NCBI GenBank assembly: GCA_963788095.1
Contig: CAWBFP010000034.1
Location: 25,540 to 89,539 of the forward strand
Length of the DNA: 64,000 nucleotides
Source of the DNA: an uncultured Alphaproteobacteria bacterium
GTDB taxonomy: Bacteria; Pseudomonadota; Alphaproteobacteria; Rhizobiales; Xanthobacteraceae
Reading direction: 5' to 3'
Shown: positions 1 through 64,000 of the stretch, piece by piece
Numbering within the stretch: position 1 is the stretch's first letter
Layout of the letters: the number at the start of each line of letters is the position of its first letter
Translations under genes and position numbers: made by a program
The notes under the pieces: generated by a model
Databases searched by the model: none
What the model was told of the DNA's origin: nothing
What the model saw: the letters and a program-made list of their open reading frames with translations, nothing else

Positions 1-126
1 GCGGCCGGGTCGACATAGCCCTTCTCGGTGAGGATGCTTTCGAGCGCGCGCACGCGCAGCTGCATCTCGTCGAGCTCCGAGCCGTGGTCGTGATCGTGGT
101 GGTGATCGTCGCGATCGTGTGACATG
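1..126 (-). CDS. N-terminal 42 aa of a His-rich protein resembling nitrile hydratase alpha subunit (MSHDRDDHHHDHDHGSELDEMQLRVRALESILTEKGYVDPAA); gene continues upstream of window
   Basis: Reverse-complement translation from ATG at ~124-126; His/Asp-rich leader followed by ELRVRALE..LTEKG..DPAA resembles NHase-alpha N-terminus; only a fragment visible. Confidence 0.35.
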
Positions 127-155
127 AAGGTATTCTACCAGCAAGGGGATTGCCG

Positions 156-932
156 ATGAAAGCCGCCGAACTGTTCGACCTCACCGGCCAGGTGGCCCTG
201 GTCACCGGCGCCTCCAGCGGCATCGGCGTGCGCTTCGCGGAAGTTTTGGCGGCGAATGGTGCCGCAGTGGTCGTGGTCGCGCGTCGGGCCGAGCGGCTCG
301 CCGCGCTCTGCGAGCGCATCGAAGCGGCCGGGGCTCGCGCGCTCGCGGTCGCCGCCGACGTCACCGATCGCGACGCCATGCGCCGCGCCTACGACGCCGC
401 CGAGCAGGCCTTCGGCACCGTCACCGTCCTGGCCAACAACGCCGGCATCGCCGTTGCGGGTCGTGCCGTCGAAACGGCCGAATCCGACTGGCGGCGCGTG
501 CTCGACACCAATCTCGACGCGGTGTTCTTCTGGGCGCAGGAGGCGGCGCGCCGCATGCTGGCGGCCGGCAGGCGCGGCTCGATCGTGAACACCGCCTCGG
601 TGCTCGGCTTCGGCGTCGCCAAGGGCGTGGCCGCATACGCGGTCGCCAAGGCCGGAGTGGTGCAGCTCACCAAGGCGCTGGCGATCGAGCTGGCGTTCAA
701 GGGCGTGCGCGTCAACGCCATCGCGCCCGGCTACATCGTCACCGAGATCAACCGCGAATGGCTCGCCGGCGAGGGCGGCAAGATGACGCGCGAAATCCCC
801 GCCGGGCGCTTCGGCGAGGAGCGCGACCTCGATGGCGCGCTGTTGCTGCTCGCCTCCGACGCCGGCCGCTATATCACCGGCGAGACGATCGTGGTCGACG
901 GCGGCCAGATCGTGGGCTTGCGCGGCGCGTAA
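156..932 (+). CDS. short-chain dehydrogenase/reductase (SDR) family oxidoreductase
   Basis: TGASSGIG Rossmann motif, NNAG, catalytic YxxxK (YAVAKAG); RBS aagggga upstream of ATG 156. Confidence 0.85.
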   Translation: MKAAELFDLTGQVALVTGASSGIGVRFAEVLAANGAAVVVVARRAERLAALCERIEAAGARALAVAADVTDRDAMRRAYDAAEQAFGTVTVLANNAGIAVAGRAVETAESDWRRVLDTNLDAVFFWAQEAARRMLAAGRRGSIVNTASVLGFGVAKGVAAYAVAKAGVVQLTKALAIELAFKGVRVNAIAPGYIVTEINREWLAGEGGKMTREIPAGRFGEERDLDGALLLLASDAGRYITGETIVVDGGQIVGLRGA

Positions 933-968
933 CCCCGGCACTTCCCTGCAAGCGAAGGGCGCAGGAGC

Positions 969-1436
969 TTAGCCGTCGGCCGCGATCGCCGGTGCCGCCA
1001 TTTCGTTGCGGCGCCGCGCTTCGCGCGGCGCATACCACAGATCGTGTGCCACCATGGCGACCGCCATCGCGACTACGAAGCCGATCACGCGCGGCGACAG
1101 CGTTGCCAGATTCTCGATCGCTGGCCCGGGACACAACCCGACCAGCCCCCAGCCCACGCCGAACAGGACCGAGCCGGCGACCAGCGGGCGGTCGATGTCG
1201 GTCCGGGTCGGCCACAGGTGCGAGGCTGCAAACGCCGGCGCGGGGCGCCGCCGTGCGAGCGCGTAGCCCGCGAAGGTGACGGCCAGCGCGCCCACCATCA
1301 CGAACGCGAGCGTCGGGTCCCAGCGCCCGAAAATGTCGAGGAAGCCGAGAACTTTCGCCGGCTGCGTCATGCCGGAGATCATCAGCCCGAACCCGAACAC
1401 GAGCCCGCAGGCGAAGGCGGCGAGGGCGATCGGCAT
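969..1436 (-). CDS. YeeE/YedE-family membrane protein (half-size, sulfur-compound transporter-like)
   Basis: 155 aa hydrophobic protein; Gly-rich TM segments typical of DUF395/YeeE-YedE; adjacent paralogous half. Confidence 0.65.
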   Translation of the reverse strand: MPIALAAFACGLVFGFGLMISGMTQPAKVLGFLDIFGRWDPTLAFVMVGALAVTFAGYALARRRPAPAFAASHLWPTRTDIDRPLVAGSVLFGVGWGLVGLCPGPAIENLATLSPRVIGFVVAMAVAMVAHDLWYAPREARRRNEMAAPAIAADG

Positions 1437-1439
1437 CGG

Positions 1440-1865
1440 TCAGCCTCCGATCACATGGCGCGTGACGGCGACGACGAGGACCGCTATCGCCATGAAGATC
1501 ATGGTGGCGGCGATCGACCGTGGCGAGAGCATGGCCATGCCGCAGATGCCGTGGCCGGAGGTGCAGCCGCCGGCCAGGCGCGTACCGAACCCGACCAGCA
1601 GGCCGGCGGCGATCACCACGGCCCAACTCGCGGGCATGTCCGGCAGCGGCAGCGGACGGCCGAACGCGGCGCTGATCAGCGGTGCGGCGATCAGGCCGGC
1701 GATGAACGCAAGCCGCCAAGCGCGATCGTTCGCGGGTCCGGTCAGCAGGCCACCGAAAATGCCGCTGACCCCGGCAATGCGCCCGGTGAGCAGCATCATG
1801 AGCACCGCCGCAAGCCCGATGAGCGCGCCGCCGATCAGCGCGGCCACTGGATCGAAAGCCGCCAT
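1440..1865 (-). CDS. YeeE/YedE-family membrane protein (second half-size paralog)
   Basis: MAAFDPVAALIGGALIGLAAVLMM..; start at internal ATG (aa 28 of ORF 1440..1946) preceded by GGAG RBS; 4-bp gap to previous gene. Confidence 0.65.
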   Translation of the reverse strand: MAAFDPVAALIGGALIGLAAVLMMLLTGRIAGVSGIFGGLLTGPANDRAWRLAFIAGLIAAPLISAAFGRPLPLPDMPASWAVVIAAGLLVGFGTRLAGGCTSGHGICGMAMLSPRSIAATMIFMAIAVLVVAVTRHVIGG

Positions 1866-1958
1866 GGAGTCTCCTTTCCGCCAACGATTCGAGGCGCGGA
1901 TGATGCCGCAGTGCATGGTCTGGTCAAATGCGCAACGCCGTCGCACCGTGCCAAGCGG

Positions 1959-2474
1959 TCAGTACGGCACCTTGTCCGGCTTGCTCACCCACTCGCCGAA
2001 CGGATCGAGGTCGTGCGGCCGCGCCAGCCGGGTCGCCGGGATCGTGCGCGCTGCCGGCGCGCGCGCGATCTCGCGGTAGATGAAGTCGTCATCGAAGCCG
2101 ATCGCGGCCGCCTCGGCGCGGGTATGGACAAAATAGATGTGCCGCAGCCGCGCCCAATAGATCGCCCCCAGACACATCGGGCAGGGCTCGCAGTTGCTGA
2201 AGATGTCGCAATCGGGCAGCTGGAAGGTCGCGAAACGCGCGCAGGCGCGGCGGATTGCCACGATCTCGGCATGCGCGGTCGGGTCGCCGGATGATGTCAC
2301 CTCGTTCCAGCCTTCGGCGATGATCTCATCGCCGCGCACGATCACCGCGCCGAACGGCCCGCCGACATTCTCCCGCATCTTCTGCAGGGCGAGCGCGGCG
2401 GCGCGTCGCATGAATTGGTCGTGGGCCACAGTGTCCGTTCCACCAACAGCTGGGTTGAAGGGCCGCGAACGCAT
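1959..2474 (-). CDS. nucleoside deaminase (CDA/dCMP/guanine deaminase-like zinc deaminase)
   Basis: HAE...PCxxC zinc-binding signature (PTAHAEIVAIRRA ... CEPCPMCLGAIYWARL); true start may be internal Met (MRRAAALAL). Confidence 0.75.
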   Translation of the reverse strand: MRSRPFNPAVGGTDTVAHDQFMRRAAALALQKMRENVGGPFGAVIVRGDEIIAEGWNEVTSSGDPTAHAEIVAIRRACARFATFQLPDCDIFSNCEPCPMCLGAIYWARLRHIYFVHTRAEAAAIGFDDDFIYREIARAPAARTIPATRLARPHDLDPFGEWVSKPDKVPY

Positions 2475-2491
2475 TCACGCCTGCTGGGCGC

Positions 2492-4462
2492 TCAGGGTCC
2501 GTCCAAGAGGTCGCGGATGCGCGCGGTGAGCAGCGGCGCGCGGATCGGCTTCTGAATAAGGGCGACGCCGGGGTCGAGCCGGCCCTGGTGCACGATCGCG
2601 TTGCGCGAATATCCCGTCATGTACAGCACCTTCATGTCGGGCCGCGATTTGATCACCTGATCGGCAAGCTGGCGTCCGCTCTTGCCCGGCAGCACGACGT
2701 CCGTGAGCAGGAGGTCGATCTTGCGCTCGCCCCGCTCGAGCAGGCCCAGGGCGGCTTCCGCATCCGCCGCCTCGAGCACGCGATAGTCGAACTCGCGCAG
2801 CGTGTCGACGATATAGGACCGCACGTCGCGGTCGTCCTCGACCACCAGGATGGTCTCGTGCGCCTCGCTGCCGGGGGCCTCGGCCGTGGGTTCCTGCTGG
2901 GCATCCGACCCGCGCAGCAGCCGCGGCAGGTAGATCCTGACGGTCGTGCCTTGCCCGACCTCGCTGTAGATCTTCACATGTCCGCCGGACTGCTTGACGA
3001 AGCCGTAGACTTGGCTCAGGCCCAGGCCGGTTCCCTGCCCCACCTGCTTGGTCGTGAAGAACGGGTCGAACGCACGCCCGACCACGTCCTCGGACATTCC
3101 GCTGCCGGTGTCGGTGATGGCAATCTGCACGTACTGGCCAGGCCGGACATCGGCGTGGCGCCGGCTGTATTGCTCGTCCAGATGCGCGTTGTGGGTCTCG
3201 ATCGTGAGCTTGCCGCCATCAGGCATCGCGTCGCGTGCATTCAGGGCCAGGTTCAGGATGGCGGCCTCGAGCTGGACCGGATCGATTTCGACGCGCCAGA
3301 GCCCGCCGGCGCCCACGGTCTCGATGTCGATGTTCTCGCCGAGGGATCGGCCGAGGAGATCGGCCAGCCCGTGCAACAGCTGATTGGCATCGATCACTCG
3401 CGGTTCGAGCGGCGCCTGACGCGAGAAGGCGAGCAGCCGCTCGGTCAGGTTGGCGGCACGCTGCGCCCCGCGCATGGCGTTGCCGATCGCGCGCCGCAAT
3501 CGCGGGTCGCCGTCGGTTGACGAGGCAAGCAGGCGCTGCGACAGCTCCAGATTGCCGATCACCACGGTGAGCAAGTTGTTGAAGTCGTGGGCGACGCCGC
3601 CGGTCAATTGCCCGATGGCTTCCATCTTCTGGGCCTGGAACAATTCGGCGCGCGCCTGCCGCAGCTGCTCATCCGCCTCGCGGCGCTCGGTGATGTCGCG
3701 CGTGACCTTGGCGTAGCCGACGAGCTCGCCGTTCTCGTCGTAGATCGGATCGATCAGCACGCTCGCCCAGAACCGGCTGCCGTTCTTGCGGACCCGCCAG
3801 CCTTCGGCCTCGAACTTGCCCTCGTTGGCCGCCGTCCGCAGCGCGTGCGCCGGCACCCCGGCTTTCCGGTCCTCCTCGGTGTAGAAGCGGGAGAAGTGAG
3901 AGCCGATCACCTCGTCGGCGCGGTACCCCTTGATGTTTTGCGCGCCGCTGTTCCAGTTGGAAATGCGCCCTTCAAGGTCCAGCATGTAGATGGCGTAGTC
4001 CTTCACGCTTTGCACCAGCAGCTGGAACTCGCGCGCCGCCTTGCGCAGCGCCTCCTGTGCGGCCCGCCGTTCGGTGATGTCGCGGGTGACCTTGGCAAAG
4101 CCGATCAGCTGTCCGGTCTCGTCGCGGACGGCGTCAAGCACCGCGACCGCCCAGAACACGGTGCCGTCCTTGCGCTCGCGCCAGCCCTCGTCCTCGAACC
4201 GCCCGGTTTCCGCGGCGGTGCGCAGCGCACGCGCGGGCTTGCCTGCCCGCCGGTCCTCCTCGGTAAAGAATTTCGAGAACGACTGGCCGATGATCTCGTC
4301 GGCGCTGTAGCCCTTCAGGCGCTCGGCACCGGGATTCCAGGTCGCGATCCGGCCTTCGCGATCGAGCATGTAGATCGCGTAGTCGATGATCGAGTCGACG
4401 AGCAACTGGTAGCGACGGCCGGCAGAGGCGAAGGGGAGGGTGCTGTCGGCTTTGTCGTTCAT
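2492..4462 (-). CDS. hybrid sensor histidine kinase: 2x PAS, HisKA, HATPase_c, C-terminal receiver domain
   Basis: Two PAS repeats (YAIYMLD..EGRI..WN.GAE..KGY), H-box (VAHDFNNLL), N/G1/G2 boxes (GSGM, GTGLGLS), REC with DVVLPGKSG / KVLYMTGY. Confidence 0.85.
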
Positions 4463-4849
4463 CGAGAAAACCCGGCCTGTAACAAGGCCGGAGGGCCGAA
4501 AATGTTCATTTTCGTCGCCGACAGGAGCTGTTGGGGCGAGGATAACGCGCTGCGGTCAGGATTTCGCCAGCCTCAGGGGGCGGCACCGATGCCGGCAGCT
4601 TGTCCGTGGAGCCGCCACATTGGTCGATCGGCGCGAAGGCGCGGTCGATCGTCCGGGACGGCCCTAGCCGCTGTGCTTTTCCCGCCAGCGCGGGCCTGGT
4701 CCGCGCATATAGTGGCGCTCCGGCCGGTAGCGGTCGAAGCAGTTGCGCTGGAGGCGCCGCCACAGCCTGCCGAGCTCACGCCGCCAGGCGGGGGCGCGTA
4801 GCCGCTGTCGCAGGGCCTCGGACAGGTGGGTGGGCAACGGAACTCTCCG

Positions 4850-5083
4850 TCAGTGCAACCGGCCGATCACCGACGCGAACGGCACCTCGAATACCTGGTC
4901 GCCTTCCTCGTCGATCACCTGCAGCTTCCAGGCCCGCCAATCCTCCGCGGTCGCCATCGCGACAATCCGCTGGACAAACCCGATCGCGTGGGCATGGGCC
5001 TCGACCAAATCTTCCAGATCGCTGCCGGACCGATCCGGCACGACCCGTTCGGGGCCTGAGCAGTGGAAATAGAGCTGGGCCAT
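4850..5083 (-). CDS. small conserved hypothetical protein (DUF6894-like; MAQLYFHCSG..DLEDL..EVPF)
   Basis: 77 aa; pattern YFH..G....D..G.EL.DL...........W...V.DE.G..V.EVPF recalled from a small family common in Rhizobiales near signalling genes; family assignment from memory. Confidence 0.35.
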   Translation of the reverse strand: MAQLYFHCSGPERVVPDRSGSDLEDLVEAHAHAIGFVQRIVAMATAEDWRAWKLQVIDEEGDQVFEVPFASVIGRLH

Positions 5084-5219
5084 GGGGCGCCTCGTGCGTT
5101 TCCAAACGCATCCGGATTATGCCGATTCTCGTGCGCGAACGTTGTGACAAGGCTCACACAGGCAGCGGATTATCGTACACCGTGGCGCCGGGGCAACACC
5201 TGTGTCCTGGATGCTTCAT

Positions 5220-5264
5220 GGCACACGAGTAGTCCGGGTTGGTAGCACACGAGTTGTCCGGTTT
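5220..5264. promoter_or_regulatory. tandem imperfect 21-bp direct repeat (G/A)GCACACGAGT(A/T)GTCCGG(G)TT x2 in intergenic region
   Basis: Read directly between DUF6894-like gene and hypothetical 5484 gene. Confidence 0.25.
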
Positions 5265-5483
5265 GATCCCTGGCGCAGGAGCAGGGCGATGAACCGGACA
5301 GCGTGCCTAGAAGGACCGCAGGATGCTGAGTTTTGGGATGTTTTGAGCCCATTGGGAGTGGGGCGAGCTGTCGCTGCTGGAAGCAGGCGAGCTGCTTGGC
5401 ATGTCTGAGCGGCAGAGCCCGACTGTCCATCACGTGCGGAGGAGAGTCATACTGCCGCGGGGGGCGATCCGGAGGACGGGCCG

Positions 5484-5723
5484 ATGGCCTGCGAAGACCT
5501 GGTTGCCGCCTGCTTCGCCGACGAAGCTCAACCGCTAGCCGTACCGGAGCTCAACCGCGAGCGGACGCTCAAATATCTCGCGTGCTGTTACGCCCAAGGG
5601 CTGTCTTGGGAGGACGCGCGCCGGCAGATCGAGACCTGCCTCGCGCAGCAGGGCGTCCCGCGCGAGGGCATCGTGCGGCAGCTCAAGCTCGCCGAGCCGC
5701 TGCTGGCGCCCTGGCTGGGCTAG
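5484..5723 (+). CDS. hypothetical protein (79 aa)
   Basis: ORF only; non-biased composition; no recognisable motif. Confidence 0.25.
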   Translation: MACEDLVAACFADEAQPLAVPELNRERTLKYLACCYAQGLSWEDARRQIETCLAQQGVPREGIVRQLKLAEPLLAPWLG

Positions 5724-5792
5724 CGCCGACCGCCCCGGTGGGCAAAGATCCGCGGCCCTTGCGCCCAAAATGGGCGCAGAGTACGTTGTCTC

Positions 5793-6117
5793 ATGCGGAT
5801 CATTGCCCGGCGTACGCTGCGAGAGTTCATAGCTGGCGCGCGCCGGTTCCAAAGATCAGCCGGCACTTAAGGCCGCGCTTGACGTCTGGTTCGCGGAAGT
5901 GCGGCGCGCGCGCTGGAGAACCACCGCCGATGTGCGGCGAGTTTACGCGACCGCGAGCATCGTCAGTGCCGACCGGATCGTGTTCAACATCAAGGGTAAC
6001 AGTTACCGTCTGGTGGTGTCCGTCGACTTCGAGAAGGGGATCGTCTGGATCAAGTGGATCGGTACGCATCGCGACTACGACCGTATCGACGTCACGCAGG
6101 TGGACCATGAAAAATGA
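5793..6117 (+). pseudogene. higB: type II toxin HigB (RelE/ParE superfamily), frame-disrupted: N-terminus MRIIARRTLREF in one frame, remainder (..LKAALDVWFAEVRRARW...VFNIKGNSYRLVVSVDFEKGIVWIKWIGTHRDYDRID) in +1 frame
   Basis: Both parts align to canonical HigB (MRIIS.KALREFW....LRAWYREVKAAEW...[34 protein letters not shown]); frame switch near 5830-5850; overlaps higA start by 11 nt. Confidence 0.65.
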
Positions 6118-6487
6118 TGTGAAACCCATCCGCACCAAGCGCGATTACGAATCCGCCTTGCAGGAGGTGGAGCGGCTGTGGGGTGCGAAGCTGGGCACGC
6201 CAGCGGGGGACCGGCTGGATGTGCTTGCGACATTGATCGACGCCTACGAAACGGCGCACTATCCCATCGACCCGCCCGATCCGATCGAAGCCATCCGCTT
6301 CCGCATGGAGCAGCAGGGATTGACGCGCAAGGATCTGGAGCCGCTCATCGGCACGCGCACCCGGGTCGCCGAGGTGCTCAACCGCAAGCGCAATCTTTCC
6401 ATCGGCATGATCCGCCGCCTACACGAGCGCCTTGGCATCCCGGCCGAGGTCTTGATCAGGCCGACGCGGGGACGGCGGGCGGCGTAG
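6107..6487 (+). CDS. higA: HigA-family antitoxin, XRE-type HTH at C-terminus
   Basis: 126 aa; C-terminal HTH (LTRKDLEPLIGTRTRVAEVLNRKRNLSIGMIRRLHERLGIP); toxin-first organisation with overlapping start. Confidence 0.7.
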   Translation: MKNDVKPIRTKRDYESALQEVERLWGAKLGTPAGDRLDVLATLIDAYETAHYPIDPPDPIEAIRFRMEQQGLTRKDLEPLIGTRTRVAEVLNRKRNLSIGMIRRLHERLGIPAEVLIRPTRGRRAA

Positions 6488-7011
6488 AGTTAAGCGCGCG
6501 GCGCCAAACCACTCGTGCGCAACCGCCAGCGTGTGTAGGCGCCGTTTGGCTGCCTTGCCGCTAGGCACGAGGTCTATGCATCAATTGCGCGGTGCGCAAC
6601 GTAGTACGGCCGCCGCGCGACCGAGCTTGGGAGCGGATACCCGGCAGCAATCGATTGGAACGCTCATTGAACTTTTGCTCCGCGTATGTTGGAAGCAGCA
6701 GCATTCTTTCCCTCCCGGCGATGGCGTGACGTACTGGCGAAAACCCAAACTCGCCAACTGCGGTCAGGGGCTTGATGGCAGATTGCTGCGATGCGGCAAG
6801 TTGCGTGCCGGAGGTGAGGCCCGAAATTTCCGAAGCGCCGCCGGCGCGAGAACGAAATTGACCGCAGGGCGTTGAAGTGTCAGCTTTTCTACCGTTTGCC
6901 CCTCCGACTCGACGAAGCCGTTTCCTATATAGATCACCGGCAAGCGGGGCGGCGGCGCCGGGCGCTCCCGGCCATGACGATTGCGGGGCAACGGTGCCCC
7001 CGAGGCCGACG

Positions 7012-10000
7012 ATGACCAGCAACCAAGTCACCCTCGACGACAAATACGACCTCACCAAGAGCCGCGTGTTCGTCACCGGTTATCAGGCGATCATCCGCGC
7101 GACGTTGATGCAGAGGGAGCGCGACCGGCGTGCCGGCCTCAACACCGCCGGTTACGTCACCGGCTACCGTGGCTCGCCGCTCGGCGGCCTCGACCAGCAG
7201 TTCATGCGCGCCGCCAAGGTTTTGGTTCCGAACGATGTGATCTTCCAGGCCGGCCTCAATGAGGACCTGGCCGCGACGGCGCTGTGGGGCACCCAGCAGG
7301 CGGAGCTGCGCGGCGAGGGCAAGTACGACGGCGTGTTCGGCATCTGGTACGGCAAGGGCCCCGGCGTCGACCGCACCGGCGACGTCTTTCGCCATGCCAA
7401 CCTTGCCGGCACATCCAAGCATGGCGGGGTGCTCGCCCTGATGGGCGACGACCATACGGCGGAATCATCGACCACCGCGCACCAGTCGGAATTCCACTTC
7501 GTCGACGTGATGATCCCGATCCTCAATCCGGCCGGCGTGCAGGAGATCATCGACTACGGGCTCTACGGCTGGGCGATGTCGCGGTTCACCGGCGCCTGGG
7601 TCGGGCTCAAGTGCATGCACGAGACGGTGGAATCGACCGCCGTCGTCGACGGCTCGATGGAACGGCTGAGGATCGTCACGCCCGACGATTTCCAGATGCC
7701 CGAAGGCGGGCTCAACATCCGTCTGGTCGACACCATCCTCGGCATGGAAGCGCGGCTGCAGGACTTCAAGCGCGACGCCATGCTCGCCTTCGTGCGCGCC
7801 AACAAGCTCAACCGCTACATCACCTCGGGCGGCCGCAACCCGAAGATCGGCATCATCACGGTCGGCAAGAGCTACCTCGACGTCCGCCAGGCGCTCGACG
7901 AGCTCGGCATCGACGAGGTCAAGTGCAACGACTTCGGCATCCGGCTCTACAAGGTCGCCTGCCCGTGGCCGCTGTCGCAGCGCGAGCTCAAGGAATTCGC
8001 CGACGGCCTCGACCTCATCATCGTGGTCGAGGAGAAGCGCTCGCTGATCGAGGTGCAGGTGCGCGAGGAGCTCTACGGCACCGCCAACCAGCCTACCTGC
8101 ATCGGCAAGAAGAACGAGACCGGCGACTGGCTGTTCCCGGTCAAGGGCGCGCTCGACCCCAATGACGTCGCGGTCTGCATCGGCGAGCGGGTGCTCAGAT
8201 ACGGGCACAACGAGGCGATCGCCGGCCACGTGGCGCGGCTCAGAGAAGCGCAGCGCGCGCTCGGCGAGATTGGCGACGTCGCGCAGCGCATTCCCTATTT
8301 CTGCTCAGGCTGCCCGCACAACACCTCGACCGTGGTCCCGGCGGGCATGCGTGCCTATGCGGGCATCGGCTGCCATTTCATGGCGCAGTGGATGGACCGC
8401 AGCACGCTCGGCTGGACCCACATGGGCGGCGAGGGCGCGAACTGGATCGGCGAGGCGCCGTTCTCAAAGCGGCCGCACGTGTTCCAGAACCTCGGCGACG
8501 GCACCTACAACCACTCCGGCTACATGGCGATCCGCGCCGCTGCCGCGGCCGGCGTCAACATCACCTACAAGATCCTCTACAACGACGCGGTCGCGATGAC
8601 CGGAGGCCAGCGCAACGAAGGCGGGCTGACGGTGCCGCAGATCGCCCGGCAGGTGGCGGCCGAGGGCGCCAAGGTGATCCGCGTCGTCACCGACGAGCCG
8701 TGGAAATACCCCAAGGACATCGATTGGCCGAAGGGCCTCACCATCCACCATCGCGACGAACTGATGGCGGTGCAGACCGCGCTCGCCGAGGTGCCGGGCC
8801 TTACCGTGCTGATCTATGACCAGACCTGCGCGGCCGAGAAGCGCCGGCGGCGCAAGCGCGGACAGTTCTCGGATCCCGACAAGCGGGTCGTGATCAACGA
8901 CCTCGTGTGCGAGGGTTGCGGCGATTGCGGCGTCAAGTCGAACTGCGTCTCGGTGCAGCCGCTCACGACCGAGTTCGGCCGCAAGCGGCGCATCGACCAG
9001 TCGAGCTGCAACAAGGACTACTCGTGCCTGAAGGGATTCTGCCCGTCGTTCGTCACCGTGCACGGCGCGCAGCTCAAGAAGGGCGAGGGGGTGAAGGAGG
9101 CGGACGACCTGCCGGCCTTGCCCGAGCCCGCGCTGCCGCCCCTCGGCAAGACCTACAACATCATCATCACCGGCGTCGGCGGCACCGGCATCGTCACCAT
9201 CGGTGGCGTGCTCGGAATGGCGGCGCACCTCGAGGGCAAGGCGGTCGGCATCATCGACCAGGCCGGGCTCGCGCAGAAGGGCGGCGCGGTCTACAGCCAC
9301 ATGCGGCTGGCCGGCCACCCGGACGACATCCACGCGATCCGGGTGGCGGCGGGCGGCGCCGACCTCGTGCTCGGCGGCGACATGGTCGTCGTCGGCACCA
9401 AAAAGGTGTTGGCCGCGATCCGCAACGGCACGCGCACCATCGTCAATCTCGCCGAGTTCCTGCCGGGCGATTTCACCCGCAATGCCGACTTCTCGCTGCC
9501 GACCGAGCGGCTCAAGCGCGCGATCGTGGGTGGGGCCGGCCGCGAGGCCACGTGCTTCGTCGATGCCACGCGGCTCGCGGTCGCGCTGCTCGGCAACTCG
9601 ATCGGCGCCAACATCTTCCTGGTCGGCTATGCCTACCAGCTCGGCGCGCTGCCGCTCTCGGCGGCCGCCATCGAGGAGGCGATCGAGCTCAACGGCGAAG
9701 CGGTGGCGATGAACAAGGCGGCGTTCCGCTGGGGCCGGCGCGCCGCGCTCGACCAGGCCGCGGTCGAGGCGTTGGTCACGCCCAAAGCCGAGGCCGCGAG
9801 CGACTCGCGGCGGCTGTCGGAATCGCTCGACGAGGTGGTCGACCGGCGCGTGGCCTTCCTCACCGACTACCAGAACGAACGCTATGCCTCGCGCTACCGC
9901 AGCGCGGTCGACAAGGTCAGGGCGGTCGAGGCTGCCAAGGCTCTGGGCGAGACCGGGCTTGCCGAAACGGTCGCGCGCTACCTGTTCAAGCTGATGGCCT

Positions 10001-10485
10001 ACAAGGACGAGTACGAGGTCGCCCGGCTGCATGCCGCGCACACGCTCGAGCAGGTCCGCAACGAGGTCGCCGGCGAGAACCTGCGCCTCCAGTTCCATCT
10101 CGCGCCGCCGCTGTTCGCCCGCAAGGACCCGACGACCGGCGAGCCGCGCAAGATGACGTTCGGCCCCTGGATGCTGAGCGTCTTCGGCGCCCTGGCAAAG
10201 TTCAAGTTCCTGCGCTCAACGCCGTTCGACCCGTTCGGCTACAGCGAGGAGCGCCGAAGCGAGCGCGCGCTGATCCGCGACTATGAGGCGATGCTCGACG
10301 AATTGCTGGCGAAGCTCACGCCCGAGAACCATCATCTGGCGGTTGCGCTGGCAGCCATCCCGGAGAAGATCCGTGGCTACGGCCACGTCAAGGCGCGCCA
10401 CCTCAAGGCCGCCAAAGCCGAGGAGGCGGTCTTGCTCGATCAGTTCCGCGCCGGCCCCGCGCCGCTGCTCAAGGCGGCGGAGTAG
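7012..10485 (+). CDS. indolepyruvate ferredoxin oxidoreductase family protein (fused IorA/IorB-type 2-oxoacid:ferredoxin oxidoreductase, ~1157 aa)
   Basis: TPP-binding and PFOR domains, 2x[4Fe-4S] motif (CEGCGDCGVKSNC ... CNKDYSCLKGFCPSF), characteristic N-terminus MTSNQVTLDDKYDL; start at internal Met of ORF 6877..10485. Confidence 0.85.
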   Translation: MTSNQVTLDDKYDLTKSRVFVTGYQAIIRATLMQRERDRRAGLNTAGYVTGYRGSPLGGLDQQFMRAAKVLVPNDVIFQAGLNEDLAATALWGTQQAELRGEGKYDGVFGIWYGKGPGVDRTGDVFRHANLAGTSKHGGVLALMGDDHTAESSTTAHQSEFHFVDVMIPILNPAGVQEIIDYGLYGWAMSRFTGAWVGLKCMHETVESTAVVDGSMERLRIVTPDDFQMPEGGLNIRLVDTILGMEARLQDFKRDAMLAFVRANKLNRYITSGGRNPKIGIITVGKSYLDVRQALDELGIDEVKCNDFGIRLYKVACPWPLSQRELKEFADGLDLIIVVEEKRSLIEVQVREELYGTANQPTCIGKKNETGDWLFPVKGALDPNDVAVCIGERVLRYGHNEAIAGHVARLREAQRALGEIGDVAQRIPYFCSGCPHNTSTVVPAGMRAYAGIGCHFMAQWMDRSTLGWTHMGGEGANWIGEAPFSKRPHVFQNLGDGTYNHSGYMAIRAAAAAGVNITYKILYNDAVAMTGGQRNEGGLTVPQIARQVAAEGAKVIRVVTDEPWKYPKDIDWPKGLTIHHRDELMAVQTALAEVPGLTVLIYDQTCAAEKRRRRKRGQFSDPDKRVVINDLVCEGCGDCGVKSNCVSVQPLTTEFGRKRRIDQSSCNKDYSCLKGFCPSFVTVHGAQLKKGEGVKEADDLPALPEPALPPLGKTYNIIITGVGGTGIVTIGGVLGMAAHLEGKAVGIIDQAGLAQKGGAVYSHMRLAGHPDDIHAIRVAAGGADLVLGGDMVVVGTKKVLAAIRNGTRTIVNLAEFLPGDFTRNADFSLPTERLKRAIVGGAGREATCFVDATRLAVALLGNSIGANIFLVGYAYQLGALPLSAAAIEEAIELNGEAVAMNKAAFRWGRRAALDQAAVEALVTPKAEAASDSRRLSESLDEVVDRRVAFLTDYQNERYASRYRSAVDKVRAVEAAKALGETGLAETVARYLFKLMAYKDEYEVARLHAAHTLEQVRNEVAGENLRLQFHLAPPLFARKDPTTGEPRKMTFGPWMLSVFGALAKFKFLRSTPFDPFGYSEERRSERALIRDYEAMLDELLAKLTPENHHLAVALAAIPEKIRGYGHVKARHLKAAKAEEAVLLDQFRAGPAPLLKAAE

Positions 10486-10567
10486 ACTTGCCTCGTGGCT
10501 CCATCTCCTGCAGGGCGAAGGGGCTGCGCCGCCCGGCATGTTGCAAACCGCATGACGCAATGCCTAC

Positions 10568-12118
10568 ATGGGCGATAGGGGCGCGTACGTTCCGCACGGT
10601 GATCGTTTGAGCCGGCCCGTTTTTCGATTTCTCGCTATCGCTCTCGTTCTTGCTTTCGCGCTTGCGCCCGCCGAGGCGCAGCGCGGTCGCGGCGCCGGGG
10701 CGCCGGCCGCGGAAGCGTCGGCGAGCTCTTCGCCCGGCGTCCTGTCGCTGCTCCCCGCCGACGCGGTCACCGAGCATGTGCTCGACATCGGCGGCAACCG
10801 GCTCGCCTACACCGCGAAGGCCGGGACCCTGTCGCTCTATGAGCAAAGCGGCGAGCGCTCGGCCGCGATTTTCTATACGGCCTACACCCTGAAGGATGCC
10901 GCTGAGACGCGGCCCATCACCTTCGCGTTCAACGGCGGCCCGGGCGCCGCCTCCGCGTATCTGCACCTCGGGCTGGTGGGGCCGCAGGCGATCGACTTCG
11001 GCGCGCCGCGCGACGGCGCCAATGCGCGGCTGCGCGACAACCCGGATAGCTGGCTGAAGTTCACCGACCTGGTTTTGATCGATCCGGTCGGCGCCGGCTG
11101 GAGCAGAGCCGCCAAGCCCGACAAGGCCGGCGAATTCTATGGCGTGCGCGCCGATGCCTCGGCGCTCGCCAAGGCGATTGCGCTCTATCTGGCGTACCAC
11201 GGCCGCACCGCCGCTCCGAAATTTCTTCTCGGCGAGAGCTACGGCGGCTTTCGCGCGGTCAAGGTGGCGCGCGCCCTGCAGCAGGAACAGGGCATCGTCG
11301 CCAGCGGCATCGTGATGGTGTCGCCGTTCCTGGAAGGTGGGCTGCACGGCGGCGCCAGCCGGTTCGCGCTCGGCGCTGCGCTGCAGTTTCCCTCGCTCGC
11401 CGCGGCCGAGCTTGATCGGCGCGGCCGGTTCACGCCGGAGGCGCTTGCCGCGGCAGAGCGCTTTGCCATGACCGAATATCTGACCACGCTCGCCGGCAAG
11501 CCGCCGGAGGGCGAGGCCGGCCGCGCCTTCTACAGGCGCGTCGCCGAGCTCAGCGGATTGCCGCTCGACGTCGTCGAGCGCACGCGCGGCTTCATCCGCG
11601 ATGCTTACGTCAAGCATGCGCGCGGCGAACGCCGCGAACTGGTGAGCCCCTATGACGCCGCCTCGGCCGCGCCCGATCCGTTCCCGGAGACGGAAGGCGC
11701 CGAGGGCAGCGACCACGTCCTCGACGGCTATCTGATGGCGCTCGCCGGCACGTTTGCCGCCTACGCGCGCGACAGGCTCGGCTTCAAGACTGAGATGACC
11801 TACACGCTGCTCAACCGCGAGGTCTCGGGCAAGTGGGACTGGGGCGGCGGGCGTTCGCAGGCAAGCGTCGCGCGCGACCTGCGCGAACTGCTCGCGCTCA
11901 ATCCCGGCTTCAGGGTCTTGATCTCCCACGGCCGCGGCGATCTCGTGACCCCGTATGGGGTGAGCCGTTACTTGCTCGACCATATGCCGGCGATCGGCGG
12001 CGAAGATCGTGCGCAGCTGAAAGTCTACCGCGGCGGCCACATGTTCTACCTCGAGCCGGACGCGCGCGCCGCCTTCACGGCCGACGCGGGCGCGTTCTAT
12101 CGCGGCGCGGGATTGTGA
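10568..12118 (+). CDS. secreted peptidase S10 (serine carboxypeptidase)-like protein
   Basis: Signal peptide (FRFLAIALVLAFALAPAEA), GESYGG nucleophile elbow; start may be the downstream TTG/Met. Confidence 0.55.
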   Translation: MGDRGAYVPHGDRLSRPVFRFLAIALVLAFALAPAEAQRGRGAGAPAAEASASSSPGVLSLLPADAVTEHVLDIGGNRLAYTAKAGTLSLYEQSGERSAAIFYTAYTLKDAAETRPITFAFNGGPGAASAYLHLGLVGPQAIDFGAPRDGANARLRDNPDSWLKFTDLVLIDPVGAGWSRAAKPDKAGEFYGVRADASALAKAIALYLAYHGRTAAPKFLLGESYGGFRAVKVARALQQEQGIVASGIVMVSPFLEGGLHGGASRFALGAALQFPSLAAAELDRRGRFTPEALAAAERFAMTEYLTTLAGKPPEGEAGRAFYRRVAELSGLPLDVVERTRGFIRDAYVKHARGERRELVSPYDAASAAPDPFPETEGAEGSDHVLDGYLMALAGTFAAYARDRLGFKTEMTYTLLNREVSGKWDWGGGRSQASVARDLRELLALNPGFRVLISHGRGDLVTPYGVSRYLLDHMPAIGGEDRAQLKVYRGGHMFYLEPDARAAFTADAGAFYRGAGL

Positions 12119-12145
12119 GGGCTCCTTCTCCCTCCCCTGGTGCCC

Positions 12146-12190
12146 GGGACATGGTGGACGGGTGTTCGGGGACATGGTGGACACTTGTTC
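12146..12190. promoter_or_regulatory. tandem imperfect 22-bp direct repeat GGGACATGGTGGAC(GGG/ACT)TGTTC x2, 250 bp upstream of acyl-CoA ligase/ABC operon
   Basis: Read directly; candidate regulator binding site. Confidence 0.3.
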
Positions 12191-12441
12191 GATCGATTTG
12201 GGTCGAGCAGGGGGAGCCGCAGCCCGTCAAAAGACTCGGCAGGGTCAGATAGGGTTAACGCGAGCTTTATGATGTGCGGGGCTCCGGCGGGGCGGCCGCG
12301 AACGGATTCGTCGCTCAAGTACCGGCTTGCGGAACGGTTCGTTTCCCTGCAAAGAGATGATGGCCGAAGGCCGGGGGACATGGGCCGCCGCGGAGGGTCG
12401 CTTGAGCGGTCGTCTGGGCGGGCAGAGAGGGAGACGCAACC

Positions 12442-14421
12442 GTGGCGAACATCGCCACCGTTCAACCGGACACGTTCCCGAAGCTGTTGATCCGCAACGC
12501 CGAAATCTTTGGCGCGCGGCCAGCCATCCGCCACAAGGATGTCGGTATCTGGCAAAGCTGGACCTGGGCCCAGGTGCTGGACGAGGTGCGCGTGCTCTCG
12601 GTCGGGCTCGACGCGCTCGGCCTCAAGCGCGGCGACAAGCTTGCCATCATCGGCCACAACCGGCCCCGACTGTACTGGGCGATGGCCGCCGGACAGGCGC
12701 TGGGCGCCGTGCCGGTGCCGCTCTACGTCGATTCGGTCGCCGAGGAGATGGCCTACGTCCTCGACCATGCCGAGGCGACGATCGCCGTCGTCGAGGATCA
12801 GGAGCAGGTCGACAAGGTCCTCTCGATCTCCGACCGGCTGCCGAAGCTTTCCCTCATCGTCTATGACGAGACGCGCGGCCTGCGCGACTATGATCACAGC
12901 CGCCTGAAATCGATTTCGGAGGTCCAGGAAATGGGCCGCGAGCGGCTGGCGAAGGACCCTGTCGCGCCGCAGCGCTGGCAAGCGTCGGTCGACGCGGGCA
13001 AGGGCGAAGACCTTGCGGTCATCCTCTACACCTCCGGCACGACCGGACGGCCGAAAGGCGTGATGCTCACCCACGAGAACGTCCTGGTCTCCGCCCGCAA
13101 CGGCAACACCTTCGACAATTTGACCGAGAAGGAGGAGGTGATCGCCTATCTGCCGCTGGCGTGGGTCGGCGACCACATCTTCTCCTATGCGCAGTCCTAT
13201 GTGGCCGGGTTTTGCGTCAATTGCCCGGAGTCGCCGGAAACCGTGGTCGAGGACCGCCGGGAAATCGGCACCACCTACGCGTTCGCGCCGCCGCGCATCT
13301 ACGAGAATCTGCTGACGCTCACGATGGTGCGGATGGAGGACGCGAGCGCGGTCAAGCGCCGCCTGTTCCACTACTTCATCGCAGTGGCGCGGCGCTGGGG
13401 CGAGAAAATTCTCAACAACGAACGGGTGCCGCTGCACGCGCGGCTGCTCTATCGGTTGGGGGAGGTTCTCATCTATGGGCCGCTGAAGAACCGGTTCGGG
13501 CTCTCGCGCATCCGGGTGGGATATACGGCGGGCGAGGCGATCGGGCCGGAGATCTTCCGCTTCTATCGGGCGCTCGGCATCAATCTCAAGCAGCTCTACG
13601 GGCAGACCGAAGCGTCGGTCTACATCACGGCGCAACCGGATGCCGAGATCCACGCCGAAACGGTCGGCAAACCGAACATCGACGTCGACATCAAGATCGC
13701 CGAAAGCGGCGAGGTGTTGTTCCGCTCGCCGGGCGTGTTCGCCGGCTACTACAAGGATCCCGAGAAGACCGCCGAGGTGAAGACGCCGGATGGCTGGGTG
13801 CACACCGGCGACGCCGGTTTCCTCGACCCCAAGACCGGTCACCTCAAGATCATCGATCGCGCCAAGGATGTCGGGCGCCTCAACGACGGCACGCTGTTCG
13901 CGCCGAAATACATCGAGAACAAGCTCAAGTTCTACCCCAACATCAAGGAAGCGGTGGCGCTCGGCGACAAGCGCGACTTCGCCTGCGTGATGCTCAACAT
14001 CGACCTGGTGGCGGTCGGCTCGTGGGCCGAGCGCAACAACGTGGTTTACGGCTCATACCAGGAGCTCGCCGGGCATCCGCAGGTCTACGACATGATCGCC
14101 GGTCACGTCGACGAGGTGAACCGCTCGCTGGCCGAAGAAGGCGTTATGGCCGGCGCGCAGATCCGGCGCTTCCTGATCCTGCACAAAGAGCTCGACGCCG
14201 ATGACGGCGAGCTGACGCGGACCATGAAGGTGCGGCGCGGGCTGATCGGGGAGCGCTATGCGGCCCTCGTGCAGGCGCTCTATGACGGCTCGCAGGTTGC
14301 CGACATCGCCACGCAAGTCACCTTCGAGGACGGCCGCAAGGGGACGATTGCGGCGCGCGTGAAGATCCGCGACGTGACAGTCGTTGCTTCCGCGCCGGCG
14401 GCGATGGAGCAGGCGGCGTGA
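12442..14421 (+). CDS. AMP-binding acyl-CoA synthetase (long-chain-fatty-acid-CoA ligase-like), first gene of ABC uptake operon
   Basis: AMP-binding motif ILYTSGTTGRPKGVMLTHENV, YGQTE, C-terminal ligase domain; GTG start. Confidence 0.85.
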   Translation: MANIATVQPDTFPKLLIRNAEIFGARPAIRHKDVGIWQSWTWAQVLDEVRVLSVGLDALGLKRGDKLAIIGHNRPRLYWAMAAGQALGAVPVPLYVDSVAEEMAYVLDHAEATIAVVEDQEQVDKVLSISDRLPKLSLIVYDETRGLRDYDHSRLKSISEVQEMGRERLAKDPVAPQRWQASVDAGKGEDLAVILYTSGTTGRPKGVMLTHENVLVSARNGNTFDNLTEKEEVIAYLPLAWVGDHIFSYAQSYVAGFCVNCPESPETVVEDRREIGTTYAFAPPRIYENLLTLTMVRMEDASAVKRRLFHYFIAVARRWGEKILNNERVPLHARLLYRLGEVLIYGPLKNRFGLSRIRVGYTAGEAIGPEIFRFYRALGINLKQLYGQTEASVYITAQPDAEIHAETVGKPNIDVDIKIAESGEVLFRSPGVFAGYYKDPEKTAEVKTPDGWVHTGDAGFLDPKTGHLKIIDRAKDVGRLNDGTLFAPKYIENKLKFYPNIKEAVALGDKRDFACVMLNIDLVAVGSWAERNNVVYGSYQELAGHPQVYDMIAGHVDEVNRSLAEEGVMAGAQIRRFLILHKELDADDGELTRTMKVRRGLIGERYAALVQALYDGSQVADIATQVTFEDGRKGTIAARVKIRDVTVVASAPAAMEQAA

Positions 14422-14509
14422 GCCAGCTTGCCCCATACCTCACCCTGGTGACCCCAACCCGATCTCGCTCCGCGCGGTCGGCCCTCCGCGTCCAGGGGAG
14501 GGACAAGGG

Positions 14510-15325
14510 ATGCGGGTCGGCTCGATGAGGGCCCCGACCGAGCGCGACGCCGCCGCCGGCGAGGTGCTGCTGTCGGTCGAGAAGGTGTCGCTTGCGTTCG
14601 GCGGCGTCAAAGCGCTCACCGACGTTTCCTTCGATATCCGCAGAAAGGAAATCCGCGCCATCATCGGCCCGAACGGCGCCGGCAAGACCTCGATGCTGAA
14701 CGTGATCAACGGCTTCTACCATCCGCAGCAGGGCCGCATCACCTTCCGCGGGCAGACGCGCTCGCGGATGCGACCGCACGAGGCCGCGCGCGGCGGCATC
14801 GCGCGCACTTTCCAGAACGTCGCCCTGTTCAAAGGGATGACCGCGCTCGACAACATCATGGCCGGGCGTTCGCTGAAGATGCACAGCGGCTTCCTGTGGC
14901 AATTGCTGCGCTACGGCCCTGCGATGGCGGAGGAAGTGGAACATCGCCGCCGGGTCGAAGAGATCATCGACTTTCTCGAGATTGCGCATATCCGCAAGGT
15001 GCAGGTCGGGCGACTGCCCTACGGGCTGCAGAAGCGCGTCGAGCTCGGCCGCGCGCTTGCCATGGAACCCGATCTGCTGCTGCTCGACGAGCCGATGGCC
15101 GGCATGAACCTCGAGGAGAAGGAGGACATGTCGCGCTTCATCATCGACGTGAACAACCAGTTCGGGACGACGATCGCGCTGATCGAGCACGACATGGGCG
15201 TGGTCATGGATTTGTCCGACCGCGTCGTCGTGCTCGACTACGGCAGCAAGATCGCCGACGGCACGCCGGACGCGGTTAAGAGCGACCAGGCAGTGATCGA
15301 CGCTTACCTCGGCGTGGCGCATTGA
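14510..15325 (+). CDS. ABC transporter ATP-binding protein (LivG-like, branched-chain amino acid/HAAT family)
   Basis: Walker A GPNGAGKTS, signature/Walker B (LLLLDEPMAGMN); strong RBS aggggagggacaaggg before ATG 14510. Confidence 0.85.
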   Translation: MRVGSMRAPTERDAAAGEVLLSVEKVSLAFGGVKALTDVSFDIRRKEIRAIIGPNGAGKTSMLNVINGFYHPQQGRITFRGQTRSRMRPHEAARGGIARTFQNVALFKGMTALDNIMAGRSLKMHSGFLWQLLRYGPAMAEEVEHRRRVEEIIDFLEIAHIRKVQVGRLPYGLQKRVELGRALAMEPDLLLLDEPMAGMNLEEKEDMSRFIIDVNNQFGTTIALIEHDMGVVMDLSDRVVVLDYGSKIADGTPDAVKSDQAVIDAYLGVAH

Positions 15326-15335
15326 GAGGGGCCCG

Positions 15336-16448
15336 GTGGACCTGCTCTACAAGATATTCATCGACCCGTTCGTGCAGATGGGCACGGCGCCCGACCTGTT
15401 GGTGCAGACCTTGTGGGAAGGGCTGGTCGGCGGCGTGCTGTACGCGCTGATCGCGCTCGGCTTCGTGCTGATCTTCAAGGCCTCAGGCGTGTTCAACTTC
15501 GCGCAAGGGATCATGGTGGTGTTCGCGGCGCTCACCCTGGTCGGCCTGCACAACAGCGGCTTTCCGCCGCTGTTGAGCCTCATCCTGATTGTCGGCGGGA
15601 TCGGCTTTGCGGCGTGGCGCTTCTACCAGGACCGTGCCCTGCTCGATCCCAACAAGCTGATCGCGCTCGCCGTGGCGGCGTTCGGGCTGTTCGCTTTCTT
15701 CTTCCTGACCCGCAGCGTCCCGGCCTTCATCGCGCTCGCGGTCACCGTCGGCGTGATGTTCGCGCTCGCGGTCGGCATTGAGAAGGTCGTGCTGCGCCCG
15801 CTGGTCAACCAGCCGGACATCATCCTGTTCATGGCGACCTTCGGGCTCACCTATTTCCTCATCGGCCTGGGCGAGCTTGTGTTCGGCGGCGAGCCCAAGG
15901 TGATGATCGCGAACGAGCTCTACCTCCCGAAGGGGTCGGTGGAGTGGAAGGTGCTGGGCGGGTTCGTCTCCTTGCAGAAGATCGACATCGCCGCCGCGGC
16001 GATCGCCTCGATCATGGTGGCGGTGCTGGCGGTCTTCTTCCAGAAGACCCGCATCGGGCGCGCCCTGCGAGCAGTCGCCGACAGCCACAAGGCGGCGCTG
16101 TCGGTCGGCATCTCGCTCGAGCAGATCTGGGTGATCGTGTGGTTCGCGGCCGGCATCGTCGCGCTGGCGACCGGCATCATGTGGGGCGCGCGCTCGGATG
16201 TATCGTTCGCGCTGCAGATCATCGCGCTCAAGGCGCTGCCGGTGCTGATCCTCGGCGGCTTCACCTCGATCCCCGGCGCGATCGTCGGCGGCGTCATCAT
16301 CGGCGTCGGCGAGAAGCTCGGCGAGTTCTACTGGGGGCCGCTGCTCGGCTCCGGGATCGAGAGCTGGCTCGCCTACTTCATCGCGCTGGTGTTCCTGCTG
16401 TTCCGGCCGCAGGGCCTGTTCGGCGAGAAGATCATCGAGCGAATCTAG
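15336..16448 (+). CDS. HAAT-family ABC permease (LivH-like)
   Basis: 370 aa polytopic membrane protein, LivH-type conserved region. Confidence 0.85.
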   Translation: MDLLYKIFIDPFVQMGTAPDLLVQTLWEGLVGGVLYALIALGFVLIFKASGVFNFAQGIMVVFAALTLVGLHNSGFPPLLSLILIVGGIGFAAWRFYQDRALLDPNKLIALAVAAFGLFAFFFLTRSVPAFIALAVTVGVMFALAVGIEKVVLRPLVNQPDIILFMATFGLTYFLIGLGELVFGGEPKVMIANELYLPKGSVEWKVLGGFVSLQKIDIAAAAIASIMVAVLAVFFQKTRIGRALRAVADSHKAALSVGISLEQIWVIVWFAAGIVALATGIMWGARSDVSFALQIIALKALPVLILGGFTSIPGAIVGGVIIGVGEKLGEFYWGPLLGSGIESWLAYFIALVFLLFRPQGLFGEKIIERI

Positions 16449-16625
16449 CGAATAGCGAATAGCGAATGGCGAATAGTGAATAGTGAATAGTGAATAGTGG
16501 AGGGAACGAGTGGTGGACGCGAATCGGCAAGTTGGAACTTCAACAATGATCTACTCACTACTCACCACTCACTACTCACCACTCGCTATTCGCTATTCGC
16601 CATTCGCCATTCGCCATTCGCCAAG
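16446..16625. repeat. ~180-bp imperfect hairpin built from heptamer repeats (AGCGAAT/GGCGAAT/AGTGAAT x8 on left arm; complementary ACTCACT/ATTCGCC heptamers on right arm)
   Basis: Read directly: tagcgaatagcgaatagcgaatggcgaatagtgaatagtgaatagtgaatagtgg ... ctactcactactcaccactcactactcaccactcgctattcgctattcgccattcgccattcgccattcgcc; fills the livH-livM intergenic gap. Confidence 0.8.
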
Positions 16626-16633
16626 GTGAAGCG

Positions 16634-17710
16634 ATGCTCTACCGCGAAGCCGGCCAGTACAAGACCAGCTATCAGGCCGATCAGTCGGTATTCCCGATCC
16701 TGCAGGACCGGATCGGGCTGGTCGTCATCCTGGTGATTGCGTTTGCGGTCGTGCCACTGACGATGTCGAGCTTCGCGCTGTCATCGATCATGATCCCGGT
16801 GTTGATCTTTTCGCTCGCGGCAATCGGGCTCAACCTGTTGACCGGATACACCGGCCTGCTCTCACTCGGCGCCGCCGGCTTTATGGGGGTCGGCGCCTAC
16901 GCCTGCTACAAGCTCACGACCTATTTTCCAGGCGTCAACATCTTGGTCTGGATCGTCGCCTCCGGCTTCTTCGCCGCCGCGGTCGGGGTGGTGTTCGGGC
17001 TGCCCTCGCTGCGCATCAAGGGCTTCTACCTCGCGGTGGCGACGCTGGCGGCACAGTTTTTCCTGTCCTGGTGCTTCGTGCGCTTGCCGTGGCTCGTCAA
17101 CTACAATGTCTCCGGCGCGATCGAGGTGCCGACCCGCACCCTGTTCGGGGTGCCGGTCACCGGGCCCAACGCCACGCCGATGACCCGTTATCTCGTAGTG
17201 CTCGGCATCGTCACGCTGATGACCTGGGTCGCATCCAACCTGGTGCACGGCCGCATCGGCCGGATGTGGATGGCGGTGCGCGACATGGACATCGCGGCCG
17301 AGCTGATCGGCATCAAGCTCTATCAGACCAAGCTGCTCTCCTTCGCGGTTTCCTCGTTCTACTGCGGCGTTGCCGGCGCCATGATGGTGTTTCTGTGGCT
17401 CGGCGCCGCCGAGGCCGACAGCTTCAACATCAACCAGTCGTTCCTGATCCTGTTCATGGTCATCATCGGCGGGCTTGGCAGCCTGATCGGGTCCTTCTTC
17501 GGCGCGGCGTTCATCTGGGGGCTGCCGATCGTGCTGCGTGCGATGCCGGAGTTCTTCGGCGTCGCGATCCACGCCGCCACCGTCGAGCACTTGCAGTTCA
17601 TGATCCTGGGCGCGCTGATCATCTTTTTTCTGATCGTCGAGCCGCACGGCCTTGCGCGGCTGTGGCAGATCGCTAAGCAGAAGCTCAGGGTGTGGCCGTT
17701 TCCGTACTGA
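16634..17710 (+). CDS. HAAT-family ABC permease (LivM-like)
   Basis: 358 aa polytopic membrane protein, LivM-type. Confidence 0.85.
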   Translation: MLYREAGQYKTSYQADQSVFPILQDRIGLVVILVIAFAVVPLTMSSFALSSIMIPVLIFSLAAIGLNLLTGYTGLLSLGAAGFMGVGAYACYKLTTYFPGVNILVWIVASGFFAAAVGVVFGLPSLRIKGFYLAVATLAAQFFLSWCFVRLPWLVNYNVSGAIEVPTRTLFGVPVTGPNATPMTRYLVVLGIVTLMTWVASNLVHGRIGRMWMAVRDMDIAAELIGIKLYQTKLLSFAVSSFYCGVAGAMMVFLWLGAAEADSFNINQSFLILFMVIIGGLGSLIGSFFGAAFIWGLPIVLRAMPEFFGVAIHAATVEHLQFMILGALIIFFLIVEPHGLARLWQIAKQKLRVWPFPY

Positions 17711-17850
17711 TGGTGCAGACTACGCCTCAAATACCGGTCCCCGCCACGCATGGCGCGGCGACCGGAACCAGGTGCGAGCGGCGGCTGCCGTTCGGCCGCA
17801 AGCAAGAAGGTTGCAATCGCAGCCGACGCTACTCCAAGGGAGAGACACGA

Positions 17851-19185
17851 ATGAAACTGAAACACCTCGTTATCGGCGCAACCGTGCTGGCCATGGCGGG
17901 TATTCCCGTTCTTGCCGGCAAGGCCTTGGCGCAGGACACGATCTACGTGCCGCTGCTGACCTACCGGACCGGACCGTTCGCCGGCTCCGGCATCCCGATC
18001 GCCAATGGGATGAGCGACTATCTCACCATGCTCAACGAGCGCGACGGGGGGATCGGCGGCGTCAAGATCGTCGTCGAGGAATGCGAGACCGGCTACGACA
18101 CCAAGAAAGGCGTCGAGTGCTACGAGCAGGTCAAGGCGAAGAAGCCGGTGGTGATCAACCCGTACTCGACCGGCATCACCCTGCAGCTGATCCCGAAGGC
18201 CGCGGTCGACAAGATTCCGGTGCTGTCGATGGCCTACGGCCTTTCGGCCTCCGCCGACGGGCAGAACTTCCCGTGGATCTTCAACCCGCCGGCGACCTAC
18301 TGGGATGGTCTCTCCATGATCATCAAGTACATCGCCGACAAGGAAGGCGGGCTCGACAAGCTCAAGGGCAAGACCATCGGCTACATCTTCTTCGACGGCG
18401 GCTACGGCCGCGAGCCGATCCCGCTGCTCGAGCAGTTCGCCAAGGACTACGGGTTCACGGTGAAACAGTATCCGGTCCCGGCGGCCGAGATGCAGAACCA
18501 GTCGGGCCTCTGGCTCAACGTCCGGCGCGATCGTCCCAATTGGATGATCATGTGGGGCTGGGGCGCCATGAACCCGACGGCCGTCAAGGAGGCCGCCAAG
18601 ATCAACTATCCGATGGACAAGTTCATCGGTATCTGGTGGTCGGCGAGCGAGGACGACGCGCGCGGCGGCGGTGCCGATGCCAAGGGCTATCTCGCGCTCA
18701 ATCTCAACGGCTTGGGCGCCAACTACCCGGCGATCCAGGACATCGTCAAGCACGTGGTCGACAAGGGCAAGAGCCAGGTCGACAAGAGCAAGGTCGGCGA
18801 GGTGCTGTACAACCGCGGCGTCTACAACTCGCTGCTGGTCGCCGAAGCGATCCGCAACGCGCAGCGCATTACCGGCAAGAAAGTGGTCACCGGTGAGGAC
18901 GTGCGGCGCGGCTTCGAGTTGCTCAAGATCGACGCGGCGCGCTGGAAGGAACTCGGCCTCGAAGGCTTCGGCGCGCCGATCACCAATGTGTCGTGCAGCG
19001 ACCACAACGGCCATCATGCTGCCTACATGATGCAATGGGACGGCGCCAAGTGGGCGAAGGACTCCGACTGGATCATGCCCATGAAGGACAAGGTGCGCCC
19101 GCTCTTGGAAGCGGCTTCCAAGGACTACGTGTCCAAGAACCAGCCGTGGCCGCAGCGCACCGAACCCTGCGACCGCTCGTCGTAG
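17851..19185 (+). CDS. ABC transporter periplasmic substrate-binding protein (Leu/Ile/Val-binding protein family)
   Basis: Signal peptide MKLKHLVIGATVLAMAGIPVLAGKALA; type I PBP fold motifs; RBS aagggagag. Confidence 0.85.
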   Translation: MKLKHLVIGATVLAMAGIPVLAGKALAQDTIYVPLLTYRTGPFAGSGIPIANGMSDYLTMLNERDGGIGGVKIVVEECETGYDTKKGVECYEQVKAKKPVVINPYSTGITLQLIPKAAVDKIPVLSMAYGLSASADGQNFPWIFNPPATYWDGLSMIIKYIADKEGGLDKLKGKTIGYIFFDGGYGREPIPLLEQFAKDYGFTVKQYPVPAAEMQNQSGLWLNVRRDRPNWMIMWGWGAMNPTAVKEAAKINYPMDKFIGIWWSASEDDARGGGADAKGYLALNLNGLGANYPAIQDIVKHVVDKGKSQVDKSKVGEVLYNRGVYNSLLVAEAIRNAQRITGKKVVTGEDVRRGFELLKIDAARWKELGLEGFGAPITNVSCSDHNGHHAAYMMQWDGAKWAKDSDWIMPMKDKVRPLLEAASKDYVSKNQPWPQRTEPCDRSS

Positions 19186-19200
19186 CTGCACGCCCACCGA

Positions 19201-19236
19201 GTTCCCTCTCCCTCGCCCGCGGGGAGAGGGAGCCGG
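19201..19236 (+). terminator. GC-rich hairpin CCCTCTCCC-N9-GGGGAGAGGG immediately after SBP stop (candidate U-tract-less intrinsic terminator/attenuator)
   Basis: Palindrome read in sequence 16 nt after stop codon; no T-run. Confidence 0.35.
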
Positions 19237-19337
19237 TATTGATGGGCGCGTTGCGGGCGCGCGTCCGCCAACGCCCCGACCCGATTGCTTCACGAGCGCG
19301 GCCTTCCGCCGGCGGGGCGAGACGACAGGAGCCTGCG

Positions 19338-20192
19338 ATGAGCGTTGCGGCCGAGCTGAAGCGTGATGAGCCGGCCCCGCGGGCGGCGGTCGACCGCATC
19401 CTTGCGGTCAACAATATCGAGGTCGTCTACGATCACGTCATCCTGGTGCTCAAGGGCGTATCGCTCGAGGTTCCGCGCGGCGGCATCGTGGCGCTGCTCG
19501 GCGCCAACGGCGCCGGCAAGACCACCACGCTCAAGGCGATCTCCAACCTTTTGCACTCGGAACGCGGCGAGGTCACCAAGGGCTCCATCGTGTTCGACGG
19601 CGAGGAGGTGCAGAAGTCCTCGCCCAACGAGCTGGTTCGGCGCGGCTGCATCCAGGTGATGGAAGGCCGCCAATGCTTCGGCCACCTCACGGTGGAAGAG
19701 AACCTGCTGACCGGTGCGTTCACGCGGCGCGATGGAAACGCCGCCATCAAGCGCGACCTGGAGGCGATCTACGGCTATTTCCCGCGCCTCAAGGAGCGCC
19801 GCAATTCGATGGCGGGCTACACTTCGGGCGGCGAGCAGCAGATGTGCGCGGTCGGCCGCGCGCTGATGTCGAAACCGAAGATGATCCTGCTCGACGAGCC
19901 CTCGATGGGGCTCGCGCCGCAGATCGTGGAGGAGATCTTCGAGATCGTGCAGGCGCTCAACGAAAAGGAAGGCGTCTCGTTCCTGCTGGCGGAGCAGAAC
20001 ACCAACATGGCGCTGAAATACGCGCAGTACGGCTACATCCTGGAGAACGGCCGGGTGGTGCTGGACGGCGAGGCCAAGACCCTGCGTGAGAACGAGGACG
20101 TCAAGGAATTCTACCTCGGTGTTGCCGAAGGCAAGCGCAAATCGTTCCGCGAGGTGAAGCACTACAAGCGCCGGAAGCGCTGGCTGGCTTAA
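19338..20192 (+). CDS. ABC transporter ATP-binding protein (LivF-like)
   Basis: Walker A GANGAGKTT, LSGGEQQM signature, Walker B ILLDEPSMGL. Confidence 0.85.
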   Translation: MSVAAELKRDEPAPRAAVDRILAVNNIEVVYDHVILVLKGVSLEVPRGGIVALLGANGAGKTTTLKAISNLLHSERGEVTKGSIVFDGEEVQKSSPNELVRRGCIQVMEGRQCFGHLTVEENLLTGAFTRRDGNAAIKRDLEAIYGYFPRLKERRNSMAGYTSGGEQQMCAVGRALMSKPKMILLDEPSMGLAPQIVEEIFEIVQALNEKEGVSFLLAEQNTNMALKYAQYGYILENGRVVLDGEAKTLRENEDVKEFYLGVAEGKRKSFREVKHYKRRKRWLA

Positions 20193-20204
20193 CGTGTGCG
20201 TGAA

Positions 20205-20400
20205 ACGATCGTAGGGGCGACCCTTGTGGTCGCCCGCCAGATACGTGGGGGCGACCCTTGCGGTCGCCCGCCAGATACGTAGGGGCGACCCTTGTGGTCG
20301 CCCGCCAGGCACGTAGGGGCGACCCTTGTGGTCGCCCGCGTGGTCCCGCGTAGGAGCGACCCTTGTGGTCGCCCATGTGATCCCGCGCAAGGAGACGTTC
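20205..20400 (+). repeat. REP array: 5 tandem ~34-37-bp units each containing palindrome GGGCGACC-cttgtg-GGTCGCCC (BIME-like)
   Basis: cgtaggggcgacccttgtggtcgcccgccagata repeated 5x with minor variants, directly upstream of RAYT gene. Confidence 0.85.
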
Positions 20401-20441
20401 GTCGTCGCCCGCGCGTTACGTCGTTCTCCGGTTCTTACGTC

Positions 20442-20999
20442 ATGATCGCCGACTCACGACCCAACCGCCGCACCATCCGTCTCAAGGACTATGACTACGC
20501 GCAACCCGGCGCGTATTTCGTGACGATCTGTACGCAGGATCGGGCATGTCTGTTTGGCGACGTCATGGATTATACAATGAAACTGAACGCTGCCGGATTG
20601 GTAACGACGCTATGGAACGAGGTTCCGGCTCGCTTTGCCAATGTTGATTTGGATATGTTTGTCGTCATGCCCAATCACATTCACGGGATTTTGCTGTACC
20701 CAGACGACGGGCCGGTCATGGCTGACTGCACGCGGGCGACCACAAGGGTCGCCCCTACGATCGGACAGGTGGTTGGTGCCTTCAAATCGTTGTCCACCGT
20801 CGAGTACGTTCGAAATGTAAATGCAAACGGCTGGCCGGCATTTCATTCACGCCTGTGGCAGCGAAACTATTATGAACACGTCATTCGTGATGAAGCTGAT
20901 TTAGACCGGATCCGCCGATATATCGATGAAAACCCAGCGCGTTGGGAATTTGATGATGAGAACCCACAGCGTGTCGATCGAGCGTCCTCGACTTTGTGA
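20442..20999 (+). mobile_element. REP-associated tyrosine transposase (RAYT, IS200/IS605 Y1 HUH family), 185 aa, containing an in-frame REP copy
   Basis: HUH motif (PNHIHGIL), catalytic Tyr region (RNYYEHVIRDE), GAFKSLST motif; lower GC than surroundings; flanked 5' by REP array; inverted REP at ~20727-20765 encodes ..DCTRATTRVAPT.. Confidence 0.75.
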
Positions 21000-21012
21000 A
21001 CGGTAAGCGAGA

Positions 21013-21378
21013 ATGCCGGAAAAATTTGATCTCGATCACAAATTCTCACTGTTCGCCGAGCACTGGCGGCCGAAGGTGGTCGCCGCGCTCAACGAGCAGG
21101 AGATCAAGCTCGTGAAGGTGCAGGGCACTTTTCCCTGGCATCATCACGACAACGAGGATGAATTCTTCCTGGTGTGGAAGGGCCGCTTCCGCGTCGAGTT
21201 CCGCGACCGCGTCGTCGAGCTCGGCCCCGGCGAGGGTCTGGTCGTTCCGCGCGGGGTCGTACATCGCACCGCCGCCGACCAGGAGGCCGAGATCATCCTG
21301 TTCGAGCCGGCCGCGACCCGTAACACCGGCAACGTCGTCGATGCGGCGTTCACGGCGCCGGACGGCGTCACGGTGTGA
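21013..21378 (+). CDS. cupin domain protein
   Basis: 121 aa; cupin motifs (HHHDNEDEFFLVWKG ... GPGEGLVVPRGVVHR). Confidence 0.7.
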   Translation: MPEKFDLDHKFSLFAEHWRPKVVAALNEQEIKLVKVQGTFPWHHHDNEDEFFLVWKGRFRVEFRDRVVELGPGEGLVVPRGVVHRTAADQEAEIILFEPAATRNTGNVVDAAFTAPDGVTV

Positions 21379-21382
21379 CGCG

Positions 21383-22615
21383 ATGACCGATCACTACGAC
21401 GCGCTCGAGACCCGCGATCGCCTGGCGCGCGAGAACGACCTGTTCGGGCGGCTGCCGGACGCCATCGCCCACGCGATGTCGGCGCCCGGCTGGGCCAATC
21501 ATCTGGCCGGCGTCGAGCCCCGAAAGATCACCTCGCGCCGGATGCTCGCGAGCCTGCCGGTGTTGCGCAAATCCGACCTGCTGCGGCTGCAACAGCAGCG
21601 ACCGCCGTTCGGCGGCTTCGCGGTGATCGCGCCCGGCAAGGCGAAGCGGCTGTTGATGTCGCCGGGCCCGATCTTCGAGCCGGAGGGGCACGGCGAGGAT
21701 CTGGCGGGGGCGGCGCGCGCTCTGTTCGCGGCCGGCACGCGTGCGGGCGACATCGTGCACAACTCGTTCTCCTATCATTTGACGCCCGGCGCCTATCTGC
21801 TGGAATCGGGCGCGCATGCGCTCGGTTGCGCCGTCATTCCGGGTGGGATCGGCAACACCGAACAGCAGGTCGACGCGATCGCCCATTACCGGCCGAGCGG
21901 CTATGTCGGCACGCCGGATTTCCTGAAGATCCTGCTCGATACCGCGGCCAAGAGCGGCAAGGACGCCGCGTCGATCAAGCGCGGCCTGGTCTCCGGCGCG
22001 GCGCTTCCCGCCTCGCTGCGCGACGAGCTCGGCGGGCGCGGCGTCGCGGTGCTGCAGTGCTACGCCACCGCCGAGCTCGGCGTCATCGCCTACGAGAGCG
22101 AGGCGCGCGAGGGCATGATCGTCAACGAGAACCTGATCGTGGAGATCGTGCGGCCGGGCACCGGCGATCCGGTGCCGGACGGTGAGGTCGGCGAGATCGT
22201 CGCCACCTCGTTCAACCCCGACTACCCGATGATCCGGCTGGCGACCGGCGACCTTTCGGCGGTGCTGGCCGGGCAGTCGCCGTGCGGGCGCACCAACATG
22301 CGCATCAATGGCTGGATGGGTCGCGCCGACCAGACCACCAAGGTCAAGGGCATGTTCGTCCATCCCGGACAGGTGGCTGAGGTGGCGCGGCGCCATCCGG
22401 AGCTCGGGCGCGTGCGCCTTGCGGTCGGCCGCGAGGGCGAGCAGGACGTGATGGTGCTGCATGCCGAATGCGCAACGCCGAGCGATGCGTTCGAGCAGAC
22501 GATCGCCGAGACGCTGCAGGCGGTGACCAAGGTCCGTGGCCGCGTGCAGCTGGTGGCGCCCGGCTCGCTGCCCAATGACGGCAAGGTGATCGCCGACGAG
22601 CGAAGCTATGCGTGA
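21383..22615 (+). CDS. phenylacetate-CoA ligase family protein (PaaK/F390 synthetase-like adenylate-forming enzyme)
   Basis: ~410 aa; PaaK-like N-terminus and AMP-binding core (SGYVGTPDFL, ATAELG, GDL..); start at internal Met of ORF 21158..22615, 4 nt after cupin stop. Confidence 0.8.
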   Translation: MTDHYDALETRDRLARENDLFGRLPDAIAHAMSAPGWANHLAGVEPRKITSRRMLASLPVLRKSDLLRLQQQRPPFGGFAVIAPGKAKRLLMSPGPIFEPEGHGEDLAGAARALFAAGTRAGDIVHNSFSYHLTPGAYLLESGAHALGCAVIPGGIGNTEQQVDAIAHYRPSGYVGTPDFLKILLDTAAKSGKDAASIKRGLVSGAALPASLRDELGGRGVAVLQCYATAELGVIAYESEAREGMIVNENLIVEIVRPGTGDPVPDGEVGEIVATSFNPDYPMIRLATGDLSAVLAGQSPCGRTNMRINGWMGRADQTTKVKGMFVHPGQVAEVARRHPELGRVRLAVGREGEQDVMVLHAECATPSDAFEQTIAETLQAVTKVRGRVQLVAPGSLPNDGKVIADERSYA

Positions 22616-22703
22616 ACGGGGGCGCGCTCGCCGAGCGCAACGGCTGTGACCACGAAATTGCGGGAGCGATACGCGTGCTCGATCCTGGATTGAACCGCTC
22701 GCC

Positions 22704-23318
22704 TCACCCCAGCGCGCCGATGTAGCGCCTGAAGCTCTCGTCATCGCGCAGCGCGGCCATCGAGGCCGCGTGCGTCAGCTCGCCACCTTCGACGAAAATG
22801 AAGCGCTCGCAGATCTCCTGCAAGATTTCGAGATGGTAGCGCGCCGTCGGATGCACGCACACGAACACCAGCCGGCCGTCGGCGCGCAGCCGGCGGAAGT
22901 GGTCGAGCATGAAGCCGATATAGCCGTCCTGGACGTTGAACTGCGGCTCGTCGAACAGGTGAATGAGCGGCGAGTGCGACCGCGCGCGTTCCAGCAGGAA
23001 GCTCGGCATGAGTTGCTTGAAACGACGCACCTGGTAGGACTGATGGTAGTGGATCGCCAGCCGTGAGCGTTCGCGGTAGCGGACGCGGTGGATGTCCTGC
23101 CCGGCCGTCATGACGCGCCCGCCACTCGGCTGATTGCTGCCGGTGATCAGCTCGAACAGCGTCGTCTTGCCCGAGCCGTTCGGCCCCATGACGCCGACAA
23201 TGGCAGCCTCCGGCACGACGAAATCGGCCCGCAGGCGAAACGTCGGCGTGCGATCGAGCAGGCCGCGCGTGTAGGTCTTGCGCAGGTCCTCGACCGCGAG
23301 CAGAGGTCTCGCGCTCAT
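22704..23318 (-). CDS. short ABC-type ATPase with degenerate signature motif (204 aa)
   Basis: Walker A GPNGSGKTT, Walker B IHLFDEP, H-loop VCVHP, but no LSGGQ signature; last gene of minus-strand Liv-type operon. Confidence 0.6.
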   Translation of the reverse strand: MSARPLLAVEDLRKTYTRGLLDRTPTFRLRADFVVPEAAIVGVMGPNGSGKTTLFELITGSNQPSGGRVMTAGQDIHRVRYRERSRLAIHYHQSYQVRRFKQLMPSFLLERARSHSPLIHLFDEPQFNVQDGYIGFMLDHFRRLRADGRLVFVCVHPTARYHLEILQEICERFIFVEGGELTHAASMAALRDDESFRRYIGALG

Positions 23319-23321
23319 CGC

Positions 23322-24020
23322 CTAGATCCCGAGCAGCCGATGCCGGCGCGCGGCGTCACGCTGGAGCTCGGCGGCAAGGCCGTCGTAGACGACAACACCC
23401 TGGTCGAGCACGTAGACCCGCTCCGCGACCGACAGCGCGAGGTCGCAGTTCTGCTCGACCAGCAGCACCGAGACGCCCTCGCGCCTGAGCCGGCGCATCG
23501 TCGTACACACATCGTCGACGATTTTCGGTGCCAATCCTTGGCTTGGCTCATCGAACAGCACGAGCCCGGGAGAACCGAGCAGCGCGCGGGCGATCGCCAC
23601 CATCTGCATTTCGCCGCCGGAGAGGTTTTCGCACTCGCGCCCGCGCAGATAGTCGAGCGCCGGGAAGATTTCGCAGACCTCCTTCTGGCTCCATGAGCGG
23701 TAGGGCGTGCGCTTCACTGCGATCGACAGGTTGCGTTCCACCGTCAGGGTCGGGAACACGCGGCGGTCGTCGGGCACCCAGGAAATCCCTGCGCGCGCGA
23801 TCTCATGCGTCGGCCATTGGGTAATGTTGAAGTTCGCAAAGCGAATGCGTCCGCGCCTGGCGGGGGTGAGGCCGAGGATGGAACGCAGCGTCGTGGTCTT
23901 CCCGGCGCCGTTGGGTCCCAGCAGTGCGACGATCTCGCCCGCCTCGACCCGCAACGACACGCCGAACAGCGCCTGCGTTTCGCCGTAGAAGGTATCGATG
24001 CTGGCGACTTCGAGAGTCAT
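23322..24020 (-). CDS. ABC transporter ATP-binding protein (LivF-like)
   Basis: GPNGAGKTT, LSGGEMQM, LVLFDEPSQGL. Confidence 0.85.
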   Translation of the reverse strand: MTLEVASIDTFYGETQALFGVSLRVEAGEIVALLGPNGAGKTTTLRSILGLTPARRGRIRFANFNITQWPTHEIARAGISWVPDDRRVFPTLTVERNLSIAVKRTPYRSWSQKEVCEIFPALDYLRGRECENLSGGEMQMVAIARALLGSPGLVLFDEPSQGLAPKIVDDVCTTMRRLRREGVSVLLVEQNCDLALSVAERVYVLDQGVVVYDGLAAELQRDAARRHRLLGI

Positions 24021-24021
24021 A

Positions 24022-24765
24022 TCAAGCCAGCATTCCGAAATTCGAGGCTTTCACCCACCTGTCGGTGCGCAAGGTCTCCGGCGTGCCGCGCGCGATCACC
24101 TGGCCCCACTGGATCACCGCCACGGTATCGGCGAGCTCGAACAGGAACCGCATGTTGTGCTCGATGATCACCAGCGTGACCTCCTCCTTGAGCCTGCGCA
24201 CCAAGTCGGCAAGGCGCGCGGTCGCCTCGGTCCCGAGACCGGAGGTCGGCTCGTCGAGAAACAGGATGCGCGGCTCGGCGGCGAGCGCGACGCAGATTTC
24301 AAGCGCCCGGCGATCGCCATAGGAAAGATTCCTGGCGAGCTCGCGCTCCTTGCCGACGAGGCCGACGCGCGCCAGCACGGCGGCGGCTTTGTCGGCGACC
24401 CTTGAATCCTGCCGGGTGTCGCGCAGCATGTGAAAACCCTGCCGCCGGCGCTCCGGCACGGCGAGCGCGACGTTCTCCAATGCGCTGAAGTCGTCGAACA
24501 GATTCATCAGTTGGAACGAGCGCGAAATTCCCATGCGTGCGATCGCCCGCGGCGTGAGCCCGGTGATGTCCCGGCCGTCGAGCACGACACGGCCGCCGTC
24601 CGGACGATAGCGTCCGGTCAGAACGTGGAAGCACGTGGTCTTGCCGGCGCCGTTTGGCCCGATGATGCCGCTCAGCCGTCCCTCCTCGAAGGCGAGATCG
24701 ATCGTCTCCAGGACCACGCGGTCTCCGAAGCGCTTGTGCAGCCGATGTGCCTCGAGCAGAGCCAT
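24022..24765 (-). CDS. ABC transporter ATP-binding protein (LivG-like)
   Basis: GPNGAGKTT, LSYGDRRAL, ILFLDEPTSGL. Confidence 0.85.
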   Translation of the reverse strand: MALLEAHRLHKRFGDRVVLETIDLAFEEGRLSGIIGPNGAGKTTCFHVLTGRYRPDGGRVVLDGRDITGLTPRAIARMGISRSFQLMNLFDDFSALENVALAVPERRRQGFHMLRDTRQDSRVADKAAAVLARVGLVGKERELARNLSYGDRRALEICVALAAEPRILFLDEPTSGLGTEATARLADLVRRLKEEVTLVIIEHNMRFLFELADTVAVIQWGQVIARGTPETLRTDRWVKASNFGMLA

Positions 24766-24768
24766 CGC

Positions 24769-25809
24769 TCACGTCCCGACGGGGCCGCCGGTGCGAAAAC
24801 TGGCGGCGGGCGCTCGCGCCCGCACCGCCGTCGTCCGCCGCCGAAGGTCCGCCCATAGCCCTGCCGCACCCTCGGGCTTGAACATCACCATCAGCATGAA
24901 CATCAGCCCGAACCAGAGCAGCCACGTCTCGGTGTAGGCGCCCAGAAGGTCGCGCGCGATGAAGTAGATGACGGTTCCGATGACCGGCCCCCAGAAACTG
25001 ACGAGACCGCCGCCGATCAGCACCATCAGCACAATCACCCCCGACCATTGCAAGCTCATCACCTGCACGAAGGCGCCACCCTGGCCCATGGCGAAGATGC
25101 CGCCCGCGAAGCCGGCGACCGCGCAGGACAGCGCAAAGCTCAGCCACTTGTAGAGCCACACATTGTACCCGAGGAATGCCACGCGCTCCTCGTTCTGCTT
25201 GATCGCTTGCAGGACGCGGCCGAACGGCGAGTTCACCAGGCGCCACAGCAGCACCGCGATGCCGACAAAGCAGGCGAACGCGAACCAGTAGAGCGCCGGG
25301 TTGGTGCGCAGCGGAAAGCTCACGATGCCGAAATCCGCCGGCAATCGGCGGATGTTGAGCAACCCATCTTCTCCCCCCGTCACCGAGGTCCACTTGCTGG
25401 CGATGAAGAAGAACAACTGGCTGAATGCGATCGTCATCAGCGCGAAATAGATTCCGCGCCGATGTGAAATGAAGCAGGCAACCGCAGCGCCGAAGACGGC
25501 CGCGACCAGGGTCGCCGCCAGCAAGCCGATCCATAGGTTCGCCACCAGGTGAAATTGCGTCAATCCCATCGCATAGGCGCCGATGCCGAAGAAGGCGCCG
25601 TGTCCGAACGACGGGAGGCCGGTGTGGCCGAACAGGACGTTGAAGCCGAGCGCGAAGATGCAAAACACCAGCACCTCGACCCCCAGATAGGGATAGAGGC
25701 CGACCTGATTGATCCAGAACGGCACGCTGCCGAACACCGCAAAGGCGACCAGCATCGGCTCGGTGATCCAGCCGCGCAGCCTGGCGATCGCGCCGCGGGC
25801 CGTTCTCAT
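24769..25809 (-). CDS. HAAT-family ABC permease (LivM-like)
   Basis: 346 aa polytopic membrane protein. Confidence 0.8.
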   Translation of the reverse strand: MRTARGAIARLRGWITEPMLVAFAVFGSVPFWINQVGLYPYLGVEVLVFCIFALGFNVLFGHTGLPSFGHGAFFGIGAYAMGLTQFHLVANLWIGLLAATLVAAVFGAAVACFISHRRGIYFALMTIAFSQLFFFIASKWTSVTGGEDGLLNIRRLPADFGIVSFPLRTNPALYWFAFACFVGIAVLLWRLVNSPFGRVLQAIKQNEERVAFLGYNVWLYKWLSFALSCAVAGFAGGIFAMGQGGAFVQVMSLQWSGVIVLMVLIGGGLVSFWGPVIGTVIYFIARDLLGAYTETWLLWFGLMFMLMVMFKPEGAAGLWADLRRRTTAVRARAPAASFRTGGPVGT

Positions 25810-26735
25810 CGCTCGAGGATGCTCTTCTTGCCGAGCAGGCCGCGCGCCCGGAACGTGACCACGGCGATCAGCAGCAAGTACATGGAGATCAGCGACCAGT
25901 CGGTGGCATAGGCCCCGGTCAGTCCGACGACGATGCCGATCATGAGGCCGGCCAGCACCGCGCCCCAGAAGCTGCCGACGCCACCGAGAACGATGACGAT
26001 GAAGGCCGGCACGACGGCGTCCACGCCGACGTGCGGACGCACGCCCCAGATCGGGGCCATGGTCACGCCGGCGACGGCCGCAAGACCAGTGCCGAAGGCG
26101 AACACGATCAGGCGCAGGCGCGGTAGATTGACGCCGAGCGCTCGCACCATCTCACTGTCGTGCGCACCGGCCTTGATGAGGGCGCCGTAAGGCGTGCGCT
26201 CGAGGAACAGCCACACCAGCAAGATCACGCCGATCGCGAAGGCGGAGGCATAGAACCGATAGGTCGAGTAGATGAGATCGCCGATCAGGAGGCCGCCGGT
26301 GATGCCGGATGGCAGCGGAAACGGCTTCTCCGCCGATCCCCAAATCACCCGGATCAATTCCTCGATCACCAGCGCGGCCCCGAACGTCAGCAGCAGGCCG
26401 TAGAGCGGGTCCTTGCCGTAGGTGCGCCGCAGGCAAAGCTCGAGCGCCATGCCGGCAATTCCGACCACCAGCGGCGCCGCAATGATGGCGACGACGAACC
26501 GCCAGGCCAGCGGAAGTCCGTAGTAGGGCGCCAGGAACTCGAAAGGCAGCGCGCCGGGCGGCAGGATGAAGACGAGCGCCACATACGCGCCGAGCGCAAA
26601 CAGCGAGCCGTGCGCGAGGTTGAGCACCTCCATCACGCCGACGATCAGCATGAAACCGAGTGCGACCAGCGCGAACAGCAGGCCAAGCGAAATGCCGTTG
26701 AGAAGGTGCGGCAGGAGATTGTAGAAGAAATCCAT
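25806..26735 (-). CDS. HAAT-family ABC permease (LivH-like)
   Basis: 309 aa polytopic membrane protein; 4-bp overlap with downstream permease. Confidence 0.8.
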   Translation of the reverse strand: MDFFYNLLPHLLNGISLGLLFALVALGFMLIVGVMEVLNLAHGSLFALGAYVALVFILPPGALPFEFLAPYYGLPLAWRFVVAIIAAPLVVGIAGMALELCLRRTYGKDPLYGLLLTFGAALVIEELIRVIWGSAEKPFPLPSGITGGLLIGDLIYSTYRFYASAFAIGVILLVWLFLERTPYGALIKAGAHDSEMVRALGVNLPRLRLIVFAFGTGLAAVAGVTMAPIWGVRPHVGVDAVVPAFIVIVLGGVGSFWGAVLAGLMIGIVVGLTGAYATDWSLISMYLLLIAVVTFRARGLLGKKSILER

Positions 26736-26974
26736 GACGTGGCCGACGACGTTAGGCGCAAGCCGGCAAGCACTGCGGACGACAAATCAACGGATATCGC
26801 GACACTTTACCTCTCAACCTGGGCCGTTTCACACCCTCGACCTCGCTCCGGTGCGCGAGACAAGGTCGAAGGGCGGCCCACGCGTCGACCTCGCGGGGCT
26901 TGCGGCCCAGCTAAGGAATCCGGGCCTGCGGGCTGCCGGCCTCAGCCCCAGGGCCGCCCGCAGGCTCGTGAAGC

Positions 26975-28258
26975 CTACATCTCGTAGGTTGGCGTGTCCT
27001 GGTAGGCCTCGAGCTTGCAGACGGACTCGCCCGGATCCTTCACGTCTTCCGGTTTGAGCGCCGTGACGATCTTGAAGTAGTCGGTATTGTCGACCGGCTT
27101 GTCGTTGGCGGCGCACAGGTAGACGGTCTGTTGCACGTGGTGCGAGTTGGGATCGATCCACGCGTCATGGTGCTGCATGCGGTCGACCGCCAGCATGCGA
27201 TGCCCCTCCAGCGCCTTGATCACCGCGATGTTGTTGGTGGTTCCGGCGCGTTCGACGGCACGGATCAGTTCGCGCATGGCGACATAGCCATTGTAGGAGA
27301 CGTTGCCGGGCACATCGATCGCGGCACGCGGCCAGCGCTTCTGGTAGCGGGCGACAAAGTCGGTGACGCCGGGCAGGTCGAGCTTGTGGTACCAGGTGGT
27401 CGCGAAGGTGCCGAAGGCGGCATCGAGACCCAAGCCGTAGATATCCGGCCAGTCCTGCTGATTGGTGAGCCAGGCCGGTTTCTTGTCGAGCTTCATGCTC
27501 ACGACCTGCTGTTTGAGCGTCTTGGCGTCGTCGCCGCCGACCGCGACCGTGACCACATCCGGTTTCGCCTGCTGGATCTTTAAGAGAATCGGCGAGAAAT
27601 CGCGGGTGCCGACCGGGACCAGGATTTCGTCGAACACCTCGGCGCCGAATTGCGTGCCGACGTCGCGGAACGACTTGGAGGTGTTATGGCCCCACACATA
27701 GTCGTTGGTGAGCAAGAGCCAGCGCTTGCCGTAGCTGTTGATCGCCGCCTTGGCGCCGGCGATGGCGAAGTTTGTCCCGTTGCCGTCCCACACGAATTTG
27801 ACGCGATGGCAGTCCTTGCCGGCTTCCGTCGGCGAGGACGAGTTGGTGTTGAAGTACACGGTGCCGTATTTCTGCGCCACTTGCCCGATGGCGTTGGCGA
27901 CGCCCGACTGGATGGCGCCGACCAGGAACGCGACCTCGTTGCGGGTAATCATGCGTTCGGCGACGCGCGTCCCGGTCGCCGGCGTGGTCTCGGTGTCGGC
28001 GTGGATGTGCGCGAGCTTGCGCCCGAGGACACCGCCTTTTTCGTTGGCCTCCTCGATCGCCATGACGGTGCCGCGCATCTCGTCCTGGCCGGCATTGCCG
28101 AACTGACCCGTGGCGTCGTGCGTGAGGCCGATCAGGATCGGCTTGTCGGTCTTCTGCGCCCAAACGTGGTTGTGCTTCCAAGGACCGAAGAAGGCGACAC
28201 CGGCAGCGGTCGTCCCCTGCAGCAGTGTCCGGCGTGAAAGCCGCGCTTTGCTCGTCAT
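26975..28258 (-). CDS. ABC substrate-binding protein (Leu/Ile/Val-binding family) with twin-arginine signal
   Basis: N-terminus MTSKARLSRRTLLQGTTAAGVAF (Tat motif SRRTLL); type I PBP. Confidence 0.8.
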   Translation of the reverse strand: MTSKARLSRRTLLQGTTAAGVAFFGPWKHNHVWAQKTDKPILIGLTHDATGQFGNAGQDEMRGTVMAIEEANEKGGVLGRKLAHIHADTETTPATGTRVAERMITRNEVAFLVGAIQSGVANAIGQVAQKYGTVYFNTNSSSPTEAGKDCHRVKFVWDGNGTNFAIAGAKAAINSYGKRWLLLTNDYVWGHNTSKSFRDVGTQFGAEVFDEILVPVGTRDFSPILLKIQQAKPDVVTVAVGGDDAKTLKQQVVSMKLDKKPAWLTNQQDWPDIYGLGLDAAFGTFATTWYHKLDLPGVTDFVARYQKRWPRAAIDVPGNVSYNGYVAMRELIRAVERAGTTNNIAVIKALEGHRMLAVDRMQHHDAWIDPNSHHVQQTVYLCAANDKPVDNTDYFKIVTALKPEDVKDPGESVCKLEAYQDTPTYEM

Positions 28259-28438
28259 GGCATGTCCTCCCCTGGATGATTTGGAATTTTGTGATGCGGC
28301 GCGAGAAATCCACCGGCCGCGAGCTTTTTCGTCAGGTTATCATACGACTGCCACACCGTCGCGCAAGCTTGCGAGAATCGCGGGCGGAAATGCCGGGGCC
28401 CCCATCGTCGCCGGGCCTGCGCGCGTCGGTTGCGCGGC

Positions 28439-29990
28439 TCACCTCGCCACCAGCCGCCCATCGACACCCGTCCGCACCGTGCCGAGCCGGCGGATATAGG
28501 CCATCACCTCGTTGGCCATGAGCGGCGCGTCGTTGTCGGGCGTCACACGCTTGGCGTCGCGAAAGGTGTCATAGCCGTCGCCGCCGCGCGCGATGAAATC
28601 GTTGACGGCGACGCGATAGAGCCGCGTGTCGGAGAGCGGCGCGCCCGCCACCGTCATGGCCAGCACACGGCTGCCTGGCGGCCGCCGCGGATCGAAGCTG
28701 ATGGTCATGCCCGACACCTGGGGGAAACGCCCGGCCATATCCGGCAGCTGGGAGAGGCCGTTCTCGATCGCCGCGTTGAGGTCGCGGCCGGCAATTTCGA
28801 GCACCACCAGGCGATTGCCGAAGGGCAGTTCGGCCAGGATGTCCTTGCGCGTGATGGTCGTGCCCGGGGGATAGACCTTGCCGCCGCGGATGCCGCCGCC
28901 GTTGGCGACCGCGGCGTCCGCCCGCATCGTGTCGCGCATGGCGTCGGCGAACAGGTCGCCGATCGCCGCCTCGCCCAACCGCACCGTGGCGCTGCGGCTG
29001 TCGAGCTCGACCGCCGTGGTGCCGATCGCAACGTCCATTCCACGGGTGAGCGTGGCCTCGAACTTGGCGACCTCGGCGGCGACCACCGGATCCGGCGTCA
29101 CGGTCGCGGTATCGATGACCCGGAACTGCGGCCACCACTTGGTCTCGCGCCGGCCCTGGCTGACGGTCACGACGATGCTGATGTCGATTGCGACCACGTA
29201 GTGGGCGTCGTAGCTCGAACTCGGCGATCGCGCTCAGCTCGTCGTAGGTGATGAACAGATCGTGGGTGTGACCGGTGAGCAGGAGGTCGGCGGCGCGGGC
29301 AAACTGCAGGGCAAGTGCGTCGCCGCGGGTCATATGCGCCACGGCGACCACGAAATCGGCGCCCTCCCGTCGCAGCGCCGCCGCCTGCGCCTTTATGGTC
29401 TCGACCGTCGGGGCGAAGCGTAGATCCTCGGGCGAGGCGGTCTGCGGCGTATCCTCGAAGGTCGCGCCGGTCAAGCCGATGCGGACGCCGTCGAGCTCGA
29501 CCACGGCGCGGTCCTTGATTCCGGCAATCGGCGCGCCGTCCGGTCCACGCAGGTTGGCGGCGAAGATCGGGAAATTGGCTTCGCCCATGCGCTCGAGGAA
29601 CGTCGCCTTGCCGAAATCGAACTCGTGATTGCCGGGCGCGAAGATGTCGGGCCGGATCATGTTGGTGAGCGCGATGATGTGCGCGCCGCGATCGAGCCCG
29701 GACATCAGCGAGGGTGACAGCGTATCGCCACCATGCGCAAAGATGACATGCCCGCCCTTGGCGCGCTCGGCCTTGACCACCGCGGCCAGCCTTGCGAAGC
29801 CGCCCCGGCTCTTGCCATCGAACATGACCTGCTCGTTCATCAGGTATATGTCGTTGGTGAGCAGGAAGGTGATGGCGGTCCGGTGCGTGGTCTGCGCGGT
29901 TGCCGGCGGCGCCAGGCCGACGACCGCCAAAACGGCGAGGGAGAGCACAATGGCGCGGCGCGTGATCGACATGGCGGCTCCTGACGACAT
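28439..29990 (-). pseudogene. bifunctional metallophosphatase/5'-nucleotidase (UshA-like), single frameshift near 29200-29230 splitting metallophosphatase N-domain (28569..29990 frame) from 5'-nucleotidase C-domain (28439..29197 frame)
   Basis: N-part: signal peptide, GDTLSPS, GNHEFD, GHTHD motifs; C-part 5'-NT C-terminal domain (GGIRGG, FPQVSGM); frames meet at ..AIAEFEL / YDAHYVVAIDI. Confidence 0.7.
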
Positions 29991-30099
29991 GCCGGTGCCT
30001 TACCACGCGGGCGTCGCCGCGAGCTACAGGCCGGCATGAACGAGAAGAGCTCGAGCTTCACGGCCGTCGGAGCAGCCGCTGCCGCCGCAGCATCCGGCC

Positions 30100-31102
30100 G
30101 TGGCGCGCGGCCGCATCGGCGTCCTGCTGGTCAATCTCGGCACGCCGGACGCGACCGACTACTGGTCGATGCGCCGCTACCTGAAGGAATTCCTGTCCGA
30201 CCGCCGGGTGATCGAGGAGAACCGCCTCAAGTGGTGGTTGATCCTCAATCTCATCGTCCTGACGGTCCGGCCGCGGCGCAAAGGGGCGCGACTACGACAA
30301 GATCTGGAACCGGGAACGCGACGAATCGCCGCTCAAGACCATCACCCGTGCGCAAGCCGAGAAGCTGGCGGCGTCGCTCGCGCCGGTCGCATCCGAGCAT
30401 CATCGTCGACTGGGCGATGCGCTACGGCAATCCGTCGATCCCGTCGCGCCTGGCGAGCCTGCAGGCGCAAGGCTGCGAGCGCATCCTGCTGGTTCCGCTC
30501 TATCCGCAATACTGCCGCCGCCACCACCGCGACGGTGTGCGACAAGGCCTTTCGATGCGCTCAAGCGCATGCGCTGGCAGCCGGCGCTGCGGGTGGCGCC
30601 GCCTTACCACGACGACCCGGTCTACATCGAGGCGGTGGCATCGTCGCTCGAGGCGGAGCTCGCCGAAGCTGCCGTTCAGCCCGAGGTCGTCATCGCCTCG
30701 TTCCACGGCGTGCCGAAGGACTATCTCGCACAAGGGCGACCCATACCATTGCCATTGCGTCAAGACGCGCGGCTGCTGCGCGAGCGGCTCGGGCCTGGAC
30801 GAGGAGCAGCTTGATGCTGACGTTCCAGTCGCGCTTCGGCACGCGCCGAATGGCTGCAGCCCTACACCGACGAGACCGTCAAGGCGCTGGCCAAGCGCGG
30901 CGTCAAGCAGCTCGCCGTCGTCACGCCCGGCTTCGCGGCCGACTGCCTGGAGACGCTGGAAGAGATCGCCGGCGAGAACGCCGAGATCTTCAGGCATGCC
31001 GGCGGCGAGAACTTTGCCGCGATCCCGTGTCTCAACGACGGCGAGCAAGGAATGCACCTGATCCGCCACGTCGTTCTGCGCGAGTTGCAGGGCTGGATCT
31101 GA
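30100..31102 (+). pseudogene. hemH: ferrochelatase with ~9 reading-frame changes; all segments recognisable
   Basis: Segments in three frames reassemble into full HemH: [33 protein letters not shown] / [26 protein letters not shown] / [38 protein letters not shown] / [12 protein letters not shown] / [28 protein letters not shown]...[12 protein letters not shown] / [10 protein letters not shown] / ARLLRERLG / LDEEQL / MLTFQSRFG / [46 protein letters not shown]...[23 protein letters not shown]. Confidence 0.8.
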
Positions 31103-31137
31103 CCGATTCCCACCATTGCGAGCCGAAGGCGAAGCAA

Positions 31138-31232
31138 TCGAGCGAGTGGCGAATAGCGAGTGGCGAATGGCGAGAGGGATTGGCGAGTGGCGACCTCTCC
31201 ATTCGCCATCGCTATCGCTGTCGCTATTCGCA
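31138..31232. repeat. second member of heptamer-hairpin repeat family (AGCGAGT GGCGAAT AGCGAGT GGCGAAT ... ATTCGCC ATCGCTA TCGCTGT CGCTATT)
   Basis: Same GCGAAT-type heptamers arranged as inverted arms in hemH-SPFH intergenic region. Confidence 0.7.
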
Positions 31233-31344
31233 TGATTCGCCGCGACGCTCCCTGCAATGACGAACAAGGCCGCGGCTTGCCTATTGCTGCGGCCCGGCGC
31301 GGGTTCCACAATCCGGCGCACGACGCGATCAGGGGGCCTCTCGC

Positions 31345-32367
31345 ATGTTTCCGCTCGGACTGGACATCTTCGTCATCGTCATCGTCGTGCTTGCCGTCCT
31401 CACCTTGTTCGCCGGCGTCAAGACCGTCGGCGCAAGGCTACAAGTGGACGGTCGAGCGCTTCGGCCGCTACATCCGCACGCTGTCGCCGGGCCTCAACCT
31501 GATCGTGCCGTACTTCGACCGCATCGGCCGCAAGATGAACATGATGGAGCAGGTGATCGAGATCCCGCAGCAGGACGTGATCACCAAGGACAACGCCACG
31601 GTCACGGTCGACGGCATCGCGTTCTTCCAGGTCTTCGATGCCGCCAAGGCGAGCTACGAGGTGTCCAATCTCGACCATGCGATCGTGCAGCTCACGATGA
31701 CCAACATCCGCTCGGTGATGGGCGCGATGGACCTCGACCAGATGCTTTCGCACCGCGACGAGATCAACGAGCGGCTGTTGCGCGTGGTCGACGCCGCGGT
31801 GTCGCCCTGGGGCGTCAAGGTCAACCGGATCGAGATCAAGGACATCATCCCGCCGGCCAATCTGGTCGAGGCGATGGGGCGGCAGATGAAGGCCGAGCGC
31901 GACAAGCGGGCCGAGATCCTGCAGGCCGAGGGCCAGCGGCAGTCCGAGATCCTGCGCGCCGAAGGCGCCAAGCAGTCGCAGATCCTCGAGGCCGAAGGGC
32001 GCCGCGAGGCGGCCTTTCGCGACGCCGAGGGCCGCGAGCGCCTCGCCCAGGCCGAAGCCAAGGCGACCGAGATGGTGAGCGAGGCGGTGGCGCGCGGCGA
32101 CGTCGCAGCTCTCAACTACTTCGTCGCCGAGAAGTACCTCAAGGCGTTCGCGCAACTTGCCGAATCGCCGAACCAGAAGATTCTCATGCTGCCGATCGAG
32201 GCGACGAGCGTGCTGGGCGCGCTCGGAGGCATCGGCGAGATCGCGCGCGCGACCTTCGGTCCGGACGGCAGGCCGCCGGCGCCGCCGGCGTCGACGACAC
32301 GGCGTCCCACCGGTGCCGCCGACAAGCCCTGGCGGCGTGGTCGTCAGACCGGGCGGACCGATCATGA
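31345..32367 (+). pseudogene. SPFH/band-7 (stomatin-like) protein, frame-disrupted at ~31425 and near C-terminus
   Basis: N-term TM MFPLGLDIFVIVIVVLAVLTLFAGVKTV in frame 1; SPFH core (QGYKWTVERFGRYIRTLSPGLNLIVPYFDRIG...EIKDIIPPANLVEAMGRQMKAERDKRAEIL..) in frame 2; frame-1 stop 32365-32367 overlaps nfeD ATG (ATGATGA). Confidence 0.7.
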
Positions 32368-32815
32368 TGAACGCACTCGTCGGCCTTGGCGTATGGAACT
32401 GGTTCATCCTCGGCGGCGTGCTGCTTGCGCTCGAGATCATTGCGCCCGGCACCTTCATGCTGTGGCTTGGGCTCTCGGCCATCGCGGTCGGGCTGATCTC
32501 GCTCGTCGATCGTTTGGCCGTGGCAGGCCCAGCTGGTCGCGTTCGCGGTGCTCTCGATCGCCTCGATCGTGCTGTGGCGCCGCTTCGGCGGGAAGGCGGA
32601 CGAGGTCCGCTCGCAGCCCTTCCTCAATCGGCGGGCGGAGGGATTCGTCGGCCGGGTATTCACGCTGGAACGGCCGATCGTCGACGGCGCCGGCGCGGTC
32701 CGGATCGGCGACACCATGTGGCAGCGTGAGGGGGCCGGACTCGCCTGCCGGCTCGCGCGTCAAGGTCAGCGACGCCGACGGGCCGGTCCTGATCGTGGAG
32801 CCGACCCGGGAATAG
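32364..32815 (+). pseudogene. NfeD-family membrane protein (partner of SPFH protein), 2 frame changes (~32505, ~32730)
   Basis: MMNALVGLGVWNWFILGGVLLALEIIAPGTFMLWLGLSAIAVGLISLV / ..SIASIVLWRRFGGKADEVRSQPFLNRRAEGFVGRVFTLERPIVDGAGAVRIGDTMWQ / ..GPDSPAGSRVKVSDADGPVLIVEP in three frames; NfeD OB-fold C-terminus. Confidence 0.6.
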
Positions 32816-33871
32816 CTACGCCACGCCGGCGCGCAAGAGATGGTGGAAGTGGACGATGCCGACCGGCTTGCCCGCATCGACCACCAGCAGGACCGACACT
32901 TTCGAGCTGTTGAGCAGTTCGAGCGCCTCGCTCACCAGCTGGTCGGGCCGCACGGTCTTCGGATCGCGCGACATGATGGCCTCGACCGCCACGTCCGGCA
33001 GGTCGGGCCGCAGCTGCCGCCGCAAATCACCGTCGGTGATGATACCGACGAGCTGTCCGGCACGGTCGGTGATGCCGACACAGCCCGCAACATACTCGCC
33101 TCCCTTGCGCGACATTTCGACGGCCGCCCGCGCCACGCGAGTGCCGAGCGGCGCCAGCGGCACGGCGTCGCCGGTCTGCATGACGTCGCGCACGAACTTG
33201 AGCTGGGCGCCGAGCCTGCCGCCGGGATGGAACACGCGGAAATCGATGGCGGTAAAGCCGCGGCTCTCCAACAGCGCGATCGCCAGTGCATCTCCGAGCA
33301 CGAGCTGCATCAGGGAGGACGTCGTCGGGGCCAGGTTGTGCGGGCAGGCTTCGCGCGCCGGCGGCAGCACCAAGGCGACCTCGGCGGCCTTGCCGAGCGT
33401 GCTGCCGGCATTGGCGGTGACCGCAATGAGGCCGATACGAAACCGCCGCGAATAGTCGGTCAGGTCCTTGAGCTCGACGGTCTCGCCCGACCACGACAGC
33501 GCCAGGATCACGTCGTCGGCGGTGATCATGCCGAGGTCGCCGTGGCTCGCCTCGCTCGGGTGGACGAAGAAGGCGGGCGTGCCGGTGGAGGCGAACGTCG
33601 CCGCGATCTTGCGCCCGACATGGCCCGACTTGCCCATGCCGGTGACGATCACGCGGCCGCGTGCGCCATGCATCAGCTCGACCGCCGCCGCGAACGCCGG
33701 TCCGAGGTCCGCCCGCATGGCCGCCGTGAGCTCGGCAATGCCACCCGCCTCGGCATCGAGCGTGCGCTCGGCCGACTCGATCAGCGCCCGCGTACGGTTG
33801 CGTGCGTCGGTGCGTGGTCGGGTCGTGGGCATGCGGTCCGGAATCAGGGAACGGTGGGGAGGAGATAGCAC
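32816..33871 (-). CDS. kpsF: KpsF/GutQ-family arabinose-5-phosphate isomerase (SIS + tandem CBS domains)
   Basis: SIS motif VIVTGMGKSGHVGRKIAATFASTGTPAFFVHPSEASHGDLG; two CBS domains at C-terminus; start may be internal (MPTTRP). Confidence 0.8.
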   Translation of the reverse strand: MLSPPHRSLIPDRMPTTRPRTDARNRTRALIESAERTLDAEAGGIAELTAAMRADLGPAFAAAVELMHGARGRVIVTGMGKSGHVGRKIAATFASTGTPAFFVHPSEASHGDLGMITADDVILALSWSGETVELKDLTDYSRRFRIGLIAVTANAGSTLGKAAEVALVLPPAREACPHNLAPTTSSLMQLVLGDALAIALLESRGFTAIDFRVFHPGGRLGAQLKFVRDVMQTGDAVPLAPLGTRVARAAVEMSRKGGEYVAGCVGITDRAGQLVGIITDGDLRRQLRPDLPDVAVEAIMSRDPKTVRPDQLVSEALELLNSSKVSVLLVVDAGKPVGIVHFHHLLRAGVA

Positions 33872-33994
33872 GAACCGGGCCCCGGCGGCGACCGCCGGGG
33901 CCCGGTCAACCCGGCGTTAACCATAGCCGTTTTATCCCCGTTAACCAGGGCCCGCCAGCCGCGAGGATGTCGCCCGTGCCTCGCGTTCGCTGCG

Positions 33995-34876
33995 CTAGCC
34001 GTTGCTCAGCAGCCGTTTGAGCTCCTCCCGGAATTCCGGCGCGATGTCATCGCGTGCCAGCGCATAGGCCACGTTGGCGGCGAGGAAACCGATCTTGGAA
34101 CCGCAATCGAAGATGCGGCCGTCGAAGCGGTAGCCGAAGAACGGCTGCGCATCGGCAAGCGTTCGCATGGCGTCGGTGATCTGGATCTCGCCGCCGGCGC
34201 CTGCGGCCTGGGTCTCGAGCAATGCAAAGATTTCCGGGTGCAGGATGTAACGCCCGGAGATCATCAAGTTCGACGGCGCCTGCGCCGGCGTCGGCTTCTC
34301 GACCATCGAGGTGACGCGAAAGCCCTTCCCGCGCGCCTCGCCGACGCCGACGATGCCGTATTGCGACACTTGCTCGCGCGGAACCTCCGACACCGCGATG
34401 ACGTTGCCGCCGCCGGTCTCGGCGTACACTTCAATCATTCCGGCGAGGCAGCCGGGCGCTGCCGCATGATGCAGCATGTCAGGGAGCAGCAGCGCGAACG
34501 GCTCGTTGCCGACCAGTTCGCGCGCGCACCACACCGCATGGCCGAGGCCCAGCGGCTCTTGCTGGCGGGTGAAGCTCGTCTGCCCGGCGCCGGGAAGCTC
34601 GGCTTCGAGCAAATCGAGCTCCGCGCTCTTGCCGCGCCTTTGCAAGGTGGCCTCGAGCTCGAACTGCTTGTCGAAATGATCCTCGATCACCCCCTTGTTG
34701 CGCCCGGTCACGAAAATGAAATGCTCGATACCGGCCTGGCGGGCCTCGTCGACCACGTGCTGGATCACCGGTCGGTCGACGACCGGCAGCATCTCTTTCG
34801 GCATCGCCTTGGTGGCAGGCAGGAAGCGCGTGCCGAGGCCCGCGACGGGAAAAACGGCTTTGCGGATGGGCTTCAT
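33995..34876 (-). CDS. galU: UTP-glucose-1-phosphate uridylyltransferase
   Basis: [45 protein letters not shown].. canonical GalU N-terminus; 293 aa. Confidence 0.85.
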
Positions 34877-35046
34877 GATCGGTCGAGCAGCGGGGGAGGG
34901 GCGGGAATCGCGATTTGCCCAACAGGCACAAATCCTTGGTGTGGGCAAGGGTTCCCATGGGCGCGCCGGCGGCCGGCTGCCAACAAGCTGCCACACGCGC
35001 GCCGCCCTTCGGGTCGACAATTCATGGGCATCTTGCAGGGAGTGCG

Positions 35047-36388
35047 ATGAGACGGTCGAAGCTGATTGCGAGCGCGGCTGCGTTGGCGGCGACTTTCGTC
35101 GGTGTCGTCAACGTGCAGGCGCAGGTGGACGAGCGGCTGCCGATCACGCTGCCACCGGTCGGATCGATCGGCTCCACCCTTGAGCCGGCGGCGCGCGAAT
35201 GGAGCGGGCAGGCGGGCGCGTCGGGTCATCCGCTCATGTCGGTCGAGGCGATCCAAGGCGCAGCCGCCAATTTTCCAGCTTGCATCGAGGGCCTATGGCC
35301 GGCCGCCGCGCGTCGCGGCATCTCGCGCCAAAGTTTTGACCGGCACGCGGCGGGGCTGACGCCCGATCTGCGCATCATGGACCTGCTCGATGCGCAGCCG
35401 GAGTTCGAGAAAGCGCTGTGGGAGTACCTCGACCTCCTGGTTACCGAGGAACGCATTGCGCGCGGCCGCGAACTCCTGGCGCAGCACAAGGCGACCTTCG
35501 ACGCCGTCGAGAACGCCTACGGGATCGACCGCCACGTGGTGGCGGCGATCTGGGGCGTCGAGACCAAGTTCGGGGCGATCACCGGCGAGCGTCCGCTCGT
35601 CCGCTCGACCGCCACGCTCGCCTGCGTCGGCCGGCGTCAGGACTATTTCCAGAATGAGTTCCTGGCGGTGCTGGAGATTCTCCACAACGGCGACGTCGCC
35701 GCCGATCAGCTCAAGGGCTCGTGGGCGGGGGCCTTCGGCGGCACGCAATTCATGCCCACCGTCTTCAAACGCTACGCCGTCGATTTCGACCGCGACGGAC
35801 CGCCGCAACCTGGTCGGGTCGATACCCGATCTGATCGCATCGACCGCCAACTACCTCAAGCAACACGGCTGGGTCGCGGGCCAGCCGTGGGGCTACGAGG
35901 TCGTCGTGCCCCAAAACTTCGACTATCGGCTGGCCGACCGCGCACGGGTGCAAACGATCCGGCAGTGGGAGCAGCTCGGCATCCGACGCACCGGCGGCAG
36001 GCCCTTCGAGCGGTCCGACGAGCGAGCCTACCTGTTGGTACCGGCAGGCGCCCGCGGCCCCGGTTTCCTGATGCTCGCCAATTTCCGCGCGATCATGCGC
36101 TACAATCCGGCAGAGGCCTACGCGCTGGCGATCGGACACCTCGCCGACCGTTTGCGGGGCGGCGAGCCGTTCCTGCAGCAGTGGCCGCGCGACGAACGCG
36201 TGTTGTCGCGCACCGAGCGATTGGAGCTGCAGCAGCGGCTGGCAAGCCGCGGGTTCGATATCGGCGAGCCCGATGGACGCTTCGGCCCCAAAACTCGCGC
36301 GGCGATCCGCGACTATCAGGCCGGCGCCGGGCTGGTTCCGGACGGGTTTGCATCTGGCGCGCTGCTGACGCGGTTGCGTGCGCAATAG
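35047..36388 (+). pseudogene. lytic murein transglycosylase (MltB family, C-terminal peptidoglycan-binding domain), one frameshift at ~35795
   Basis: Signal peptide [25 protein letters not shown]; MltB motifs (HVVAAIWGVETKFG, GSWAGAFGGTQFMP); after ..AVDFDRDG frame shifts to ..RRNLVGSIPDLIASTANYLKQHGW..; PG-binding repeat (LQQRLASRGFDIGEPDGRFGPKTRAAIRDYQ). Confidence 0.75.
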
Positions 36389-36485
36389 TCTTGCAGCGCC
36401 GCCAGAAGCCTATACCTTCGAGTTGACACTTTCCTCGGCTATCGGCGTTGATCCTCCGAGGGCGCATTCGCGAAGGCGAGCAGGC

Positions 36486-38146
36486 ATGGATCGCAGGGCC
36501 AAATCCGAACCGAGCCATCGCCGCACTGGGCTTTCGGCGGCGTTGCTGGCTGCCGGTTGGCTGGCGGTCGAGGGCGCCGCCGCCTTGGTCGGCGTGAGCG
36601 CGGTGGCGGTCCCGGCGCAAGCGCAGTTCTTTGACTTCTTCTCGCGTCCGCCCGGCTCGATTCCTGGTGGCGGGTACCAGCAGCGCAATCGGCAGCAGCA
36701 GCAGCGCGAACGCGGGTTCGGTTTCGGGTTTTTCGGCGGTGGCAATTGGAATTACCAGCAGCAGGACCCTTGGGCGCCGCCGCCGCCGCGCCGGGTCGAG
36801 CGGCCGCAGGTCGAGCGGCCGCAGCCGCAGGGGGATTTCAGCAAGGCGCCCCCGCCGGCGCGCAAGGAGGCCGACGCCCCCATCAGCGTCTTGGTGCTGG
36901 GGAACTCGATGGCCGATTGGCTTGCCTACGGTTTGGAGGACGCGTTCTCCGACACGCCCGAGCTTGGTGTCACGCGTCGCCATCGCACCGGGTCGGGCTT
37001 GCTGCGTAGCGAAGGCCGCGACGCCTACGACTGGGTGCAGGGGGCCAAGGATTCGCTGGCGCGCGACAAGGCGGACTTCGTCGTGATGATGATCGGACTT
37101 GGCGATCGTCACCCGATCCGCGAGCGCCAACCGGCGCGCGCGAACCAACCGGCGGGGCAGAAACCGGGTGAGCCGGCCAAGCCGGCGGAGGCCCCCAAGG
37201 CCGCCGATCCGGCCAAGCCTGCGAACCGCAAAGCCTGCCGAAGTCGCCAAGCCCGCCGAAACGGCAAAGGCCGGCGACAGCCAGGAAGCCGAAGTCCCGG
37301 CTCCGGAACAGCCCGCGCCCGCCGGGCCGGAGACTCGGGCGTCCTGGGGCCGTCGTATCGTATGAGTTCCGCTCCGACAAATGGAGCGAGATCTATGGCA
37401 GGCGCATCGACGAGACGATCGCCGCGCTGAAGACCAAGCGGGTGCCGGTCATATGGGTCGGCCTGCCGCCGATTCGCGGGACGCGATCGCGCGCCGAGGT
37501 GTCGTTCCTGAACGAAATGTACAAGGCGCGAGCAGAGAAAGCGGGGACCGTCTACGTCGATGTCTGGGACGGCTTCATGGATGAATCCGGCGAGTTCTCG
37601 AACTTCGGGCCGGACATCATCGGGCAGAACCGCCGCCTGCGCGCCGGCGACGGCGTGCACTTCACCAAGGCTGGCGCGCGCAAGCTCGCGCACTATGTCG
37701 AGCGCGAAATTCGCCGGTTGCTCAACCAAGCGACCCCGGTCGCGTTGCCGATTCCTGATGAACCGCAGAAACCCTTGGCCGTGCCGCAGCCGAGCGGCCC
37801 TGCGCCGCGGCCGGTAGCCGGACCGGTGGTGCCACTGACCGGGCACACGCCCGCCGCGGAAGCGCTGCTCGGGAGCGCCGGGCAAGGCAACATCACGGCC
37901 GATTCGGTTGCGGTGCGCGTGCTGGTGAAGGGCGAGCCGGTCGAAGCGCCTAGCGGCCGAGCTGACCATTTTTCCTGGCCGCGCACCGATGGCGCCGCCG
38001 CCGACCAGATCGAGCCGGCGGACCCGATCGCGTCCGCCCAGCCTCGCCCGGCCGCTCCGGCGGCCGCGGCGCGCGCGGCTCTCCCGCGCGCGGGCCAACG
38101 GCCGCCGGCGCAGTCGGACGCGAAGCCGGCGCGGGCCGTGCGTTAG
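36486..38146 (+). pseudogene. SGNH/GDSL hydrolase family protein (DUF459-like) with internal Pro/Ala/Lys-rich low-complexity insert; at least 2 frame changes (~37225 and 37355-37363, the latter a 5-bp tandem duplication tcgta-tcgta)
   Basis: N-part: signal/TM, Q-rich region, VLVLGNSMADWL (GDS(L)-like block); C-part in another frame: SYEFRSDKWSEIYGRRIDETIAALKTKRVPVIWVGLPPIRG...DGVHFTKAGARKLAHYVEREI. Confidence 0.6.
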
Positions 38147-38201
38147 GTCATCATTGCGAAGAGCTTTTCGCTCTCGCGCCGCGCGCTCGGCCGAATGACC
38201 G

Positions 38202-39620
38202 TTACCGCGGCAGCGTGGTCGATCCCATCAGGAATTTGTCGACCGAGTGGGCCGCCTGTCGTCCTTCGCAAATCGCCCACACCACCAGCGACTGGCCGCG
38301 GCGCATGTCGCCGGCCGCGAACACTTTCGGGTGCGAGGTGCGGTAGGCGAGGGTGTCGGCGGCGACGTTGCCGCGCGGATCGAGCGCGATGCCCAGTCTC
38401 TCGATCATGCCCTCGTGCACCGGGTGCACGAAGCCCATGGCGAGCAGCACCAGATCGGCGCGCAGCTCGAACTCGGTCCCGGGGATCGGCTTGAACTTCT
38501 CGTCGATCTTGATGCAGCGCAGCTTTTTCACGCGCCCGTGCTCGCCGGTGAACTCCTGCGTCATGACCGAGAAGTCGCGCTCGGCGCCCTCCTCGTGGCT
38601 GGACGAGGTGCGCATCTTCAGCGGCCATTCCGGCCACACCAGGAGCTTGTCCTCGTTGTCCGGCGGGCGCGGCATGATCTCGAGCTGCACGATAGAGACC
38701 GCGCCTTGCCGCGCCGACGTGCCGATGCAGTCGGAGCCGGTGTCGCCGCCGCCGATGACGATCACGTGCTTACCGCCGGCGAGGATCGGCTGCACGTTGC
38801 CGACCGGCTCGCCGGCGACGCGCCGGTTCTGCTGCGGCAGGAAATCCATGGCGAAGTGGATGCCGTCGAGCTCGCGGCCGGGTATCGGCAGGTCGCGCGG
38901 TTTCTCGGCGCCGCCCGCAAGCACCACCGCATCGTGCTCCTCGACCACCACCTCGATCGGCAGGTTCTCGCCGACGTGGGCGCCATAGTGGAAGGTGACG
39001 CCTTCGGTCTCCATCTGCGTCACGCGGCGATCGACGTGGTGGCGATGCATCTTGAAATCGGGGATGCCGTAGCGCAGCAGGCCGCCCGCCTTGGCGTGCT
39101 TCTCGTACACGTGCACGGCGTGGCCGGCGCGCGCCAGCTGCTGCGCGCATGCCATGCCGGCGGGCCCCGAGCCGACGATCGCGACCTTTTTGCCGGTCCG
39201 CGACGTGGGGGGCTCGGGATGCACCCAGCCGCGCTCCCAGCCGCGATCGATGATCGCGCATTCGATGGTCTTGATGGTGACCGGACTGTCGATCAGGTTG
39301 AGCGTGCAGGCGGCTTCGCACGGGGCCGGGCAGACGCGCCCGGTAAACTCCGGGAAGTTGTTGGTGGAATGCAGGTCGCGCAGCGCCTCTTCCCAGTTGT
39401 TGCGATAGACCAGATCGTTCCAGTCCGGGATCTGATTGTTCACCGGGCAGCCGTTGTGACAGTAGGGAATGGCGCAGTTCATGCAGCGCGCGGCCTGGTC
39501 GCGCGTCGCCTCCTCCGACAGCGGGATCATGAACTCGCCGTAGTGGCGCACGCGATCGCCGGCCGGCGCATAGCGCCGGTCCCGCCGGTCGATTTCGAGA
39601 AAGCCCGTAACCTTGCCCAT
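38202..39620 (-). CDS. gltD: glutamate synthase (NADPH) small subunit
   Basis: 472 aa; 4Fe-4S cysteines ([14 protein letters not shown]), FAD/NAD(P) Rossmann motifs ([14 protein letters not shown]; [12 protein letters not shown]). Confidence 0.9.
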
Positions 39621-39793
39621 CGTCTCAGTTCTAAGTGCTCAACTCTTTGCTGTCATCATCCGCGAAAGCGGATGATCCAGTAACCACCGCATCTCGGATA
39701 CGGCCGCAGCGTCAGGGGCTACTGGATCCCCCGCTTTAGCGTCGCTTTAGCGGGGGATGACGCCGCATGGTTCTTCGCGCATCGGGGCCGCCG

Positions 39794-40384
39794 CTATGCC
39801 GCCGCGTCCAGTCCGAGCGCCTGCTCGCAGCGGCCGATCCATGCCCGCACCGCCGCGCGTGGCGCAAGGTCGAAGGCGCCCTCGTGCGCGAGCCTGGTGT
39901 AGGCAAGGAGCGCGATGTCCGCAATCGTCATTGTGGTTCCCACCAGCCACTCGCGTCCGGCCAGCAGCTTGTCCATCAGATCGAGCGCGGCCTCGCCCCG
40001 CTCGACGCGCGCCGGCTCGCGCGTCTCCGCCGGTCGTCCGAGATATTTCATATGGAAGCGGCAGACCGCGATATAGGGCTCGTGGCTGTACTGCTCCCAG
40101 AACAAGAGCTCGTCGACCTTGGCTTGCGCGAAGGGGTCCTGCGGCAACAGGGCGCTGTCGCGCGCCAGATACCGGATGATGGCGTTCGACTGGGCGAGCA
40201 CGCGGCGGTCGGCAAGCTCGATCGTCGGCACCTGTCCCTGCGGGTTGCGGGCGAGGAACGCGGCCGTGCGGCTCTCCCCCTTGGTGATGTCGACCGCCAC
40301 CCAGCGATACGGCAGACCGAGGTGGTCGGCCGTGTACTTCACCTTCAGGCAGTTTCCGGATGCGAGATCGCCGTAGATGATCAT
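39794..40384 (-). CDS. glutathione S-transferase family protein (196 aa) embedded between gltB and gltD
   Basis: GST N-terminal thioredoxin-like fold (MIIYGDLASGNCLKVKY..) and C-terminal helical domain; remainder of ORF 39794..41509 is a spurious read-through overlapping gltB. Confidence 0.8.
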   Translation of the reverse strand: MIIYGDLASGNCLKVKYTADHLGLPYRWVAVDITKGESRTAAFLARNPQGQVPTIELADRRVLAQSNAIIRYLARDSALLPQDPFAQAKVDELLFWEQYSHEPYIAVCRFHMKYLGRPAETREPARVERGEAALDLMDKLLAGREWLVGTTMTIADIALLAYTRLAHEGAFDLAPRAAVRAWIGRCEQALGLDAAA

Positions 40385-40578
40385 ACCCGTGCTTCTTGCT
40401 ATGAGGAGCAGTTGCGTTCCGCTGTCATCCCGGACGGCCCGAAGGGCCGATCCGGGATCCGCGTATCCCGGCCTGACCTTTGATCCGCAATCCCGCGGTG
40501 ACATGGATCGCGGCTCTCGCACTTTCGCGCTCGGCCGGGATGACAGTCGAGGTTGCCGATCGCGCGGAGGGCAGGTCG

Positions 40579-45294
<4,716 letters not shown>

Positions 45295-45726
45295 CGTCGT
45301 CCCCTTGCGGGCCGGCAACCGGCCCGGCGTATCCGCCTCGCCCGCGGTGCGTCGCACACCGCGGCCGCAAGGCCGATCAGTTGTCGGTAGCGGCTCTTTT
45401 GGTGCCGCCTGATCAGCGCCCGCTGGGGCACCTTGCCGCTTGAGCCATCCGCGGTGCCCGAACGCACCGCCTCCTGGCCTCATTCCACGCCGGCGCCGGG
45501 GGTACGGCCCATCTTCGGCGGCGGGCGGGGCTCACTTAAGTCAGTAATGCTGTCCTATCTGTACCCTGCCAAATTTTCGATGTCGAGACAAGGGTAGAAT
45601 GTTCCAAAGATACGCATTTCAGGGGAATTTTGATAGTCGCTGTCCGCAGGAGCGGCATTTCCGCAATGTTGTTTCGCGGGCTCGGTAGGGCGGGTGGCTG
45701 CCTTGGCTCAGGGCTCCCGACGGGCT

Positions 45727-45743
45727 GGCTTGGCAAACTTTGC
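45727..45743. promoter_or_regulatory. perfect 17-bp palindrome TTGGCAAACTTTGCCAA ~40 bp upstream of parD, followed by tatatgct -10-like element: candidate ParD operator
   Basis: Read directly in low-GC intergenic region between gltB (divergent) and parD. Confidence 0.5.
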
Positions 45744-45781
45744 CAAAAGAGCCTATATGCTGAGACGAATAGGGTGACAAA

Positions 45782-46063
45782 ATGCCGACCCGCAACATCA
45801 ACCTGACGCCCGAGCAGGATGCCTTCGTGAAGAAGGTGGTCGAAGCGGGTGAATATCAGAATGCCAGCGAAGCGGTGCGCGACGCTTTGCGTGTGCTGCA
45901 ACAGCGTCGGCAAGAAGACGCTCTGAAGCTGAAAGTGCTGCGCGCGCAGATCAAGACTGGCATCGACGAATTAGCACGAGGCGAGTTTGTTGAGATCGAA
46001 GACGCGGCGCTAGATGACCACCTCGACGCGTTAGCTACCCACCCTGGCGCGAACCTCCGCTGA
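45782..46063 (+). CDS. parD: ParD-family RHH antitoxin
   Basis: MPTRNINLTPEQDAFVKKVVEAGEYQNASEAVRDALRVLQQR typical ParD/COG3609 N-terminus. Confidence 0.7.
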   Translation: MPTRNINLTPEQDAFVKKVVEAGEYQNASEAVRDALRVLQQRRQEDALKLKVLRAQIKTGIDELARGEFVEIEDAALDDHLDALATHPGANLR

Positions 46064-46070
46064 TCGACTG

Positions 46071-46442
46071 ATGGCGCGCTACCGCCTGGCGCAATCCGCC
46101 CGGACGGACATCGCGCGCATTCTTGCGGTCAGCGCCGAGCAATGGAGCATCGAGAGCAGGCGTCGATACGCGGCGCTCCTGTCGGCAGCGATGCGGAAGG
46201 CGGCTGCCGATCCACAAGGTCCCCTCACGCGTGACCGATCTGAGATCTTCAGTGGCCTCCGCAGCCTTCATCTCCGGCACGCGCGTGGAAAAAACCCCGG
46301 GGCTAGAATCAGCAGGCCGGTCCATGTCCTGTACTACCGGACGGTCGAGCCGGACTTGATCGAGATCGTCCGCGTATTGCACGAACGGATGGAGCCGCGC
46401 CGAAACTTGCACCTCGAAGGGTTTGATGAAAGCGAGGATTGA
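46071..46442 (+). CDS. parE: ParE/RelE-family toxin
   Basis: 123 aa; ParE-like (RYRLAQSARTDIARIL.......IESRRRYAALL...). Confidence 0.65.
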   Translation: MARYRLAQSARTDIARILAVSAEQWSIESRRRYAALLSAAMRKAAADPQGPLTRDRSEIFSGLRSLHLRHARGKNPGARISRPVHVLYYRTVEPDLIEIVRVLHERMEPRRNLHLEGFDESED

Positions 46443-46516
46443 GATGGTCTCGCGGTGATCTTCGACTTTCAAGACGACGCTATCAACGGATCGGCATCGG
46501 TTGGCAGGGATACGGC

Positions 46517-47569
46517 ATGAACTTCGCGAGCGACAACACCGCCGGGATCGCGCCCGAAATCCTTGAGGCGATCGGGCGCGCCAACGAGGGCTTTGCCCTC
46601 GGTTACGGCAACGACGCCTGGACCGGGCGGGTCGAGGCGCGCATCGCCGAGGTATTCGGGCGCGAGGTCGCGGTGTTCCTGGTGCCGACCGGCACCGCCG
46701 CCAACGCGCTCGCGGTCGCTCATTTCTCACCCCCGTGGGGCGCGCTGCTCTGCCATGCCGAATCGCACGTTGCGGTCGACGAGTGCGGCGCCCCGGAGTT
46801 CTTCGGCGGCGGCCTCAAGCTCATGCCCCTGCCCGGCGAGGCCGGAAAGATTGCGCCTGAGACATTGACCGGCGCGTTGGCGCTCGGGCGCGGCGCGCCG
46901 CACAGCGTGACGCCGTCGGTGCTCTCCCTCACGCAAGCCACCGAGGTCGGCACGGTCTACACCGCCGCCGAAACGCGGACGCTCGCTGACATCGCACGTG
47001 CGCGCGGGCTCGCCGTGCACATGGACGGCGCGCGTCTCGGCAATGCGCTCGCGCGGCTCGGCCTGACGCCGGCGCAGGCGACCTGGCAGGCCGGCGTCGA
47101 CGTGCTCTCGTTCGGCGCCACCAAGGGCGGCGCGATGGCGGCGGAAGCGATCGTGTTCTTCGATCCGGCCCGCGCCGCCGGCATGGACTCGCGTCGCAAG
47201 CGCGGCGGACATCTCGTCTCCAAGCACCGGTTCGCGGCGGCTCAGTTCGAGGCCTACCTGCGCGACGACCTGTGGCTGCGCCTTGCGCGCCGCGCCAACG
47301 ATGCCGCCGACCGGTTGGCGGCGCGCCTTGCGGCCGTGCAAATTCATCCGGTGTGGCCGATCGAGGCCAACGAGGTGTTCGTCGCATTGCCCAAAGATGC
47401 GGACGCGCGGCTCAAAGCGGCGGGCGCGATGTATTACCCGTGGTCGACCGAGGGCCTTCCGCGCAATGCCGCCATCGGCCAGGACCGCGTGCTGGTGCGC
47501 CTGGTCACGTCATTCGCAACCACCGACGTCGAGATCGACCGCTTCGCCGCGCTTGCCGGCGCCGCGTAG
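46517..47569 (+). CDS. ltaE: low-specificity L-threonine aldolase (PLP-dependent)
   Basis: MNFASDNTAGIAPEILEAI..GYGND..; PLP lysine region (LSFGATKGG); 350 aa. Confidence 0.8.
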   Translation: MNFASDNTAGIAPEILEAIGRANEGFALGYGNDAWTGRVEARIAEVFGREVAVFLVPTGTAANALAVAHFSPPWGALLCHAESHVAVDECGAPEFFGGGLKLMPLPGEAGKIAPETLTGALALGRGAPHSVTPSVLSLTQATEVGTVYTAAETRTLADIARARGLAVHMDGARLGNALARLGLTPAQATWQAGVDVLSFGATKGGAMAAEAIVFFDPARAAGMDSRRKRGGHLVSKHRFAAAQFEAYLRDDLWLRLARRANDAADRLAARLAAVQIHPVWPIEANEVFVALPKDADARLKAAGAMYYPWSTEGLPRNAAIGQDRVLVRLVTSFATTDVEIDRFAALAGAA

Positions 47570-47700
47570 CAAGCCCGCGCTCCGCCCAGCGCGCGCCCAA
47601 GCTCCGCCTCAATCCGGCGCGCATACTTTGCGAACAACCGACCGGCGCCGCGAAGGCGTTGGCGAGGGGCGGCGAAAATCTGTTGGCAGGAGGACCTGTC

Positions 47701-48402
47701 ATGAACATCAAGGTCGCGGTCGTGACCCTGTTGCTCGGCCTCGGGGCGACCGAGGCGCTGGCGCAACCGGGCTGGTATCGTCCTTTCGCCGAGGTCTCGC
47801 CCTATGAAGTCATGCGGATCCTGCGCGCGCGTGGTCTCGTCCCGGTGTCGCGCCCGGCACTGGTCGGTCCGAATTACGTCGTGCAGGCAACCGACCGCAA
47901 CGGTGATTTGAAGCGGGTCGTGGTCGATGCGGCGTACGGCGACATCGTGCGCGTGATCTCGCTCAACCGCCCGCCGCCTCCGCCGGCGCCGCCCGCATGG
48001 GCGCGCCCGCCGCGGCCGCTCGAGCCGGATGTTGACGACGACGAGGTGGCGACCGTGCCGCCGGCTGCGATTCCCGCCAAGCCGCGCACCGCGGCGGTGA
48101 CGCCGCTGCCGCGACCACGGCCCGCGCCGGCGGCGCCGGGCCCGGTCGTGCCGAAACCCGATGCGTCCGAACAGCCGATGTCGACGCCCGATGAGCCCGC
48201 CGCCGAAACGCCGATGGCGGCCGAGCCTCCGCCCGTGACCGCTACCGCGCCGACGCCGCGCGTGGTGCTGCCGGGCGCGCCGGCCGCGCGACCGGAGAGC
48301 GCCGGCGAGTCCCGCGGGGTGACGTTGCCGACCCAGCCGCCCGCGCGCGGCGCCGAGCCGCCGGCGGCGCCCGCTTTGCCGCCGGTGCAGCCGCTCGACT
48401 GA
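47701..48402 (+). CDS. secreted hypothetical protein: N-terminal PepSY-like small domain + long Pro/Ala-rich C-terminal tail
   Basis: Signal peptide MNIKVAVVTLLLGLGATEALA; globular ~90 aa then PPPPPAPPAWARPPRP... low complexity. Confidence 0.5.
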   Translation: MNIKVAVVTLLLGLGATEALAQPGWYRPFAEVSPYEVMRILRARGLVPVSRPALVGPNYVVQATDRNGDLKRVVVDAAYGDIVRVISLNRPPPPPAPPAWARPPRPLEPDVDDDEVATVPPAAIPAKPRTAAVTPLPRPRPAPAAPGPVVPKPDASEQPMSTPDEPAAETPMAAEPPPVTATAPTPRVVLPGAPAARPESAGESRGVTLPTQPPARGAEPPAAPALPPVQPLD

Positions 48403-48482
48403 GTTCACCCGTTCCCTTCCCCAGCAACAAAAAAGCGCCCCGGAAATCCGGGGCGCTCCACTCTGGTTCTGGTCGCGGGGGG

Positions 48483-48950
48483 TTACGCGGCCTTCGACGG
48501 CTTGGCCTCGACAACCTTGGGCTTCGCCCCGCCGATCGGGATCTGGCGCGGCTTCATCGCCTCGGGGATCTCGCGCTCGAGGTCGACGTGCAAGAGCCCG
48601 TTCTCGAGGGATGCGCCCTTGACGAACACGTGGTCGGCGAGCTGGAAGCGCCGCTCGAACGCGCGCGCCGCGATGCCCTGGTAGAGCACCTCGCCGGCGT
48701 TCTCCTGCTTGACCTGCTTCTCGCCGCGGATCGCAAGGGTGTTTTCCTTGGTCTCGATCGCGAGCTCGTCGTCCTTGAAGCCGGCGACCGCAACCGTGAT
48801 GCGGTAGCTGTTTTCGCCGGTCCGCTCGATGTTGTAGGGCGGGTAGGTCGGCGTCGAGCCGTCAACGCCGCCGAGCTGGTCGAACAGGTTGAACAGCCGG
48901 TCGAAGCCGACGGTCGAACGATAGAGGGGAGCAAAATCGAACGTACGCAT
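48483..48950 (-). CDS. Hsp20/alpha-crystallin family small heat-shock protein
   Basis: alpha-crystallin domain (YRITVAVAGFKDDELAIETKENTLAIRGEK ... GLLHVDLER); start at MRTFDF. Confidence 0.85.
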   Translation of the reverse strand: MRTFDFAPLYRSTVGFDRLFNLFDQLGGVDGSTPTYPPYNIERTGENSYRITVAVAGFKDDELAIETKENTLAIRGEKQVKQENAGEVLYQGIAARAFERRFQLADHVFVKGASLENGLLHVDLEREIPEAMKPRQIPIGGAKPKVVEAKPSKAA

Positions 48951-49211
48951 GGCATATCCTCCTTGGTTGAGCGACATGCGGCGGTCCGCCCCGGAGGGCC
49001 GAACCTATGGAAAACGCAGCCGGAATTGGCCTGCGCGAGGTGGATTTAGGAAGCCGGCCGAAGCTGTCAAGGGGTGCGGAATCCAATCCGGGCGGTGGTC
49101 TTTTGCGCGGCGCAGCAACCCTCCCGTCGACCGGACCGCCGTTGCGACGATCGAGCGTGCAGACGGTCGTACCCTGCTATAAGGCGGCAACCCGCCATCC
49201 GATCGGCCCCC

Positions 49212-50186
49212 ATGGACCTCGTCGCGATACCTGAAAATCCAGTCCCGGACGGGGCGGTCGCCGGCCAGCTGACGACGCGCGACGGCGTCAAGCTGCGCTT
49301 CGCGCGCTGGCCGGCGGTGGCGGGCCGCAAGGGGACGGTCTGCGTGTTCCAGGGCCGTACCGAATTCATCGAGAAATACTTCGAGGTGGTCACCGATCTC
49401 CGCAACCGCGGCTTTGCGGTGGCGACGCTCGATTGGCGCGGGCAGGGCCTCTCCGATCGCGCGCTTGCCGACCCGCGCAAGGGCCATGTGCGCCGATTCT
49501 CCGACTATGTCCTGGACCTCGACGCGTTCGTGCGCCAGGTAGCGTTGCCGGATTGCCCGGCGCCGTATTTCGCGCTCGCCCATTCGATGGGCGGTGCCGT
49601 CCTGATGCGGGCGATCCACCATGGGCATCGCTGGTTCGAGCGCATCGTGTTCTCGGCGCCGATGCTCGCACTCACCGGCCGCGCGGCGCGCGCGATGCCG
49701 CGCCGAACCATCCGCATCGCGCGCCTGTTCGGGATGGGCCGCAGCTACGTACCCGGCGGCAGTGCAACCGCCGTCACGTCGCTGCCGTTCGAGGGCAACG
49801 TGCTCACCTCCGATCCCGTACGCTACAGCCGCGCCGCCAAGATCGTGGAAGCCGCGCCCGCGCTCAGCCTCGGTTCGCCGACGATCGCCTGGCTCGGTGC
49901 TGCCTACGCGCAGATAGCGGCGTTTGCAGACCCGGCCTATCCGCGCAGCCTCACCCAGGCGATGCTGATCGTCGGCGCCGGCCAGGACGCCGTCGTCTCG
50001 ACGCCCGCGATCGAGCAGTTCGCGATCCGGCTGCGCGCAGGCTCGCACGTCGTGGTGCCGGGCGCGCGCCACGAGCTGCTGATGGAGCACGATCACTACC
50101 GCCAACAGTTCTGGGCGGCATTCGACGCCTTCGTGCCGGGCTCGGGCGCGGCCGCAGCCGAGGCCGATGATCGATCGGATTGGTGA
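49212..50186 (+). CDS. alpha/beta hydrolase (lysophospholipase/monoacylglycerol lipase-like)
   Basis: Nucleophile elbow AHSMGG, HG oxyanion region, catalytic His near C-terminus (ARHELLME). Confidence 0.75.
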   Translation: MDLVAIPENPVPDGAVAGQLTTRDGVKLRFARWPAVAGRKGTVCVFQGRTEFIEKYFEVVTDLRNRGFAVATLDWRGQGLSDRALADPRKGHVRRFSDYVLDLDAFVRQVALPDCPAPYFALAHSMGGAVLMRAIHHGHRWFERIVFSAPMLALTGRAARAMPRRTIRIARLFGMGRSYVPGGSATAVTSLPFEGNVLTSDPVRYSRAAKIVEAAPALSLGSPTIAWLGAAYAQIAAFADPAYPRSLTQAMLIVGAGQDAVVSTPAIEQFAIRLRAGSHVVVPGARHELLMEHDHYRQQFWAAFDAFVPGSGAAAAEADDRSDW

Positions 50187-50350
50187 GGGCCGGCGGCGGC
50201 GCTCCTGAAAGCGTGGCCGAAACCGATCACGTCATCCCGGCCAAGCGAGCGACGCGAGCGCGAGCCGGGACCCACAACCCACAATCCGGCAGACAGGGAT
50301 ACATGGTCGCGGCTCTCGCTTCGCTCGGCCGGGACGGCCTGACCTCGGCG

Positions 50351-50974
50351 TCAGGCCGCGCGCTTCTCGCGTTCGGCCATCTCCTCGGCGATCGCGCGCG
50401 CGACCGACGGCCGCGCCAAGTGCGCCTTGTGATAGGCCGCGATGTTCGGCCAGCGGCGCAGATCGACCTTGAGGTAGCGGAACCAGTTGAGCATCGTCAC
50501 CAGGTAAGCGTCGGCGACCGTGAAGCTCTCGCCCACCAGCACCGGCCGCTCGCCGAGCCGGCGCGACAGGTAATCGAGCGTCGGCTCGAACTGCGCGCGG
50601 GCGGCCTCCTTGGCCTCGGCCGGCGCGGAATTGAAGGTCGGATAGAAAATCCGCTTGTGCACCTCGGTCGACAGATAGTTGAGGGTGTCGATCAAGAGGT
50701 AACGGTCGCGCGTGCCCCAAGCCGGCGCGAGCTTCGCCTCCGGCCGTTGGTCGGCGAGCCATTGCAACACCGACGGCCCCTCGTTGAGGATCTCGCCCGA
50801 GGGCAGCCGCAGCGCCGGCACGTAGCCGTTGGGGGCGATCTCGAGATAGTCGCGGCCGTCCTCGGTTTGCTTGGTCGCGGTGTTGACGTAATGGATGGTG
50901 ACGGGCAGCTCGGCCTCGACCGCCGCGATATGGGAGGCGAGCGAGCACGCCATGGGGGATGCATAGAGTTGCAT
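50351..50974 (-). CDS. glutathione S-transferase
   Basis: 207 aa; GST N- and C-terminal domains (MQLYASPMACSLASHIA..). Confidence 0.8.
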   Translation of the reverse strand: MQLYASPMACSLASHIAAVEAELPVTIHYVNTATKQTEDGRDYLEIAPNGYVPALRLPSGEILNEGPSVLQWLADQRPEAKLAPAWGTRDRYLLIDTLNYLSTEVHKRIFYPTFNSAPAEAKEAARAQFEPTLDYLSRRLGERPVLVGESFTVADAYLVTMLNWFRYLKVDLRRWPNIAAYHKAHLARPSVARAIAEEMAEREKRAA

Positions 50975-51027
50975 TTCGGGCTCTCCCTATTTTATGCGAT
51001 CCAGTACAGAAATGGCGTCAAAGCCGA

Positions 51028-51684
51028 ATGTCAACGAAAAATATGCGAACCGGTACAAAAATAGCGAGGAAAGCAGCTGCCCGGGCGACGGAACGTCGGC
51101 GCGGACGCCCGCGCGGGTTCGACCCCGACCAGGTGCTCGCCCGCGTGCGCCGCGTATTCATGGAGAAGGGCTTTTCCGGAGCCTCGCTCGACGACCTCGC
51201 GGCCGCGGCGGGCCTCAATCGGCCGAGCCTCTACGCCGCATTCGGCAACAAGGAGGAGCTTTATGTGCGCGCGTTGCGCCGTTACGCCGGTCGCAACATC
51301 GACGCGATGCAGGCGATCCTTTCGTGCCCTGGGACGATCGAGGCGCGCCTTGGCGAGGTTTATCGGGCCGCAGTCGATCTCTACACGGCACCGCCCAAGT
51401 CCACCGGCTGCATGATCATTGGCACCGCCACCGTCGAGGCGCCCAGCTCCCGAACGATCGCGGCGGCGGCGAGAGAGCTATTGGCCGAGATCGAGGCGCA
51501 ATTCGAGCAGGCGTTCGCGCGCGCGGTCGCGGCCGGCGAGCTCGCGGCTGATCCATCGCCTGCCACCCGGGCGCGGCTCGCAGGCGCCATGCTCGACACG
51601 CTGGCGGTACGCGCCCGCCTCGGCGCCAAGCCGACCGAGCTCAAGGCGTTCGCGCGCACCATGGTGCCGGTGATCTGCCGGTAG
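51028..51684 (+). CDS. TetR/AcrR family transcriptional regulator
   Basis: N-terminal HTH (RGRPRGFDPDQVLARVRRVFMEKGFSGASLDDLAAAAGLNRPSLYAAFGNKEELY); start may be the ATG at 51043. Confidence 0.75.
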   Translation: MSTKNMRTGTKIARKAAARATERRRGRPRGFDPDQVLARVRRVFMEKGFSGASLDDLAAAAGLNRPSLYAAFGNKEELYVRALRRYAGRNIDAMQAILSCPGTIEARLGEVYRAAVDLYTAPPKSTGCMIIGTATVEAPSSRTIAAAARELLAEIEAQFEQAFARAVAAGELAADPSPATRARLAGAMLDTLAVRARLGAKPTELKAFARTMVPVICR

Positions 51685-51700
51685 CGGGCGCGCGACGCCC

Positions 51701-52915
51701 CTACGCGACCGTCACCATCGCGACCGTGCGGCGAGGGCTGTGCGGGTAAGCGGTTGTCGGGTAGCCCATGCGGAAGCAGAACGTGGGTAGCCATCCATTC
51801 AATGCAAAGCTATCGGCGAGGGCTGCGACGGTTGTGGCCGCCCGGCCGAGCTGCCGTTCGCGGCTGATCCGCTCCGGGATCTGGTTGATCGGCTGGCAGG
51901 CGAGGCCGACGAGCGTGGCAGCGAGGTGCATGCGCTGCCAGAGCCGGCCAACCTGCAGCGAGGTGAAGTCATCATAGAAAACGTCGGGCGCAACTGTGAT
52001 CATCCCGACATGATCGGCGGTCGCGAGCTGTGTGTCGCGGGTGGATTTGAACCAGCTGTCATGGGCGCCCTGTTCCGACACCGGCGGCCCCATCCGGGCG
52101 ACAGTCGAGAGCCACAGGGGCAAGCCTACGGTCTGCAGCGTGAGGCCGTCGCGACGGGCCACGATCTCGTCCTGGGCGTGGCGGTACCAGCGGGCGCTGG
52201 CATGGCTCATCTCGGGATCGGCGATGATCTCCTCGGTCGCCTTGAGCGTCAGCGCGGCGAACCGCTTCGCCTCCTGGCTGTCGCGTGGAAACAACAACAG
52301 CCGGCACGGCTCGTCGCGCTGCAATTCGCGTAACGCCGCGAGATCGCGGTCGGAGATACGTCGCCTGGTCTCGTAGGGGCCGCGGTTGGTCTGCCGCGTG
52401 ACGACCGCCGCGGCGAGCGGGTGGACGGTCGCTGCCGTCGAACTATAGGCGATACGGGCGGCGTGCGCCCGCTCACCAGGGCGCGGCATGAGCGTGATGG
52501 CAGCCGCCAGTCCGGCACCGGGCGCCGCGACCGTCATGTTCTCGAGCGCACAGCCGAGGCCGATGAACATCTCGCGCTCGAACGGGTCCATGGCCTCGAG
52601 CCGGCGTTCGAAGTCGGCCTCGAGCTCGATCGCGTTCTCGCTTATCCGAAACCGCCAGGGCTGGGTATTGTGCGGGCTCGCTGCCAAGATGGCGGCCGAG
52701 ACCAGCCGTAGTGGCCCCGCATGCGCGCCTGCTTCGAACGCGTCCCAGGCTTCGAGCGACGGGTCGGCGCCGATGAGGCCCTGACGATAAGCCCGGTACA
52801 GGCCGCCGCCTGCCGCGACCAGTGCCACGCCGGCGACGCCGTAACCGAGGCGTCGCAGCGCGCGGCGGCGCGAGACCGGCGTGGTGGAAAGCTCGCCGCT
52901 CATCGCGTCCTCCAC
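51701..52915 (-). CDS. Tat-exported nitroreductase-family (Acg-like) protein
   Basis: Twin-arginine signal SRRRALRRLGYGVAGVALVAAG; nitroreductase-fold motifs (NTQPWRF ... GCALENM). Confidence 0.55.
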   Translation of the reverse strand: MEDAMSGELSTTPVSRRRALRRLGYGVAGVALVAAGGGLYRAYRQGLIGADPSLEAWDAFEAGAHAGPLRLVSAAILAASPHNTQPWRFRISENAIELEADFERRLEAMDPFEREMFIGLGCALENMTVAAPGAGLAAAITLMPRPGERAHAARIAYSSTAATVHPLAAAVVTRQTNRGPYETRRRISDRDLAALRELQRDEPCRLLLFPRDSQEAKRFAALTLKATEEIIADPEMSHASARWYRHAQDEIVARRDGLTLQTVGLPLWLSTVARMGPPVSEQGAHDSWFKSTRDTQLATADHVGMITVAPDVFYDDFTSLQVGRLWQRMHLAATLVGLACQPINQIPERISRERQLGRAATTVAALADSFALNGWLPTFCFRMGYPTTAYPHSPRRTVAMVTVA

Positions 52916-53028
52916 GGCTGCTTCGGTCCTAAGATTGCCCGATGGTGGACGATGGCGATGCGCCTTTCAACGCGGCGCGGGCGACGAACGCAACGTGCGC
53001 GGAACTTGCGCGCTAGGATTGGCCAGCC

Positions 53029-53673
53029 ATGAAGCTGATCGCCCACCGCGGCTGGGCCGCAGGCCCGAACGAGAACACGCTCGAGGCGTTCGCGCGCGCG
53101 GCGCGGAATGCCGAGATCGCCGGCATCGAGTTCGACGTCAATCGCGCGCCGCAATCCGGCACGTTGGTGGTCTCGCACGACCCGCCGCGGCCAGGCCAAG
53201 CGTCACTCGGGCTCGACGCCGCGCTGGCGTTCCTCGCCGGCACCGACCTCGAGCTGTTGGTCGAGATCAAGCAGCCGGGGCTCGCATCCGAGGTCATTGC
53301 GGAACTGGTCGGACATGATCTCGCCGGCCGCGCACTCGTGTTCGGCTTCGAAAAGGCGGCGCGGTCGTTCCCGTGGCAGCGGCCGCGGCCGCTGCGCCTG
53401 GGCGTCATCGCCAGCTATCCCTGGGTGATCGACCGGATGGTGCGCGCCTATGCGCCCGACGCGCTGCTCACCGGTTGGGACGACCGCACCTGGACGCGCA
53501 TGGCGTTCCAGGGGTGGTGGTCGGCCTTCTCGCTCGCGCGGCTGGCGCGGCGCCACGGTCTGCCGGTGATCGTCGGCATCGTGCAGCGAAGGCAGGATCT
53601 CGACTGGCTCGCGCGCCAGCAGGTCGATGCGGCAGTCACCGACCTGGATCACGGGATCGTGGCCGACGGCTAG
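53029..53673 (+). CDS. glycerophosphodiester phosphodiesterase (GDPD) family protein
   Basis: MKLIAHRGWAAGPNENTLEAFARAARNAEIAGIEFDV.. canonical GDPD HR(G) and E/D metal ligands. Confidence 0.75.
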   Translation: MKLIAHRGWAAGPNENTLEAFARAARNAEIAGIEFDVNRAPQSGTLVVSHDPPRPGQASLGLDAALAFLAGTDLELLVEIKQPGLASEVIAELVGHDLAGRALVFGFEKAARSFPWQRPRPLRLGVIASYPWVIDRMVRAYAPDALLTGWDDRTWTRMAFQGWWSAFSLARLARRHGLPVIVGIVQRRQDLDWLARQQVDAAVTDLDHGIVADG

Positions 53674-53675
53674 CG

Positions 53676-53895
53676 CGATTGTCGCTTGCGTTGAGTCACC
53701 TCTCTCCGCCTGCGGGGAGAGGTCGGCGAGCGTAGCGAGCCGGGTGAGGGGCCTTGGTCGGGGACCGTGCCTGGCCGCAAGCCCCCTCACCCGGATCGTC
53801 TCGCTCGCGCTCGACGATCCGACCTCTCCCCGCAAGCGGGGAGAGGTGGCGCAGCGGCGCTCGCCGTGCATCAACACCACAGGGAAATATTGCAG
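53676..53895. repeat. composite palindromic repeat element (5' module attgtcgcttgcg..cacctctc(c/t)cc..ggggagagg; internal extra palindrome ccgggtgagggg..ccccctcacccgg; 3' module gacctctccccgcaagcggggagaggtggcgcagcggcgct..caccac.gggaaat)
   Basis: Shares 5' and 3' modules with the 85-bp element at 59393-59480; located immediately 3' of a + strand gene. Confidence 0.7.
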
Positions 53896-53914
53896 CGCGT
53901 TCCGCCCTGATAAC

Positions 53915-54697
53915 TTATCCCTTCAGCAGCGCGAGCGCCGCCGCGTGTGCGCGGCGGTCGCCGGCGGCAACGATGCGGCCGCCGTTGGCGGCGGGACCGC
54001 CCTCCCAGGTGGTGATGATCCCGCCGGCGCCGGTGATGATCGGAATGAGCGCGACGATGTCGTGCGGCTTGAGGCCGGTCTCGATCACCAGGTCGACGTG
54101 CCCGGCGGCCAGCATGGCATAGCAGTAGCAATCGCCGCCGTAGCGCGGCAGCCGCACCGCGCTCTGCACCCGATCGAACGCTTGCCGGTCGGCTTCGCTC
54201 ATCAGCAGCGGACTGGTGGTGAACAGCACCGCATCGGCAAGGTCGCCGCATTCGCGCACCATCAGGCTGCGGTCGCCGGCGGGCCCGCGATAGCGCGCGG
54301 CGCCGCCGTCGCCGGAAAAGCGCTCGCGCGTGAACGGCTGATGCATCATTCCGAACGCCGGCACGCCGTGGCGGGCAAGCCCGATCAGGGTGCCCCAGGC
54401 CGGCATGCCCGAGATGAAGGATTTGGTGCCGTCGATTGGATCGAGCATCCAGACGTATTCGGCGTCGGTACGCTCGTTGCCGAATTCCTCGCCGACGATG
54501 CCGTGCTCCGGGAAAGTCTGCCGGATGAGCGCGCGCATGGCGGCTTCCGCCGCCCGATCGGCCGCCGTCACAGGATCGAAGCCGCGCCCGCGGGTCTTGT
54601 TCTCGACCCCGAGCGAGGTGCGGAAGAAGGGCAGGATCGCGTCGCCCGAAGCGGTCGCCAGCTGATCGACGAATGCGGCGAAGTCAACGGCCGTCAT
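53915..54697 (-). CDS. inositol monophosphatase family protein (likely histidinol-phosphatase HisN-type)
   Basis: IMPase motifs (WMLDPIDGT; GGDCYCYAMLAAGHVDLV). Confidence 0.8.
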   Translation of the reverse strand: MTAVDFAAFVDQLATASGDAILPFFRTSLGVENKTRGRGFDPVTAADRAAEAAMRALIRQTFPEHGIVGEEFGNERTDAEYVWMLDPIDGTKSFISGMPAWGTLIGLARHGVPAFGMMHQPFTRERFSGDGGAARYRGPAGDRSLMVRECGDLADAVLFTTSPLLMSEADRQAFDRVQSAVRLPRYGGDCYCYAMLAAGHVDLVIETGLKPHDIVALIPIITGAGGIITTWEGGPAANGGRIVAAGDRRAHAAALALLKG

Positions 54698-54794
54698 GCT
54701 TCCCCCGGGGCTCGCGGCGACCTTGCGCGTCTATAGGAGACGGCCGGGATCGGCAACCTTGCTTGCGAGGCTGCGGCCGTGCGACGAGATTCCA

Positions 54795-56057
54795 ATGGAG
54801 GCGCACGTCGAGGATCGCCGCGCGTTCGGGATGGCGACCGCAACGGTCGTGCTGGTGGTCGGGACACTGGGCGGGGCCTACATGGTCTCGCAGGCGCTTC
54901 GCAACTCGATCGGCGTGATCGCTCCCAACCTCGCGGCCGAGCTTGCCCTCTCGGCCGCCGAGATCGGGCTGTTGTCGAGCGCCTTCTTCGTGGCGTTTGC
55001 GGCGGCGCAAGTGCCGCTCGGCGTTTGCCTCGACCGCTTCGGCCCGAAGGCGTGCATGCTCGTCTGCAGCGGCATCGCCGTCATCGGCGCATTGTGGTTC
55101 GCGGTCGCGACCACCCCGCTCGGGCTCGTCAGCGCCCGCGCCCTGCTTGGGCTCGGCTCCTCCTGCTATCTGATGGCGCCGCTGGCGTTCTATGCGCGCC
55201 GCTTTCCGCCGTCGCGCTTCGGGCTATTCACCGGCATCCAGCTCGGGCTCGGCACGCTCGGCACCATCTTCGCGACTGCGCCGCTGGCCTGGTCCGCGGC
55301 GGCGGTCGGCTGGCGCGCGACCTTCGTGCTGATCGCGGCCGCCATGGCGCTCGCGGGCGTACTGCTGGCGCTCGTCGTGCCCGGCGAGCCCGCCACGGCG
55401 GACGCATCCAAGCCCAGCGAGACGTTGCGTCAGAGCATCGCCGGCACCTTGCACGCGCTGCGGACGCCGTCGGTCGGCGCGCTGTTCCTGATGCAGATGT
55501 CCGCCTATTCGAGCTTCGTGCTGATCGCCGGTTTGTGGGGTGGCCCCTACCTCACGCACATCTACGGCTTCGGCCTGCAGGAGCGCGGCGATCTCCTGTT
55601 GCTCACGGCGGTCGGGCAGAGCGTCGGGTCTTTGGCCTGGGGACCGCTCGGCCGGCTGTTTGGCCACAAGATGCCGGTTCTCATCGGCTCCGCCCTGACG
55701 GTCGCCAGCCTGTTGGTGCCGGCCGTGGTGGGCAAGCTGCCGGCGGCAGCGCTGGTCGCCTGGCTCGGCACGTTCGGCCTGGTCAGCGCCTACACGGCCC
55801 TTCTGGTCGCGCACGGCAAGACGCTGTTCCCGCCGGCGCTCGTCGGTCGCGGCATGACGCTGCTCAATATCGGCACCATGGGCGGGGTGTTCGTCTCGCA
55901 GGCGATCACGGGCGCGATCATCGACCTGTTCCCGGCCCCAGGCGGCGCGTACCCGCTGGAAGCCTACCGAATCGTTTTTGCCGCGCAGGCGTTGTGGCTG
56001 GCAGCGACCATGATCCCGTACCTGTGGGCACGCGACCCGCATGCGAAATCTGTTTGA
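54795..56057 (+). CDS. MFS transporter
   Basis: 12-TM topology, MFS motif region (LDRFGPKACML); 420 aa. Confidence 0.8.
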   Translation: MEAHVEDRRAFGMATATVVLVVGTLGGAYMVSQALRNSIGVIAPNLAAELALSAAEIGLLSSAFFVAFAAAQVPLGVCLDRFGPKACMLVCSGIAVIGALWFAVATTPLGLVSARALLGLGSSCYLMAPLAFYARRFPPSRFGLFTGIQLGLGTLGTIFATAPLAWSAAAVGWRATFVLIAAAMALAGVLLALVVPGEPATADASKPSETLRQSIAGTLHALRTPSVGALFLMQMSAYSSFVLIAGLWGGPYLTHIYGFGLQERGDLLLLTAVGQSVGSLAWGPLGRLFGHKMPVLIGSALTVASLLVPAVVGKLPAAALVAWLGTFGLVSAYTALLVAHGKTLFPPALVGRGMTLLNIGTMGGVFVSQAITGAIIDLFPAPGGAYPLEAYRIVFAAQALWLAATMIPYLWARDPHAKSV

Positions 56058-56234
56058 TAATTCGATCAATGAGTTGACCCGCGCGATGGGCAGCCGGGCC
56101 CGGCAGCCCTCTTGCCTTTTGTGCGGCGCAATGTCATATTTTGCGTTGCGGTAGCTGTGCTGCCGCTGCCCTCCTTGGGCGTTTCCTCCCTAGACTTGGC
56201 CGCCATTCGCTGGCGGCCTTTTTTTCCCGGCCGC

Positions 56235-57125
56235 CTATTCGGCCGCGGCCCGATACGGGCGCAGCTCTTCGGTCGGCACCGCGGCCAGCCGGTCCGCCAT
56301 GGTGACCAGGTCGGCGGCCAGCCGCGCGAACGAGCCGCCGCGCACGAACCGGCGCTCGTCCATGTAAAGCGCCCGGTTGACCTCGAGCTGGACCGAATGC
56401 AGCCCGCTTGCCGGGTTGCCGTAGTGCTCGGTGATGAACCCGCCCGCGTACGGCTTGTTGCGATTGACCGAGTAGCCGAGGCCGTGAAGCGTCTCCTCCA
56501 TGGTGTCGGCGACCACGCCGACGCAGCTGGTGCCGTAGCGATCGCCGATCACGATGTCGGCGCGCGGCCGATCGTCCTTGGCGCCGACCGCCGACGGCAT
56601 CGAGTGGCAATCGACCAGCACGGCCGCGCCGAAGTCGCGATGGATGCGGCTCATCAGGCGACGCAGCGCGCGGTGGTAGGGCTTGTACAGCCCCTCGATA
56701 CGCCGCAAGGCTTCATTCACCGGCAGCCGCTCGTGGTAGATCTCCTGCGCCTCGCCGACCACGCGGGCGACGGTCCCGAGACCGCCCGCCACCCGCATCG
56801 AGCGGGTGTTGGCGAACGACGGCAGTCGCCCGTCGAACATGCGCGGATCGAGCTCGTAGGGCTCGCGATTGACGTCGACATAGCAGCGCGGGAAGTGGGC
56901 GCGCATGAGCGGATGCCCGCGTCGCACCACTCCGGCGAACAGTTCGTCGACGAAGCTGTCCTCCGAGCGCCGCAAGGTCGCGAGGTCGAGCCGCGCCGCC
57001 GCCAGGAAGGCGGGCGGGTAGACGCGGCCGCTATGGGGCGAATTGAAGACCACGGGGCTGCGCCACTCGACGGGCTCGAGGATCTCGAACGGCGGATCGA
57101 GTTCGGCTTCGAAACGGTCGCTCAT
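56235..57125 (-). CDS. N-formylglutamate amidohydrolase family protein
   Basis: 296 aa; FGase family signatures (NSPHSGRVYP..; VDCHSMPS). Confidence 0.7.
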   Translation of the reverse strand: MSDRFEAELDPPFEILEPVEWRSPVVFNSPHSGRVYPPAFLAAARLDLATLRRSEDSFVDELFAGVVRRGHPLMRAHFPRCYVDVNREPYELDPRMFDGRLPSFANTRSMRVAGGLGTVARVVGEAQEIYHERLPVNEALRRIEGLYKPYHRALRRLMSRIHRDFGAAVLVDCHSMPSAVGAKDDRPRADIVIGDRYGTSCVGVVADTMEETLHGLGYSVNRNKPYAGGFITEHYGNPASGLHSVQLEVNRALYMDERRFVRGGSFARLAADLVTMADRLAAVPTEELRPYRAAAE

Positions 57126-57309
57126 GGGCGGAAGTCTGTTCCCGGAGGGCCAACTGAAGACGGGGGCACGTCCGGTCGTCTAGCCTCTTTCGCGGCTGAT
57201 TGTCCATCGGCCGCGGGCGCCGCAAGGCGGCGCCTTCACCGCATATTTACCCGGCATCCGGCTTATGGAATCAAATGCCTTGACGCGGTCCGCCCGCCTT
57301 GAGCCTGCC

Positions 57310-57669
57310 ATGACCAAGATCCTCCTCGCCGAAGACGACAACGACATGCGCCGCTTCCTGGTCAAAGCCCTGGAGCAGGCCGGCTATGCGGTGATCTCAT
57401 ACGACAACGGGCTCTCCGCCTACCACCGCCTGCGGGAGGAACCATTCGAGCTGCTGCTCACCGACATCGTAATGCCGGAGATGGACGGCATCGAGCTCGC
57501 CCGCCGGGCCTCGGAGCTCGACCCGGACATCAAGATCATGTTCATCACCGGCTTCGCGGCAGTCGCGCTCAACCCCAACTCGCAGGCCCCCAAGGACGCC
57601 AAGGTGCTCTCCAAGCCGTTCCACCTGCGCGACCTTGTGAACGAAGTGCAGAAGGTATTGGCGGCCTGA
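57310..57669 (+). CDS. cpdR: single-domain response regulator CpdR
   Basis: MTKILLAEDDNDMRRFLVKALEQAGYAVISYDNGLSAYHRLREEPFELLLTDIVMPEMDGIELARRA.. near-identical to alphaproteobacterial CpdR; phospho-Asp in LLLTDIVMP. Confidence 0.85.
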   Translation: MTKILLAEDDNDMRRFLVKALEQAGYAVISYDNGLSAYHRLREEPFELLLTDIVMPEMDGIELARRASELDPDIKIMFITGFAAVALNPNSQAPKDAKVLSKPFHLRDLVNEVQKVLAA

Positions 57670-57755
57670 ACGGCCGAACGGCCACCCGCCGGCGCGCTTG
57701 CCTCCATGGCGCCGAGCCGATAAGACGAACCCAAGCCCCACGAACGCTTTGGTCC

Positions 57756-57830
57756 GGGCGCGTAGCTCAGCGGGAGAGCACTACGTTGACATCGTAGGGG
57801 TCGCTGGTTCGATCCCAGCCGCGCCCACCA
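57756..57830 (+). tRNA. tRNA-Val (anticodon GAC)
   Basis: Cloverleaf folded by eye: acceptor GGGCGCG/CGCGCCC, D-arm GCTC-AGCGGGA-GAGC, anticodon stem CTACG/CGTAG with loop TTGACAT, T-arm GCTGG-TTCGATC-CCAGC, 3' ACCA encoded. Confidence 0.85.
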
Positions 57831-58073
57831 TCTTCGCGCATTGATCTTTTCTATCGATAGCTTGGCACCGCCTCGAGCGTGATGTTGCGCTTCTCGGTGA
57901 AGCGATCACGTCGGTGTGATCCTTCGAACCGCTCTCTCCCGCGCTTCAGACTAACGATCGGTCGAAATTCCCCCTCAGCGGAGGGGGACGGGGAAACGCC
58001 GGGCAATTTCACGCGCTCGGGACGCGCGAGTCTCCGGGCTCGGAATGCCGGTCAGCGAGAGGAGGCAATCATC

Positions 58074-59390
58074 ATGGGCGACGCGTCTGTTCCAATCGTG
58101 ATCGATACAAACGTCTTCATAAACATTGCTGAGGGCAACAGCCAGGCAGCGGAAGCGCTGACGCGCCATCGCAAATCTGGAACGCCACTCTACATCGCGC
58201 GCCAAGCCTATCGCGAGCTGGTGATCGAAGCGCGAACGCCGCGCCAGCGCGTCCTCTGGCGCCGGATGCTCAGGGATCTCAAGATCCACGTCGCGCCCAA
58301 GGGACCCAAGAGCCGTGACGCGGAATTTATCAAGAAAGCTCGCATTGAGATGTTGAGCGCTCGCGCGGATATCTATCAACGCAACATTGAGCGGCAGACC
58401 GTTCCTATGGCGCTGGACTACAAGCCGAGGGGTGGGCTCGAGCAATTCAAAGGCGTGAAAGGCCGCCCCCACAAGGAGGATCTCAGTCGGCGTGGCGACC
58501 TGTTCGTGGCTGCGGAAGCACACGGGTTGAAAGCCCGGTTCTGGACGCTCGACCAGAGAGCCGCCACGCGGGCTGCCCAGGTGGGCGTGCAGATCGCGCC
58601 AGAATCCAACATCCCCAGCGTCGCCGGTACGGAGGACCTCGCCGCCGCGAGGAAGCTGCTGCTCGGCACCGAGCGCAAGCAGAAGCCCCACGTCCGCGGG
58701 AAGGCGGCCGGCGGTAGCTCGACGCCGGCGACGGCAGGAGGTCGGGCTGGCGGAGCTGTGCCGAGCGCTCGGGCGACCCCCAAGATCAAGCCGTCGGCGA
58801 AGCCGGTCGCAGCGAAAAGTCCCGGCGGTCGCCTCGGGGGTGGAGGCATGGGTACCGTTTTTGCCGAAGCCATCTTCTCGGGTCGTGAAAAGCAGTACCA
58901 GGCGAACGTGCAGGCCCACGTTCAAGAGAAGCTCAAGGAAGTTGATGGCGTGGTGGCGCAGAGGTTAGCCGCACGAAAGGACGAAATCATCAAAGTGCAG
59001 CTGCGGACCGATCCCGGCGAAAAGGTGTTTGCCAATGTCAGGATACGCATTCACTGGCTGATTTGGCCGGAAGTCAAAATCGAGGACATCAATATCACGA
59101 CGAGAGAAGAAACGAGCGAGAGGAATCTTGGCGTCAAGCGCATCAAAGAGGATTACGGCGCGACGATAAATCGCGAGGTGACGGAGCACGTCTATTCGTT
59201 TGAGGTTTTCGTCTTCTCCGACGAGGAGATGAACACCTTCAGGGAGCTGACCGGCGAGTATCTGTCGCACAAGCGAAGGCTCGACATGCTTCCCTACGAT
59301 GCGATCATCGCAGAGGACGCGGACGAGGTCCTGCGGGAGATAAAGGAGAGCTTCGGGTCAGACCTCTGGTTCCTCGACAAGTCGTACTAG
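58074..59390 (+). CDS. 438-aa protein: N-terminal PIN nuclease domain, long Lys/Ala/Gly/Pro-rich low-complexity linker, ~150-aa C-terminal domain of unknown function
   Basis: PIN signature PIVIDTNVFINIAEGN (Asp in first strand) plus downstream acidic residues (YRELVIEA, DLFVAAEA, FWTLDQRA); strong RBS gagaggagg; lower GC than neighbours; directly 3' of tRNA-Val. Confidence 0.55.
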   Translation: MGDASVPIVIDTNVFINIAEGNSQAAEALTRHRKSGTPLYIARQAYRELVIEARTPRQRVLWRRMLRDLKIHVAPKGPKSRDAEFIKKARIEMLSARADIYQRNIERQTVPMALDYKPRGGLEQFKGVKGRPHKEDLSRRGDLFVAAEAHGLKARFWTLDQRAATRAAQVGVQIAPESNIPSVAGTEDLAAARKLLLGTERKQKPHVRGKAAGGSSTPATAGGRAGGAVPSARATPKIKPSAKPVAAKSPGGRLGGGGMGTVFAEAIFSGREKQYQANVQAHVQEKLKEVDGVVAQRLAARKDEIIKVQLRTDPGEKVFANVRIRIHWLIWPEVKIEDINITTREETSERNLGVKRIKEDYGATINREVTEHVYSFEVFVFSDEEMNTFRELTGEYLSHKRRLDMLPYDAIIAEDADEVLREIKESFGSDLWFLDKSY

Positions 59391-59392
59391 AG

Positions 59393-59480
59393 CAATTGTC
59401 GCTTGCGCCAAATCACCTCTCCCCAACGCGGAGAGGTGGCGCAGCGGCGCTGCCATGCACCATCACCACTGGGAAATGCG
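59393..59480. repeat. 85-bp palindromic repeat element (compact member of the family at 53676-53895)
   Basis: caattgtcgcttgcgccaaatcacctctccccaacgcggagaggtggcgcagcggcgctgccatgcaccatcaccactgggaaatg; immediately 3' of PIN gene stop. Confidence 0.7.
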
Positions 59481-59602
59481 CTAGTCTTACTGCGTAGTAC
59501 TAGCTACCGTACCATCGCCGGAGTCACGCTCGACGCGATCACGCTTTTCTTTCGAGCGGCCGCGTGCTGCGCTTGGGGCGGTTGTCGAACGCGCGCCAAG
59601 CG

Positions 59603-61045
59603 ATGAGCTCACCTCGAAGGCCGACATTCGCCGCGAGCCTGATTGCCGTCGTGCCGCCCGGACACGGGACGGCAGAGGCCGCGACCGGTCTCGACGGCTC
59701 GGCACTTTCATGGCCGTGGGCGCTGCCGTTCATCGGCATCCTGCTGTCGATTGCGGCCGGGCCGCTGTTGTTTCCCAAGCTCTGGCATCGCCACTACCCG
59801 ACGATCTGTGCGGGCTGGGTGGCGCTGCTGCTGGTGGCGCTTGCACTGGGGCATGGGCCGTCGATCGCGTGGAGCGCCTTCGTGCATGCCATGCTGGCCG
59901 AGTATCTGAGCTTCATCGTCGTGCTGTTCGCGCTCTACGTGGTGGCGGGCGGCATCCGGGTGACCGGAACGCTGCGAGGCACGCCGCTTGCGAACGCCGG
60001 CCTGCTGGCGCTCGGCACGGCCATGGCGAGCCTGGTCGGGACGACCGGCGCGGCGATGATCCTGATCCGTCCGCTGCTGCGCGCGAACGCGGGGCGCCGT
60101 CACAACCTGCACGTCGTCGTGTTCTTCATCCTGCTGGTCGCCAATATCGGCGGCGCGCTCAGCCCGCTGGGCGATCCGCCGCTGTTCGTCGGCTTCCTGC
60201 GCGGCATCGATTTCTTCTGGCCGGCGCGGCACCTGTGGATGCAGACGGCCATCACCGCCGCGTTGGTGCTCGGCATATTCCTGCTGCTCGATCTCTGGCT
60301 CGCGCGCGGCGATCGGCCGAACCTGCGCGCGTCCGATCACCCGCGTGACCCGATCCGGGTCAAGGGCGGCATCAACTTCGTGCTCACCGGCCTCATCATC
60401 GGCTGCATCCTGCTGTCGGCGGCGTGGCGTCCGGACATCGGCTTGCGCATCTTCGGCACCTGGGTGGCGCTGCAAAGTCTCGTGCGCGATGGCGCGCTCA
60501 TCCTCATTGCCTTCTTGTCGCTGTGGTTGACCCCGGAGGAGCACCGCGCAGCCAACGGGTTCACCTGGGAACCGATCCGCGAGGTCGCGATCCTGTTCGC
60601 CGGCATCTTCGTCACGATCATTCCGGTCCTGGCGGCGCTGGAAGCCGGCCCCCGCGGCCTGTTCGCGGCGCTGCTGCGGGCGATCACGCATCCCGACGGG
60701 ACCCCCAACGAGGTGGCGTATTTCTGGCTGACCGGCGCCCTTTCGGCTTTCCTCGACAATGCGCCGACATATCTCGTGTTCTTCGAGTTAGCCGGCGGCG
60801 ATCCGCAAGCCCTGATGGGGCCGCTCGCCGGCACGCTGGCGGCGATCTCGCTCGGCGCCGTCGACATGGGCGCGCTCACCTATCTCGGGAACGCACCGAA
60901 CTTCATGGTGTATGCGATCGCGACCGAGAACGGCGTCAAGATGCCGAGCTTCTTCGGTTACCTGTTGTGGGCGTCGCTGGTGCTGCTCCCGATCTTCGCC
61001 CTGCTCACGCTGCTGCCGATCGCGCCAATTCTGAGGTTGTCTTGA
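59603..61045 (+). CDS. ArsB/NhaD-superfamily permease (putative Na+/H+ antiporter-like)
   Basis: Polytopic membrane protein, conserved SAFLDNAPT motif shared with downstream paralog. Confidence 0.65.
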   Translation: MSSPRRPTFAASLIAVVPPGHGTAEAATGLDGSALSWPWALPFIGILLSIAAGPLLFPKLWHRHYPTICAGWVALLLVALALGHGPSIAWSAFVHAMLAEYLSFIVVLFALYVVAGGIRVTGTLRGTPLANAGLLALGTAMASLVGTTGAAMILIRPLLRANAGRRHNLHVVVFFILLVANIGGALSPLGDPPLFVGFLRGIDFFWPARHLWMQTAITAALVLGIFLLLDLWLARGDRPNLRASDHPRDPIRVKGGINFVLTGLIIGCILLSAAWRPDIGLRIFGTWVALQSLVRDGALILIAFLSLWLTPEEHRAANGFTWEPIREVAILFAGIFVTIIPVLAALEAGPRGLFAALLRAITHPDGTPNEVAYFWLTGALSAFLDNAPTYLVFFELAGGDPQALMGPLAGTLAAISLGAVDMGALTYLGNAPNFMVYAIATENGVKMPSFFGYLLWASLVLLPIFALLTLLPIAPILRLS

Positions 61046-61152
61046 CTAGCCGGCCGCGTTGCCGGACCTTGCCGGCCGTCAGAATGGAGGTGCGGGAATA
61101 GGCCCGGTCCGCGCGGACCGACTGCGACCGCCTTGCCGGATCGGGGACGCGC

Positions 61153-62556
61153 ATGGGCGGTCGGGCGGGTTCGAGTGTTCGCGGTGAGCCGAGCCGGGTC
61201 CAGCGCCGGGCAATCGGCTTGATAGTGGCGGCCGTCCCGAGCTTGCTCGCCGCGCCCGCCGTCGCGGCTGCCAGCCCCGGCGCGTCGGCGATCGAGCCCC
61301 TGTACTTCTTCGGGATCCCGGTCGATTTCATCCTGTTCGGGCTGACCCTGATCGGCGTCGCGGTCTTCCACCATCACACGCTCGCGGTCGCGCTCGCCGG
61401 ACTGGCCGCGATCACCGTCTACAAGCTCGCCTTCACCGGTTTCAAATTCGGCTTGGGTTTCGCGGGGCTCGGCCTCCACCTGCAGCACGAGTGGGTGATC
61501 CTGGCCAACCTGTTCCTGCTGCTGATGGGTTTTGCGCTGCTCTCCCGCCACTTCGAAAACAGCCGCGTGCCGGACGAAATGCCGGCACTGCTGCCCGACG
61601 ACTGGAAGGGCGCCTTCGCGCTGCTCGTGATCGTCGCCGTGGTGTCGAGCTTTCTCGACAATATCGCGGCCGCGTTGATCGGCGGCACGATGGCGCGTCA
61701 CGTGTTCAGGGGACGCGTCCACATCGGCTATCTGGCGGCGATCGTCGCCGCCTCGAATGCCGGCGGGTCGGGCAGCGTCGTCGGCGACACCACCACCACC
61801 ATGATGTGGATCGACGGGGTGAGCCCATTGAGCGTGCTCGAGGCTTACGTCGCGGCTTCGGTCGCCATTCTGATCTTCGGGGTACCGGCGGCGTTGCAGC
61901 AGCACCGCTATTCTCCGATCGTGCGGGAGCCGCCGCAGGGCCTGCGCATCGATTGGGTTCGCGTCGCGATCGTCGCCGCCATTCTGGTCGCCGCCATTCT
62001 GGCGAACGTGGTTGCCAACCTGCGATTCCCCGCGCTGCTCGACGCCGTCCCGGTGATCGGGCTCTCGGTGTGGGTCGTCATTCTGCTCGCCGCGCCGCTG
62101 CGACGGCCCGACTGGGAGATCATGCCCGAGACCTTCAAGGGCACGATCTTCCTGCTCGCCCTGGTGACGTCGGCCTCGATGATGCCGGTCGAGAAGCTGC
62201 CCGCCGCCTCCTGGCAGACGGCGCTCGGTCTCGGCTTCGTCTCGGCGGTGTTCGACAACATCCCGCTCACCGCGCTCGCGCTCAAGCAAGGCGGCTACGA
62301 TTGGGGCTACCTTGCCTACGCGGTCGGCTTCGGCGGCTCGATGATCTGGTTCGGCTCGTCGGCGGGCGTTGCGCTCGCCAACATGTACCCGGAAGCGAAA
62401 TCGGTCGGCCTGTGGCTGCGGCACGGCTGGCATGTCGCGGTCGCCTATGTGATCGGCTTCTTCGTCATGCTGGCGGTCGTCGGCTGGAGCCCCGATCCGC
62501 CGCATAAGAAAGCCGTCGAGCGGCTGCCGCCAACTGTGACCGTCTCCGTCACTTGA
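61153..62556 (+). CDS. ArsB/NhaD-superfamily permease, paralog of upstream gene
   Basis: SSFLDNIAAA motif, 467 aa polytopic membrane protein. Confidence 0.65.
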   Translation: MGGRAGSSVRGEPSRVQRRAIGLIVAAVPSLLAAPAVAAASPGASAIEPLYFFGIPVDFILFGLTLIGVAVFHHHTLAVALAGLAAITVYKLAFTGFKFGLGFAGLGLHLQHEWVILANLFLLLMGFALLSRHFENSRVPDEMPALLPDDWKGAFALLVIVAVVSSFLDNIAAALIGGTMARHVFRGRVHIGYLAAIVAASNAGGSGSVVGDTTTTMMWIDGVSPLSVLEAYVAASVAILIFGVPAALQQHRYSPIVREPPQGLRIDWVRVAIVAAILVAAILANVVANLRFPALLDAVPVIGLSVWVVILLAAPLRRPDWEIMPETFKGTIFLLALVTSASMMPVEKLPAASWQTALGLGFVSAVFDNIPLTALALKQGGYDWGYLAYAVGFGGSMIWFGSSAGVALANMYPEAKSVGLWLRHGWHVAVAYVIGFFVMLAVVGWSPDPPHKKAVERLPPTVTVSVT

Positions 62557-62571
62557 TCGTCTGGAGCGACC

Positions 62572-62898
62572 ATGGCCTGGATCTACCTGCTTGTTGCCGG
62601 ATTGCTCGAAGTCGCCTGGGCGATCGGTTTGAAATACACCGACGGCTTCACGCGCTTGTGGCCGAGTGCCTGGACGCTGGTCGCGATGGCGCTGAGCATG
62701 GTGTTTCTCGGCTTGGCGTTGCGCGCCTTGCCGGTCGGCACGGCCTATGCCGTGTGGGTCGGCATCGGCGCGGTCGGCACCGCGGCGCTGGGCATGATCT
62801 TGTTCGACGAGTCGCGCGACCCGCTGCGCGTACTCTGCCTCGGTCTGATCGTGGCCGGGGTCGTGGGATTGAAGCTGGTCACGCCTGACCCGACCTGA
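62572..62898 (+). CDS. sugE: SMR-family quaternary ammonium/guanidinium efflux protein SugE (Gdx)
   Basis: [26 protein letters not shown]...[30 protein letters not shown] near-identical pattern to E. coli SugE incl. essential Glu (LLEV). Confidence 0.85.
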
Positions 62899-63029
62899 GG
62901 CAAGACGCTGCCAGGTAGCGGCGCGCCGGCCGATTGACAGTGACGATGCCCGTCCTTATGAACCGGCGCGACTTCTGATCAATTGCAAACGACAGGCGCC
63001 GTCGCAGGCGGCCGCGACAGGTTGGACCC

Positions 63030-63155
63030 ATGAAAGTGCGCAATTCGCTGAAATCGCTGCGGCGCCGGCATCGTGCCAATCGGCTCGTTCGCCGCAAAGG
63101 CCGCGTCTACGTCATCAACAAGCTGCAGAAGCGCTTCAAGGCGCGCCAAGGCTAG
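63030..63155 (+). CDS. rpmJ: 50S ribosomal protein L36
   Basis: 41 aa [41 protein letters not shown] (alphaproteobacterial zinc-less L36 type); below ORF-track size cutoff, found by reading. Confidence 0.85.
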
Positions 63156-63212
63156 CGTCGGCCGCCCGATCGCGTCCTTGCCTGCGCGCGCCGGCGGCCT
63201 CATATTAGGCGC

Positions 63213-63851
63213 ATGGAATCGCCGTTGTCGCGGATCGGCTTGCTTGGGCTCGTCGCAGCGGCCTGCGCTGCGGCGATGCTGCTGCACACCCCACCGGCCG
63301 CCCGTGCACAGGCGGGCGGGTCGGCCGAGCCTCCTCCAGCCAAGCACCCCCGCCCGACCAACGTCGATCGCTCGCGCAACATCGAATTCCTGTTCGGGGC
63401 GCTGAAGGCGGCGCCCGATCCCGAATCCGCCAAGCTGGTCGAGAACCGCATCCTGACGCTCTGGCTGGTTTCCGGCAGCGACACTGCGGATCTGTTGATG
63501 ACGCGCGTGAAGACGGCGATCGACGCCAAGGAGTTCGATCTCGCGATCGAGCTGCTCAATGCCGTCGTCGAGATCAAGCCCGACTATGTGGAAGGATGGA
63601 ATCGGCGCGCCACCGTGCACTTCCTGAAGAAGGATTTCAGCGCGGCGATCGTCGACATTCGTCAGGTGCTGGCGCGCGAGCCGCGTCACTTCGGCGCGTT
63701 GGCCGGGCTCGGAATGATCATGCAGGAGCTCGGCGAGGACAAGCGCGCGCTCGAGGTGTTCCGCCGCGCGCTCGACGTCCACCCGCACCTGCAGCGCATC
63801 CCCGACCTGGTGAAGTCGCTGACCGAAAAGGTCGACGGCCGCGACATCTGA
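63213..63851 (+). CDS. secreted tetratricopeptide-repeat protein
   Basis: Signal peptide; TPR-like helical repeats (..AIELLNAVVEIKPDYVEGWNRRATVHFLKKDFSAAIVDIRQVLAREPRHFGALAGLGMIMQELGEDKRALEVFRRALDVHP). Confidence 0.55.
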   Translation: MESPLSRIGLLGLVAAACAAAMLLHTPPAARAQAGGSAEPPPAKHPRPTNVDRSRNIEFLFGALKAAPDPESAKLVENRILTLWLVSGSDTADLLMTRVKTAIDAKEFDLAIELLNAVVEIKPDYVEGWNRRATVHFLKKDFSAAIVDIRQVLAREPRHFGALAGLGMIMQELGEDKRALEVFRRALDVHPHLQRIPDLVKSLTEKVDGRDI

Positions 63852-63891
63852 CCCCGTTTCGCGGCGCCCTGCGGCAGCGCGGCCCGCCTCA

Positions 63892-64000
63892 CGCTTCCTC
63901 GGCGGCGTCGCTGCCCACGAAGGCGATGCGCACCATGTTGGTCGCCCCCGGCGTGCCGAGCGGAACGCCGGCAACGATGATGATGCGTTGGCCGGCGCGG
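63892..64000 (-). CDS. pyk: pyruvate kinase, C-terminal end (gene continues beyond window)
   Basis: Reverse translation ..RAGQRIIIVAGVPLGTPGATNMVRIAFVGSDAAEEA* matches PK C-terminal domain consensus. Confidence 0.55.

Follow-up and report, generated by a model that had tools for sequence, protein, structure and literature searches.

Why should the gap between two permease genes of a single ABC-transporter operon be filled by a long hairpin, and what would such an element do there? The locus lies in a window of 64,000 nt, in an operon encoding an acyl-CoA ligase, LivG, LivH, LivM, a binding protein and LivF. The LivH-like permease gene (15336–16448, + strand) was assigned by NCBIfam LivH/UrtB, and by Pfam BPD_transp_2 in identical metagenome genes, while the LivM-like permease gene (16634–17710, + strand) was assigned by NCBIfam LivM (E 8.6e-30); a protein identical to the latter is present on six metagenome contigs. 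At 16446–16625, two simple-sequence-repeat arrays of a heptanucleotide face each other as an inverted pair, an element that we call a heptamer hairpin. It starts inside the stop codon of livH and finishes 1 nt 5′ of the livM ribosome-binding site (AAGGTGA, 16623–16629, with the ATG at 16634–16636; + strand, placed from the sequence and the fold). The livH gene ends GAG CGA ATC TAG, its final codons and stop merging into the first heptamer, and the TAG itself (16446–16448, + strand, placed from the sequence and comparison with the related contig L123) lies at the 5′ foot of the stem.

All parts of the element are given on the + strand. The left (5′) arm at 16448–16496 consists of seven GCGAATR-type heptamers (GCGAATA twice, GCGAATG, GCGAATA, then GTGAATA three times). 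It is followed by a unique, partly self-paired 55-nt core that forms the loop region (16497–16551, delimited by the allele table and BLAST) and by a right (3′) arm of ten inverted heptamers at 16552–16621 (TACTCAC twice, CACTCAC, TACTCAC, CACTCGC, TATTCGC twice and CATTCGC three times). Both arms were delimited by Tandem Repeats Finder and by parsing the units, the right arm also by minimum-energy folds. Tandem Repeats Finder reported a period-7 array of 7.4 copies with 93% matches at 16446–16497 on the left, and period-7 arrays at 16551–16588 and 16579–16623 on the right, where 6.4 copies at 92% were also returned. This places the hairpin in the livH–livM gap where a preliminary description of the locus had put it; that description had counted AGCGAAT three times, GGCGAAT once and AGTGAAT four times in the left arm, and the reading stands except that the fourth AGTGAAT is a variant, AGTGGAG, a minor miscount. 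The 7-nt pattern occurs 16 times in the window against 5.3 expected, and every match falls within this element or the second one described below. None of the units of the livH–livM element (GCGAATR, GTGAATA, GTGAGTR) contains a run of three G.

The two arms pair with each other in the minimum-energy folds of RNA from both strands and of DNA. An inverted-repeat search recovered arms of 71 nt at 16429–16499 and 16570–16640 that are 77% complementary, in agreement with the imperfect stem of about 70 bp claimed previously, and a better sub-pair of 52 nt at 85%. Both RNA strands fold far beyond shuffled sequences, at −96.8 kcal/mol on the + strand (z = −10.3, none of 200 shuffles as good) and −110.1 kcal/mol on the − strand (z = −13.3), which supports the earlier claim of a long stable hairpin inside the operon; the DNA fold reaches −50.5 kcal/mol (z = −8.2). 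More than 60 pairs are predicted for the heptamer-arm stem on either strand. In the predicted + strand RNA fold, the AGGU of the livM ribosome-binding site pairs with an AUCU just 5′ of the livH stop codon.

A further copy had been claimed at about 31138, and is real, if degenerate. It occupies 31138–31241 on the + strand (Tandem Repeats Finder, folds), starting about 35 nt past the ferrochelatase reading frame, with about 100 nt left before the next gene. Its left arm is built from GCGAGTG and GCGAATR units (period 7, 31142–31193), its right arm is partly hexameric (ATCGCT; period 6, 31203–31227), and its RNA folds reach −66.8 kcal/mol on the + strand (z −6.3) and −57.9 kcal/mol on the − strand (z −5.4). 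The hexamers may be indel errors, since nearby genes show frameshifts. An exact-protein look-up of the gene downstream, made for alleles of this copy, returned no match, probably because genes there are frameshifted; the copy is absent from the equivalent region of the related contig L129.

Comparison with relatives identifies the livH–livM hairpin as an insertion into a spacer that was ancestrally 10–12 nt long, from stop codon to the livM side. Six relatives (L123, L128, L132–L135) have a short stop-to-start spacer of this length, with AAGGTGA directly after the stop codon, whereas the clade of the window, L127 and L129 carry heptamer hairpins of 91–254 nt in this position. In relatives that lack the element, livH ends GAGCG[C/G]AT[C/T/A] followed by TAG or TGA, and the stop is TGA in L123, an empty-site contig with a near-identical livM. 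No flank is duplicated at the single site compared (filled, ATCTAG/CGAAT...TTCGCC/AAGGTGA; empty, ATCTGAAGGTGA), and no terminal-repeat signature was found between filled and empty states. Among filled sites, turnover is rapid: contigs with at least 99.6% identical livM DNA have 7, 11, 14, 14 and 7 left units and 10–13 right units, while the core between the arms is kept. This core, in two haplotypes, is shared only by alleles of the livH–livM locus, and BLAST against all fetched loci returned matches at that locus alone. L123 was rejected as an empty site from the same population, as it joins a 92% identical livH to a 99.8% identical livM. With identity switching exactly at the spacer, it is, judged by this pattern, a recombinant or a chimeric assembly.

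Next, we surveyed 120 genome stretches and 100 viral stretches for inverted GCGAATR-type pairs. Many were found, bearing out the earlier suggestion of a dispersed family: 160 inverted pairs have the GCGAAT arm first and 1 has the reverse order (50 and 1 in the genome set, 109 plus one double and 0 in the viral set). The family unit is GCGAATR, with the variants GTGAATA, GCGAGTR and GTGAGTR, and the handedness is 5′-(GCGAATR)n ... (YATTCGC)n-3′ on either strand. Hairpins occur mainly in Hyphomicrobiales and in phage/GTA-like operons; this form accounts for 45 of 63 arrays in Alphaproteobacteria versus 5 of 73 in other phyla, and some of the phage/GTA-like operons are very dense in copies (e.g., 5 copies in 5 kb). 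These family statistics include some orthologous sites more than once. The unit variants are specific to the contig (permutation p = 0.002 and 0.0002). No two sites share a loop, orthologous sites included, with the exception of four copies in one low-GC viral contig that share loop and linker sequence; such divergence between copies is unusual for a family spread by copying. The same site is occupied across genera, at 72–87% DNA identity, at tuf–rpsJ (L026, L034, L087), at accB–accC (L046, L100), and in a Bradyrhizobium MAG together with Rhodopseudomonas palustris BisB18 (L079, L113). BisB18 has one copy close to position 189,600 of NC_007925.1.

Placement relative to genes was scored with an open-frame and GC3 heuristic that is usable only in contigs above 58% G+C. 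Under this scoring, copies in the genome set were co-directional with their neighbors in 29 cases, convergent in 13, divergent in 1 and unclear in 5, and the corresponding numbers in the viral set were 59, 3, 3 and 21, with 5 at contig edges; the divergent context is thus rare among scored copies (1/43 and 3/65). The 13 convergent genome copies fill the entire spacer. Measured from the edge of the element, the stop codon of the incoming gene is at −22 to +24 nt in 54/54 genome cases and at −22 to +25 nt in 60/65 viral cases, with a median distance of about 4–6 nt in the two sets, and the downstream ribosome-binding site is typically found 3–15 nt past the 3′ arm. The stop adjacent to an element is modestly enriched in TAG (23/54 vs 40/162). 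As for nucleation at gene ends that resemble the unit, a last codon for Glu precedes elements in 6/44 cases versus 11/162 (p = 0.21), and one for Glu or Lys gives p = 0.016 with orthologous sites counted more than once.

The closest described relatives of these hairpins are the inverted GGGAATC pairs of Xanthomonas. Xanthomonas genomes carry about 186 arrays of GGGAATC (GGGANTN) heptamers each, 70–75 of them as convergent inverted pairs, with 89–93% intergenic, an average distance of 28 nt from the upstream gene, 7–8% between divergent genes, and lengths that vary between related species at a conserved type of site (Rehm et al. 2015, PMC4692102). Both repeats have a 7-nt unit with a G-GAAT core and convergent pairs in which the G-rich arm comes first; the livH–livM arrays likewise lie close together on opposite strands (16448–16496 and 16552–16621), and the family is intergenic, near the upstream gene and seldom between divergent genes. 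However, the Xanthomonas unit contains a G-tract, and the G-quadruplex reading proposed there cannot apply to GCGAATR because it has no run of three G. The families also differ in their hosts, here Hyphomicrobiales and their phage/GTA-like clusters, and in the dominance here of the paired hairpin form (45/63 arrays). Our search of the literature on the unit sequence and on heptamer repeats in Bradyrhizobium, Rhodopseudomonas and Mesorhizobium returned general heptamer-repeat papers and no account of a GCGAATR family, which is apparently a kind of repeat known from Xanthomonas and new for soil alphaproteobacteria and phage-like clusters.

More broadly, heptanucleotide long simple sequence repeats such as the cyanobacterial STRR and the Beggiatoaceae TAACTGA are tandem, mostly intergenic and variable in copy number (PMC4679880). 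The GCGAATR arrays share these properties, with head-to-tail 7-nt copies above chance and unit-number polymorphism among relatives. The known repeats are mainly direct arrays, however (169 direct sets and one inverted set for TAACTGA, mostly just upstream of start codons; PMC4679880), whereas GCGAATR arrays are paired into hairpins that abut stop codons. Another precedent is the hmw 5′-UTR of Haemophilus influenzae, where a heptamer repeat of variable number forms one arm of a long RNA hairpin and cleavage by RNase III sets expression (PMC12721329). The livH–livM element resembles it in its predicted long double-stranded RNA stem and in the variable number of its heptamers. It differs in that both arms are repeats, whereas the hmw unit ATCTTTC pairs with a non-repeat G-rich arm, and in being intercistronic and present in many copies rather than at a single 5′-UTR locus for adhesin phase variation.

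REP sequences have a classic representative within an ABC operon, at malE–malF, and resemble the present family as dispersed intergenic hairpins, like BIMEs and REPINs, located after genes, in operons or between convergent genes; by analogy, the consequences for mRNA are likely the same. Nonetheless, the earlier suggestion that the hairpin belongs to the REPs does not hold. REPs are 20–40-nt imperfect palindromes with a conserved GTAG/CGTC tag and a link to RAYT genes, while the stem here is a variable tandem array of heptamers and has no fixed palindromic unit with such a tag; GTAG and CGTC REP families do occur in Bradyrhizobium and R. palustris (PMC3733652).

Taken together, we consider the best overall explanation to be a heptamer hairpin that spread by copying and acts as a REP-like intercistronic RNA stem-loop with translational coupling, with a probability of about 0.6. 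The near-absolute handedness and the contig-specific unit variants suggest that the family spread by some form of copying instead of arising anew at each site. Units in the arms would be gained and lost by replication slippage, and the hairpin would survive the instability of its arrays because any 7-nt register shift still pairs. The element would be transcribed within the operon mRNA and fold into a stem of at least 60 bp. Since it lacks a U-tract, it probably does not terminate transcription; it is plausible that the element divides the operon transcript as a site of RNase processing, as previously suggested, or of mRNA stability. The most likely action is that of a REP-type intercistronic stem-loop, which would offer RNase III a double-stranded target, hold back 3′–5′ exonucleases, or both. 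In addition, the stem may bring the livH stop codon close to the livM ribosome-binding site, partly paired at the stem foot, such that livM translation stays coupled to livH termination, which would explain why an insertion between two permease subunits is tolerated. We thus infer processing, stabilization and translational coupling for the livH–livM hairpin, although its net fitness effect at this site is possibly small. Against this reading, differential expression has no obvious use here, because both permease subunits are needed in equal amounts.

The main rival to a REP-like RNA function is a tolerated, self-propagating repeat, i.e., a neutral or mildly selfish by-product of slippage and template switching, without a role and seen only where it is harmless (after stop codons and outside promoters), its persistence reflecting tandem arrays that regenerate themselves. 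This is possible but clearly less probable. Reports since 2007 rank heptamers first in over-representation among the long simple repeats of many bacteria, with polymerase slippage proposed as the cause (Mrazek et al. 2007, as summarized in PMC4679880 and PMC4692102), and at livH–livM the extreme variation in unit number among near-identical strains, the patchy presence among relatives and the lack of a use for differential expression of the two permease subunits all fit. So do two family-wide null results. First, the claim that the structure is better paired in the antisense transcript holds for the main copy (−110.1 vs −96.8 kcal/mol), but is reversed in the second copy (−57.9 vs −66.8 kcal/mol) and is not a trend of the family: of 88 pooled co-directional copies, 38 fold more stably on the sense strand and 50 on the antisense strand, with significance in neither set alone (sense vs antisense, 16 vs 13 in the genome set, p = 0.22; 22 vs 37 in the viral set, p = 0.056). 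This absence of a fold-energy preference for the sense strand in co-directional contexts differs from what selection on sense RNA alone would give, and we rejected such selection as an explanation. Second, the arms have no mirror order of unit variants (observed 734, null 734, in a permutation test of low power on short arms), and hence no sign of arm-to-arm correction or of selection for perfect pairing. On the other side, local template switching without bias would not be expected to give a handedness of 160 to 1, spacers stay occupied from genus to genus while the arrays inside them turn over quickly, and some phage/GTA-like operons are very densely populated, for example with 5 copies in 5 kb. 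Moreover, long palindromes are normally deleted quickly, so the persistence of the hairpins suggests retention.

One candidate source of the handedness, the supply of stop codons to the incoming gene, was rejected: TAG-bearing units are not enriched in the arms that face that gene (p = 0.29), and the Xanthomonas unit contains no stop codon at all. A more far-reaching idea, which we regard as doubtful, is that a dedicated copying or repeat-adding mechanism, rather than accidental slippage, makes both the GCGAATR and the Xanthomonas GGGAATC pairs, and that the elements then tune mRNA processing and coupling. If true, this mechanism would place repeats with fixed handedness directly 3′ of stop codons, on chromosomes and phage/GTA-like DNA alike, and give each genome its own unit variant, and the hairpins would serve as heritable dials by which intercistronic mRNA processing and translational coupling are finely adjusted.

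A non-autonomous mobile element of MITE or REPIN type, moved by a transposase, appears unlikely. The many dispersed copies, the insertion relative to an ancestral short spacer, the contig-specific unit variants, the four shared-loop copies in one viral contig, and a fixed handedness such as descent by copying would give could all be read this way. A RAYT-type tyrosine transposase, for instance, might recognize the hairpin together with the GTAG that GCGAGTAG units contain, and a RAYT-like ORF lies 3.8 kb away in the window (20442–20999). The repeat found on both sides of that gene and inside it, however, is a different one, a 34-bp GTAG palindrome, not the heptamer. The window's own GTAG REP array (34-bp repeat, 20210–20380) sits beside this gene, and no cognate RAYT transposase flanked by heptamers was found within the window; these REPs and the RAYT-like gene form a system separate from the heptamer hairpins. 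Arm length also varies freely, and each locus has its own core or loop. MITEs, including the Neisseria Correia elements, which can be co-transcribed and cut by RNase III, are likewise small, dispersed and built on inverted repeats, but no counterpart of their conserved body, defined terminal inverted repeats or target duplications was seen here. The proposed MITE membership fails on these grounds, a MITE-type shared core being rejected by BLAST matches confined to alleles of the same locus, and the filled and empty livH–livM sites differing by neither target-site duplication nor defined termini.

Very unlikely, in our view, is a transcription terminator or attenuator that parts livH from livM. 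Its appeal lies in a very stable stem right after a stop codon, in the minority of family members that are followed by T-runs (e.g., after the capsid gene in L210), and in the 13 genome copies that fill whole convergent spacers. Yet the main copy has no T-run after it on either strand, a promoter and terminator scan of 16200–16900 found neither, and T-rich sense-strand flanks were scored in only 11/120 cases in the family, so that neither classical termination nor the attenuation offered in the preliminary description is upheld. In addition, the scan finds no separate promoter for the downstream permease, binding-protein and ATPase genes, which need upstream transcription.

Still less probable is an element that works as DNA, i.e., a site where a nucleoid or topology protein binds a cruciform or slipped structure, in the way that gyrase or IHF bind at BIMEs of Escherichia coli, or a recombination hotspot. 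All family properties are strand-symmetric, with no sense-strand bias, as DNA, too, the element folds far better than shuffled sequences, and the G-GAAT core common to the Xanthomonas repeats could reflect a common binding protein. Nevertheless, we know of no protein partner, and neither the link to stop codons nor the depletion from divergent spacers would be explained; the jump of L123 at precisely the spacer (92% identity before it, 99.8% after it), suggestive of a hotspot, may be an assembly chimera. Finally, an independent small RNA gene or an antisense RNA, another earlier suggestion, is scarcely credible: the − strand RNA of the main copy does fold better (−110.1 vs −96.8 kcal/mol), but this advantage is not a family property, the sequence is hypervariable, no promoter-like or terminator-like site was found on either strand, and Rfam searches of the element gave nothing at gathering thresholds and, by E-value, only chance microRNA-type matches far below their thresholds.

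Overall, the GCGAATR family bears on how we understand heptamers, which have long been reported to be over-represented in many bacteria more than other long simple repeats. As its unit has no G-tract, a G-quadruplex cannot be the common denominator of heptamer repeats, and any model will have to satisfy three constraints: the handedness is near-absolute, copies are placed at stop codons, and occupied sites persist across genera even though the arrays turn over rapidly. In practical terms, heptamer hairpins break short-read assemblies and can mislead gene calling, as their arrays supply TAG stops and ATG triplets in all frames, and they would suit use as strain-level markers. The hosts of the family include cultivable and genetically tractable bacteria: Rhodopseudomonas palustris, Bradyrhizobium and Mesorhizobium.

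The heptamer hairpin at 16446–16625 is a real feature of the window, and the sequence itself and Tandem Repeats Finder both bear out the preliminary description of it. A period-7 array occupies the left side (16446–16497; 7.4 copies, 93% matches), and two overlapping period-7 arrays make up the other arm (16551–16623). Parsed in phase, the left arm reads GCGAATA ×2, GCGAATG, GCGAATA, GTGAATA ×3, and the right arm reads TACTCAC ×2, CACTCAC, TACTCAC, CACTCGC, TATTCGC ×2, CATTCGC ×3, on either side of a unique 55-nt core. The left-arm spelling first proposed holds except for one slip, its fourth AGTGAAT being in fact AGTGGAG. Arm complementarity reaches 77% over 71 nt (best sub-pair, 85% over 52 nt), and folding, already suggested for both strands, is stable on each: −96.8 kcal/mol (z = −10.3) for + strand RNA and −110.1 kcal/mol (z = −13.3) for − strand RNA, with −50.5 kcal/mol (z = −8.2) for + strand DNA and 0 of 200 shuffles matching the native energy in each of the three folds. 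The hairpin lies between genes for a LivH-like permease upstream (15336–16448) and a LivM-like permease downstream (16634–17710; best named relatives from Pseudorhodoplanes and Xanthobacteraceae MAGs, at 83–84% identity), within an operon encoding an acyl-CoA ligase, a LivG-like ATPase, LivH, LivM, a periplasmic binding protein, and a LivF-like ATPase. The LivM relatives place the source of the window among uncultured Hyphomicrobiales. Its first repeat includes the livH stop codon TAG (16446–16448), and the livM ribosome-binding site AAGGTGA (16623–16629) starts 1 nt past the last heptamer unit.

A LivM identical to that of the window is encoded on six metagenome contigs, five of which have the hairpin, in versions that vary in unit number. 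In these five (L121, L122, L124, L125, and L126; L-numbers denote fetched genome, metagenome, or viral contigs and stretches), livM DNA is at least 99.6% identical to the window and the hairpin in the spacer has a common core in two haplotypes; left arms hold 7, 11, 14, 14, and at least 10 units and right arms 10–13, numbers that come from short-read contigs and may carry assembly error. The sixth, L123 (livM DNA 99.8%), has an empty 10-nt spacer (GAGCGCATC TGA AGGTGAACCG ATG), and its identity to the window jumps from 92% in livH to 99.8% in livM precisely at that spacer (1405–1416). Because its livH is only 92% identical, L123 must have arisen by natural recombination or by chimeric assembly of the metagenome, with the junction at the spacer. 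Further afield, L127 (livM DNA 91%) has a 176-nt heptamer hairpin with a different core, L129 (82%) a 91-nt heptamer hairpin, L128 and L132–L135 (81–84%) empty 10–12-nt spacers, and L130 and L131 (Pseudorhodoplanes, 77%) a 187-nt spacer with an unrelated repeat. In Pseudorhodoplanes sinuspersici (CP021112.1; L130 9814–10000), this 187-nt element with CCGGAATCC-type inverted repeats fills the livH–livM spacer and is non-heptamer, so that repeats of more than one kind can occupy this site. The ancestral livH–livM spacer is short. The hairpin is an insertion into it, patchily distributed, with arms that vary in the manner of a variable-number tandem repeat. The Arg codon preceding the livH stop is CGA or CGG in filled alleles, not CGC, leaving the residue the same and making the flank more repeat-like.

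The second copy named in the preliminary description (~31138–31241) is real, in a decayed form whose right arm consists partly of hexamers, and folds to −66.8 kcal/mol on the + strand and −57.9 kcal/mol on the − strand. The nearby ferrochelatase Pfam match is divided between two overlapping ORFs in different frames (30036–31061 and 30100–31260), with the conserved C-terminus in a third frame ending at 31100–31102. The ORF at 31345–32367 drew neither a Pfam hit nor an exact match from the protein collection, and its counterpart in L129 is a Band_7/SPFH gene. The split ferrochelatase and this following ORF (30036–32367) are either pseudogenes or products of assembly indel errors; the frameshifts in the 30–32.5 kb part of the window may be sequencing errors, and indel errors could likewise underlie the hexamer units of the second copy. 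Within the ORF downstream of that copy, a 33-nt tandem repeat (31891–32003; 3.4 copies, 72% matches) would encode an 11-residue protein repeat.

The suggestion of a dispersed family was confirmed by scans of one genome per bacterial species (query GCGAATRGCGAATRGCGAAT; at least 120 stretches from many phyla) and of viral contigs (at least 100 stretches), which yielded at least 160 inverted pairs. Among the genome matches listed, the GCGAAT arm came first in 50 pairs and the order was reversed in 1, alongside 85 single arrays; the corresponding counts were 45, 0, and 18 for Alphaproteobacteria and 5, 1, and 67 for other phyla. Listed viral matches comprised 109 pairs with the GCGAAT arm first plus one double, none reversed, and 47 single arrays. 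Since arm order reads identically from either strand, the ratio of 160 to 1 among the matches listed reflects a genuine handedness of the family. The listed alphaproteobacterial carriers are mostly Hyphomicrobiales, those named being Bradyrhizobium, Rhodopseudomonas, Xanthobacteraceae, Mesorhizobium, Nitratireductor, and Beijerinckiaceae, and the matches listed from other phyla are mostly ordinary direct repeats, often beside other heptamers. Many viral contigs among the matches listed hold 3–5 hairpins per 5–13 kb. In the IMG/VR contig IMGVR_UViG_3300027869_000159 (L210, 5283–9905), five heptamer hairpins occupy five successive spacers in ~5 kb, in a module resembling a phage or gene-transfer-agent type head-tail cluster (terminase, portal, protease, major capsid, tail terminator, major tail, short tape measure, and glycoside hydrolase). 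T-runs follow two of these hairpins, the one behind the capsid gene and the next downstream, and viral contigs L185, L234, L189, L164, and L196 have an equal hairpin density. Three or four genera share an orthologous region (L096 1791–2297, L102 7165–7625, also L003 and L107) in which a small gene is flanked by a forward GCGAATR array on one side and an inverted one on the other, 430–480 nt apart and with the handedness of the hairpins.

Scoring of gene context was confined to contigs with a G+C content over 58% and relied on a heuristic of open frames and GC3; the family statistics count some orthologous sites repeatedly. Among the matches listed, genome elements lie between co-directional (29), convergent (13), divergent (1), or unclear (5) genes, and viral elements between co-directional (59), convergent (3), divergent (3), or unclear (21) genes or at a contig edge (5). 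For these listed matches, the stop codon of the gene reading in falls −22 to +24 nt from the element edge in all 54 genome cases (median ~4) and −22 to +25 nt in 60 of 65 viral cases (median 6), and is often supplied by the element itself; it is TAG in 23/54 and 36/65, respectively, vs 40/162 elsewhere in the same contigs. Elements between listed convergent genes take up the entire spacer, and those in operons are usually followed by the next ribosome-binding site 3–15 nt beyond. Orthologous sites within the at least 120 genome stretches, at 72–87% DNA identity, are all filled, with differing loops and unit numbers: tuf–rpsJ (L026, L034, L087), accB–accC (L046, L100), one site in a Bradyrhizobium MAG and R. 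palustris BisB18 (L079, L113), and two further sites (L053, L109; L002, L058, L098).

Changes in the arms may arise through replication slippage, with 7-nt register shifts still pairing. The element is probably co-transcribed, and its predicted stem, with over 60 pairs, could by analogy both be cut by RNase III and stop 3′ exonucleases. REP elements of E. coli ABC operons are a parallel case. In the H. influenzae hmw 5′-UTR, a hairpin with a heptamer repeat provides a precedent for RNase III cleavage (PMC12721329). The predicted + strand fold joins AUCU, which immediately precedes the livH stop, to the AGGU within the ribosome-binding site of livM, and in this model a ribosome terminating at the stem foot would free that site. 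Translational coupling of livH and livM would thus survive across 185 nt, which would account for the tolerance of the insertion. The chief alternative to such a role is that the hairpin does nothing and is merely tolerated. Sense-strand RNA was not preferred in either set, the sense vs antisense fold being more stable in 16 vs 13 genome cases (p = 0.22) and 22 vs 37 viral cases (p = 0.056).

As for spread, copying or concerted evolution is favored over independent birth at each site because of the fixed handedness, the unit variants shared within contigs (GTGA vs GCGA, p = 0.002; position 7 A vs G, p = 0.0002), and the loop and linker sequence common to four hairpins of one viral contig (39% G+C). 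In this contig, IMGVR_UViG_3300035183_001479, composite GCGAAT hairpins (L158 518–655 and 13796–13914; L177 2438–2573 and 3909–4032) have a common loop AGAAAAATACC and linkers ATAGATCA and CAATAGATTCGC, and therefore constitute a true dispersed repeat; its base composition would not favor a GCGAAT unit. Nucleation of arrays at gene ends similar to the heptamer unit is at best weakly supported. Unit variants of the two arms showed no mirror order, and TAG-bearing units no enrichment on the side facing the incoming gene.

The identities proposed in the preliminary description fared less well. Hairpin cores are locus-specific, which speaks against simple copying and, together with no visible junction signature at the filled vs empty livH–livM site, against a MITE. 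A sequence scan of the main hairpin found no promoter-like or terminator-like sites on either strand, and only 11/120 sense-strand flanks among the family matches listed are T-rich; most copies are therefore not canonical terminators, and an attenuation site is disfavored. An sRNA gene is opposed by the same scan and by an Rfam search of the hairpin that returned no family match. Nor is the hairpin a REP; the window has a separate REP/RAYT system at 20210–20999 (GTAG-type REP comparison, PMC3733652). There, five tandem 34-bp GTAG-type palindromes (CGTAGGGGCGACCCTTGTGGTCGCCC...; 20210–20380) directly precede a RAYT-like tyrosine transposase ORF (20442–20999; NCBIfam REP_Tyr_transpos, E = 1e-16, 61 bits, under the cut-off of 80; Pfam Y1_Tnp, 23.7 bits), which contains an inverted REP copy (20729–20759). 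Two nested inverted repeats with GGGGAGAGG-type arms at 53689–53856 (38 nt, 87%; 31 nt, 84%) form another intergenic palindromic repeat cluster, and Rfam matches mark the alphaproteobacterial sRNA mmgR at 56161–56233 (65.8 bits vs a gathering score of 41) and a tRNA at 57756–57827.

The general class to which GCGAATR hairpins belong, heptanucleotide long simple repeats, is already known, and such repeats are over-represented in many bacteria according to Mrazek 2007, as cited in PMC4679880 and PMC4692102. Our literature search found no paper that prints the GCGAATR hairpin repeat. The closest described family is the Xanthomonas GGGAATC repeat, with ~186 arrays per genome, 70–75 of them as convergent inverted pairs, at a mean of 28 nt from the upstream gene and with 7–8% between divergent genes (PMC4692102). 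The two share architecture, handedness, placement, and a G-GAAT core; however, the GCGAATR family is without the G-tract on which the Xanthomonas quadruplex interpretation rests. The consequence of the single livH–livM copy is probably small. The family-level rules, namely handedness, stop-codon placement, persistence with turnover, and density in phage or gene-transfer-agent-like operons, place new constraints on any model of such repeats and are testable in cultivable hosts.

Follow-up and report, generated by a model that had tools for sequence, protein, structure and literature searches.

Frame-disrupting single-base indels in six neighbouring genes of a Xanthobacteraceae contig are very probably uncorrected long-read consensus errors

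A total of 22 frame-changing single-base insertions and deletions, distributed over six genes, were identified in a 64,000-nucleotide stretch of a Xanthobacteraceae contig (hereafter the window) by comparison with metagenome contigs of the same species sharing 97–98% nucleotide identity. The frame changes are almost certainly consensus errors because independent same-species assemblies carry every gene intact, and we hold with high confidence that they are uncorrected errors in a long-read assembly, an artefact and not biology. Locally poor consensus was the first of three explanations listed in the original prediction, and it is supported here by the intact independent assemblies, the absence of accompanying substitutions and a nanopore-like error signature.

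Indels were catalogued against the same-species contigs L047 and L048, which are 97% identical to the window at the nucleotide level (Table 1). The ferrochelatase gene hemH contains 12 of the 22 events, followed by the Band_7/SPFH and DUF459 genes with three each, NfeD with two, and the 5'-nucleotidase and the mltB-like gene with one each; these gene identities are consistent with Pfam calls on intact orthologues. Insertions make up 18 of the 22 coding events. The original prediction had named the same six genes and was correct that they are disrupted, but its count of at least 17 changes was too low. Intergenic DNA holds around ten additional single-base indels, comprising nine deletions at 31179–31337 and one at 33954. 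The worst affected interval, 30.05–32.73 kb, has 27 indels per 2.7 kb (~1%), and an indel rate of ~1% would be roughly that of a single read. Once its frame is reconstructed, the hemH protein has 95–96% identity with intact 352-aa ferrochelatases. All three DUF459 indels fall in an Ala/Pro/Lys-rich linker, and a 39-mer bearing an NfeD insertion has no match among the JGI contigs, while its insertion-free version has one.

Table 1 Features of the frame-disrupted block and its edges, in window coordinates; +1 and -1 are single-base insertions and deletions relative to same-species contigs
Feature	Coordinates	Strand	Details
Left block edge, population structural-variant junction	28436..28439		Flanks differ among contigs
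5'-nucleotidase (Metallophos + 5_nucleotid_C)	28439..29972	-	Intact form 510 aa; one insertion, 29219 (+1)
Ferrochelatase hemH	30036..31102	+	Intact form 352 aa; 10 insertions and 2 deletions, each single-base
hemH +1 events	30056, 30279, 30382, 30514, 30552, 30664, 30728, 30790, 30808, 30843	+	Relative to L047/L048
hemH -1 events	30679, 30767	+	Relative to L047/L048
hemH-SPFH intergenic region	31103..31344		242 nt; heptamer tandem arrays; nine 1-nt deletions at 31179-31337 when aligned to same-species contigs
Band_7/SPFH (stomatin-like)	31345..32367	+	Intact form 339 aa; +1 at 31431, 32313, 32353
NfeD	32364..32815	+	Intact form 149 aa; +1 at 32507, 32725
kpsF-type arabinose-5-phosphate isomerase (SIS + CBS)	32816..33832	-	Intact
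galU (NTP_transferase)	33995..34876	-	Intact
mltB-like lytic transglycosylase (SLT_2 + PG_binding_1)	35047..36388	+	Intact form 446 aa; C inserted at 35800 (+1)
DUF459/SGNH hydrolase	36486..38146	+	Intact form 553 aa; 37222 (-1), 37226 (-1), 37336 (+1)
Right block edge	38146..38146		L047 alignment ends; AAA ATPase gene there instead of gltD

Based on the open reading frame list, a GC3 frame plot and a codon-usage HMM applied across the 64 kb, same-strand frame switches without stop codons occur only at ~29.2–37.4 kb. Each of the other same-strand frame transitions has a stop codon within ~13 nt, and these are therefore ordinary gene boundaries. In all, 22 events fall in ~7.3 kb of coding sequence inside the block versus none detected in ~47 kb of coding sequence outside it, a clustering that far exceeds chance. 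No indels were found in kpsF, galU, gltD, gltB or the tested coding stretches outside 28.4–38.2 kb, and these four genes, together with the 1157-aa open reading frame, are uninterrupted as originally claimed. Because kpsF and galU are clean in mid-block, the block consists of several patches and not of one uniformly bad stretch. The indels are also not the gene-only feature that had been described; the densest cluster lies in intergenic DNA, with nine deletions within 160 nt, and the non-coding indel density equals or exceeds that of the coding sequence. An Rfam scan returned just a tRNA and the mmgR sRNA, both far from the block, so it offers no RNA element that would explain the frame changes.

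Ten JGI contigs from ten samples, with 94–98% identity to the window and the same gene order, contain all eight genes in intact form, and none of the 22 indels is present in any of them. All 22 are likewise absent from L057, an 80-kb contig with 94% identity, and from L001 (87% identical), the closest genome relative of the window, which is itself a nanopore MAG with its own independent errors nearby, including one at a GANTC site. Frameshifts apparently common to the window and L001, in NfeD and the DUF459 linker, would have pointed to real ancestral lesions; these were rejected using the 97%-identical intact references, leaving the DUF459 events (-1, -1, +1) and the NfeD insertions at 32507 and 32725 as specific to the window.

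These comparisons bear directly on programmed recoding, in which ribosomal frameshifting or transcriptional slippage would read through the shifts and the genes would still be expressed. The segments flanking every shift are indeed conserved and without stop codons, and the site at 29219 in the 5'-nucleotidase recurs in three assemblies. However, the site that recurs falls in the GANTC methylation motif, for which nanopore errors are documented, the sites share no slippery motif and have heterogeneous contexts, and twelve shifts in one gene, with compensating pairs 15 nt apart, fit no known recoding system. Orthologues with 87–98% identity are contiguous at every site, and with intact contigs from the same species recoding is effectively refuted; we assign it a negligible probability.

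A second alternative is an engineered, chimeric or mis-joined segment, made of foreign DNA or DNA assembled artificially; it draws on the observation that synteny with some relatives breaks at the block bounds (28436–28439 and 38146). To the left of 28436–28439, different DNA is carried by L001, L049 and L053, whereas the ABC-transporter flank of the window runs unbroken over this junction in the natural contigs L048, L050 and L056, and the right flank (gltD) is also found in L001. Independent contigs span both junctions, and neither GC content nor codon usage changes at the block edges. As contigs share flanks across each edge, the breakpoints represent natural polymorphism between strains rather than mis-joins. 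Natural metagenome contigs from ten samples match the block collinearly at 97–98% identity, which leaves the engineered or chimeric origin raised in the original prediction unsupported and extremely improbable.

Purifying selection is still visible in the broken genes. NfeD has two insertions and no mismatches over 450 aligned nucleotides, and the 5'-nucleotidase has one insertion and 0.8% mismatches. Mismatches at codon positions 1, 2 and 3 number 7, 6 and 18 in hemH, 2, 1 and 13 in Band_7, 6, 4 and 31 in the mltB-like gene, and 12, 6 and 38 in DUF459, and third positions take 58–81% of mismatches in the five broken genes having any. No in-frame stop was found in the reconstructed frames of the broken genes; together with the codon-position pattern of the mismatches, this upholds the earlier observation that stop codons and substitution decay are absent. 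The interruption of several adjacent conserved genes by frameshifts resembles the pseudogene clusters of reductive evolution, but real pseudogenes gain substitutions and stops, lose third-position bias and are common to related strains, none of which applies here. Neither the stops and even codon-position spread of relaxed selection nor any lesion in common with the same-species contigs was found in these genes, and 11 of the 18 coding insertions have non-repeat contexts.

Could the strain nevertheless have acquired the 22 frameshifting indels very recently, for example in a local error-prone repair tract, with the loss of ferrochelatase, SPFH/NfeD and cell-wall enzymes? The deposited sequence does contain the indels, and sequence alone cannot exclude events too young for substitutions to have followed. 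Furthermore, hemH is a distinct allele mosaic and the strain is therefore identical to no reference. Against this stand the lack of decay, illustrated by the two indels of NfeD beside zero substitutions, the equal or higher indel density in non-coding DNA, and the location of most events outside slippage contexts. After a first hit, the further ones of the twelve in a 1-kb gene of an essential pathway would be purposeless, the ten same-species contigs are all intact, and an identical signature tracks sequencing technology among relatives. We consider real, very recent mutation to be very unlikely. A more specific version, in which a burst of single-base insertions over ~8 kb in one strain, for example in a tract of error-prone repair or recombination between the strain-variable junctions, inactivated ferrochelatase and five neighbours before any substitutions arose, is in our estimation slightly less probable again.

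The sequence context of the events is mostly non-repetitive. Eleven of the 18 coding insertions have no adjoining identical base, and runs of four or more bases contain no coding event. Slippage fails as an explanation because so many of the coding insertions are not beside an identical base; homopolymer slippage was accordingly rejected. Homopolymers, mentioned in the original prediction, do not form the main indel context, and the recent burst of slippage mutations proposed there finds no support. We also considered whether both alleles of a strain SNP had been written side by side. Such tandem alleles fit the insertions at 30056, 30279 and 30843 directly and that at 30382 via L001, but ~2 of 11 coincidences are expected at wobble sites and of insertions placed at random in four-fold codons, two-thirds would mimic the pattern, making the idea statistically inseparable from chance and a suggestion only.

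A minority of the errors coincide with a methylation motif. The insertion at 29219 sits within a GANTC site, the GACTC of the reference being GAACTC in the window, and the event at 31329 sits within GAATC. At GAG-T-TCGAGCTA, the 5'-nucleotidase frameshift is found again at the identical position in two Microflora Danica (MFD) loci (L039:16890 and L043:16964). Among MFD frameshifts, 7 of 113 are in GANTC plus one base compared with 1.3 expected (P = 4e-4). The methyltransferase CcrM is general in Alphaproteobacteria, and for a few of the events, such as those at 29219 and 31329, the probable cause is a systematic mis-call at a GANTC site methylated by CcrM. These findings are in keeping with a report of GANTC-linked nanopore assembly errors in Brucella (PMC12392509), with the recurrence of 29219 in two other assemblies and the GANTC enrichment in related MAGs as points of likeness, but published methylation errors are mostly substitutions and the events in the window are 1-nt insertions or deletions. 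As a general cause GANTC methylation was rejected, given that it covers only ~2–3 of the window's ~33 events.

The wider error signature was examined in 41 related loci, 27 of which belong to MFD nanopore MAGs. Across nine orthologous genes, 113 frameshifts were counted over 82.5 kb in the nanopore-only MFD loci, 101 (89%) of them +1; short-read MAG loci of the same family have three doubtful frameshifts over 61.4 kb and no +1 event. The codon HMM likewise identified as many as 37 candidates in a 21-kb MFD locus, patchily distributed, with 18 inside 2.5 kb in L003, and 0–2 in each short-read locus (Mann–Whitney P = 3e-4). The patchy pattern was seen directly in nine of the 27 MFD loci. MFD MAGs come from Flye assembly followed by a single Medaka round, with no polishing by short reads; the authors checked their catalogue for possible nanopore-associated errors and observed reduced coding density among some lower-coverage MAGs (PMC12313526). 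The window resembles low-coverage nanopore-only assemblies and MAGs in that single-base indels split conserved genes in patches and are not found in short-read assemblies of the same taxa. It departs from the classic description of false nanopore frameshifts, which stresses deletions in long homopolymers, in that insertions dominate among the coding events and lie mostly outside homopolymers. The strong bias towards insertions (18 of the 22 coding events) counts against the consensus-error explanation.

From this error signature and the make-up of its relatives, we infer that a long-read assembly gave rise to the window; the likeliest source is a nanopore-only MAG of a soil Xanthobacteraceae, in which ~29.2–37.4 kb would retain single-base consensus errors in six genes that are intact in the organism. 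The exact gltD protein of the window matched no existing record. The block lies between two junctions at which co-occurring strains differ in gene content, and its consensus was probably built from very few reads or from mixed strain haplotypes. The mixed-strain idea fits the fine-scale allele mosaic seen in the hemH part of the window.

Comparison with same-species sequences indicates that hemH, SPFH/NfeD and the 5'-nucleotidase, mltB-like and DUF459 genes almost certainly all function in the organism. Annotation of the contig as deposited would list six false pseudogenes or ~20 fragment open reading frames, and metabolic reconstruction would wrongly call ferrochelatase missing. The importance of the finding is thus one of quality control and not of biology. 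Related nanopore-only soil MAGs, which are used as species representatives, commonly contain frameshifts of this patchy and insertion-biased kind. Because such frameshifts are common in these MAGs, with a subset recurring at GANTC, any gene loss or pseudogene inferred from genomes of this type should be confirmed at read level or with short reads.

Long spurious ORFs are plentiful in the window because of its 67% G+C content; despite these, the true coding frames were clear from third-position GC and a codon-usage hidden Markov model (HMM). Both indicated repeated same-strand changes of coding frame without any stop codon between ~29.2 and 37.4 kb, confirming the cluster of frame-disrupted genes claimed in the original prediction, and every same-strand frame change in the rest of the 64 kb lay within ~13 nt of a stop codon, as expected of an ordinary gene boundary. 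Complete conserved proteins were recovered for all six broken genes by protein-guided, frameshift-aware alignment. The genes initially described as intact, namely kpsF (SIS + CBS), galU, gltD, gltB and the 1157-aa ORF, were all uninterrupted, and the gene names given from the sequence matched the Pfam assignments of intact orthologues. We consider the block to be, with high confidence, a known type of assembly artefact. This supports locally poor consensus, the first explanation listed in the original prediction, since the events were absent from same-species contigs and their signature was that of nanopore MAGs.

A genome-collection scan using kpsF as query returned 46 loci, all from Xanthobacteraceae-like MAGs of the Pseudolabrys/Variibacter type. 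The closest of these, L001, shared 84–93% nucleotide identity with the window over aligned segments (84–88% inside the block) and was collinear with it, except that window positions 22.6–28.44 kb were absent. A protein search with the reconstructed window ferrochelatase identified intact 352-aa ferrochelatases (95–96% identity) on contigs from ten JGI samples (L047–L056). These contigs have a DNA identity to the window of 94–98%, the same gene order and all genes called full length (products of 510, 352, 339, 149, 338, 293, 446 and 553 aa), and such same-species contigs (~97% nucleotide identity) were the reference for the indel catalogue. Against them, 18 of the 22 coding indels were +1, and the densest stretch (30056–32725) had 27 indels over 2.7 kb. 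Comparison of indels inside and outside the block by alignment, as first suggested with the prediction, showed that the outside regions covered by same-species contigs (16.4–22.6 and 25.6–28.4 kb) had indels only in non-coding DNA.

Single-base indels of the block, with Pfam families of intact orthologues, and Rfam features of the window
Feature	Position(s)	Strand	Change	Family or evidence
5'-nucleotidase	29219		+A	Metallophos + 5_nucleotid_C
hemH, ten insertions	30056, 30279, 30382, 30514, 30552, 30664, 30728, 30790, 30808, 30843		+1	Ferrochelatase
hemH, two deletions	30679, 30767		-1	Ferrochelatase
hemH-SPFH spacer	31179–31337		nine single-base deletions	
SPFH gene	31431, 32313, 32353		each +1	Band_7
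NfeD gene	32507, 32725		each +1	NfeD
kpsF-galU spacer	33954		one single-base deletion	
mltB-like gene	35800		+1	SLT_2 + PG_binding_1
DUF459 gene	37222, 37226		each -1	DUF459
DUF459 gene	37336		+1	DUF459
mmgR (suhB family) small RNA	56161–56233	+		Rfam, above gathering threshold
tRNA	57756–57827	+		Rfam, above gathering threshold

None of the indel events of the window was found in the ten same-species contigs, in L057 (a contig of 94% identity) or in L001 (87%). In an exact scan, the insertion-bearing 39-mer at 32507 had no match, and an 80-kb contig contained its insertion-free counterpart. Indels occurred independently of substitutions, as NfeD was identical to its intact orthologue over 450 nt apart from its two insertions, and the bin 32501–33000 contained two indels and no mismatches. 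Mismatches in the broken genes were still strongly biased to third positions, implying that purifying selection was active until effectively the present, and the indel load of non-coding DNA was at least that of coding DNA. Replication slippage, which the original prediction had offered as an alternative, was ruled out as the source because 11 of the 18 coding insertions had no adjoining identical base and no coding event fell in a run of ≥4 bases. For twelve indels in one 1-kb gene (hemH), among them a +1 and a -1 separated by 15 nt, there is no rationale in selection or mutation. That a real and recent burst of mutation made the indels is thus highly improbable. Frameshift positions that L001 and the window seemed to share in the NfeD and DUF459 genes were, judged by the 97% references, independent errors of two nanopore assemblies.

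Among related loci, frameshifts followed the sequencing technology. Loci of nanopore-only MAGs from the Microflora Danica (MFD) catalogue carried up to 37 HMM frameshift candidates per 21-kb locus, with at least five in 9 of 27 loci, compared with 0–2 in each short-read MAG locus (Mann-Whitney P = 3e-4). Protein-guided alignment of nine orthologous genes gave 113 frameshifts over 82.5 kb in MFD loci, 101 of them (89%) +1 insertions, versus three doubtful frameshifts over 61.4 kb in short-read loci, located at protein termini or linkers and none of them +1. The MFD candidates were patchy: 18 lay within 12.65–15.19 kb (12653–15185) of the otherwise almost clean locus L003, and 14 within 2.5–7.6 kb (2473–7557) of L015. 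False frameshifts ran along the whole of L031, L042 and L043, and in L001, where the NfeD and DUF459 genes are broken, they were seen at 11305, 11175, 4148, 4033 and 3570. MAGs related to the window that serve as GTDB species representatives carried dense patches of this kind. The MFD long-read catalogue was built from nanopore reads only, using metaFlye (nano-hq) and one Medaka round, and its authors, checking for potential nanopore-associated errors, reported that some MAGs of lower coverage had a reduced coding density (PMC12313526). The events of the window were likewise mainly +1 (18/22 coding), mostly outside homopolymers and patchy, and from this shared signature we infer that the window is probably a product of nanopore-type sequencing.

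In Alphaproteobacteria, CcrM methylates the motif GANTC. The 5'-nucleotidase frameshift reads GAG-T-TCGAGCTA on the minus strand against GAGTC in the reference (inserted base between hyphens) and recurs at L039:16890 and L043:16964, so that three assemblies are frameshifted at one and the same codon. Seven of the 113 MFD frameshifts fell in GANTC plus one base (1.3 expected, P = 4e-4), with further 1-nt insertions inside GANTC sites at L003:4791, L043:5937, L032:5674, L039:10406 and L001:4033, taking the forms GAN-T-TC or GA-A-NTC. In otherwise clean MAGs such as L039, these were the sole frameshifts seen. The window deletion at 31329 also disrupts a GAATC. GANTC-associated errors have been reported in Brucella nanopore assemblies (PMC12392509), and the recurrent insertions are probably systematic errors linked to CcrM methylation. 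This link accounts for a few window events, not for the whole patch.

Inverted 7-nt tandem arrays occur in two intergenic regions, at 16446–16623 (TAGCGAA x7, then CCATTCG x6) and 31141–31240 (GCGAATG x7.6, then ATTCGCT-type units), and could pair as long hairpins. Copy number is strain-variable (L049 has an additional 21 nt, or three units, at 16594), and the nine deletions of the hemH-SPFH spacer cluster at the second array. An apparently non-coding, low-GC (58%) segment at 20187–21012 includes 4.8 copies of a 34-nt repeat unit at 20210–20374 (CGTAGGGGCGACCCTTGTGGTCGCCCGCCAGATA), which has a palindrome inside it (GGGCGACC...GGTCGCCC); given its poor alignment to L049, the segment is probably REP-like and variable. 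Two stretches of 1.0–1.4 kb called non-coding by the HMM, 4469–5868 and 45352–46343, the latter starting inside the long gltB ORF (40579–45483) at its 5' end, could be genes of atypical composition, RNA genes or regulatory regions.

Natural structural polymorphisms within the species mark both edges of the block. Left of 28436–28439, L001, L049 and L053 have other DNA and L048, L050 and L056 have the ABC-transporter flank of the window; to the right of 38146, an AAA ATPase gene replaces gltD in L047. The left flank is a 5.8-kb strain-variable island (22600–28436, minus strand) with genes for an ABC-transporter permease (BPD_transp_2) and a substrate-binding protein of 427 aa (Peripla_BP_6). 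L048, L050 and L056 cover the part nearest the block, L049 has other DNA in place of the entire island, and the island ends on the right where the error block begins. When co-occurring strains meet in one assembly graph, a shared segment bounded in this way is probably either crossed by few strain-specific reads or polished from a mixture of haplotypes. The window tracks one haplotype in long runs at 28.4–30.1 kb, and in hemH it switches at fine scale between two known haplotypes and private alleles, half of the latter being natural alleles present in L001 or L057, which is consistent with mixed-haplotype polishing. At three insertion sites both neighbouring bases were the two population alleles, a number not significantly above chance, and the indel density of ~1% fits essentially one-read support equally well. 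For users of nanopore-only MAG catalogues, the block is a cautionary case.

Follow-up and report, generated by a model that had tools for sequence, protein, structure and literature searches.

The ferrochelatase gene hemH found in the analysed stretch of 64,000 nucleotides (in the following referred to as the window) is broken by 12 single-base insertions or deletions (indels). It shares this damage with five unrelated neighbouring genes and an intergenic spacer, all residing in one patch of 8.1 kb which very probably represents a local unpolished or low-coverage consensus carrying the traces of an indel-only error process. The real hemH of the organism most likely codes for an intact ferrochelatase of 352 amino acids (aa), and the neighbouring genes are most likely intact, too.

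Since close orthologues open with MNE(N/K)SS and have a length of 352 aa, the start of hemH was placed at the ATG at position 30036. In a preceding inspection of the letters alone (the sequence-only reading) the gene had been taken to begin at 30100, which is downstream of the first hemH frameshift, and this frameshift was therefore missed. The claim that canonical HemH can be read by hopping between frames was borne out, in that a three-frame translation of positions 30036-31110 recovers all conserved blocks quoted there, spread over the three frames of the plus strand. With respect to the approximately nine frame switches reported, the switching itself was confirmed but the count was too low, as nucleotide alignments to relatives (L081-L089, see below) fix 12 window-specific 1-bp indels, i.e., ten insertions and two deletions, the position of each being ambiguous by 1-3 nt. 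The gene, its indels and the resulting in-frame segments (with the codon start modulo 3 in parentheses), all on the plus strand, are:

30036-31102, plus strand: hemH (ferrochelatase) coding sequence (CDS), broken into segments by 12 indels of one base each
near 30056 (C), 30279 (C), 30382 (G), 30514 (G/T) and 30550 (T), plus strand: 1-bp insertions in hemH
near 30663 (C), 30728 (G/A), 30790 (C), 30808 (A) and 30843 (G), plus strand: further 1-bp insertions in hemH
near 30679 and 30766, plus strand: 1-bp deletions in hemH, one missing C each
30036-30055 (0), 30057-30278 (1), 30280-30381 (2), 30383-30513 (0) and 30515-30549 (1), plus strand: in-frame segments
30551-30662 (2), 30664-30678 (0), 30679-30727 (2) and 30729-30765 (0), plus strand: in-frame segments
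30766-30789 (2), 30791-30807 (0), 30809-30842 (1) and 30844-31102 (2), plus strand: in-frame segments

The frame path accordingly reads 0,1,2,0,1,2,0,2,0,2,0,1,2, giving 12 switches, and the deposited coding information for HemH is scattered over 13 segments in three frames without forming an uninterrupted open reading frame (ORF). A frameshift-aware protein-to-DNA alignment using HemH from five GTDB relatives recovers the protein from end to end, in the right order and with 9-11 changes of frame, and the long ORFs listed over hemH are mostly in the wrong frame.

Removal of the ten extra bases and restoration of the two missing ones result in exactly 1059 nt, corresponding to 352 codons and a stop codon, with no internal stop. 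The supposition that reverting single-base indels would restore one ORF is thus confirmed, and as the reversion yields one stop-free, full-length ORF, the frame-hopping pattern is not a product of chance. The corrected protein scores 280.5 bits with the TIGR00109 hemH profile (cut-off 124.6 bits), spanning profile positions 3-321 of 322, and is identical in 340 of 352 residues to P0002, a protein named ferrochelatase by JGI. Like canonical proteobacterial HemH (TIGR00109 / PF00762) it is full-length and typical, and the gene order 5'-nucleotidase - hemH - Band_7 - NfeD is likewise conserved; unlike canonical HemH, however, no single deposited ORF reaches the family cut-off, the two longest scoring 22.1 and 38.8 bits, respectively. 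The motifs FHG(V)P and DCLETLEE are present and identical to those of the orthologues, and the His of FHG.P and the Glu of DCLETLEE are residues which we take to have roles in the catalytic site. The residues private to the HemH of the window are conservative and are seen again in more distant homologues, and compared to GTDB representatives the C-terminus has at most 80% amino-acid identity. Two intact proteins of the window gave no match in exact look-ups.

A protein search with the stitched HemH retrieved intact 352-aa ferrochelatases with 92-95% identity from JGI metagenomes. Six contigs carrying P0002 (L081-L086), originating from six metagenome samples and having 97-98% nucleotide identity to the window, were used for comparison together with the more distant lineages L087 (P0013), L088 (P0006) and L089, in all three of which HemH is intact and 352 aa long. 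L081-L086 also have the gene order of the window, namely periplasmic binding protein, 5'-nucleotidase, HemH, Band_7, NfeD, SIS/CBS, NTP_transferase, SLT_2 and DUF459. None of the 12 hemH indels occurs in L081-L086, L087 or L088, and of the seven that fall into the part covered by L089 none is present there either. The same holds true for the other indels that the window has inside genes, each of which is lacking in every relative covering the respective site (L081-L086, L087, L088, L089), and all genes of the patch are intact and syntenic in each of the related populations sampled. As to substitutions, the divergence from L082 is mosaic, with a dS of 0.018 in the 5'-nucleotidase gene (28439-29972), 0 in NfeD (32364-32815) and 0.05-0.10 in adjoining genes; this mosaic divergence from relatives with 97% identity suggests that co-occurring soil strains have recently recombined.

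As HemH is still encoded by every segment, one might think of recoding, with each junction being bridged by programmed ribosomal frameshifting, by transcriptional slippage or by RNA editing. Genes expressed by programmed frameshifting, such as prfB (+1) and dnaX (-1), rely on one slippery site which is conserved among their orthologues and accompanied by stimulatory elements. While their products are, like HemH here, encoded in more than one frame, hemH would need 12 junctions at unrelated sites, ten of +1 and two of -1, which have no slippery motif or homopolymer in common, and since the orthologues are uninterrupted at 12 of 12 sites, not one of these sites is conserved. Even with an efficiency of 50% per site the yield would by simple arithmetic be about 0.02%, and the same lesions occur in neighbouring genes and in non-coding DNA. 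With the orthologues intact and the junctions devoid of a motif, programmed frameshifting or recoding of hemH is excluded, the residual probability being practically nil.

The sequence-only reading had placed the damage at 30100-31102 and had centred on hemH, the essentiality of heme and the search for a second hemH. The damage to hemH is real, but it is not confined to this interval, as the same type of lesion runs from 29218 to 37336, and the focus on heme turned out to be beside the point, because the same 1-bp indels break five unrelated neighbours and a spacer:

29218-37336: indel-rich patch (8.1 kb) with 22 single-base indels in six CDSs, plus spacer deletions
28439-29972, minus strand: 5'-nucleotidase/metallophosphatase (510 aa in relatives), 1-bp insertion at about 29218, absent in five of five covering relatives
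31103-31344: spacer between hemH and Band_7, nine 1-bp deletions (31175, 31209, 31215, 31220, 31234, 31245, 31313, 31328, 31332)
31345-32367, plus strand: Band_7/SPFH (339 aa in relatives), three 1-bp insertions (about 31431, 32312, 32351)
32364-32815, plus strand: NfeD (149 aa in relatives), two 1-bp insertions (about 32507, 32725)
35047-36388, plus strand: SLT_2/PG_binding_1 lytic transglycosylase (446 aa in relatives), 1-bp insertion at about 35800
36486-38146, plus strand: DUF459/GDSL-like (553 aa in relatives), two 1-bp deletions (about 37222, 37226) and one 1-bp insertion (about 37336)

Besides the 12 indels of hemH, ten 1-bp indels are thus found in five neighbouring genes between 29218 and 37336. 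Indel density is highest at 30056-31431, and the part from 32726 to 35799 has no in-gene indel at all. Along the patch the indels come in runs: those between 29218 and 30843 are mostly insertions, the next nine (31175-31332) are deletions, and these are followed by five insertions (31431-32725). They are specific for the window, 1 nt in size, spatially clustered, and blind to the identity of the gene and to coding or non-coding status. It is because the same damage crosses five neighbouring genes and the spacer that the patch is considered to be almost certainly poor consensus and not biology.

With respect to the spacer, the deletions at 31313, 31328 and 31332 are unique also in comparison to L087, L088 and L089. 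A heptamer-repeat hairpin lies at about 31140-31245, and four of the nine deletions disrupt the 7-nt register in its right arm. As other spacers differ by 1-2 bp indels between lineages, some of the remaining deletions between hemH and Band_7 may, however, be natural spacer variation.

The hairpin is one of the intergenic hairpin elements at 31140-31245 and 16429-16640 that are built of 7-nt repeats, the left arm consisting of GGCGAAT/AGCGAGT and the right arm of ATTCGCC/ATTCGCT. In the copy at 31140-31245, G.U pairing is possible only in a transcript of the plus strand. L082 shares this hairpin behind hemH with the window, whereas L087 and L088 lack it in the corresponding spacer. The copy at 16579 differs from its counterpart in L083 by an indel of 21 bp (3 units). 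These elements look like a dispersed REP/MITE-like repeat family. A further repetitive element is a tandem array of units of about 34 nt at 20206-20410 and 20729-20763, each unit having the palindrome GGGCGACCCTTGTGGTCGCCC. The array sits in a non-coding stretch of 826 nt (20187-21012), has a perfectly complementary 32-nt copy 494 nt downstream and differs by several small indels between the window and L083; it resembles a REP/BIME-like cluster.

In the other approximately 56 kb of the window no within-gene frame switches were found by Viterbi frame tracking based on codon usage and trained on intact relatives, where, given that two shifts less than about 60-100 nt apart which compensate each other escape the tracker, this result reads as no uncompensated frameshift outside the patch. 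The rate of same-strand frame switches is 0.34/kb in the window compared to 0.15-0.39/kb in intact control loci, and those outside the patch are the ordinary boundaries of adjacent genes. Also in the approximately 9.5 kb outside the patch that are covered by close relatives (16448-22602 and 25939-29217), every indel is intergenic. Genome-wide sequencing error was considered as well and was rejected, because within-gene frame switches are confined to about 29.2-37.4 kb and the overall rate equals that of the control loci. No long repeats of the patch, whose duplication might have caused polishing to fail, were found within the window.

Several other elements of the window were recorded in the course of these scans. 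Among the same-strand switches flagged by the frame tracker are two small adjoining ORFs on the plus strand, at 5833-6117 and at about 6106-6487, which are separate genes, the first being HigB-type toxin-like (FNIKGNSYRLVVSVDFEKGIVWIKWIGTHRDYD) and the second HigA-type antitoxin-like with an HTH region. One long gene outside the patch, at 40582-45351 on the minus strand, is intact, forming one coding segment that runs over 4770 nt (about 1590 aa) with no interruption. The minus-strand gene at 2501-4468 contains a direct repeat of 300 nt (3653-3952 and 4037-4336) with 70% identity and a spacing of 384 nt, which suggests a duplicated protein domain. Rfam and tRNA scans revealed nothing near hemH; elsewhere on the plus strand they identified an sRNA of the mmgR/suhB family at 56161-56233 (65.8 bits compared to a gathering score of 41) and, near to it, a tRNA-Val (GAC) at 57756-57830.

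If the lesions were taken at face value, hemH and, independently of it, five neighbours would have been inactivated by genuine pseudogenisation, and heme would be supplied by a second ferrochelatase encoded elsewhere or by the environment. The disabling frameshifts, 12 in hemH, are after all physically there in the deposited sequence, a second hemH might be located in the genome beyond the 64-kb window, and real bacterial pseudogenes with 3-10 indels exist (PMC6054270). In the leaf-nodule symbiont Ca. Burkholderia, pseudogenes likewise consist of a recognisable gene with several independent frameshifting indels (PMC6054270). However, within the window no second ferrochelatase could be found, and hemH has no sign of relaxed selection: with the indels projected out its dN/dS is 0.26 at a dS of 0.068, the flanking genes having a dN/dS of 0.07-0.25 and a dS of 0.02-0.10. 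NfeD, despite two frameshifts, has 0 substitutions in 450 nt when compared to L082, and in the patch as a whole there is no excess of substitutions alongside the indels. The contention that natural decay is implausible is thus substantiated by values for hemH that are no different from those for the flanking genes.

The indel spectrum points in the same direction. All 22 indels in CDSs are exactly 1 nt in size, and insertions outnumber deletions by 18 to 4. In contrast, 151 real bacterial pseudogenes have 396 deletions compared to 300 insertions, with long-tailed (power-law) sizes (PMC6054270), and the insertion excess of the window deviates from the pseudogene insertion fraction of 300/696 with p = 2.4e-4. 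The Ca. Burkholderia pseudogenes to which these counts refer, being the product of reductive evolution, in addition show raised non-synonymous divergence, as opposed to the dN/dS of 0.26 and the equally hit neighbours of the window. Natural coding indels between the lineages compared here are multiples of three (36692, 36806 and 36818, as well as 32327 and 32333 jointly). That six unrelated adjoining genes plus a spacer should have decayed while the surrounding 56 kb stayed clean, and while all genes of the patch are intact and in synteny in every related population sampled, further speaks against genuine pseudogenisation, which is therefore considered very unlikely.

The expectation that the indels would be found in short homopolymers or short tandem duplications did not hold for most of them, as only 6 of the 18 insertions in CDSs extend a mononucleotide run compared to 49% expected for random insertions. 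Therefore, replication slippage is not the source of these insertions, and homopolymer-type platform error does not account for them either. The inserted bases (9 C, 6 G, 2 A and 1 T) roughly follow base composition.

A second biological scenario assumes a very recent burst of localised frameshift mutagenesis in the chromosome of a living cell, e.g., by error-prone break-repair synthesis, leaving a cluster of +1 and -1 events over an 8-kb tract. In favour of this scenario is the observation that the events are clustered, with insertions and deletions occurring in runs such as the nine consecutive deletions at 31175-31332, and also the lack of a rise in substitutions would fit a single recent event. 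However, a cell losing its ferrochelatase together with five other genes at once would have to survive and to dominate the sample, and a scan of the metagenome collection laid out to pick up either configuration across 30766/30790 did not find that of the window, the single match being an intact contig. No bacterial process is known to us by which some 30 single-base indels not due to slippage would arise over 8 kb with no accompanying substitutions. A mutagenic mechanism of this kind is accordingly regarded as extremely improbable. Highly improbable, too, is the corresponding view of the organism, according to which the approximately 30 indels are real and stem from one very recent burst that knocked out ferrochelatase and five neighbouring genes in a soil alphaproteobacterium now living on exogenous heme or on a second enzyme. 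If the indels were real after all, they would imply an unknown process of localised frameshift mutagenesis, and nothing found here favours it.

We are thus left with the very probable explanation, namely a local failure of the consensus. The deposited consensus would have retained uncorrected single-base errors between about 29.2 and 37.4 kb, most densely at 30.05-31.45 kb, and the underlying error process would have been one that generates only indels and has no tie to homopolymers. From the pattern of the indels we infer a technical origin and a putative type of platform: they would fit a consensus built from single-molecule long reads at low coverage or left unpolished, or else a gap filled with long reads, in an assembly that would otherwise be accurate. 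Against an artefact it can be argued that the absent homopolymer bias does not match the commonest error mode of ONT, 454 or Ion Torrent sequencing. Moreover, the strict confinement to one patch requires a special circumstance, such as locally reduced coverage, polishing that failed or the filling of a gap.

Spurious pseudogenes derived from assembly or consensus errors are well documented, and coverage, platform and assembler have been named as their causes (Cooley & Wright 2024, PMC11017572; for indels that fragment genes in assemblies of long reads, Lorv & McConkey 2025, PMC12007338). In these reports single-base indels likewise fragment conserved genes, irrespective of gene function, and the genes are likewise intact in near-identical genomes. 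In contrast to the hemH patch, however, the errors described there are assembly-wide and not restricted to one region of about 8 kb, and the hemH patch differs from them also by its lack of a homopolymer association (PMC11017572, PMC12007338).

The main value of these observations lies in quality control and in an annotation warning for this assembly, whereas their biological interest is low. They also illustrate how a patch of this kind may be distinguished from gene decay without recourse to the reads, i.e., by comparison to near-identical contigs, by indels that are all 1 nt in size, by a distribution that ignores gene boundaries, and by a low dN/dS after correction. Automatic annotation of the deposited sequence would call the ferrochelatase missing or pseudogenised and five other genes broken. 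Such an annotation could in turn imply heme auxotrophy or genome decay in this alphaproteobacterium, which almost certainly has neither.

Follow-up and report, generated by a model that had tools for sequence, protein, structure and literature searches.

Organization of the locus beside tRNA-Val(GAC)

The window, by which we mean the whole 64-kb stretch of DNA that was analyzed, contains on its plus strand a tRNA-Val(GAC) gene at 57756–57830 (ARAGORN; Rfam, 67.6 bits), which closes a conserved block of FGase, cpdR and tRNA-Val and lies directly 3′ of cpdR in 62 of 80 Hyphomicrobiales loci. It was the sole known RNA in an Rfam search of the flanks. Beside it, on the same strand, a coding sequence at 58074–59390 specifies a protein of 438 amino acids, in which a putative PIN head is joined through a disordered linker to a new C-terminal module; an identical product is already on record, from a 308-kb contig, as a "hypothetical protein." The reading frame is open from GTG 57879 (503 amino acids), and the 438-residue form starts at ATG 58074. 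Because the GC content of the in-frame extension 5′ of this ATG is flat over the three codon positions (0.60/0.62/0.66), the extension is not coding-like, and the sequence at 57831–58073 (plus strand) can be regarded as a non-coding leader. This leader contains the ribosome-binding site AGGAGG at 58060–58065, 8 nt upstream of the ATG, and a GC-rich hairpin at 57969–57988 in its RNA fold, for which z is only −0.75.

Right after the stop codon, an extended stem-loop is formed on the plus strand at 59392–59453 (ΔG −35.3 kcal/mol, z −3.8), the core of which (59417–59435) is a member of a dispersed family of REP-like hairpins; the hairpin core CTCTCC N5–11 GGAGAG is present in four copies in the window, as against 0.05 expected by chance. 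A terminator scan found no T-tract terminator at this stem-loop, which probably serves as the end or a stabilizer of the transcript. The ten largest open reading frames of the window are housekeeping genes, and the list of open reading frames offers no plausible antitoxin-sized candidate on either the 5′ or the 3′ side of the PIN gene. Nor is any neighboring gene common to the independent loci that encode the PIN-plus-C-module protein. The earlier note on this DNA, which had described a gene beside tRNA-Val(GAC) with a strong ribosome-binding site, a palindromic repeat after the stop codon, no cognate antitoxin and an architecture unlike that of VapC, is borne out in all these respects.

Composition, distribution and origin of the gene

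The GC content of the PIN gene is 0.607 and its GC3 is 0.749, compared with 0.874–0.896 in five neighboring genes, in agreement with the lower GC noticed before. The gene is absent from the closest relative, L004 (~85% nucleotide identity), the alignment of which with the window stops at 57832, at the tRNA end. In place of the segment 57833–61040, which has no counterpart there by blastn synteny, L004 carries 705 bp with a BrnA antitoxin gene (Pfam). The gene is also missing from all 80 other genomes that have the cpdR–tRNA-Val block. Against L001, a second strain, seven synonymous and two non-synonymous differences were counted (binomial p ~0.002, by our own arithmetic), a sign of purifying selection on the gene. 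The reading frame thus appears to be a functional and horizontally acquired gene: acquired, because it is absent from L004 and from the 80 genomes and its GC3 is 0.75 compared with 0.88, and functional, because of the excess of synonymous differences from L001 and the strong ribosome-binding site. Judged from these comparisons, it is a rare accessory gene of a rare and patchily distributed family.

How the gene arrived was considered in several ways. Within 57846–61300, no 16-mer matches the 3′ half of the tRNA with two or fewer mismatches, so that no directly repeated copy of the tRNA 3′ end was detected, and the variable segment 57833–61040 encodes no integrase, the PIN gene being accompanied there only by a CitMHS_2 transporter gene (59564–61045; Pfam). 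Similarly, no integrase is found among the 25 commonest of the 106 Pfam families represented by 115 open reading frames 3′ of tRNA-Val at 58 loci; these genes are ordinary and diverse. Site-specific integration at tRNA-Val is thus not supported, with neither an att-like repeat nor an integrase in the segment. Support for a phage or plasmid origin was not obtained either: tblastn gave no match in INPHARED phages or PLSDB plasmids, and a scan of IMG/VR with the PIN motif revealed no relatives. The idea of a single-gene insertion stands in part: the absence of the gene from L004 and the 80 genomes and its atypical composition favor it, but it rests on composition and not on indel boundaries, because the variable segment also includes the CitMHS_2 gene, which is of native composition (GC3 0.877). 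The locus shows no sign of a defense island or of an addiction module: no family of the PADLOC-DB 2.0 models matched the window protein at E values up to 10 and the neighbors are housekeeping genes. PHROGs and NCBIfam likewise gave no significant match for the protein.

The PIN head

Residues 1–185 (58074–58628, plus strand) most likely form a divergent PIN (VapC-like) nuclease domain. Its acidic residues D11, E48, D142 and D160 correspond to the four that PIN nucleases conserve on strand 1, on helix 3 and on strands 4 and 5; strand 1 of the window domain starts at residue 7. Among 30 sequences with 29–49% identity to the window domain, D11, D142 and D160 never vary and E48 shows at least 90% conservation, and all four are also invariant in alignments A1 and A2. 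A family-specific tail motif, ED..AR.LLG, is located just beyond the PIN boundary, inside the linker, at about residues 187–198. Against the Pfam PIN profile (PF01850), the window protein scores 14 bits, below the cut-off of 23.6 (E 0.08), over residues 8–59 only. The assignment, made also in the earlier note, therefore rests on family-level evidence: PIN is matched by 22 of the 30 aligned family members, with a best E value of 3.6e-9, and P0014, P0017 and P0019 exceed the Pfam cut-off over the whole profile.

The VapC-like α/β/α fold is present, and VapC is the best structural match. With the NCBIfam VapC equivalog NF047959, the window protein reaches 15.8 bits compared with a cut-off of 80, and comparison of the PIN profile with the PDB gave marginal matches only, to VapC15 and HARP (E 0.13–0.15). 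The full-length AF2 model, which was built from three sequences, is poor (pLDDT 54), and in the PIN domain only the initial portion of it can be used; the second half is poorly modeled. Taken at the family level, the first module appears to be a divergent metal-dependent PIN ribonuclease with intact catalytic residues.

The linker and the C-terminal module

The PIN head is followed by a low-complexity linker rich in K, A, G and P at residues ~186–258 (58629–58847, plus strand; GC 0.74), which the earlier note had already described as low-complexity and for which disorder is predicted (pLDDT <50). It is longer than the linkers of homologues and appears in alignment A2 as an insertion specific to the window, standing where most homologues have a basic segment and a hydrophobic helix. 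The highest Kyte–Doolittle value of any 19-mer in the window protein is 1.13, compared with at least 1.6 at the linker position in 15 of 36 homologues.

Residues ~259–438 (58848–59387, plus strand) constitute a new C-terminal module (hereafter C-module). The model is confident (pLDDT 88, pTM 0.78) and shows one long helix, then an antiparallel sheet made of four long strands, and finally two helices; the conserved motifs are QL..D.GEKV[FY]AN, SFEV.V[FY]..EE, EY...KR and FG.D.W. A sequence-profile search of the PDB gave no match, and a Pfam search with 27 members of the module gave scattered, single weak matches without a consistent family. The earlier impression that this region has no recognizable motif is thus extended to known families and folds, and the C-module, as modeled, is a previously undescribed α/β domain of ~180 residues with no recognizable relative in family or fold.

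Relatives and exchange of modules

An exhaustive profile search was needed to reveal the family and yielded 227 relatives; word-indexed protein searches gave 3, 4 and 2 matches. In the two of these searches for which the query contained the low-complexity linker, the linker may have crowded other candidates out. Domains were mapped on the best 150 of the 227 relatives together with the cluster representative of the window protein, 151 proteins in all. The PIN head combined with the C-module (N-C) was found in 18 of these, eCIS_core with both (duf-N-C) in 4, eCIS_core with the PIN head (duf-N) in 23, eCIS_core with the C-module (duf-C) in 6, and the C-module with other heads in 23; the 18 clusters that have kept the N-C architecture share less than 50% mutual identity. 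The other heads include, by eye, a deaminase-like type with HAE..CxxC and a second PIN type, as well as a DUF3990-like type, the Pfam matches of which are below the gathering score. The eCIS_core domain (DUF4157, PVC-metallopeptidase), confirmed by Pfam and by precomputed annotations, was mapped in at least 33 of the 151 proteins. Because it is missing from the other 118, members of the family may act chiefly inside the cell and serve eCIS only secondarily. Both domains of the window protein thus occur in the eCIS_core polymorphic-toxin repertoire, and the PIN head and the C-module appear, from these architectures, to be interchangeable parts of one recombining cassette pool.

One relative, P0117, has eCIS_core, PIN, a helix and the C-module following one another, and aligns with A2, the alignment of the window family, over 337 columns in hhalign (probability 98.9%, E 1.4e-17). 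Its gene in L103 is part of an eCIS operon, in which it is flanked by a Pvc15-like AAA ATPase gene on one side and by spike/baseplate genes on the other; the operon further includes sheath, gp19 tube, T4_baseplate, Pvc16_N, Phage_base_V and gp25 genes. An eCIS operon is visible around this one of the six eCIS_core relatives with readable context, the other contigs being short or devoid of eCIS genes; the contigs of P0008 and P0012 are too short to inform. The homologue in L003 is frameshifted. A related gene, in which a PIN head is joined to another kind of C-terminal domain, was found in synteny in three related genomes, where its evolutionary rate equals that of its neighbors.

Of four features of eCIS-associated toxins, the window copy has one, the homology of its effector region to the eCIS-operon toxin P0117; it lacks an eCIS_core domain in the protein or within two genes, a disordered N-terminal loading sequence, and an eCIS operon at a distance of up to about ten genes. 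A six-frame HMM search of the window and of the loci retrieved found no eCIS_core reading frame, and tblastn with the eCIS protein set of L103 found no eCIS protein in the window. The disordered N-terminal loading sequence is absent from the window protein, because strand 1 of the PIN domain starts so close to the N-terminus and the 5′ extension is non-coding. The copy in the window can be called an orphan without a loader, with neither eCIS_core nor a loading sequence, and with neither an eCIS nor an immunity or antitoxin gene nearby.

Comparison with known systems

Polymorphic toxins with PVC-metallopeptidase/DUF4157 (PF13699, eCIS_core), known as eCIS-associated toxins (Zhang et al., 2012, PMC3482391; Geller et al., 2021, PMC8213781; Danov et al., 2024, PMC11297309), are the class to which the window protein can best be compared. 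Loading into an eCIS requires a disordered N-terminal domain, whereas DUF4157 is dispensable for it; many PVC toxins lack immunity genes, and the self-protection of their producers is an open question. The reference survey of polymorphic toxins says explicitly that PIN nucleases are not employed in such toxins. The window protein resembles the class in that its PIN head and C-module have homologues among the modules found behind eCIS_core, and also in its long disordered linker, in interchangeable enzymatic heads, and in having no immunity gene beside its own; it differs in having no eCIS_core, loading sequence or nearby eCIS genes. The layout is moreover reversed, with a constant C-terminal module behind the head instead of the usual constant N-terminus and variable C-terminus. 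Judged by homology, the protein is a variant of the PVC/eCIS-type polymorphic toxins.

Unlike VapC of type II VapBC systems (PF01850), the protein is accompanied by no VapB or other antitoxin gene, is three times longer, has an extra domain, carries an insertion of ~95 residues between the second and third acidic residues of its PIN domain, and scores below threshold against the VapC sequences of Pfam, NCBIfam and the PDB. Fused toxin–antitoxins and single-protein abortive-infection toxins such as CapRel(SJ46) consist of one polypeptide and need no separate antitoxin. The window protein shares with this type an N-terminal toxin head, a presumably non-catalytic C-terminal domain and the lack of a separate antitoxin, but it has no kinship to CapRel(SJ46) in sequence or fold and no PADLOC match, and its gene lies outside a defense island. 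Inhibition of the head by the C-module, or any sensing by it, would be hypothetical.

Proposed explanation and alternatives

The window protein is probably a self-contained RNase toxin, and we propose that it is an acquired, functional, two-module orphan toxin drawn from the eCIS cassette pool. Full-length relatives, with an N-terminal disordered region and eCIS_core, would serve as cargo toxins of eCIS. The PIN head would cut RNA, and the C-module would be a non-catalytic accessory common to many toxin heads, which would govern the place or the timing of head activity through latching, oligomerization or membrane association. We give this explanation as a whole an even chance of being correct; within it, we lean slightly toward a conditionally active toxin that would act within its own cell and would not be injected. 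Several observations count against the explanation: the window protein is below the Pfam and NCBIfam thresholds for PIN/VapC, the second half of its PIN domain is poor in the AF2 model, an eCIS operon surrounds only one eCIS_core relative of six with readable contexts, and 118 of the 151 mapped proteins are devoid of eCIS_core. The absence from the window copy of the hydrophobic helix of most homologues counts against the proposed role of the C-module.

A more far-reaching version, which we regard as quite doubtful, is that the C-module is a universal cis-acting safety catch or trigger for unrelated heads (PIN, deaminase-like and ART-like). The cargo of eCIS would then do no harm to its producer as long as the toxin has not been freed, either by the eCIS_core peptidase or by refolding in the target, and loader-less copies would be conditional RNase toxins made of a single polypeptide and free of an antitoxin. 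Such a latch would explain the lack of immunity genes in eCIS cargo.

Among the rival explanations, it is conceivable, if rather unlikely, that an eCIS encoded elsewhere in the host genome packages the protein in trans, although it has no loading sequence of its own, for example riding on a DUF4157 partner, and that the injected PIN head then degrades RNA in distant organisms, an immunity gene being unneeded against such targets. Homology over the whole length to P0117, which is encoded inside an eCIS operon, fits this, as do the frequent lack of immunity genes beside eCIS-associated toxin genes, the proposal of DUF4157 as a trans chaperone, and the long low-complexity linkers typical of these toxins. 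However, the disordered N-terminal domain shown to be necessary for loading is absent, the 64-kb window contains no eCIS_core or eCIS structural gene, and 88% of published eCIS-associated toxins are encoded within ten genes of the operon. That the gene is instead a silent recombination cassette or a decaying polymorphic-toxin remnant, with no function of its own in the host, seems improbable. Its own ATG and strong ribosome-binding site, the intact frame with catalytic residues present, the seven synonymous versus two non-synonymous changes against the second strain, and the persistence of the PIN-plus-C-module architecture in 18 clusters of less than 50% identity all oppose decay, and a full-length toxin gene with which to recombine was not found nearby. 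On the other side, polymorphic toxins are described by Zhang et al. (PMC3482391) as diversifying via standalone cassettes, the hydrophobic helix is gone from the window copy and its low-complexity linker is expanded, and one homologue (L003) is frameshifted.

An ordinary type II VapBC module or a solitary VapC toxin would account for the PIN fold with VapC as its best structural match, for the weak NCBIfam VapC match, and for the BrnA antitoxin gene at the same site in L004. The features examined nevertheless contradict it, and we consider it extremely improbable, given a protein of 438 residues and three regions compared with ~130 residues, an NCBIfam VapC score of 15.8 bits compared with a cut-off of 80, the lack of an antitoxin-sized reading frame on either side and of a common neighbor at independent loci, and the fusion of the same PIN subfamily to eCIS_core. 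A housekeeping PIN protein of the core genome, engaged in RNA processing, is a very improbable reading, as it is already contradicted by the absence of the gene from the ~85%-identical L004 and all 80 cpdR–tRNA-Val genomes; the GC3 of 0.75 compared with 0.88 and the rare, patchy family point the same way, even though the neighboring genes are housekeeping genes and the related PIN-head gene with another C-terminal domain is syntenic in three genomes and evolves at its neighbors' rate.

Implications

PIN nucleases have so far been regarded as toxins of toxin–antitoxin systems only; here a PIN head is found behind eCIS_core, and one of the genes concerned lies within an eCIS operon. The occurrence of the C-module of ~180 residues behind toxin heads of several kinds points to a general function in toxin handling, and the module is a testable candidate answer to how producers of eCIS toxins protect themselves without immunity genes. 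The window copy, an antitoxin-less PIN protein under purifying selection, offers a compact system in which the head can be compared with the head plus C-module. If true, the safety catch would be a new type of fused toxin and regulator, which would move between injected weaponry and intracellular suicide or defense.

The PIN Gene and Its Flanking Elements

The elements that the earlier note had described, a tRNA-Val, a lower-GC 438-aa ORF with a strong ribosome-binding site and a palindrome after its stop, all proved real by ARAGORN and Rfam, ORF listing, third-position GC (GC3) and folding. The tRNA-Val(GAC) gene (57756–57830) lies on the same strand as the ORF and is the sole Rfam match to known RNA families around it. 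The longest open form of the ORF, also on the tRNA strand, begins at GTG 57879, and the 438-aa form at ATG 58074, with AGGAGG (58060–58065) 8 nt upstream. Because GC by codon position is flat in the 195-nt in-frame upstream extension (0.60/0.62/0.66) and coding-like in the gene (0.63/0.44/0.75), ATG 58074 is the likely start. GC3 of the PIN gene is 0.749, compared with 0.874–0.896 in five neighbouring genes, and its overall GC is 0.607, compared with about 0.67–0.69.

An extended stem-loop (59392–59453; dG −35.3 kcal/mol, z −3.8) directly follows the stop of the ORF, after which a terminator scan found no T-tract terminator. Its core, CTCTCC..GGAGAG, occurs four times in the window, where 0.05 copies are expected by chance. 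These copies form a dispersed REP-like hairpin family, CTCTCC N5–11 GGAGAG (19206–19228, 53702–53721, 53824–53845 and 59417–59435), of which two members, near 53.7–53.8 kb, are only 120 bp apart.

The Locus in Related Genomes

The adjacent response regulator (134 aa, 57265–57669; presumably cpdR) served as query against one genome for each species, and 80 Hyphomicrobiales loci were returned. The FGase-cpdR-tRNA-Val(GAC) block is widely conserved, with tRNA-Val just downstream in 62 of these loci. The alignment with the closest relative, a MAG of ~85% nucleotide identity (L004), ends at window position 57832, two bases beyond tRNA-Val, and restarts at 61041; in L004, 705 bp encoding a BrnA-family antitoxin (Pfam E 3.8e-14) stand in place of 3.2 kb of the window. 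By synteny and Pfam, the window-specific segment (57833–61040) comprises the PIN gene and a CitMHS_2 transporter gene (59564–61045), and only the former looks compositionally foreign, because the GC3 of the transporter gene (0.877) is native-like.

The single-gene insertion at tRNA-Val proposed in the earlier note therefore holds in part. Comparison of the locus, which the note had suggested, showed that a relative of the ORF is missing from L004 and from all 80 loci sharing cpdR, and the PIN gene alone is foreign in composition; however, the segment also holds the native-like transporter, a search of the flanking and variable sequence found no repeat of the tRNA-Val 3′ end, and there is no integrase in the window-specific segment. 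Downstream sequence sufficed for comparison in 58 loci, where the two ORFs nearest the tRNA on its 3′ side (115 ORFs, 98 clusters) represent 106 Pfam families, the 25 commonest of which are ordinary metabolic and regulatory genes with no evident integrase. Given the lack of a tRNA repeat and of an integrase, and these diverse, ordinary downstream genes, tRNA-Val is best described from sequence comparison as a sharp break in synteny, not as an established target of an integrase.

The BrnA-family gene (L004:6803–7036; 77 aa), 3′ of tRNA-Val at the position equivalent to 57833–61040, has no obvious BrnT toxin adjoining it; sister lineages thus carry different toxin-related accessory genes at one spot. 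A 467-aa polytopic membrane protein (61153–62556), which matches no Pfam family at E ≤0.01, is conserved in L004 and adjoins the transporter gene that L004 is without.

Domains of the Window Protein

The window protein itself matches Pfam PIN below threshold (E 0.08). Nevertheless, family-level evidence solidly supports the PIN assignment made in the earlier note: across 30 aligned N-domains (29–49% identity to that of the window protein), the canonical PIN acidic positions are maintained, with no variation at D11, D142 and D160 and at least 90% conservation at E48; 22 of the 30 match Pfam PIN (best E 3.6e-9), and three homologues (P0014, P0017 and P0019) exceed its gathering score across the whole profile. 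Between E48 and D142 the head carries a long insertion, poorly modelled in the predicted structure, and it also has a family-specific tail motif, ED..AR.LLG. The head is predicted to be catalytically intact, and would be an RNase toxin.

Residues ~186–258 form the long linker noted earlier, which is low in complexity and disordered. The last ~180 residues, previously an unrecognised domain, have a confident predicted fold (pLDDT 88, pTM 0.78; 27-sequence alignment) in which one long helix precedes four long antiparallel strands and a final pair of helices. This C-module is new: no consistent Pfam match was found in any of the 27 members, nor any match among PDB sequences or in BFVD. The N-terminal edge of C-module is marked in 15 of 36 homologues by a basic stretch and, after it, a hydrophobic 19-mer (Kyte-Doolittle ≥1.6); the 19-mer is absent from the window protein, whose junction is closest to a homologue subgroup with a Gly-rich junction.

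Shared Modules of eCIS Toxins

Word-indexed protein searches returned only two to four members of a family for which an exhaustive profile (HMM) search found 227 relatives at E ≤0.001, and negatives of the indexed search are not to be taken as rarity. Searches of phage and plasmid collections gave no relatives of the window protein. Three local HMMs (PIN, C-module and eCIS_core) were mapped on 151 proteins, namely the best 150 of the 227 and P0001, which represents the cluster of the window protein itself. PIN with C-module, the window type, accounted for 18, and PIN with another or no C-terminus for 77; eCIS_core preceded PIN and C-module in 4, PIN and another C-terminus in 23, and another head and C-module in 6, and the remaining 23 had C-module behind other heads. 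Pfam PF13699 (eCIS_core, formerly DUF4157) was confirmed in all seven predicted eCIS_core proteins tested, in agreement with precomputed annotations.

The non-PIN heads before C-module include three with a deaminase-like HAE..CxxC signature read by eye (P0031, P0041 and P0095), without Pfam detection at E of 0.01 or better; such a signature is typical of nucleic-acid deaminase toxins. Three others (P0015, P0021 and P0054) are DUF3990-like, with weak Pfam matches that fall short of the gathering score; a second PIN type, of greater divergence, was also read by eye. C-module shows no obvious catalytic constellation and stands behind enzymatic heads of several unrelated kinds, and is therefore probably a non-catalytic accessory. 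A second C-terminal module (~300 aa) is common to PIN-only and eCIS_core-PIN proteins, and follows eCIS_core-PIN in P0071. In three related high-GC contigs, the gene for this paralogous architecture, PIN with the second module, is syntenic between two methyltransferase genes (L094:10001–11566, L095:568–2124 and L096:10001–11581) and diverges at its neighbours' rate (85% vs 86–88% amino-acid identity).

P0117, an eCIS_core-PIN-hydrophobic helix-C-module protein, gives an hhalign match of 337 columns to the window family (probability 98.9%, E 1.4e-17) and is encoded inside an eCIS operon (L103) in the order sheath, gp19 tube, T4_baseplate, Pvc16_N, Pvc15-like AAA ATPase, 85-aa ORF, P0117, second eCIS_core gene, Phage_base_V and gp25. 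The P0070 gene is likewise followed by another eCIS_core gene, and four further eCIS_core relatives lie on contigs that are short or without eCIS genes. These architectures indicate that the PIN head and C-module are both members of one pool of eCIS_core toxin cassettes. DUF4157 (PVC-metallopeptidase) is the signature of PVC/eCIS polymorphic toxins, which combine a constant N-terminus with variable toxin domains and long linkers, often without an immunity gene (Zhang et al., 2012; Geller et al., 2021; Danov et al., 2024). In the literature searched, no paper brought together PIN domain, contractile injection and effector.

The ~85-aa ORF, immediately upstream of and overlapping eCIS_core-PIN-C-module genes, recurs on two unrelated contigs (L103:9747–10004 and L099:28–225; 35% identity, E 2.7e-7), and its product may serve the full-length toxins as chaperone, adaptor or immunity partner. 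The homologue P0003 is frameshifted in the metagenome contig L003:10001–11290 (356 aa, and 59 aa in another frame) and intact in a near-identical contig from a different sample (L086:9917–11269), the split reflecting a sequencing error or else recent pseudogene formation. Directly upstream of P0002, two proteins of 272 and 464 aa (L002:310–1128 and L002:1770–3164), without Pfam matches, have in common a ~90-aa N-terminal domain (MPLRGRVGRH..CQNW..DQQ.VIALLNR) and may be another modular effector-like family.

Reading of the Window Copy

The window copy is without loader and partner gene. The window contains no eCIS_core ORF in any frame, no eCIS structural proteins by tblastn with the L103 set and no counterpart of the ~85-aa ORF, and housekeeping genes make up its ten largest ORFs, among them those for glutamate synthase and for an indolepyruvate-oxidoreductase-like protein. 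Recent work on AlgoCIS found that cargo loading requires a disordered N-terminal domain, not DUF4157; PIN strand 1 of the window protein starts at residue 7, and therefore it has no such domain. Thus, although its entire effector region is common to P0117, a toxin in a genuine eCIS operon, the window protein is without the defining features of eCIS toxins: it has neither eCIS_core nor a loading sequence, and is not near an operon. Loading in trans by an eCIS elsewhere in the host genome is one alternative. Another is a silent cassette; against it, in a second strain (metagenome contig L001), the gene occupies the same place with nine differences, seven synonymous and two non-synonymous. With ~27% of sites synonymous, a simple binomial of our own puts p at ~0.002, indicative of purifying selection.

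An ordinary toxin-antitoxin module is contradicted by the features tested: as the earlier note had remarked in setting the protein apart from VapC, there is no cognate antitoxin gene, the size is wrong for VapBC, and the NCBIfam VapC score is sub-threshold (15.8 bits, cut-off 80). A core gene is contradicted as well, and the PIN gene is a real, strain-variable accessory gene of atypical composition. Nothing points to the defence islands that the earlier note had asked about; standalone PIN with C-module genes are single, amid unrelated, mostly housekeeping genes, with no conserved neighbour common to their loci. We infer that the window protein more likely acts inside the host cell than as injected cargo, with C-module exerting some form of control. 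The greatest interest of the finding lies in the function of C-module.
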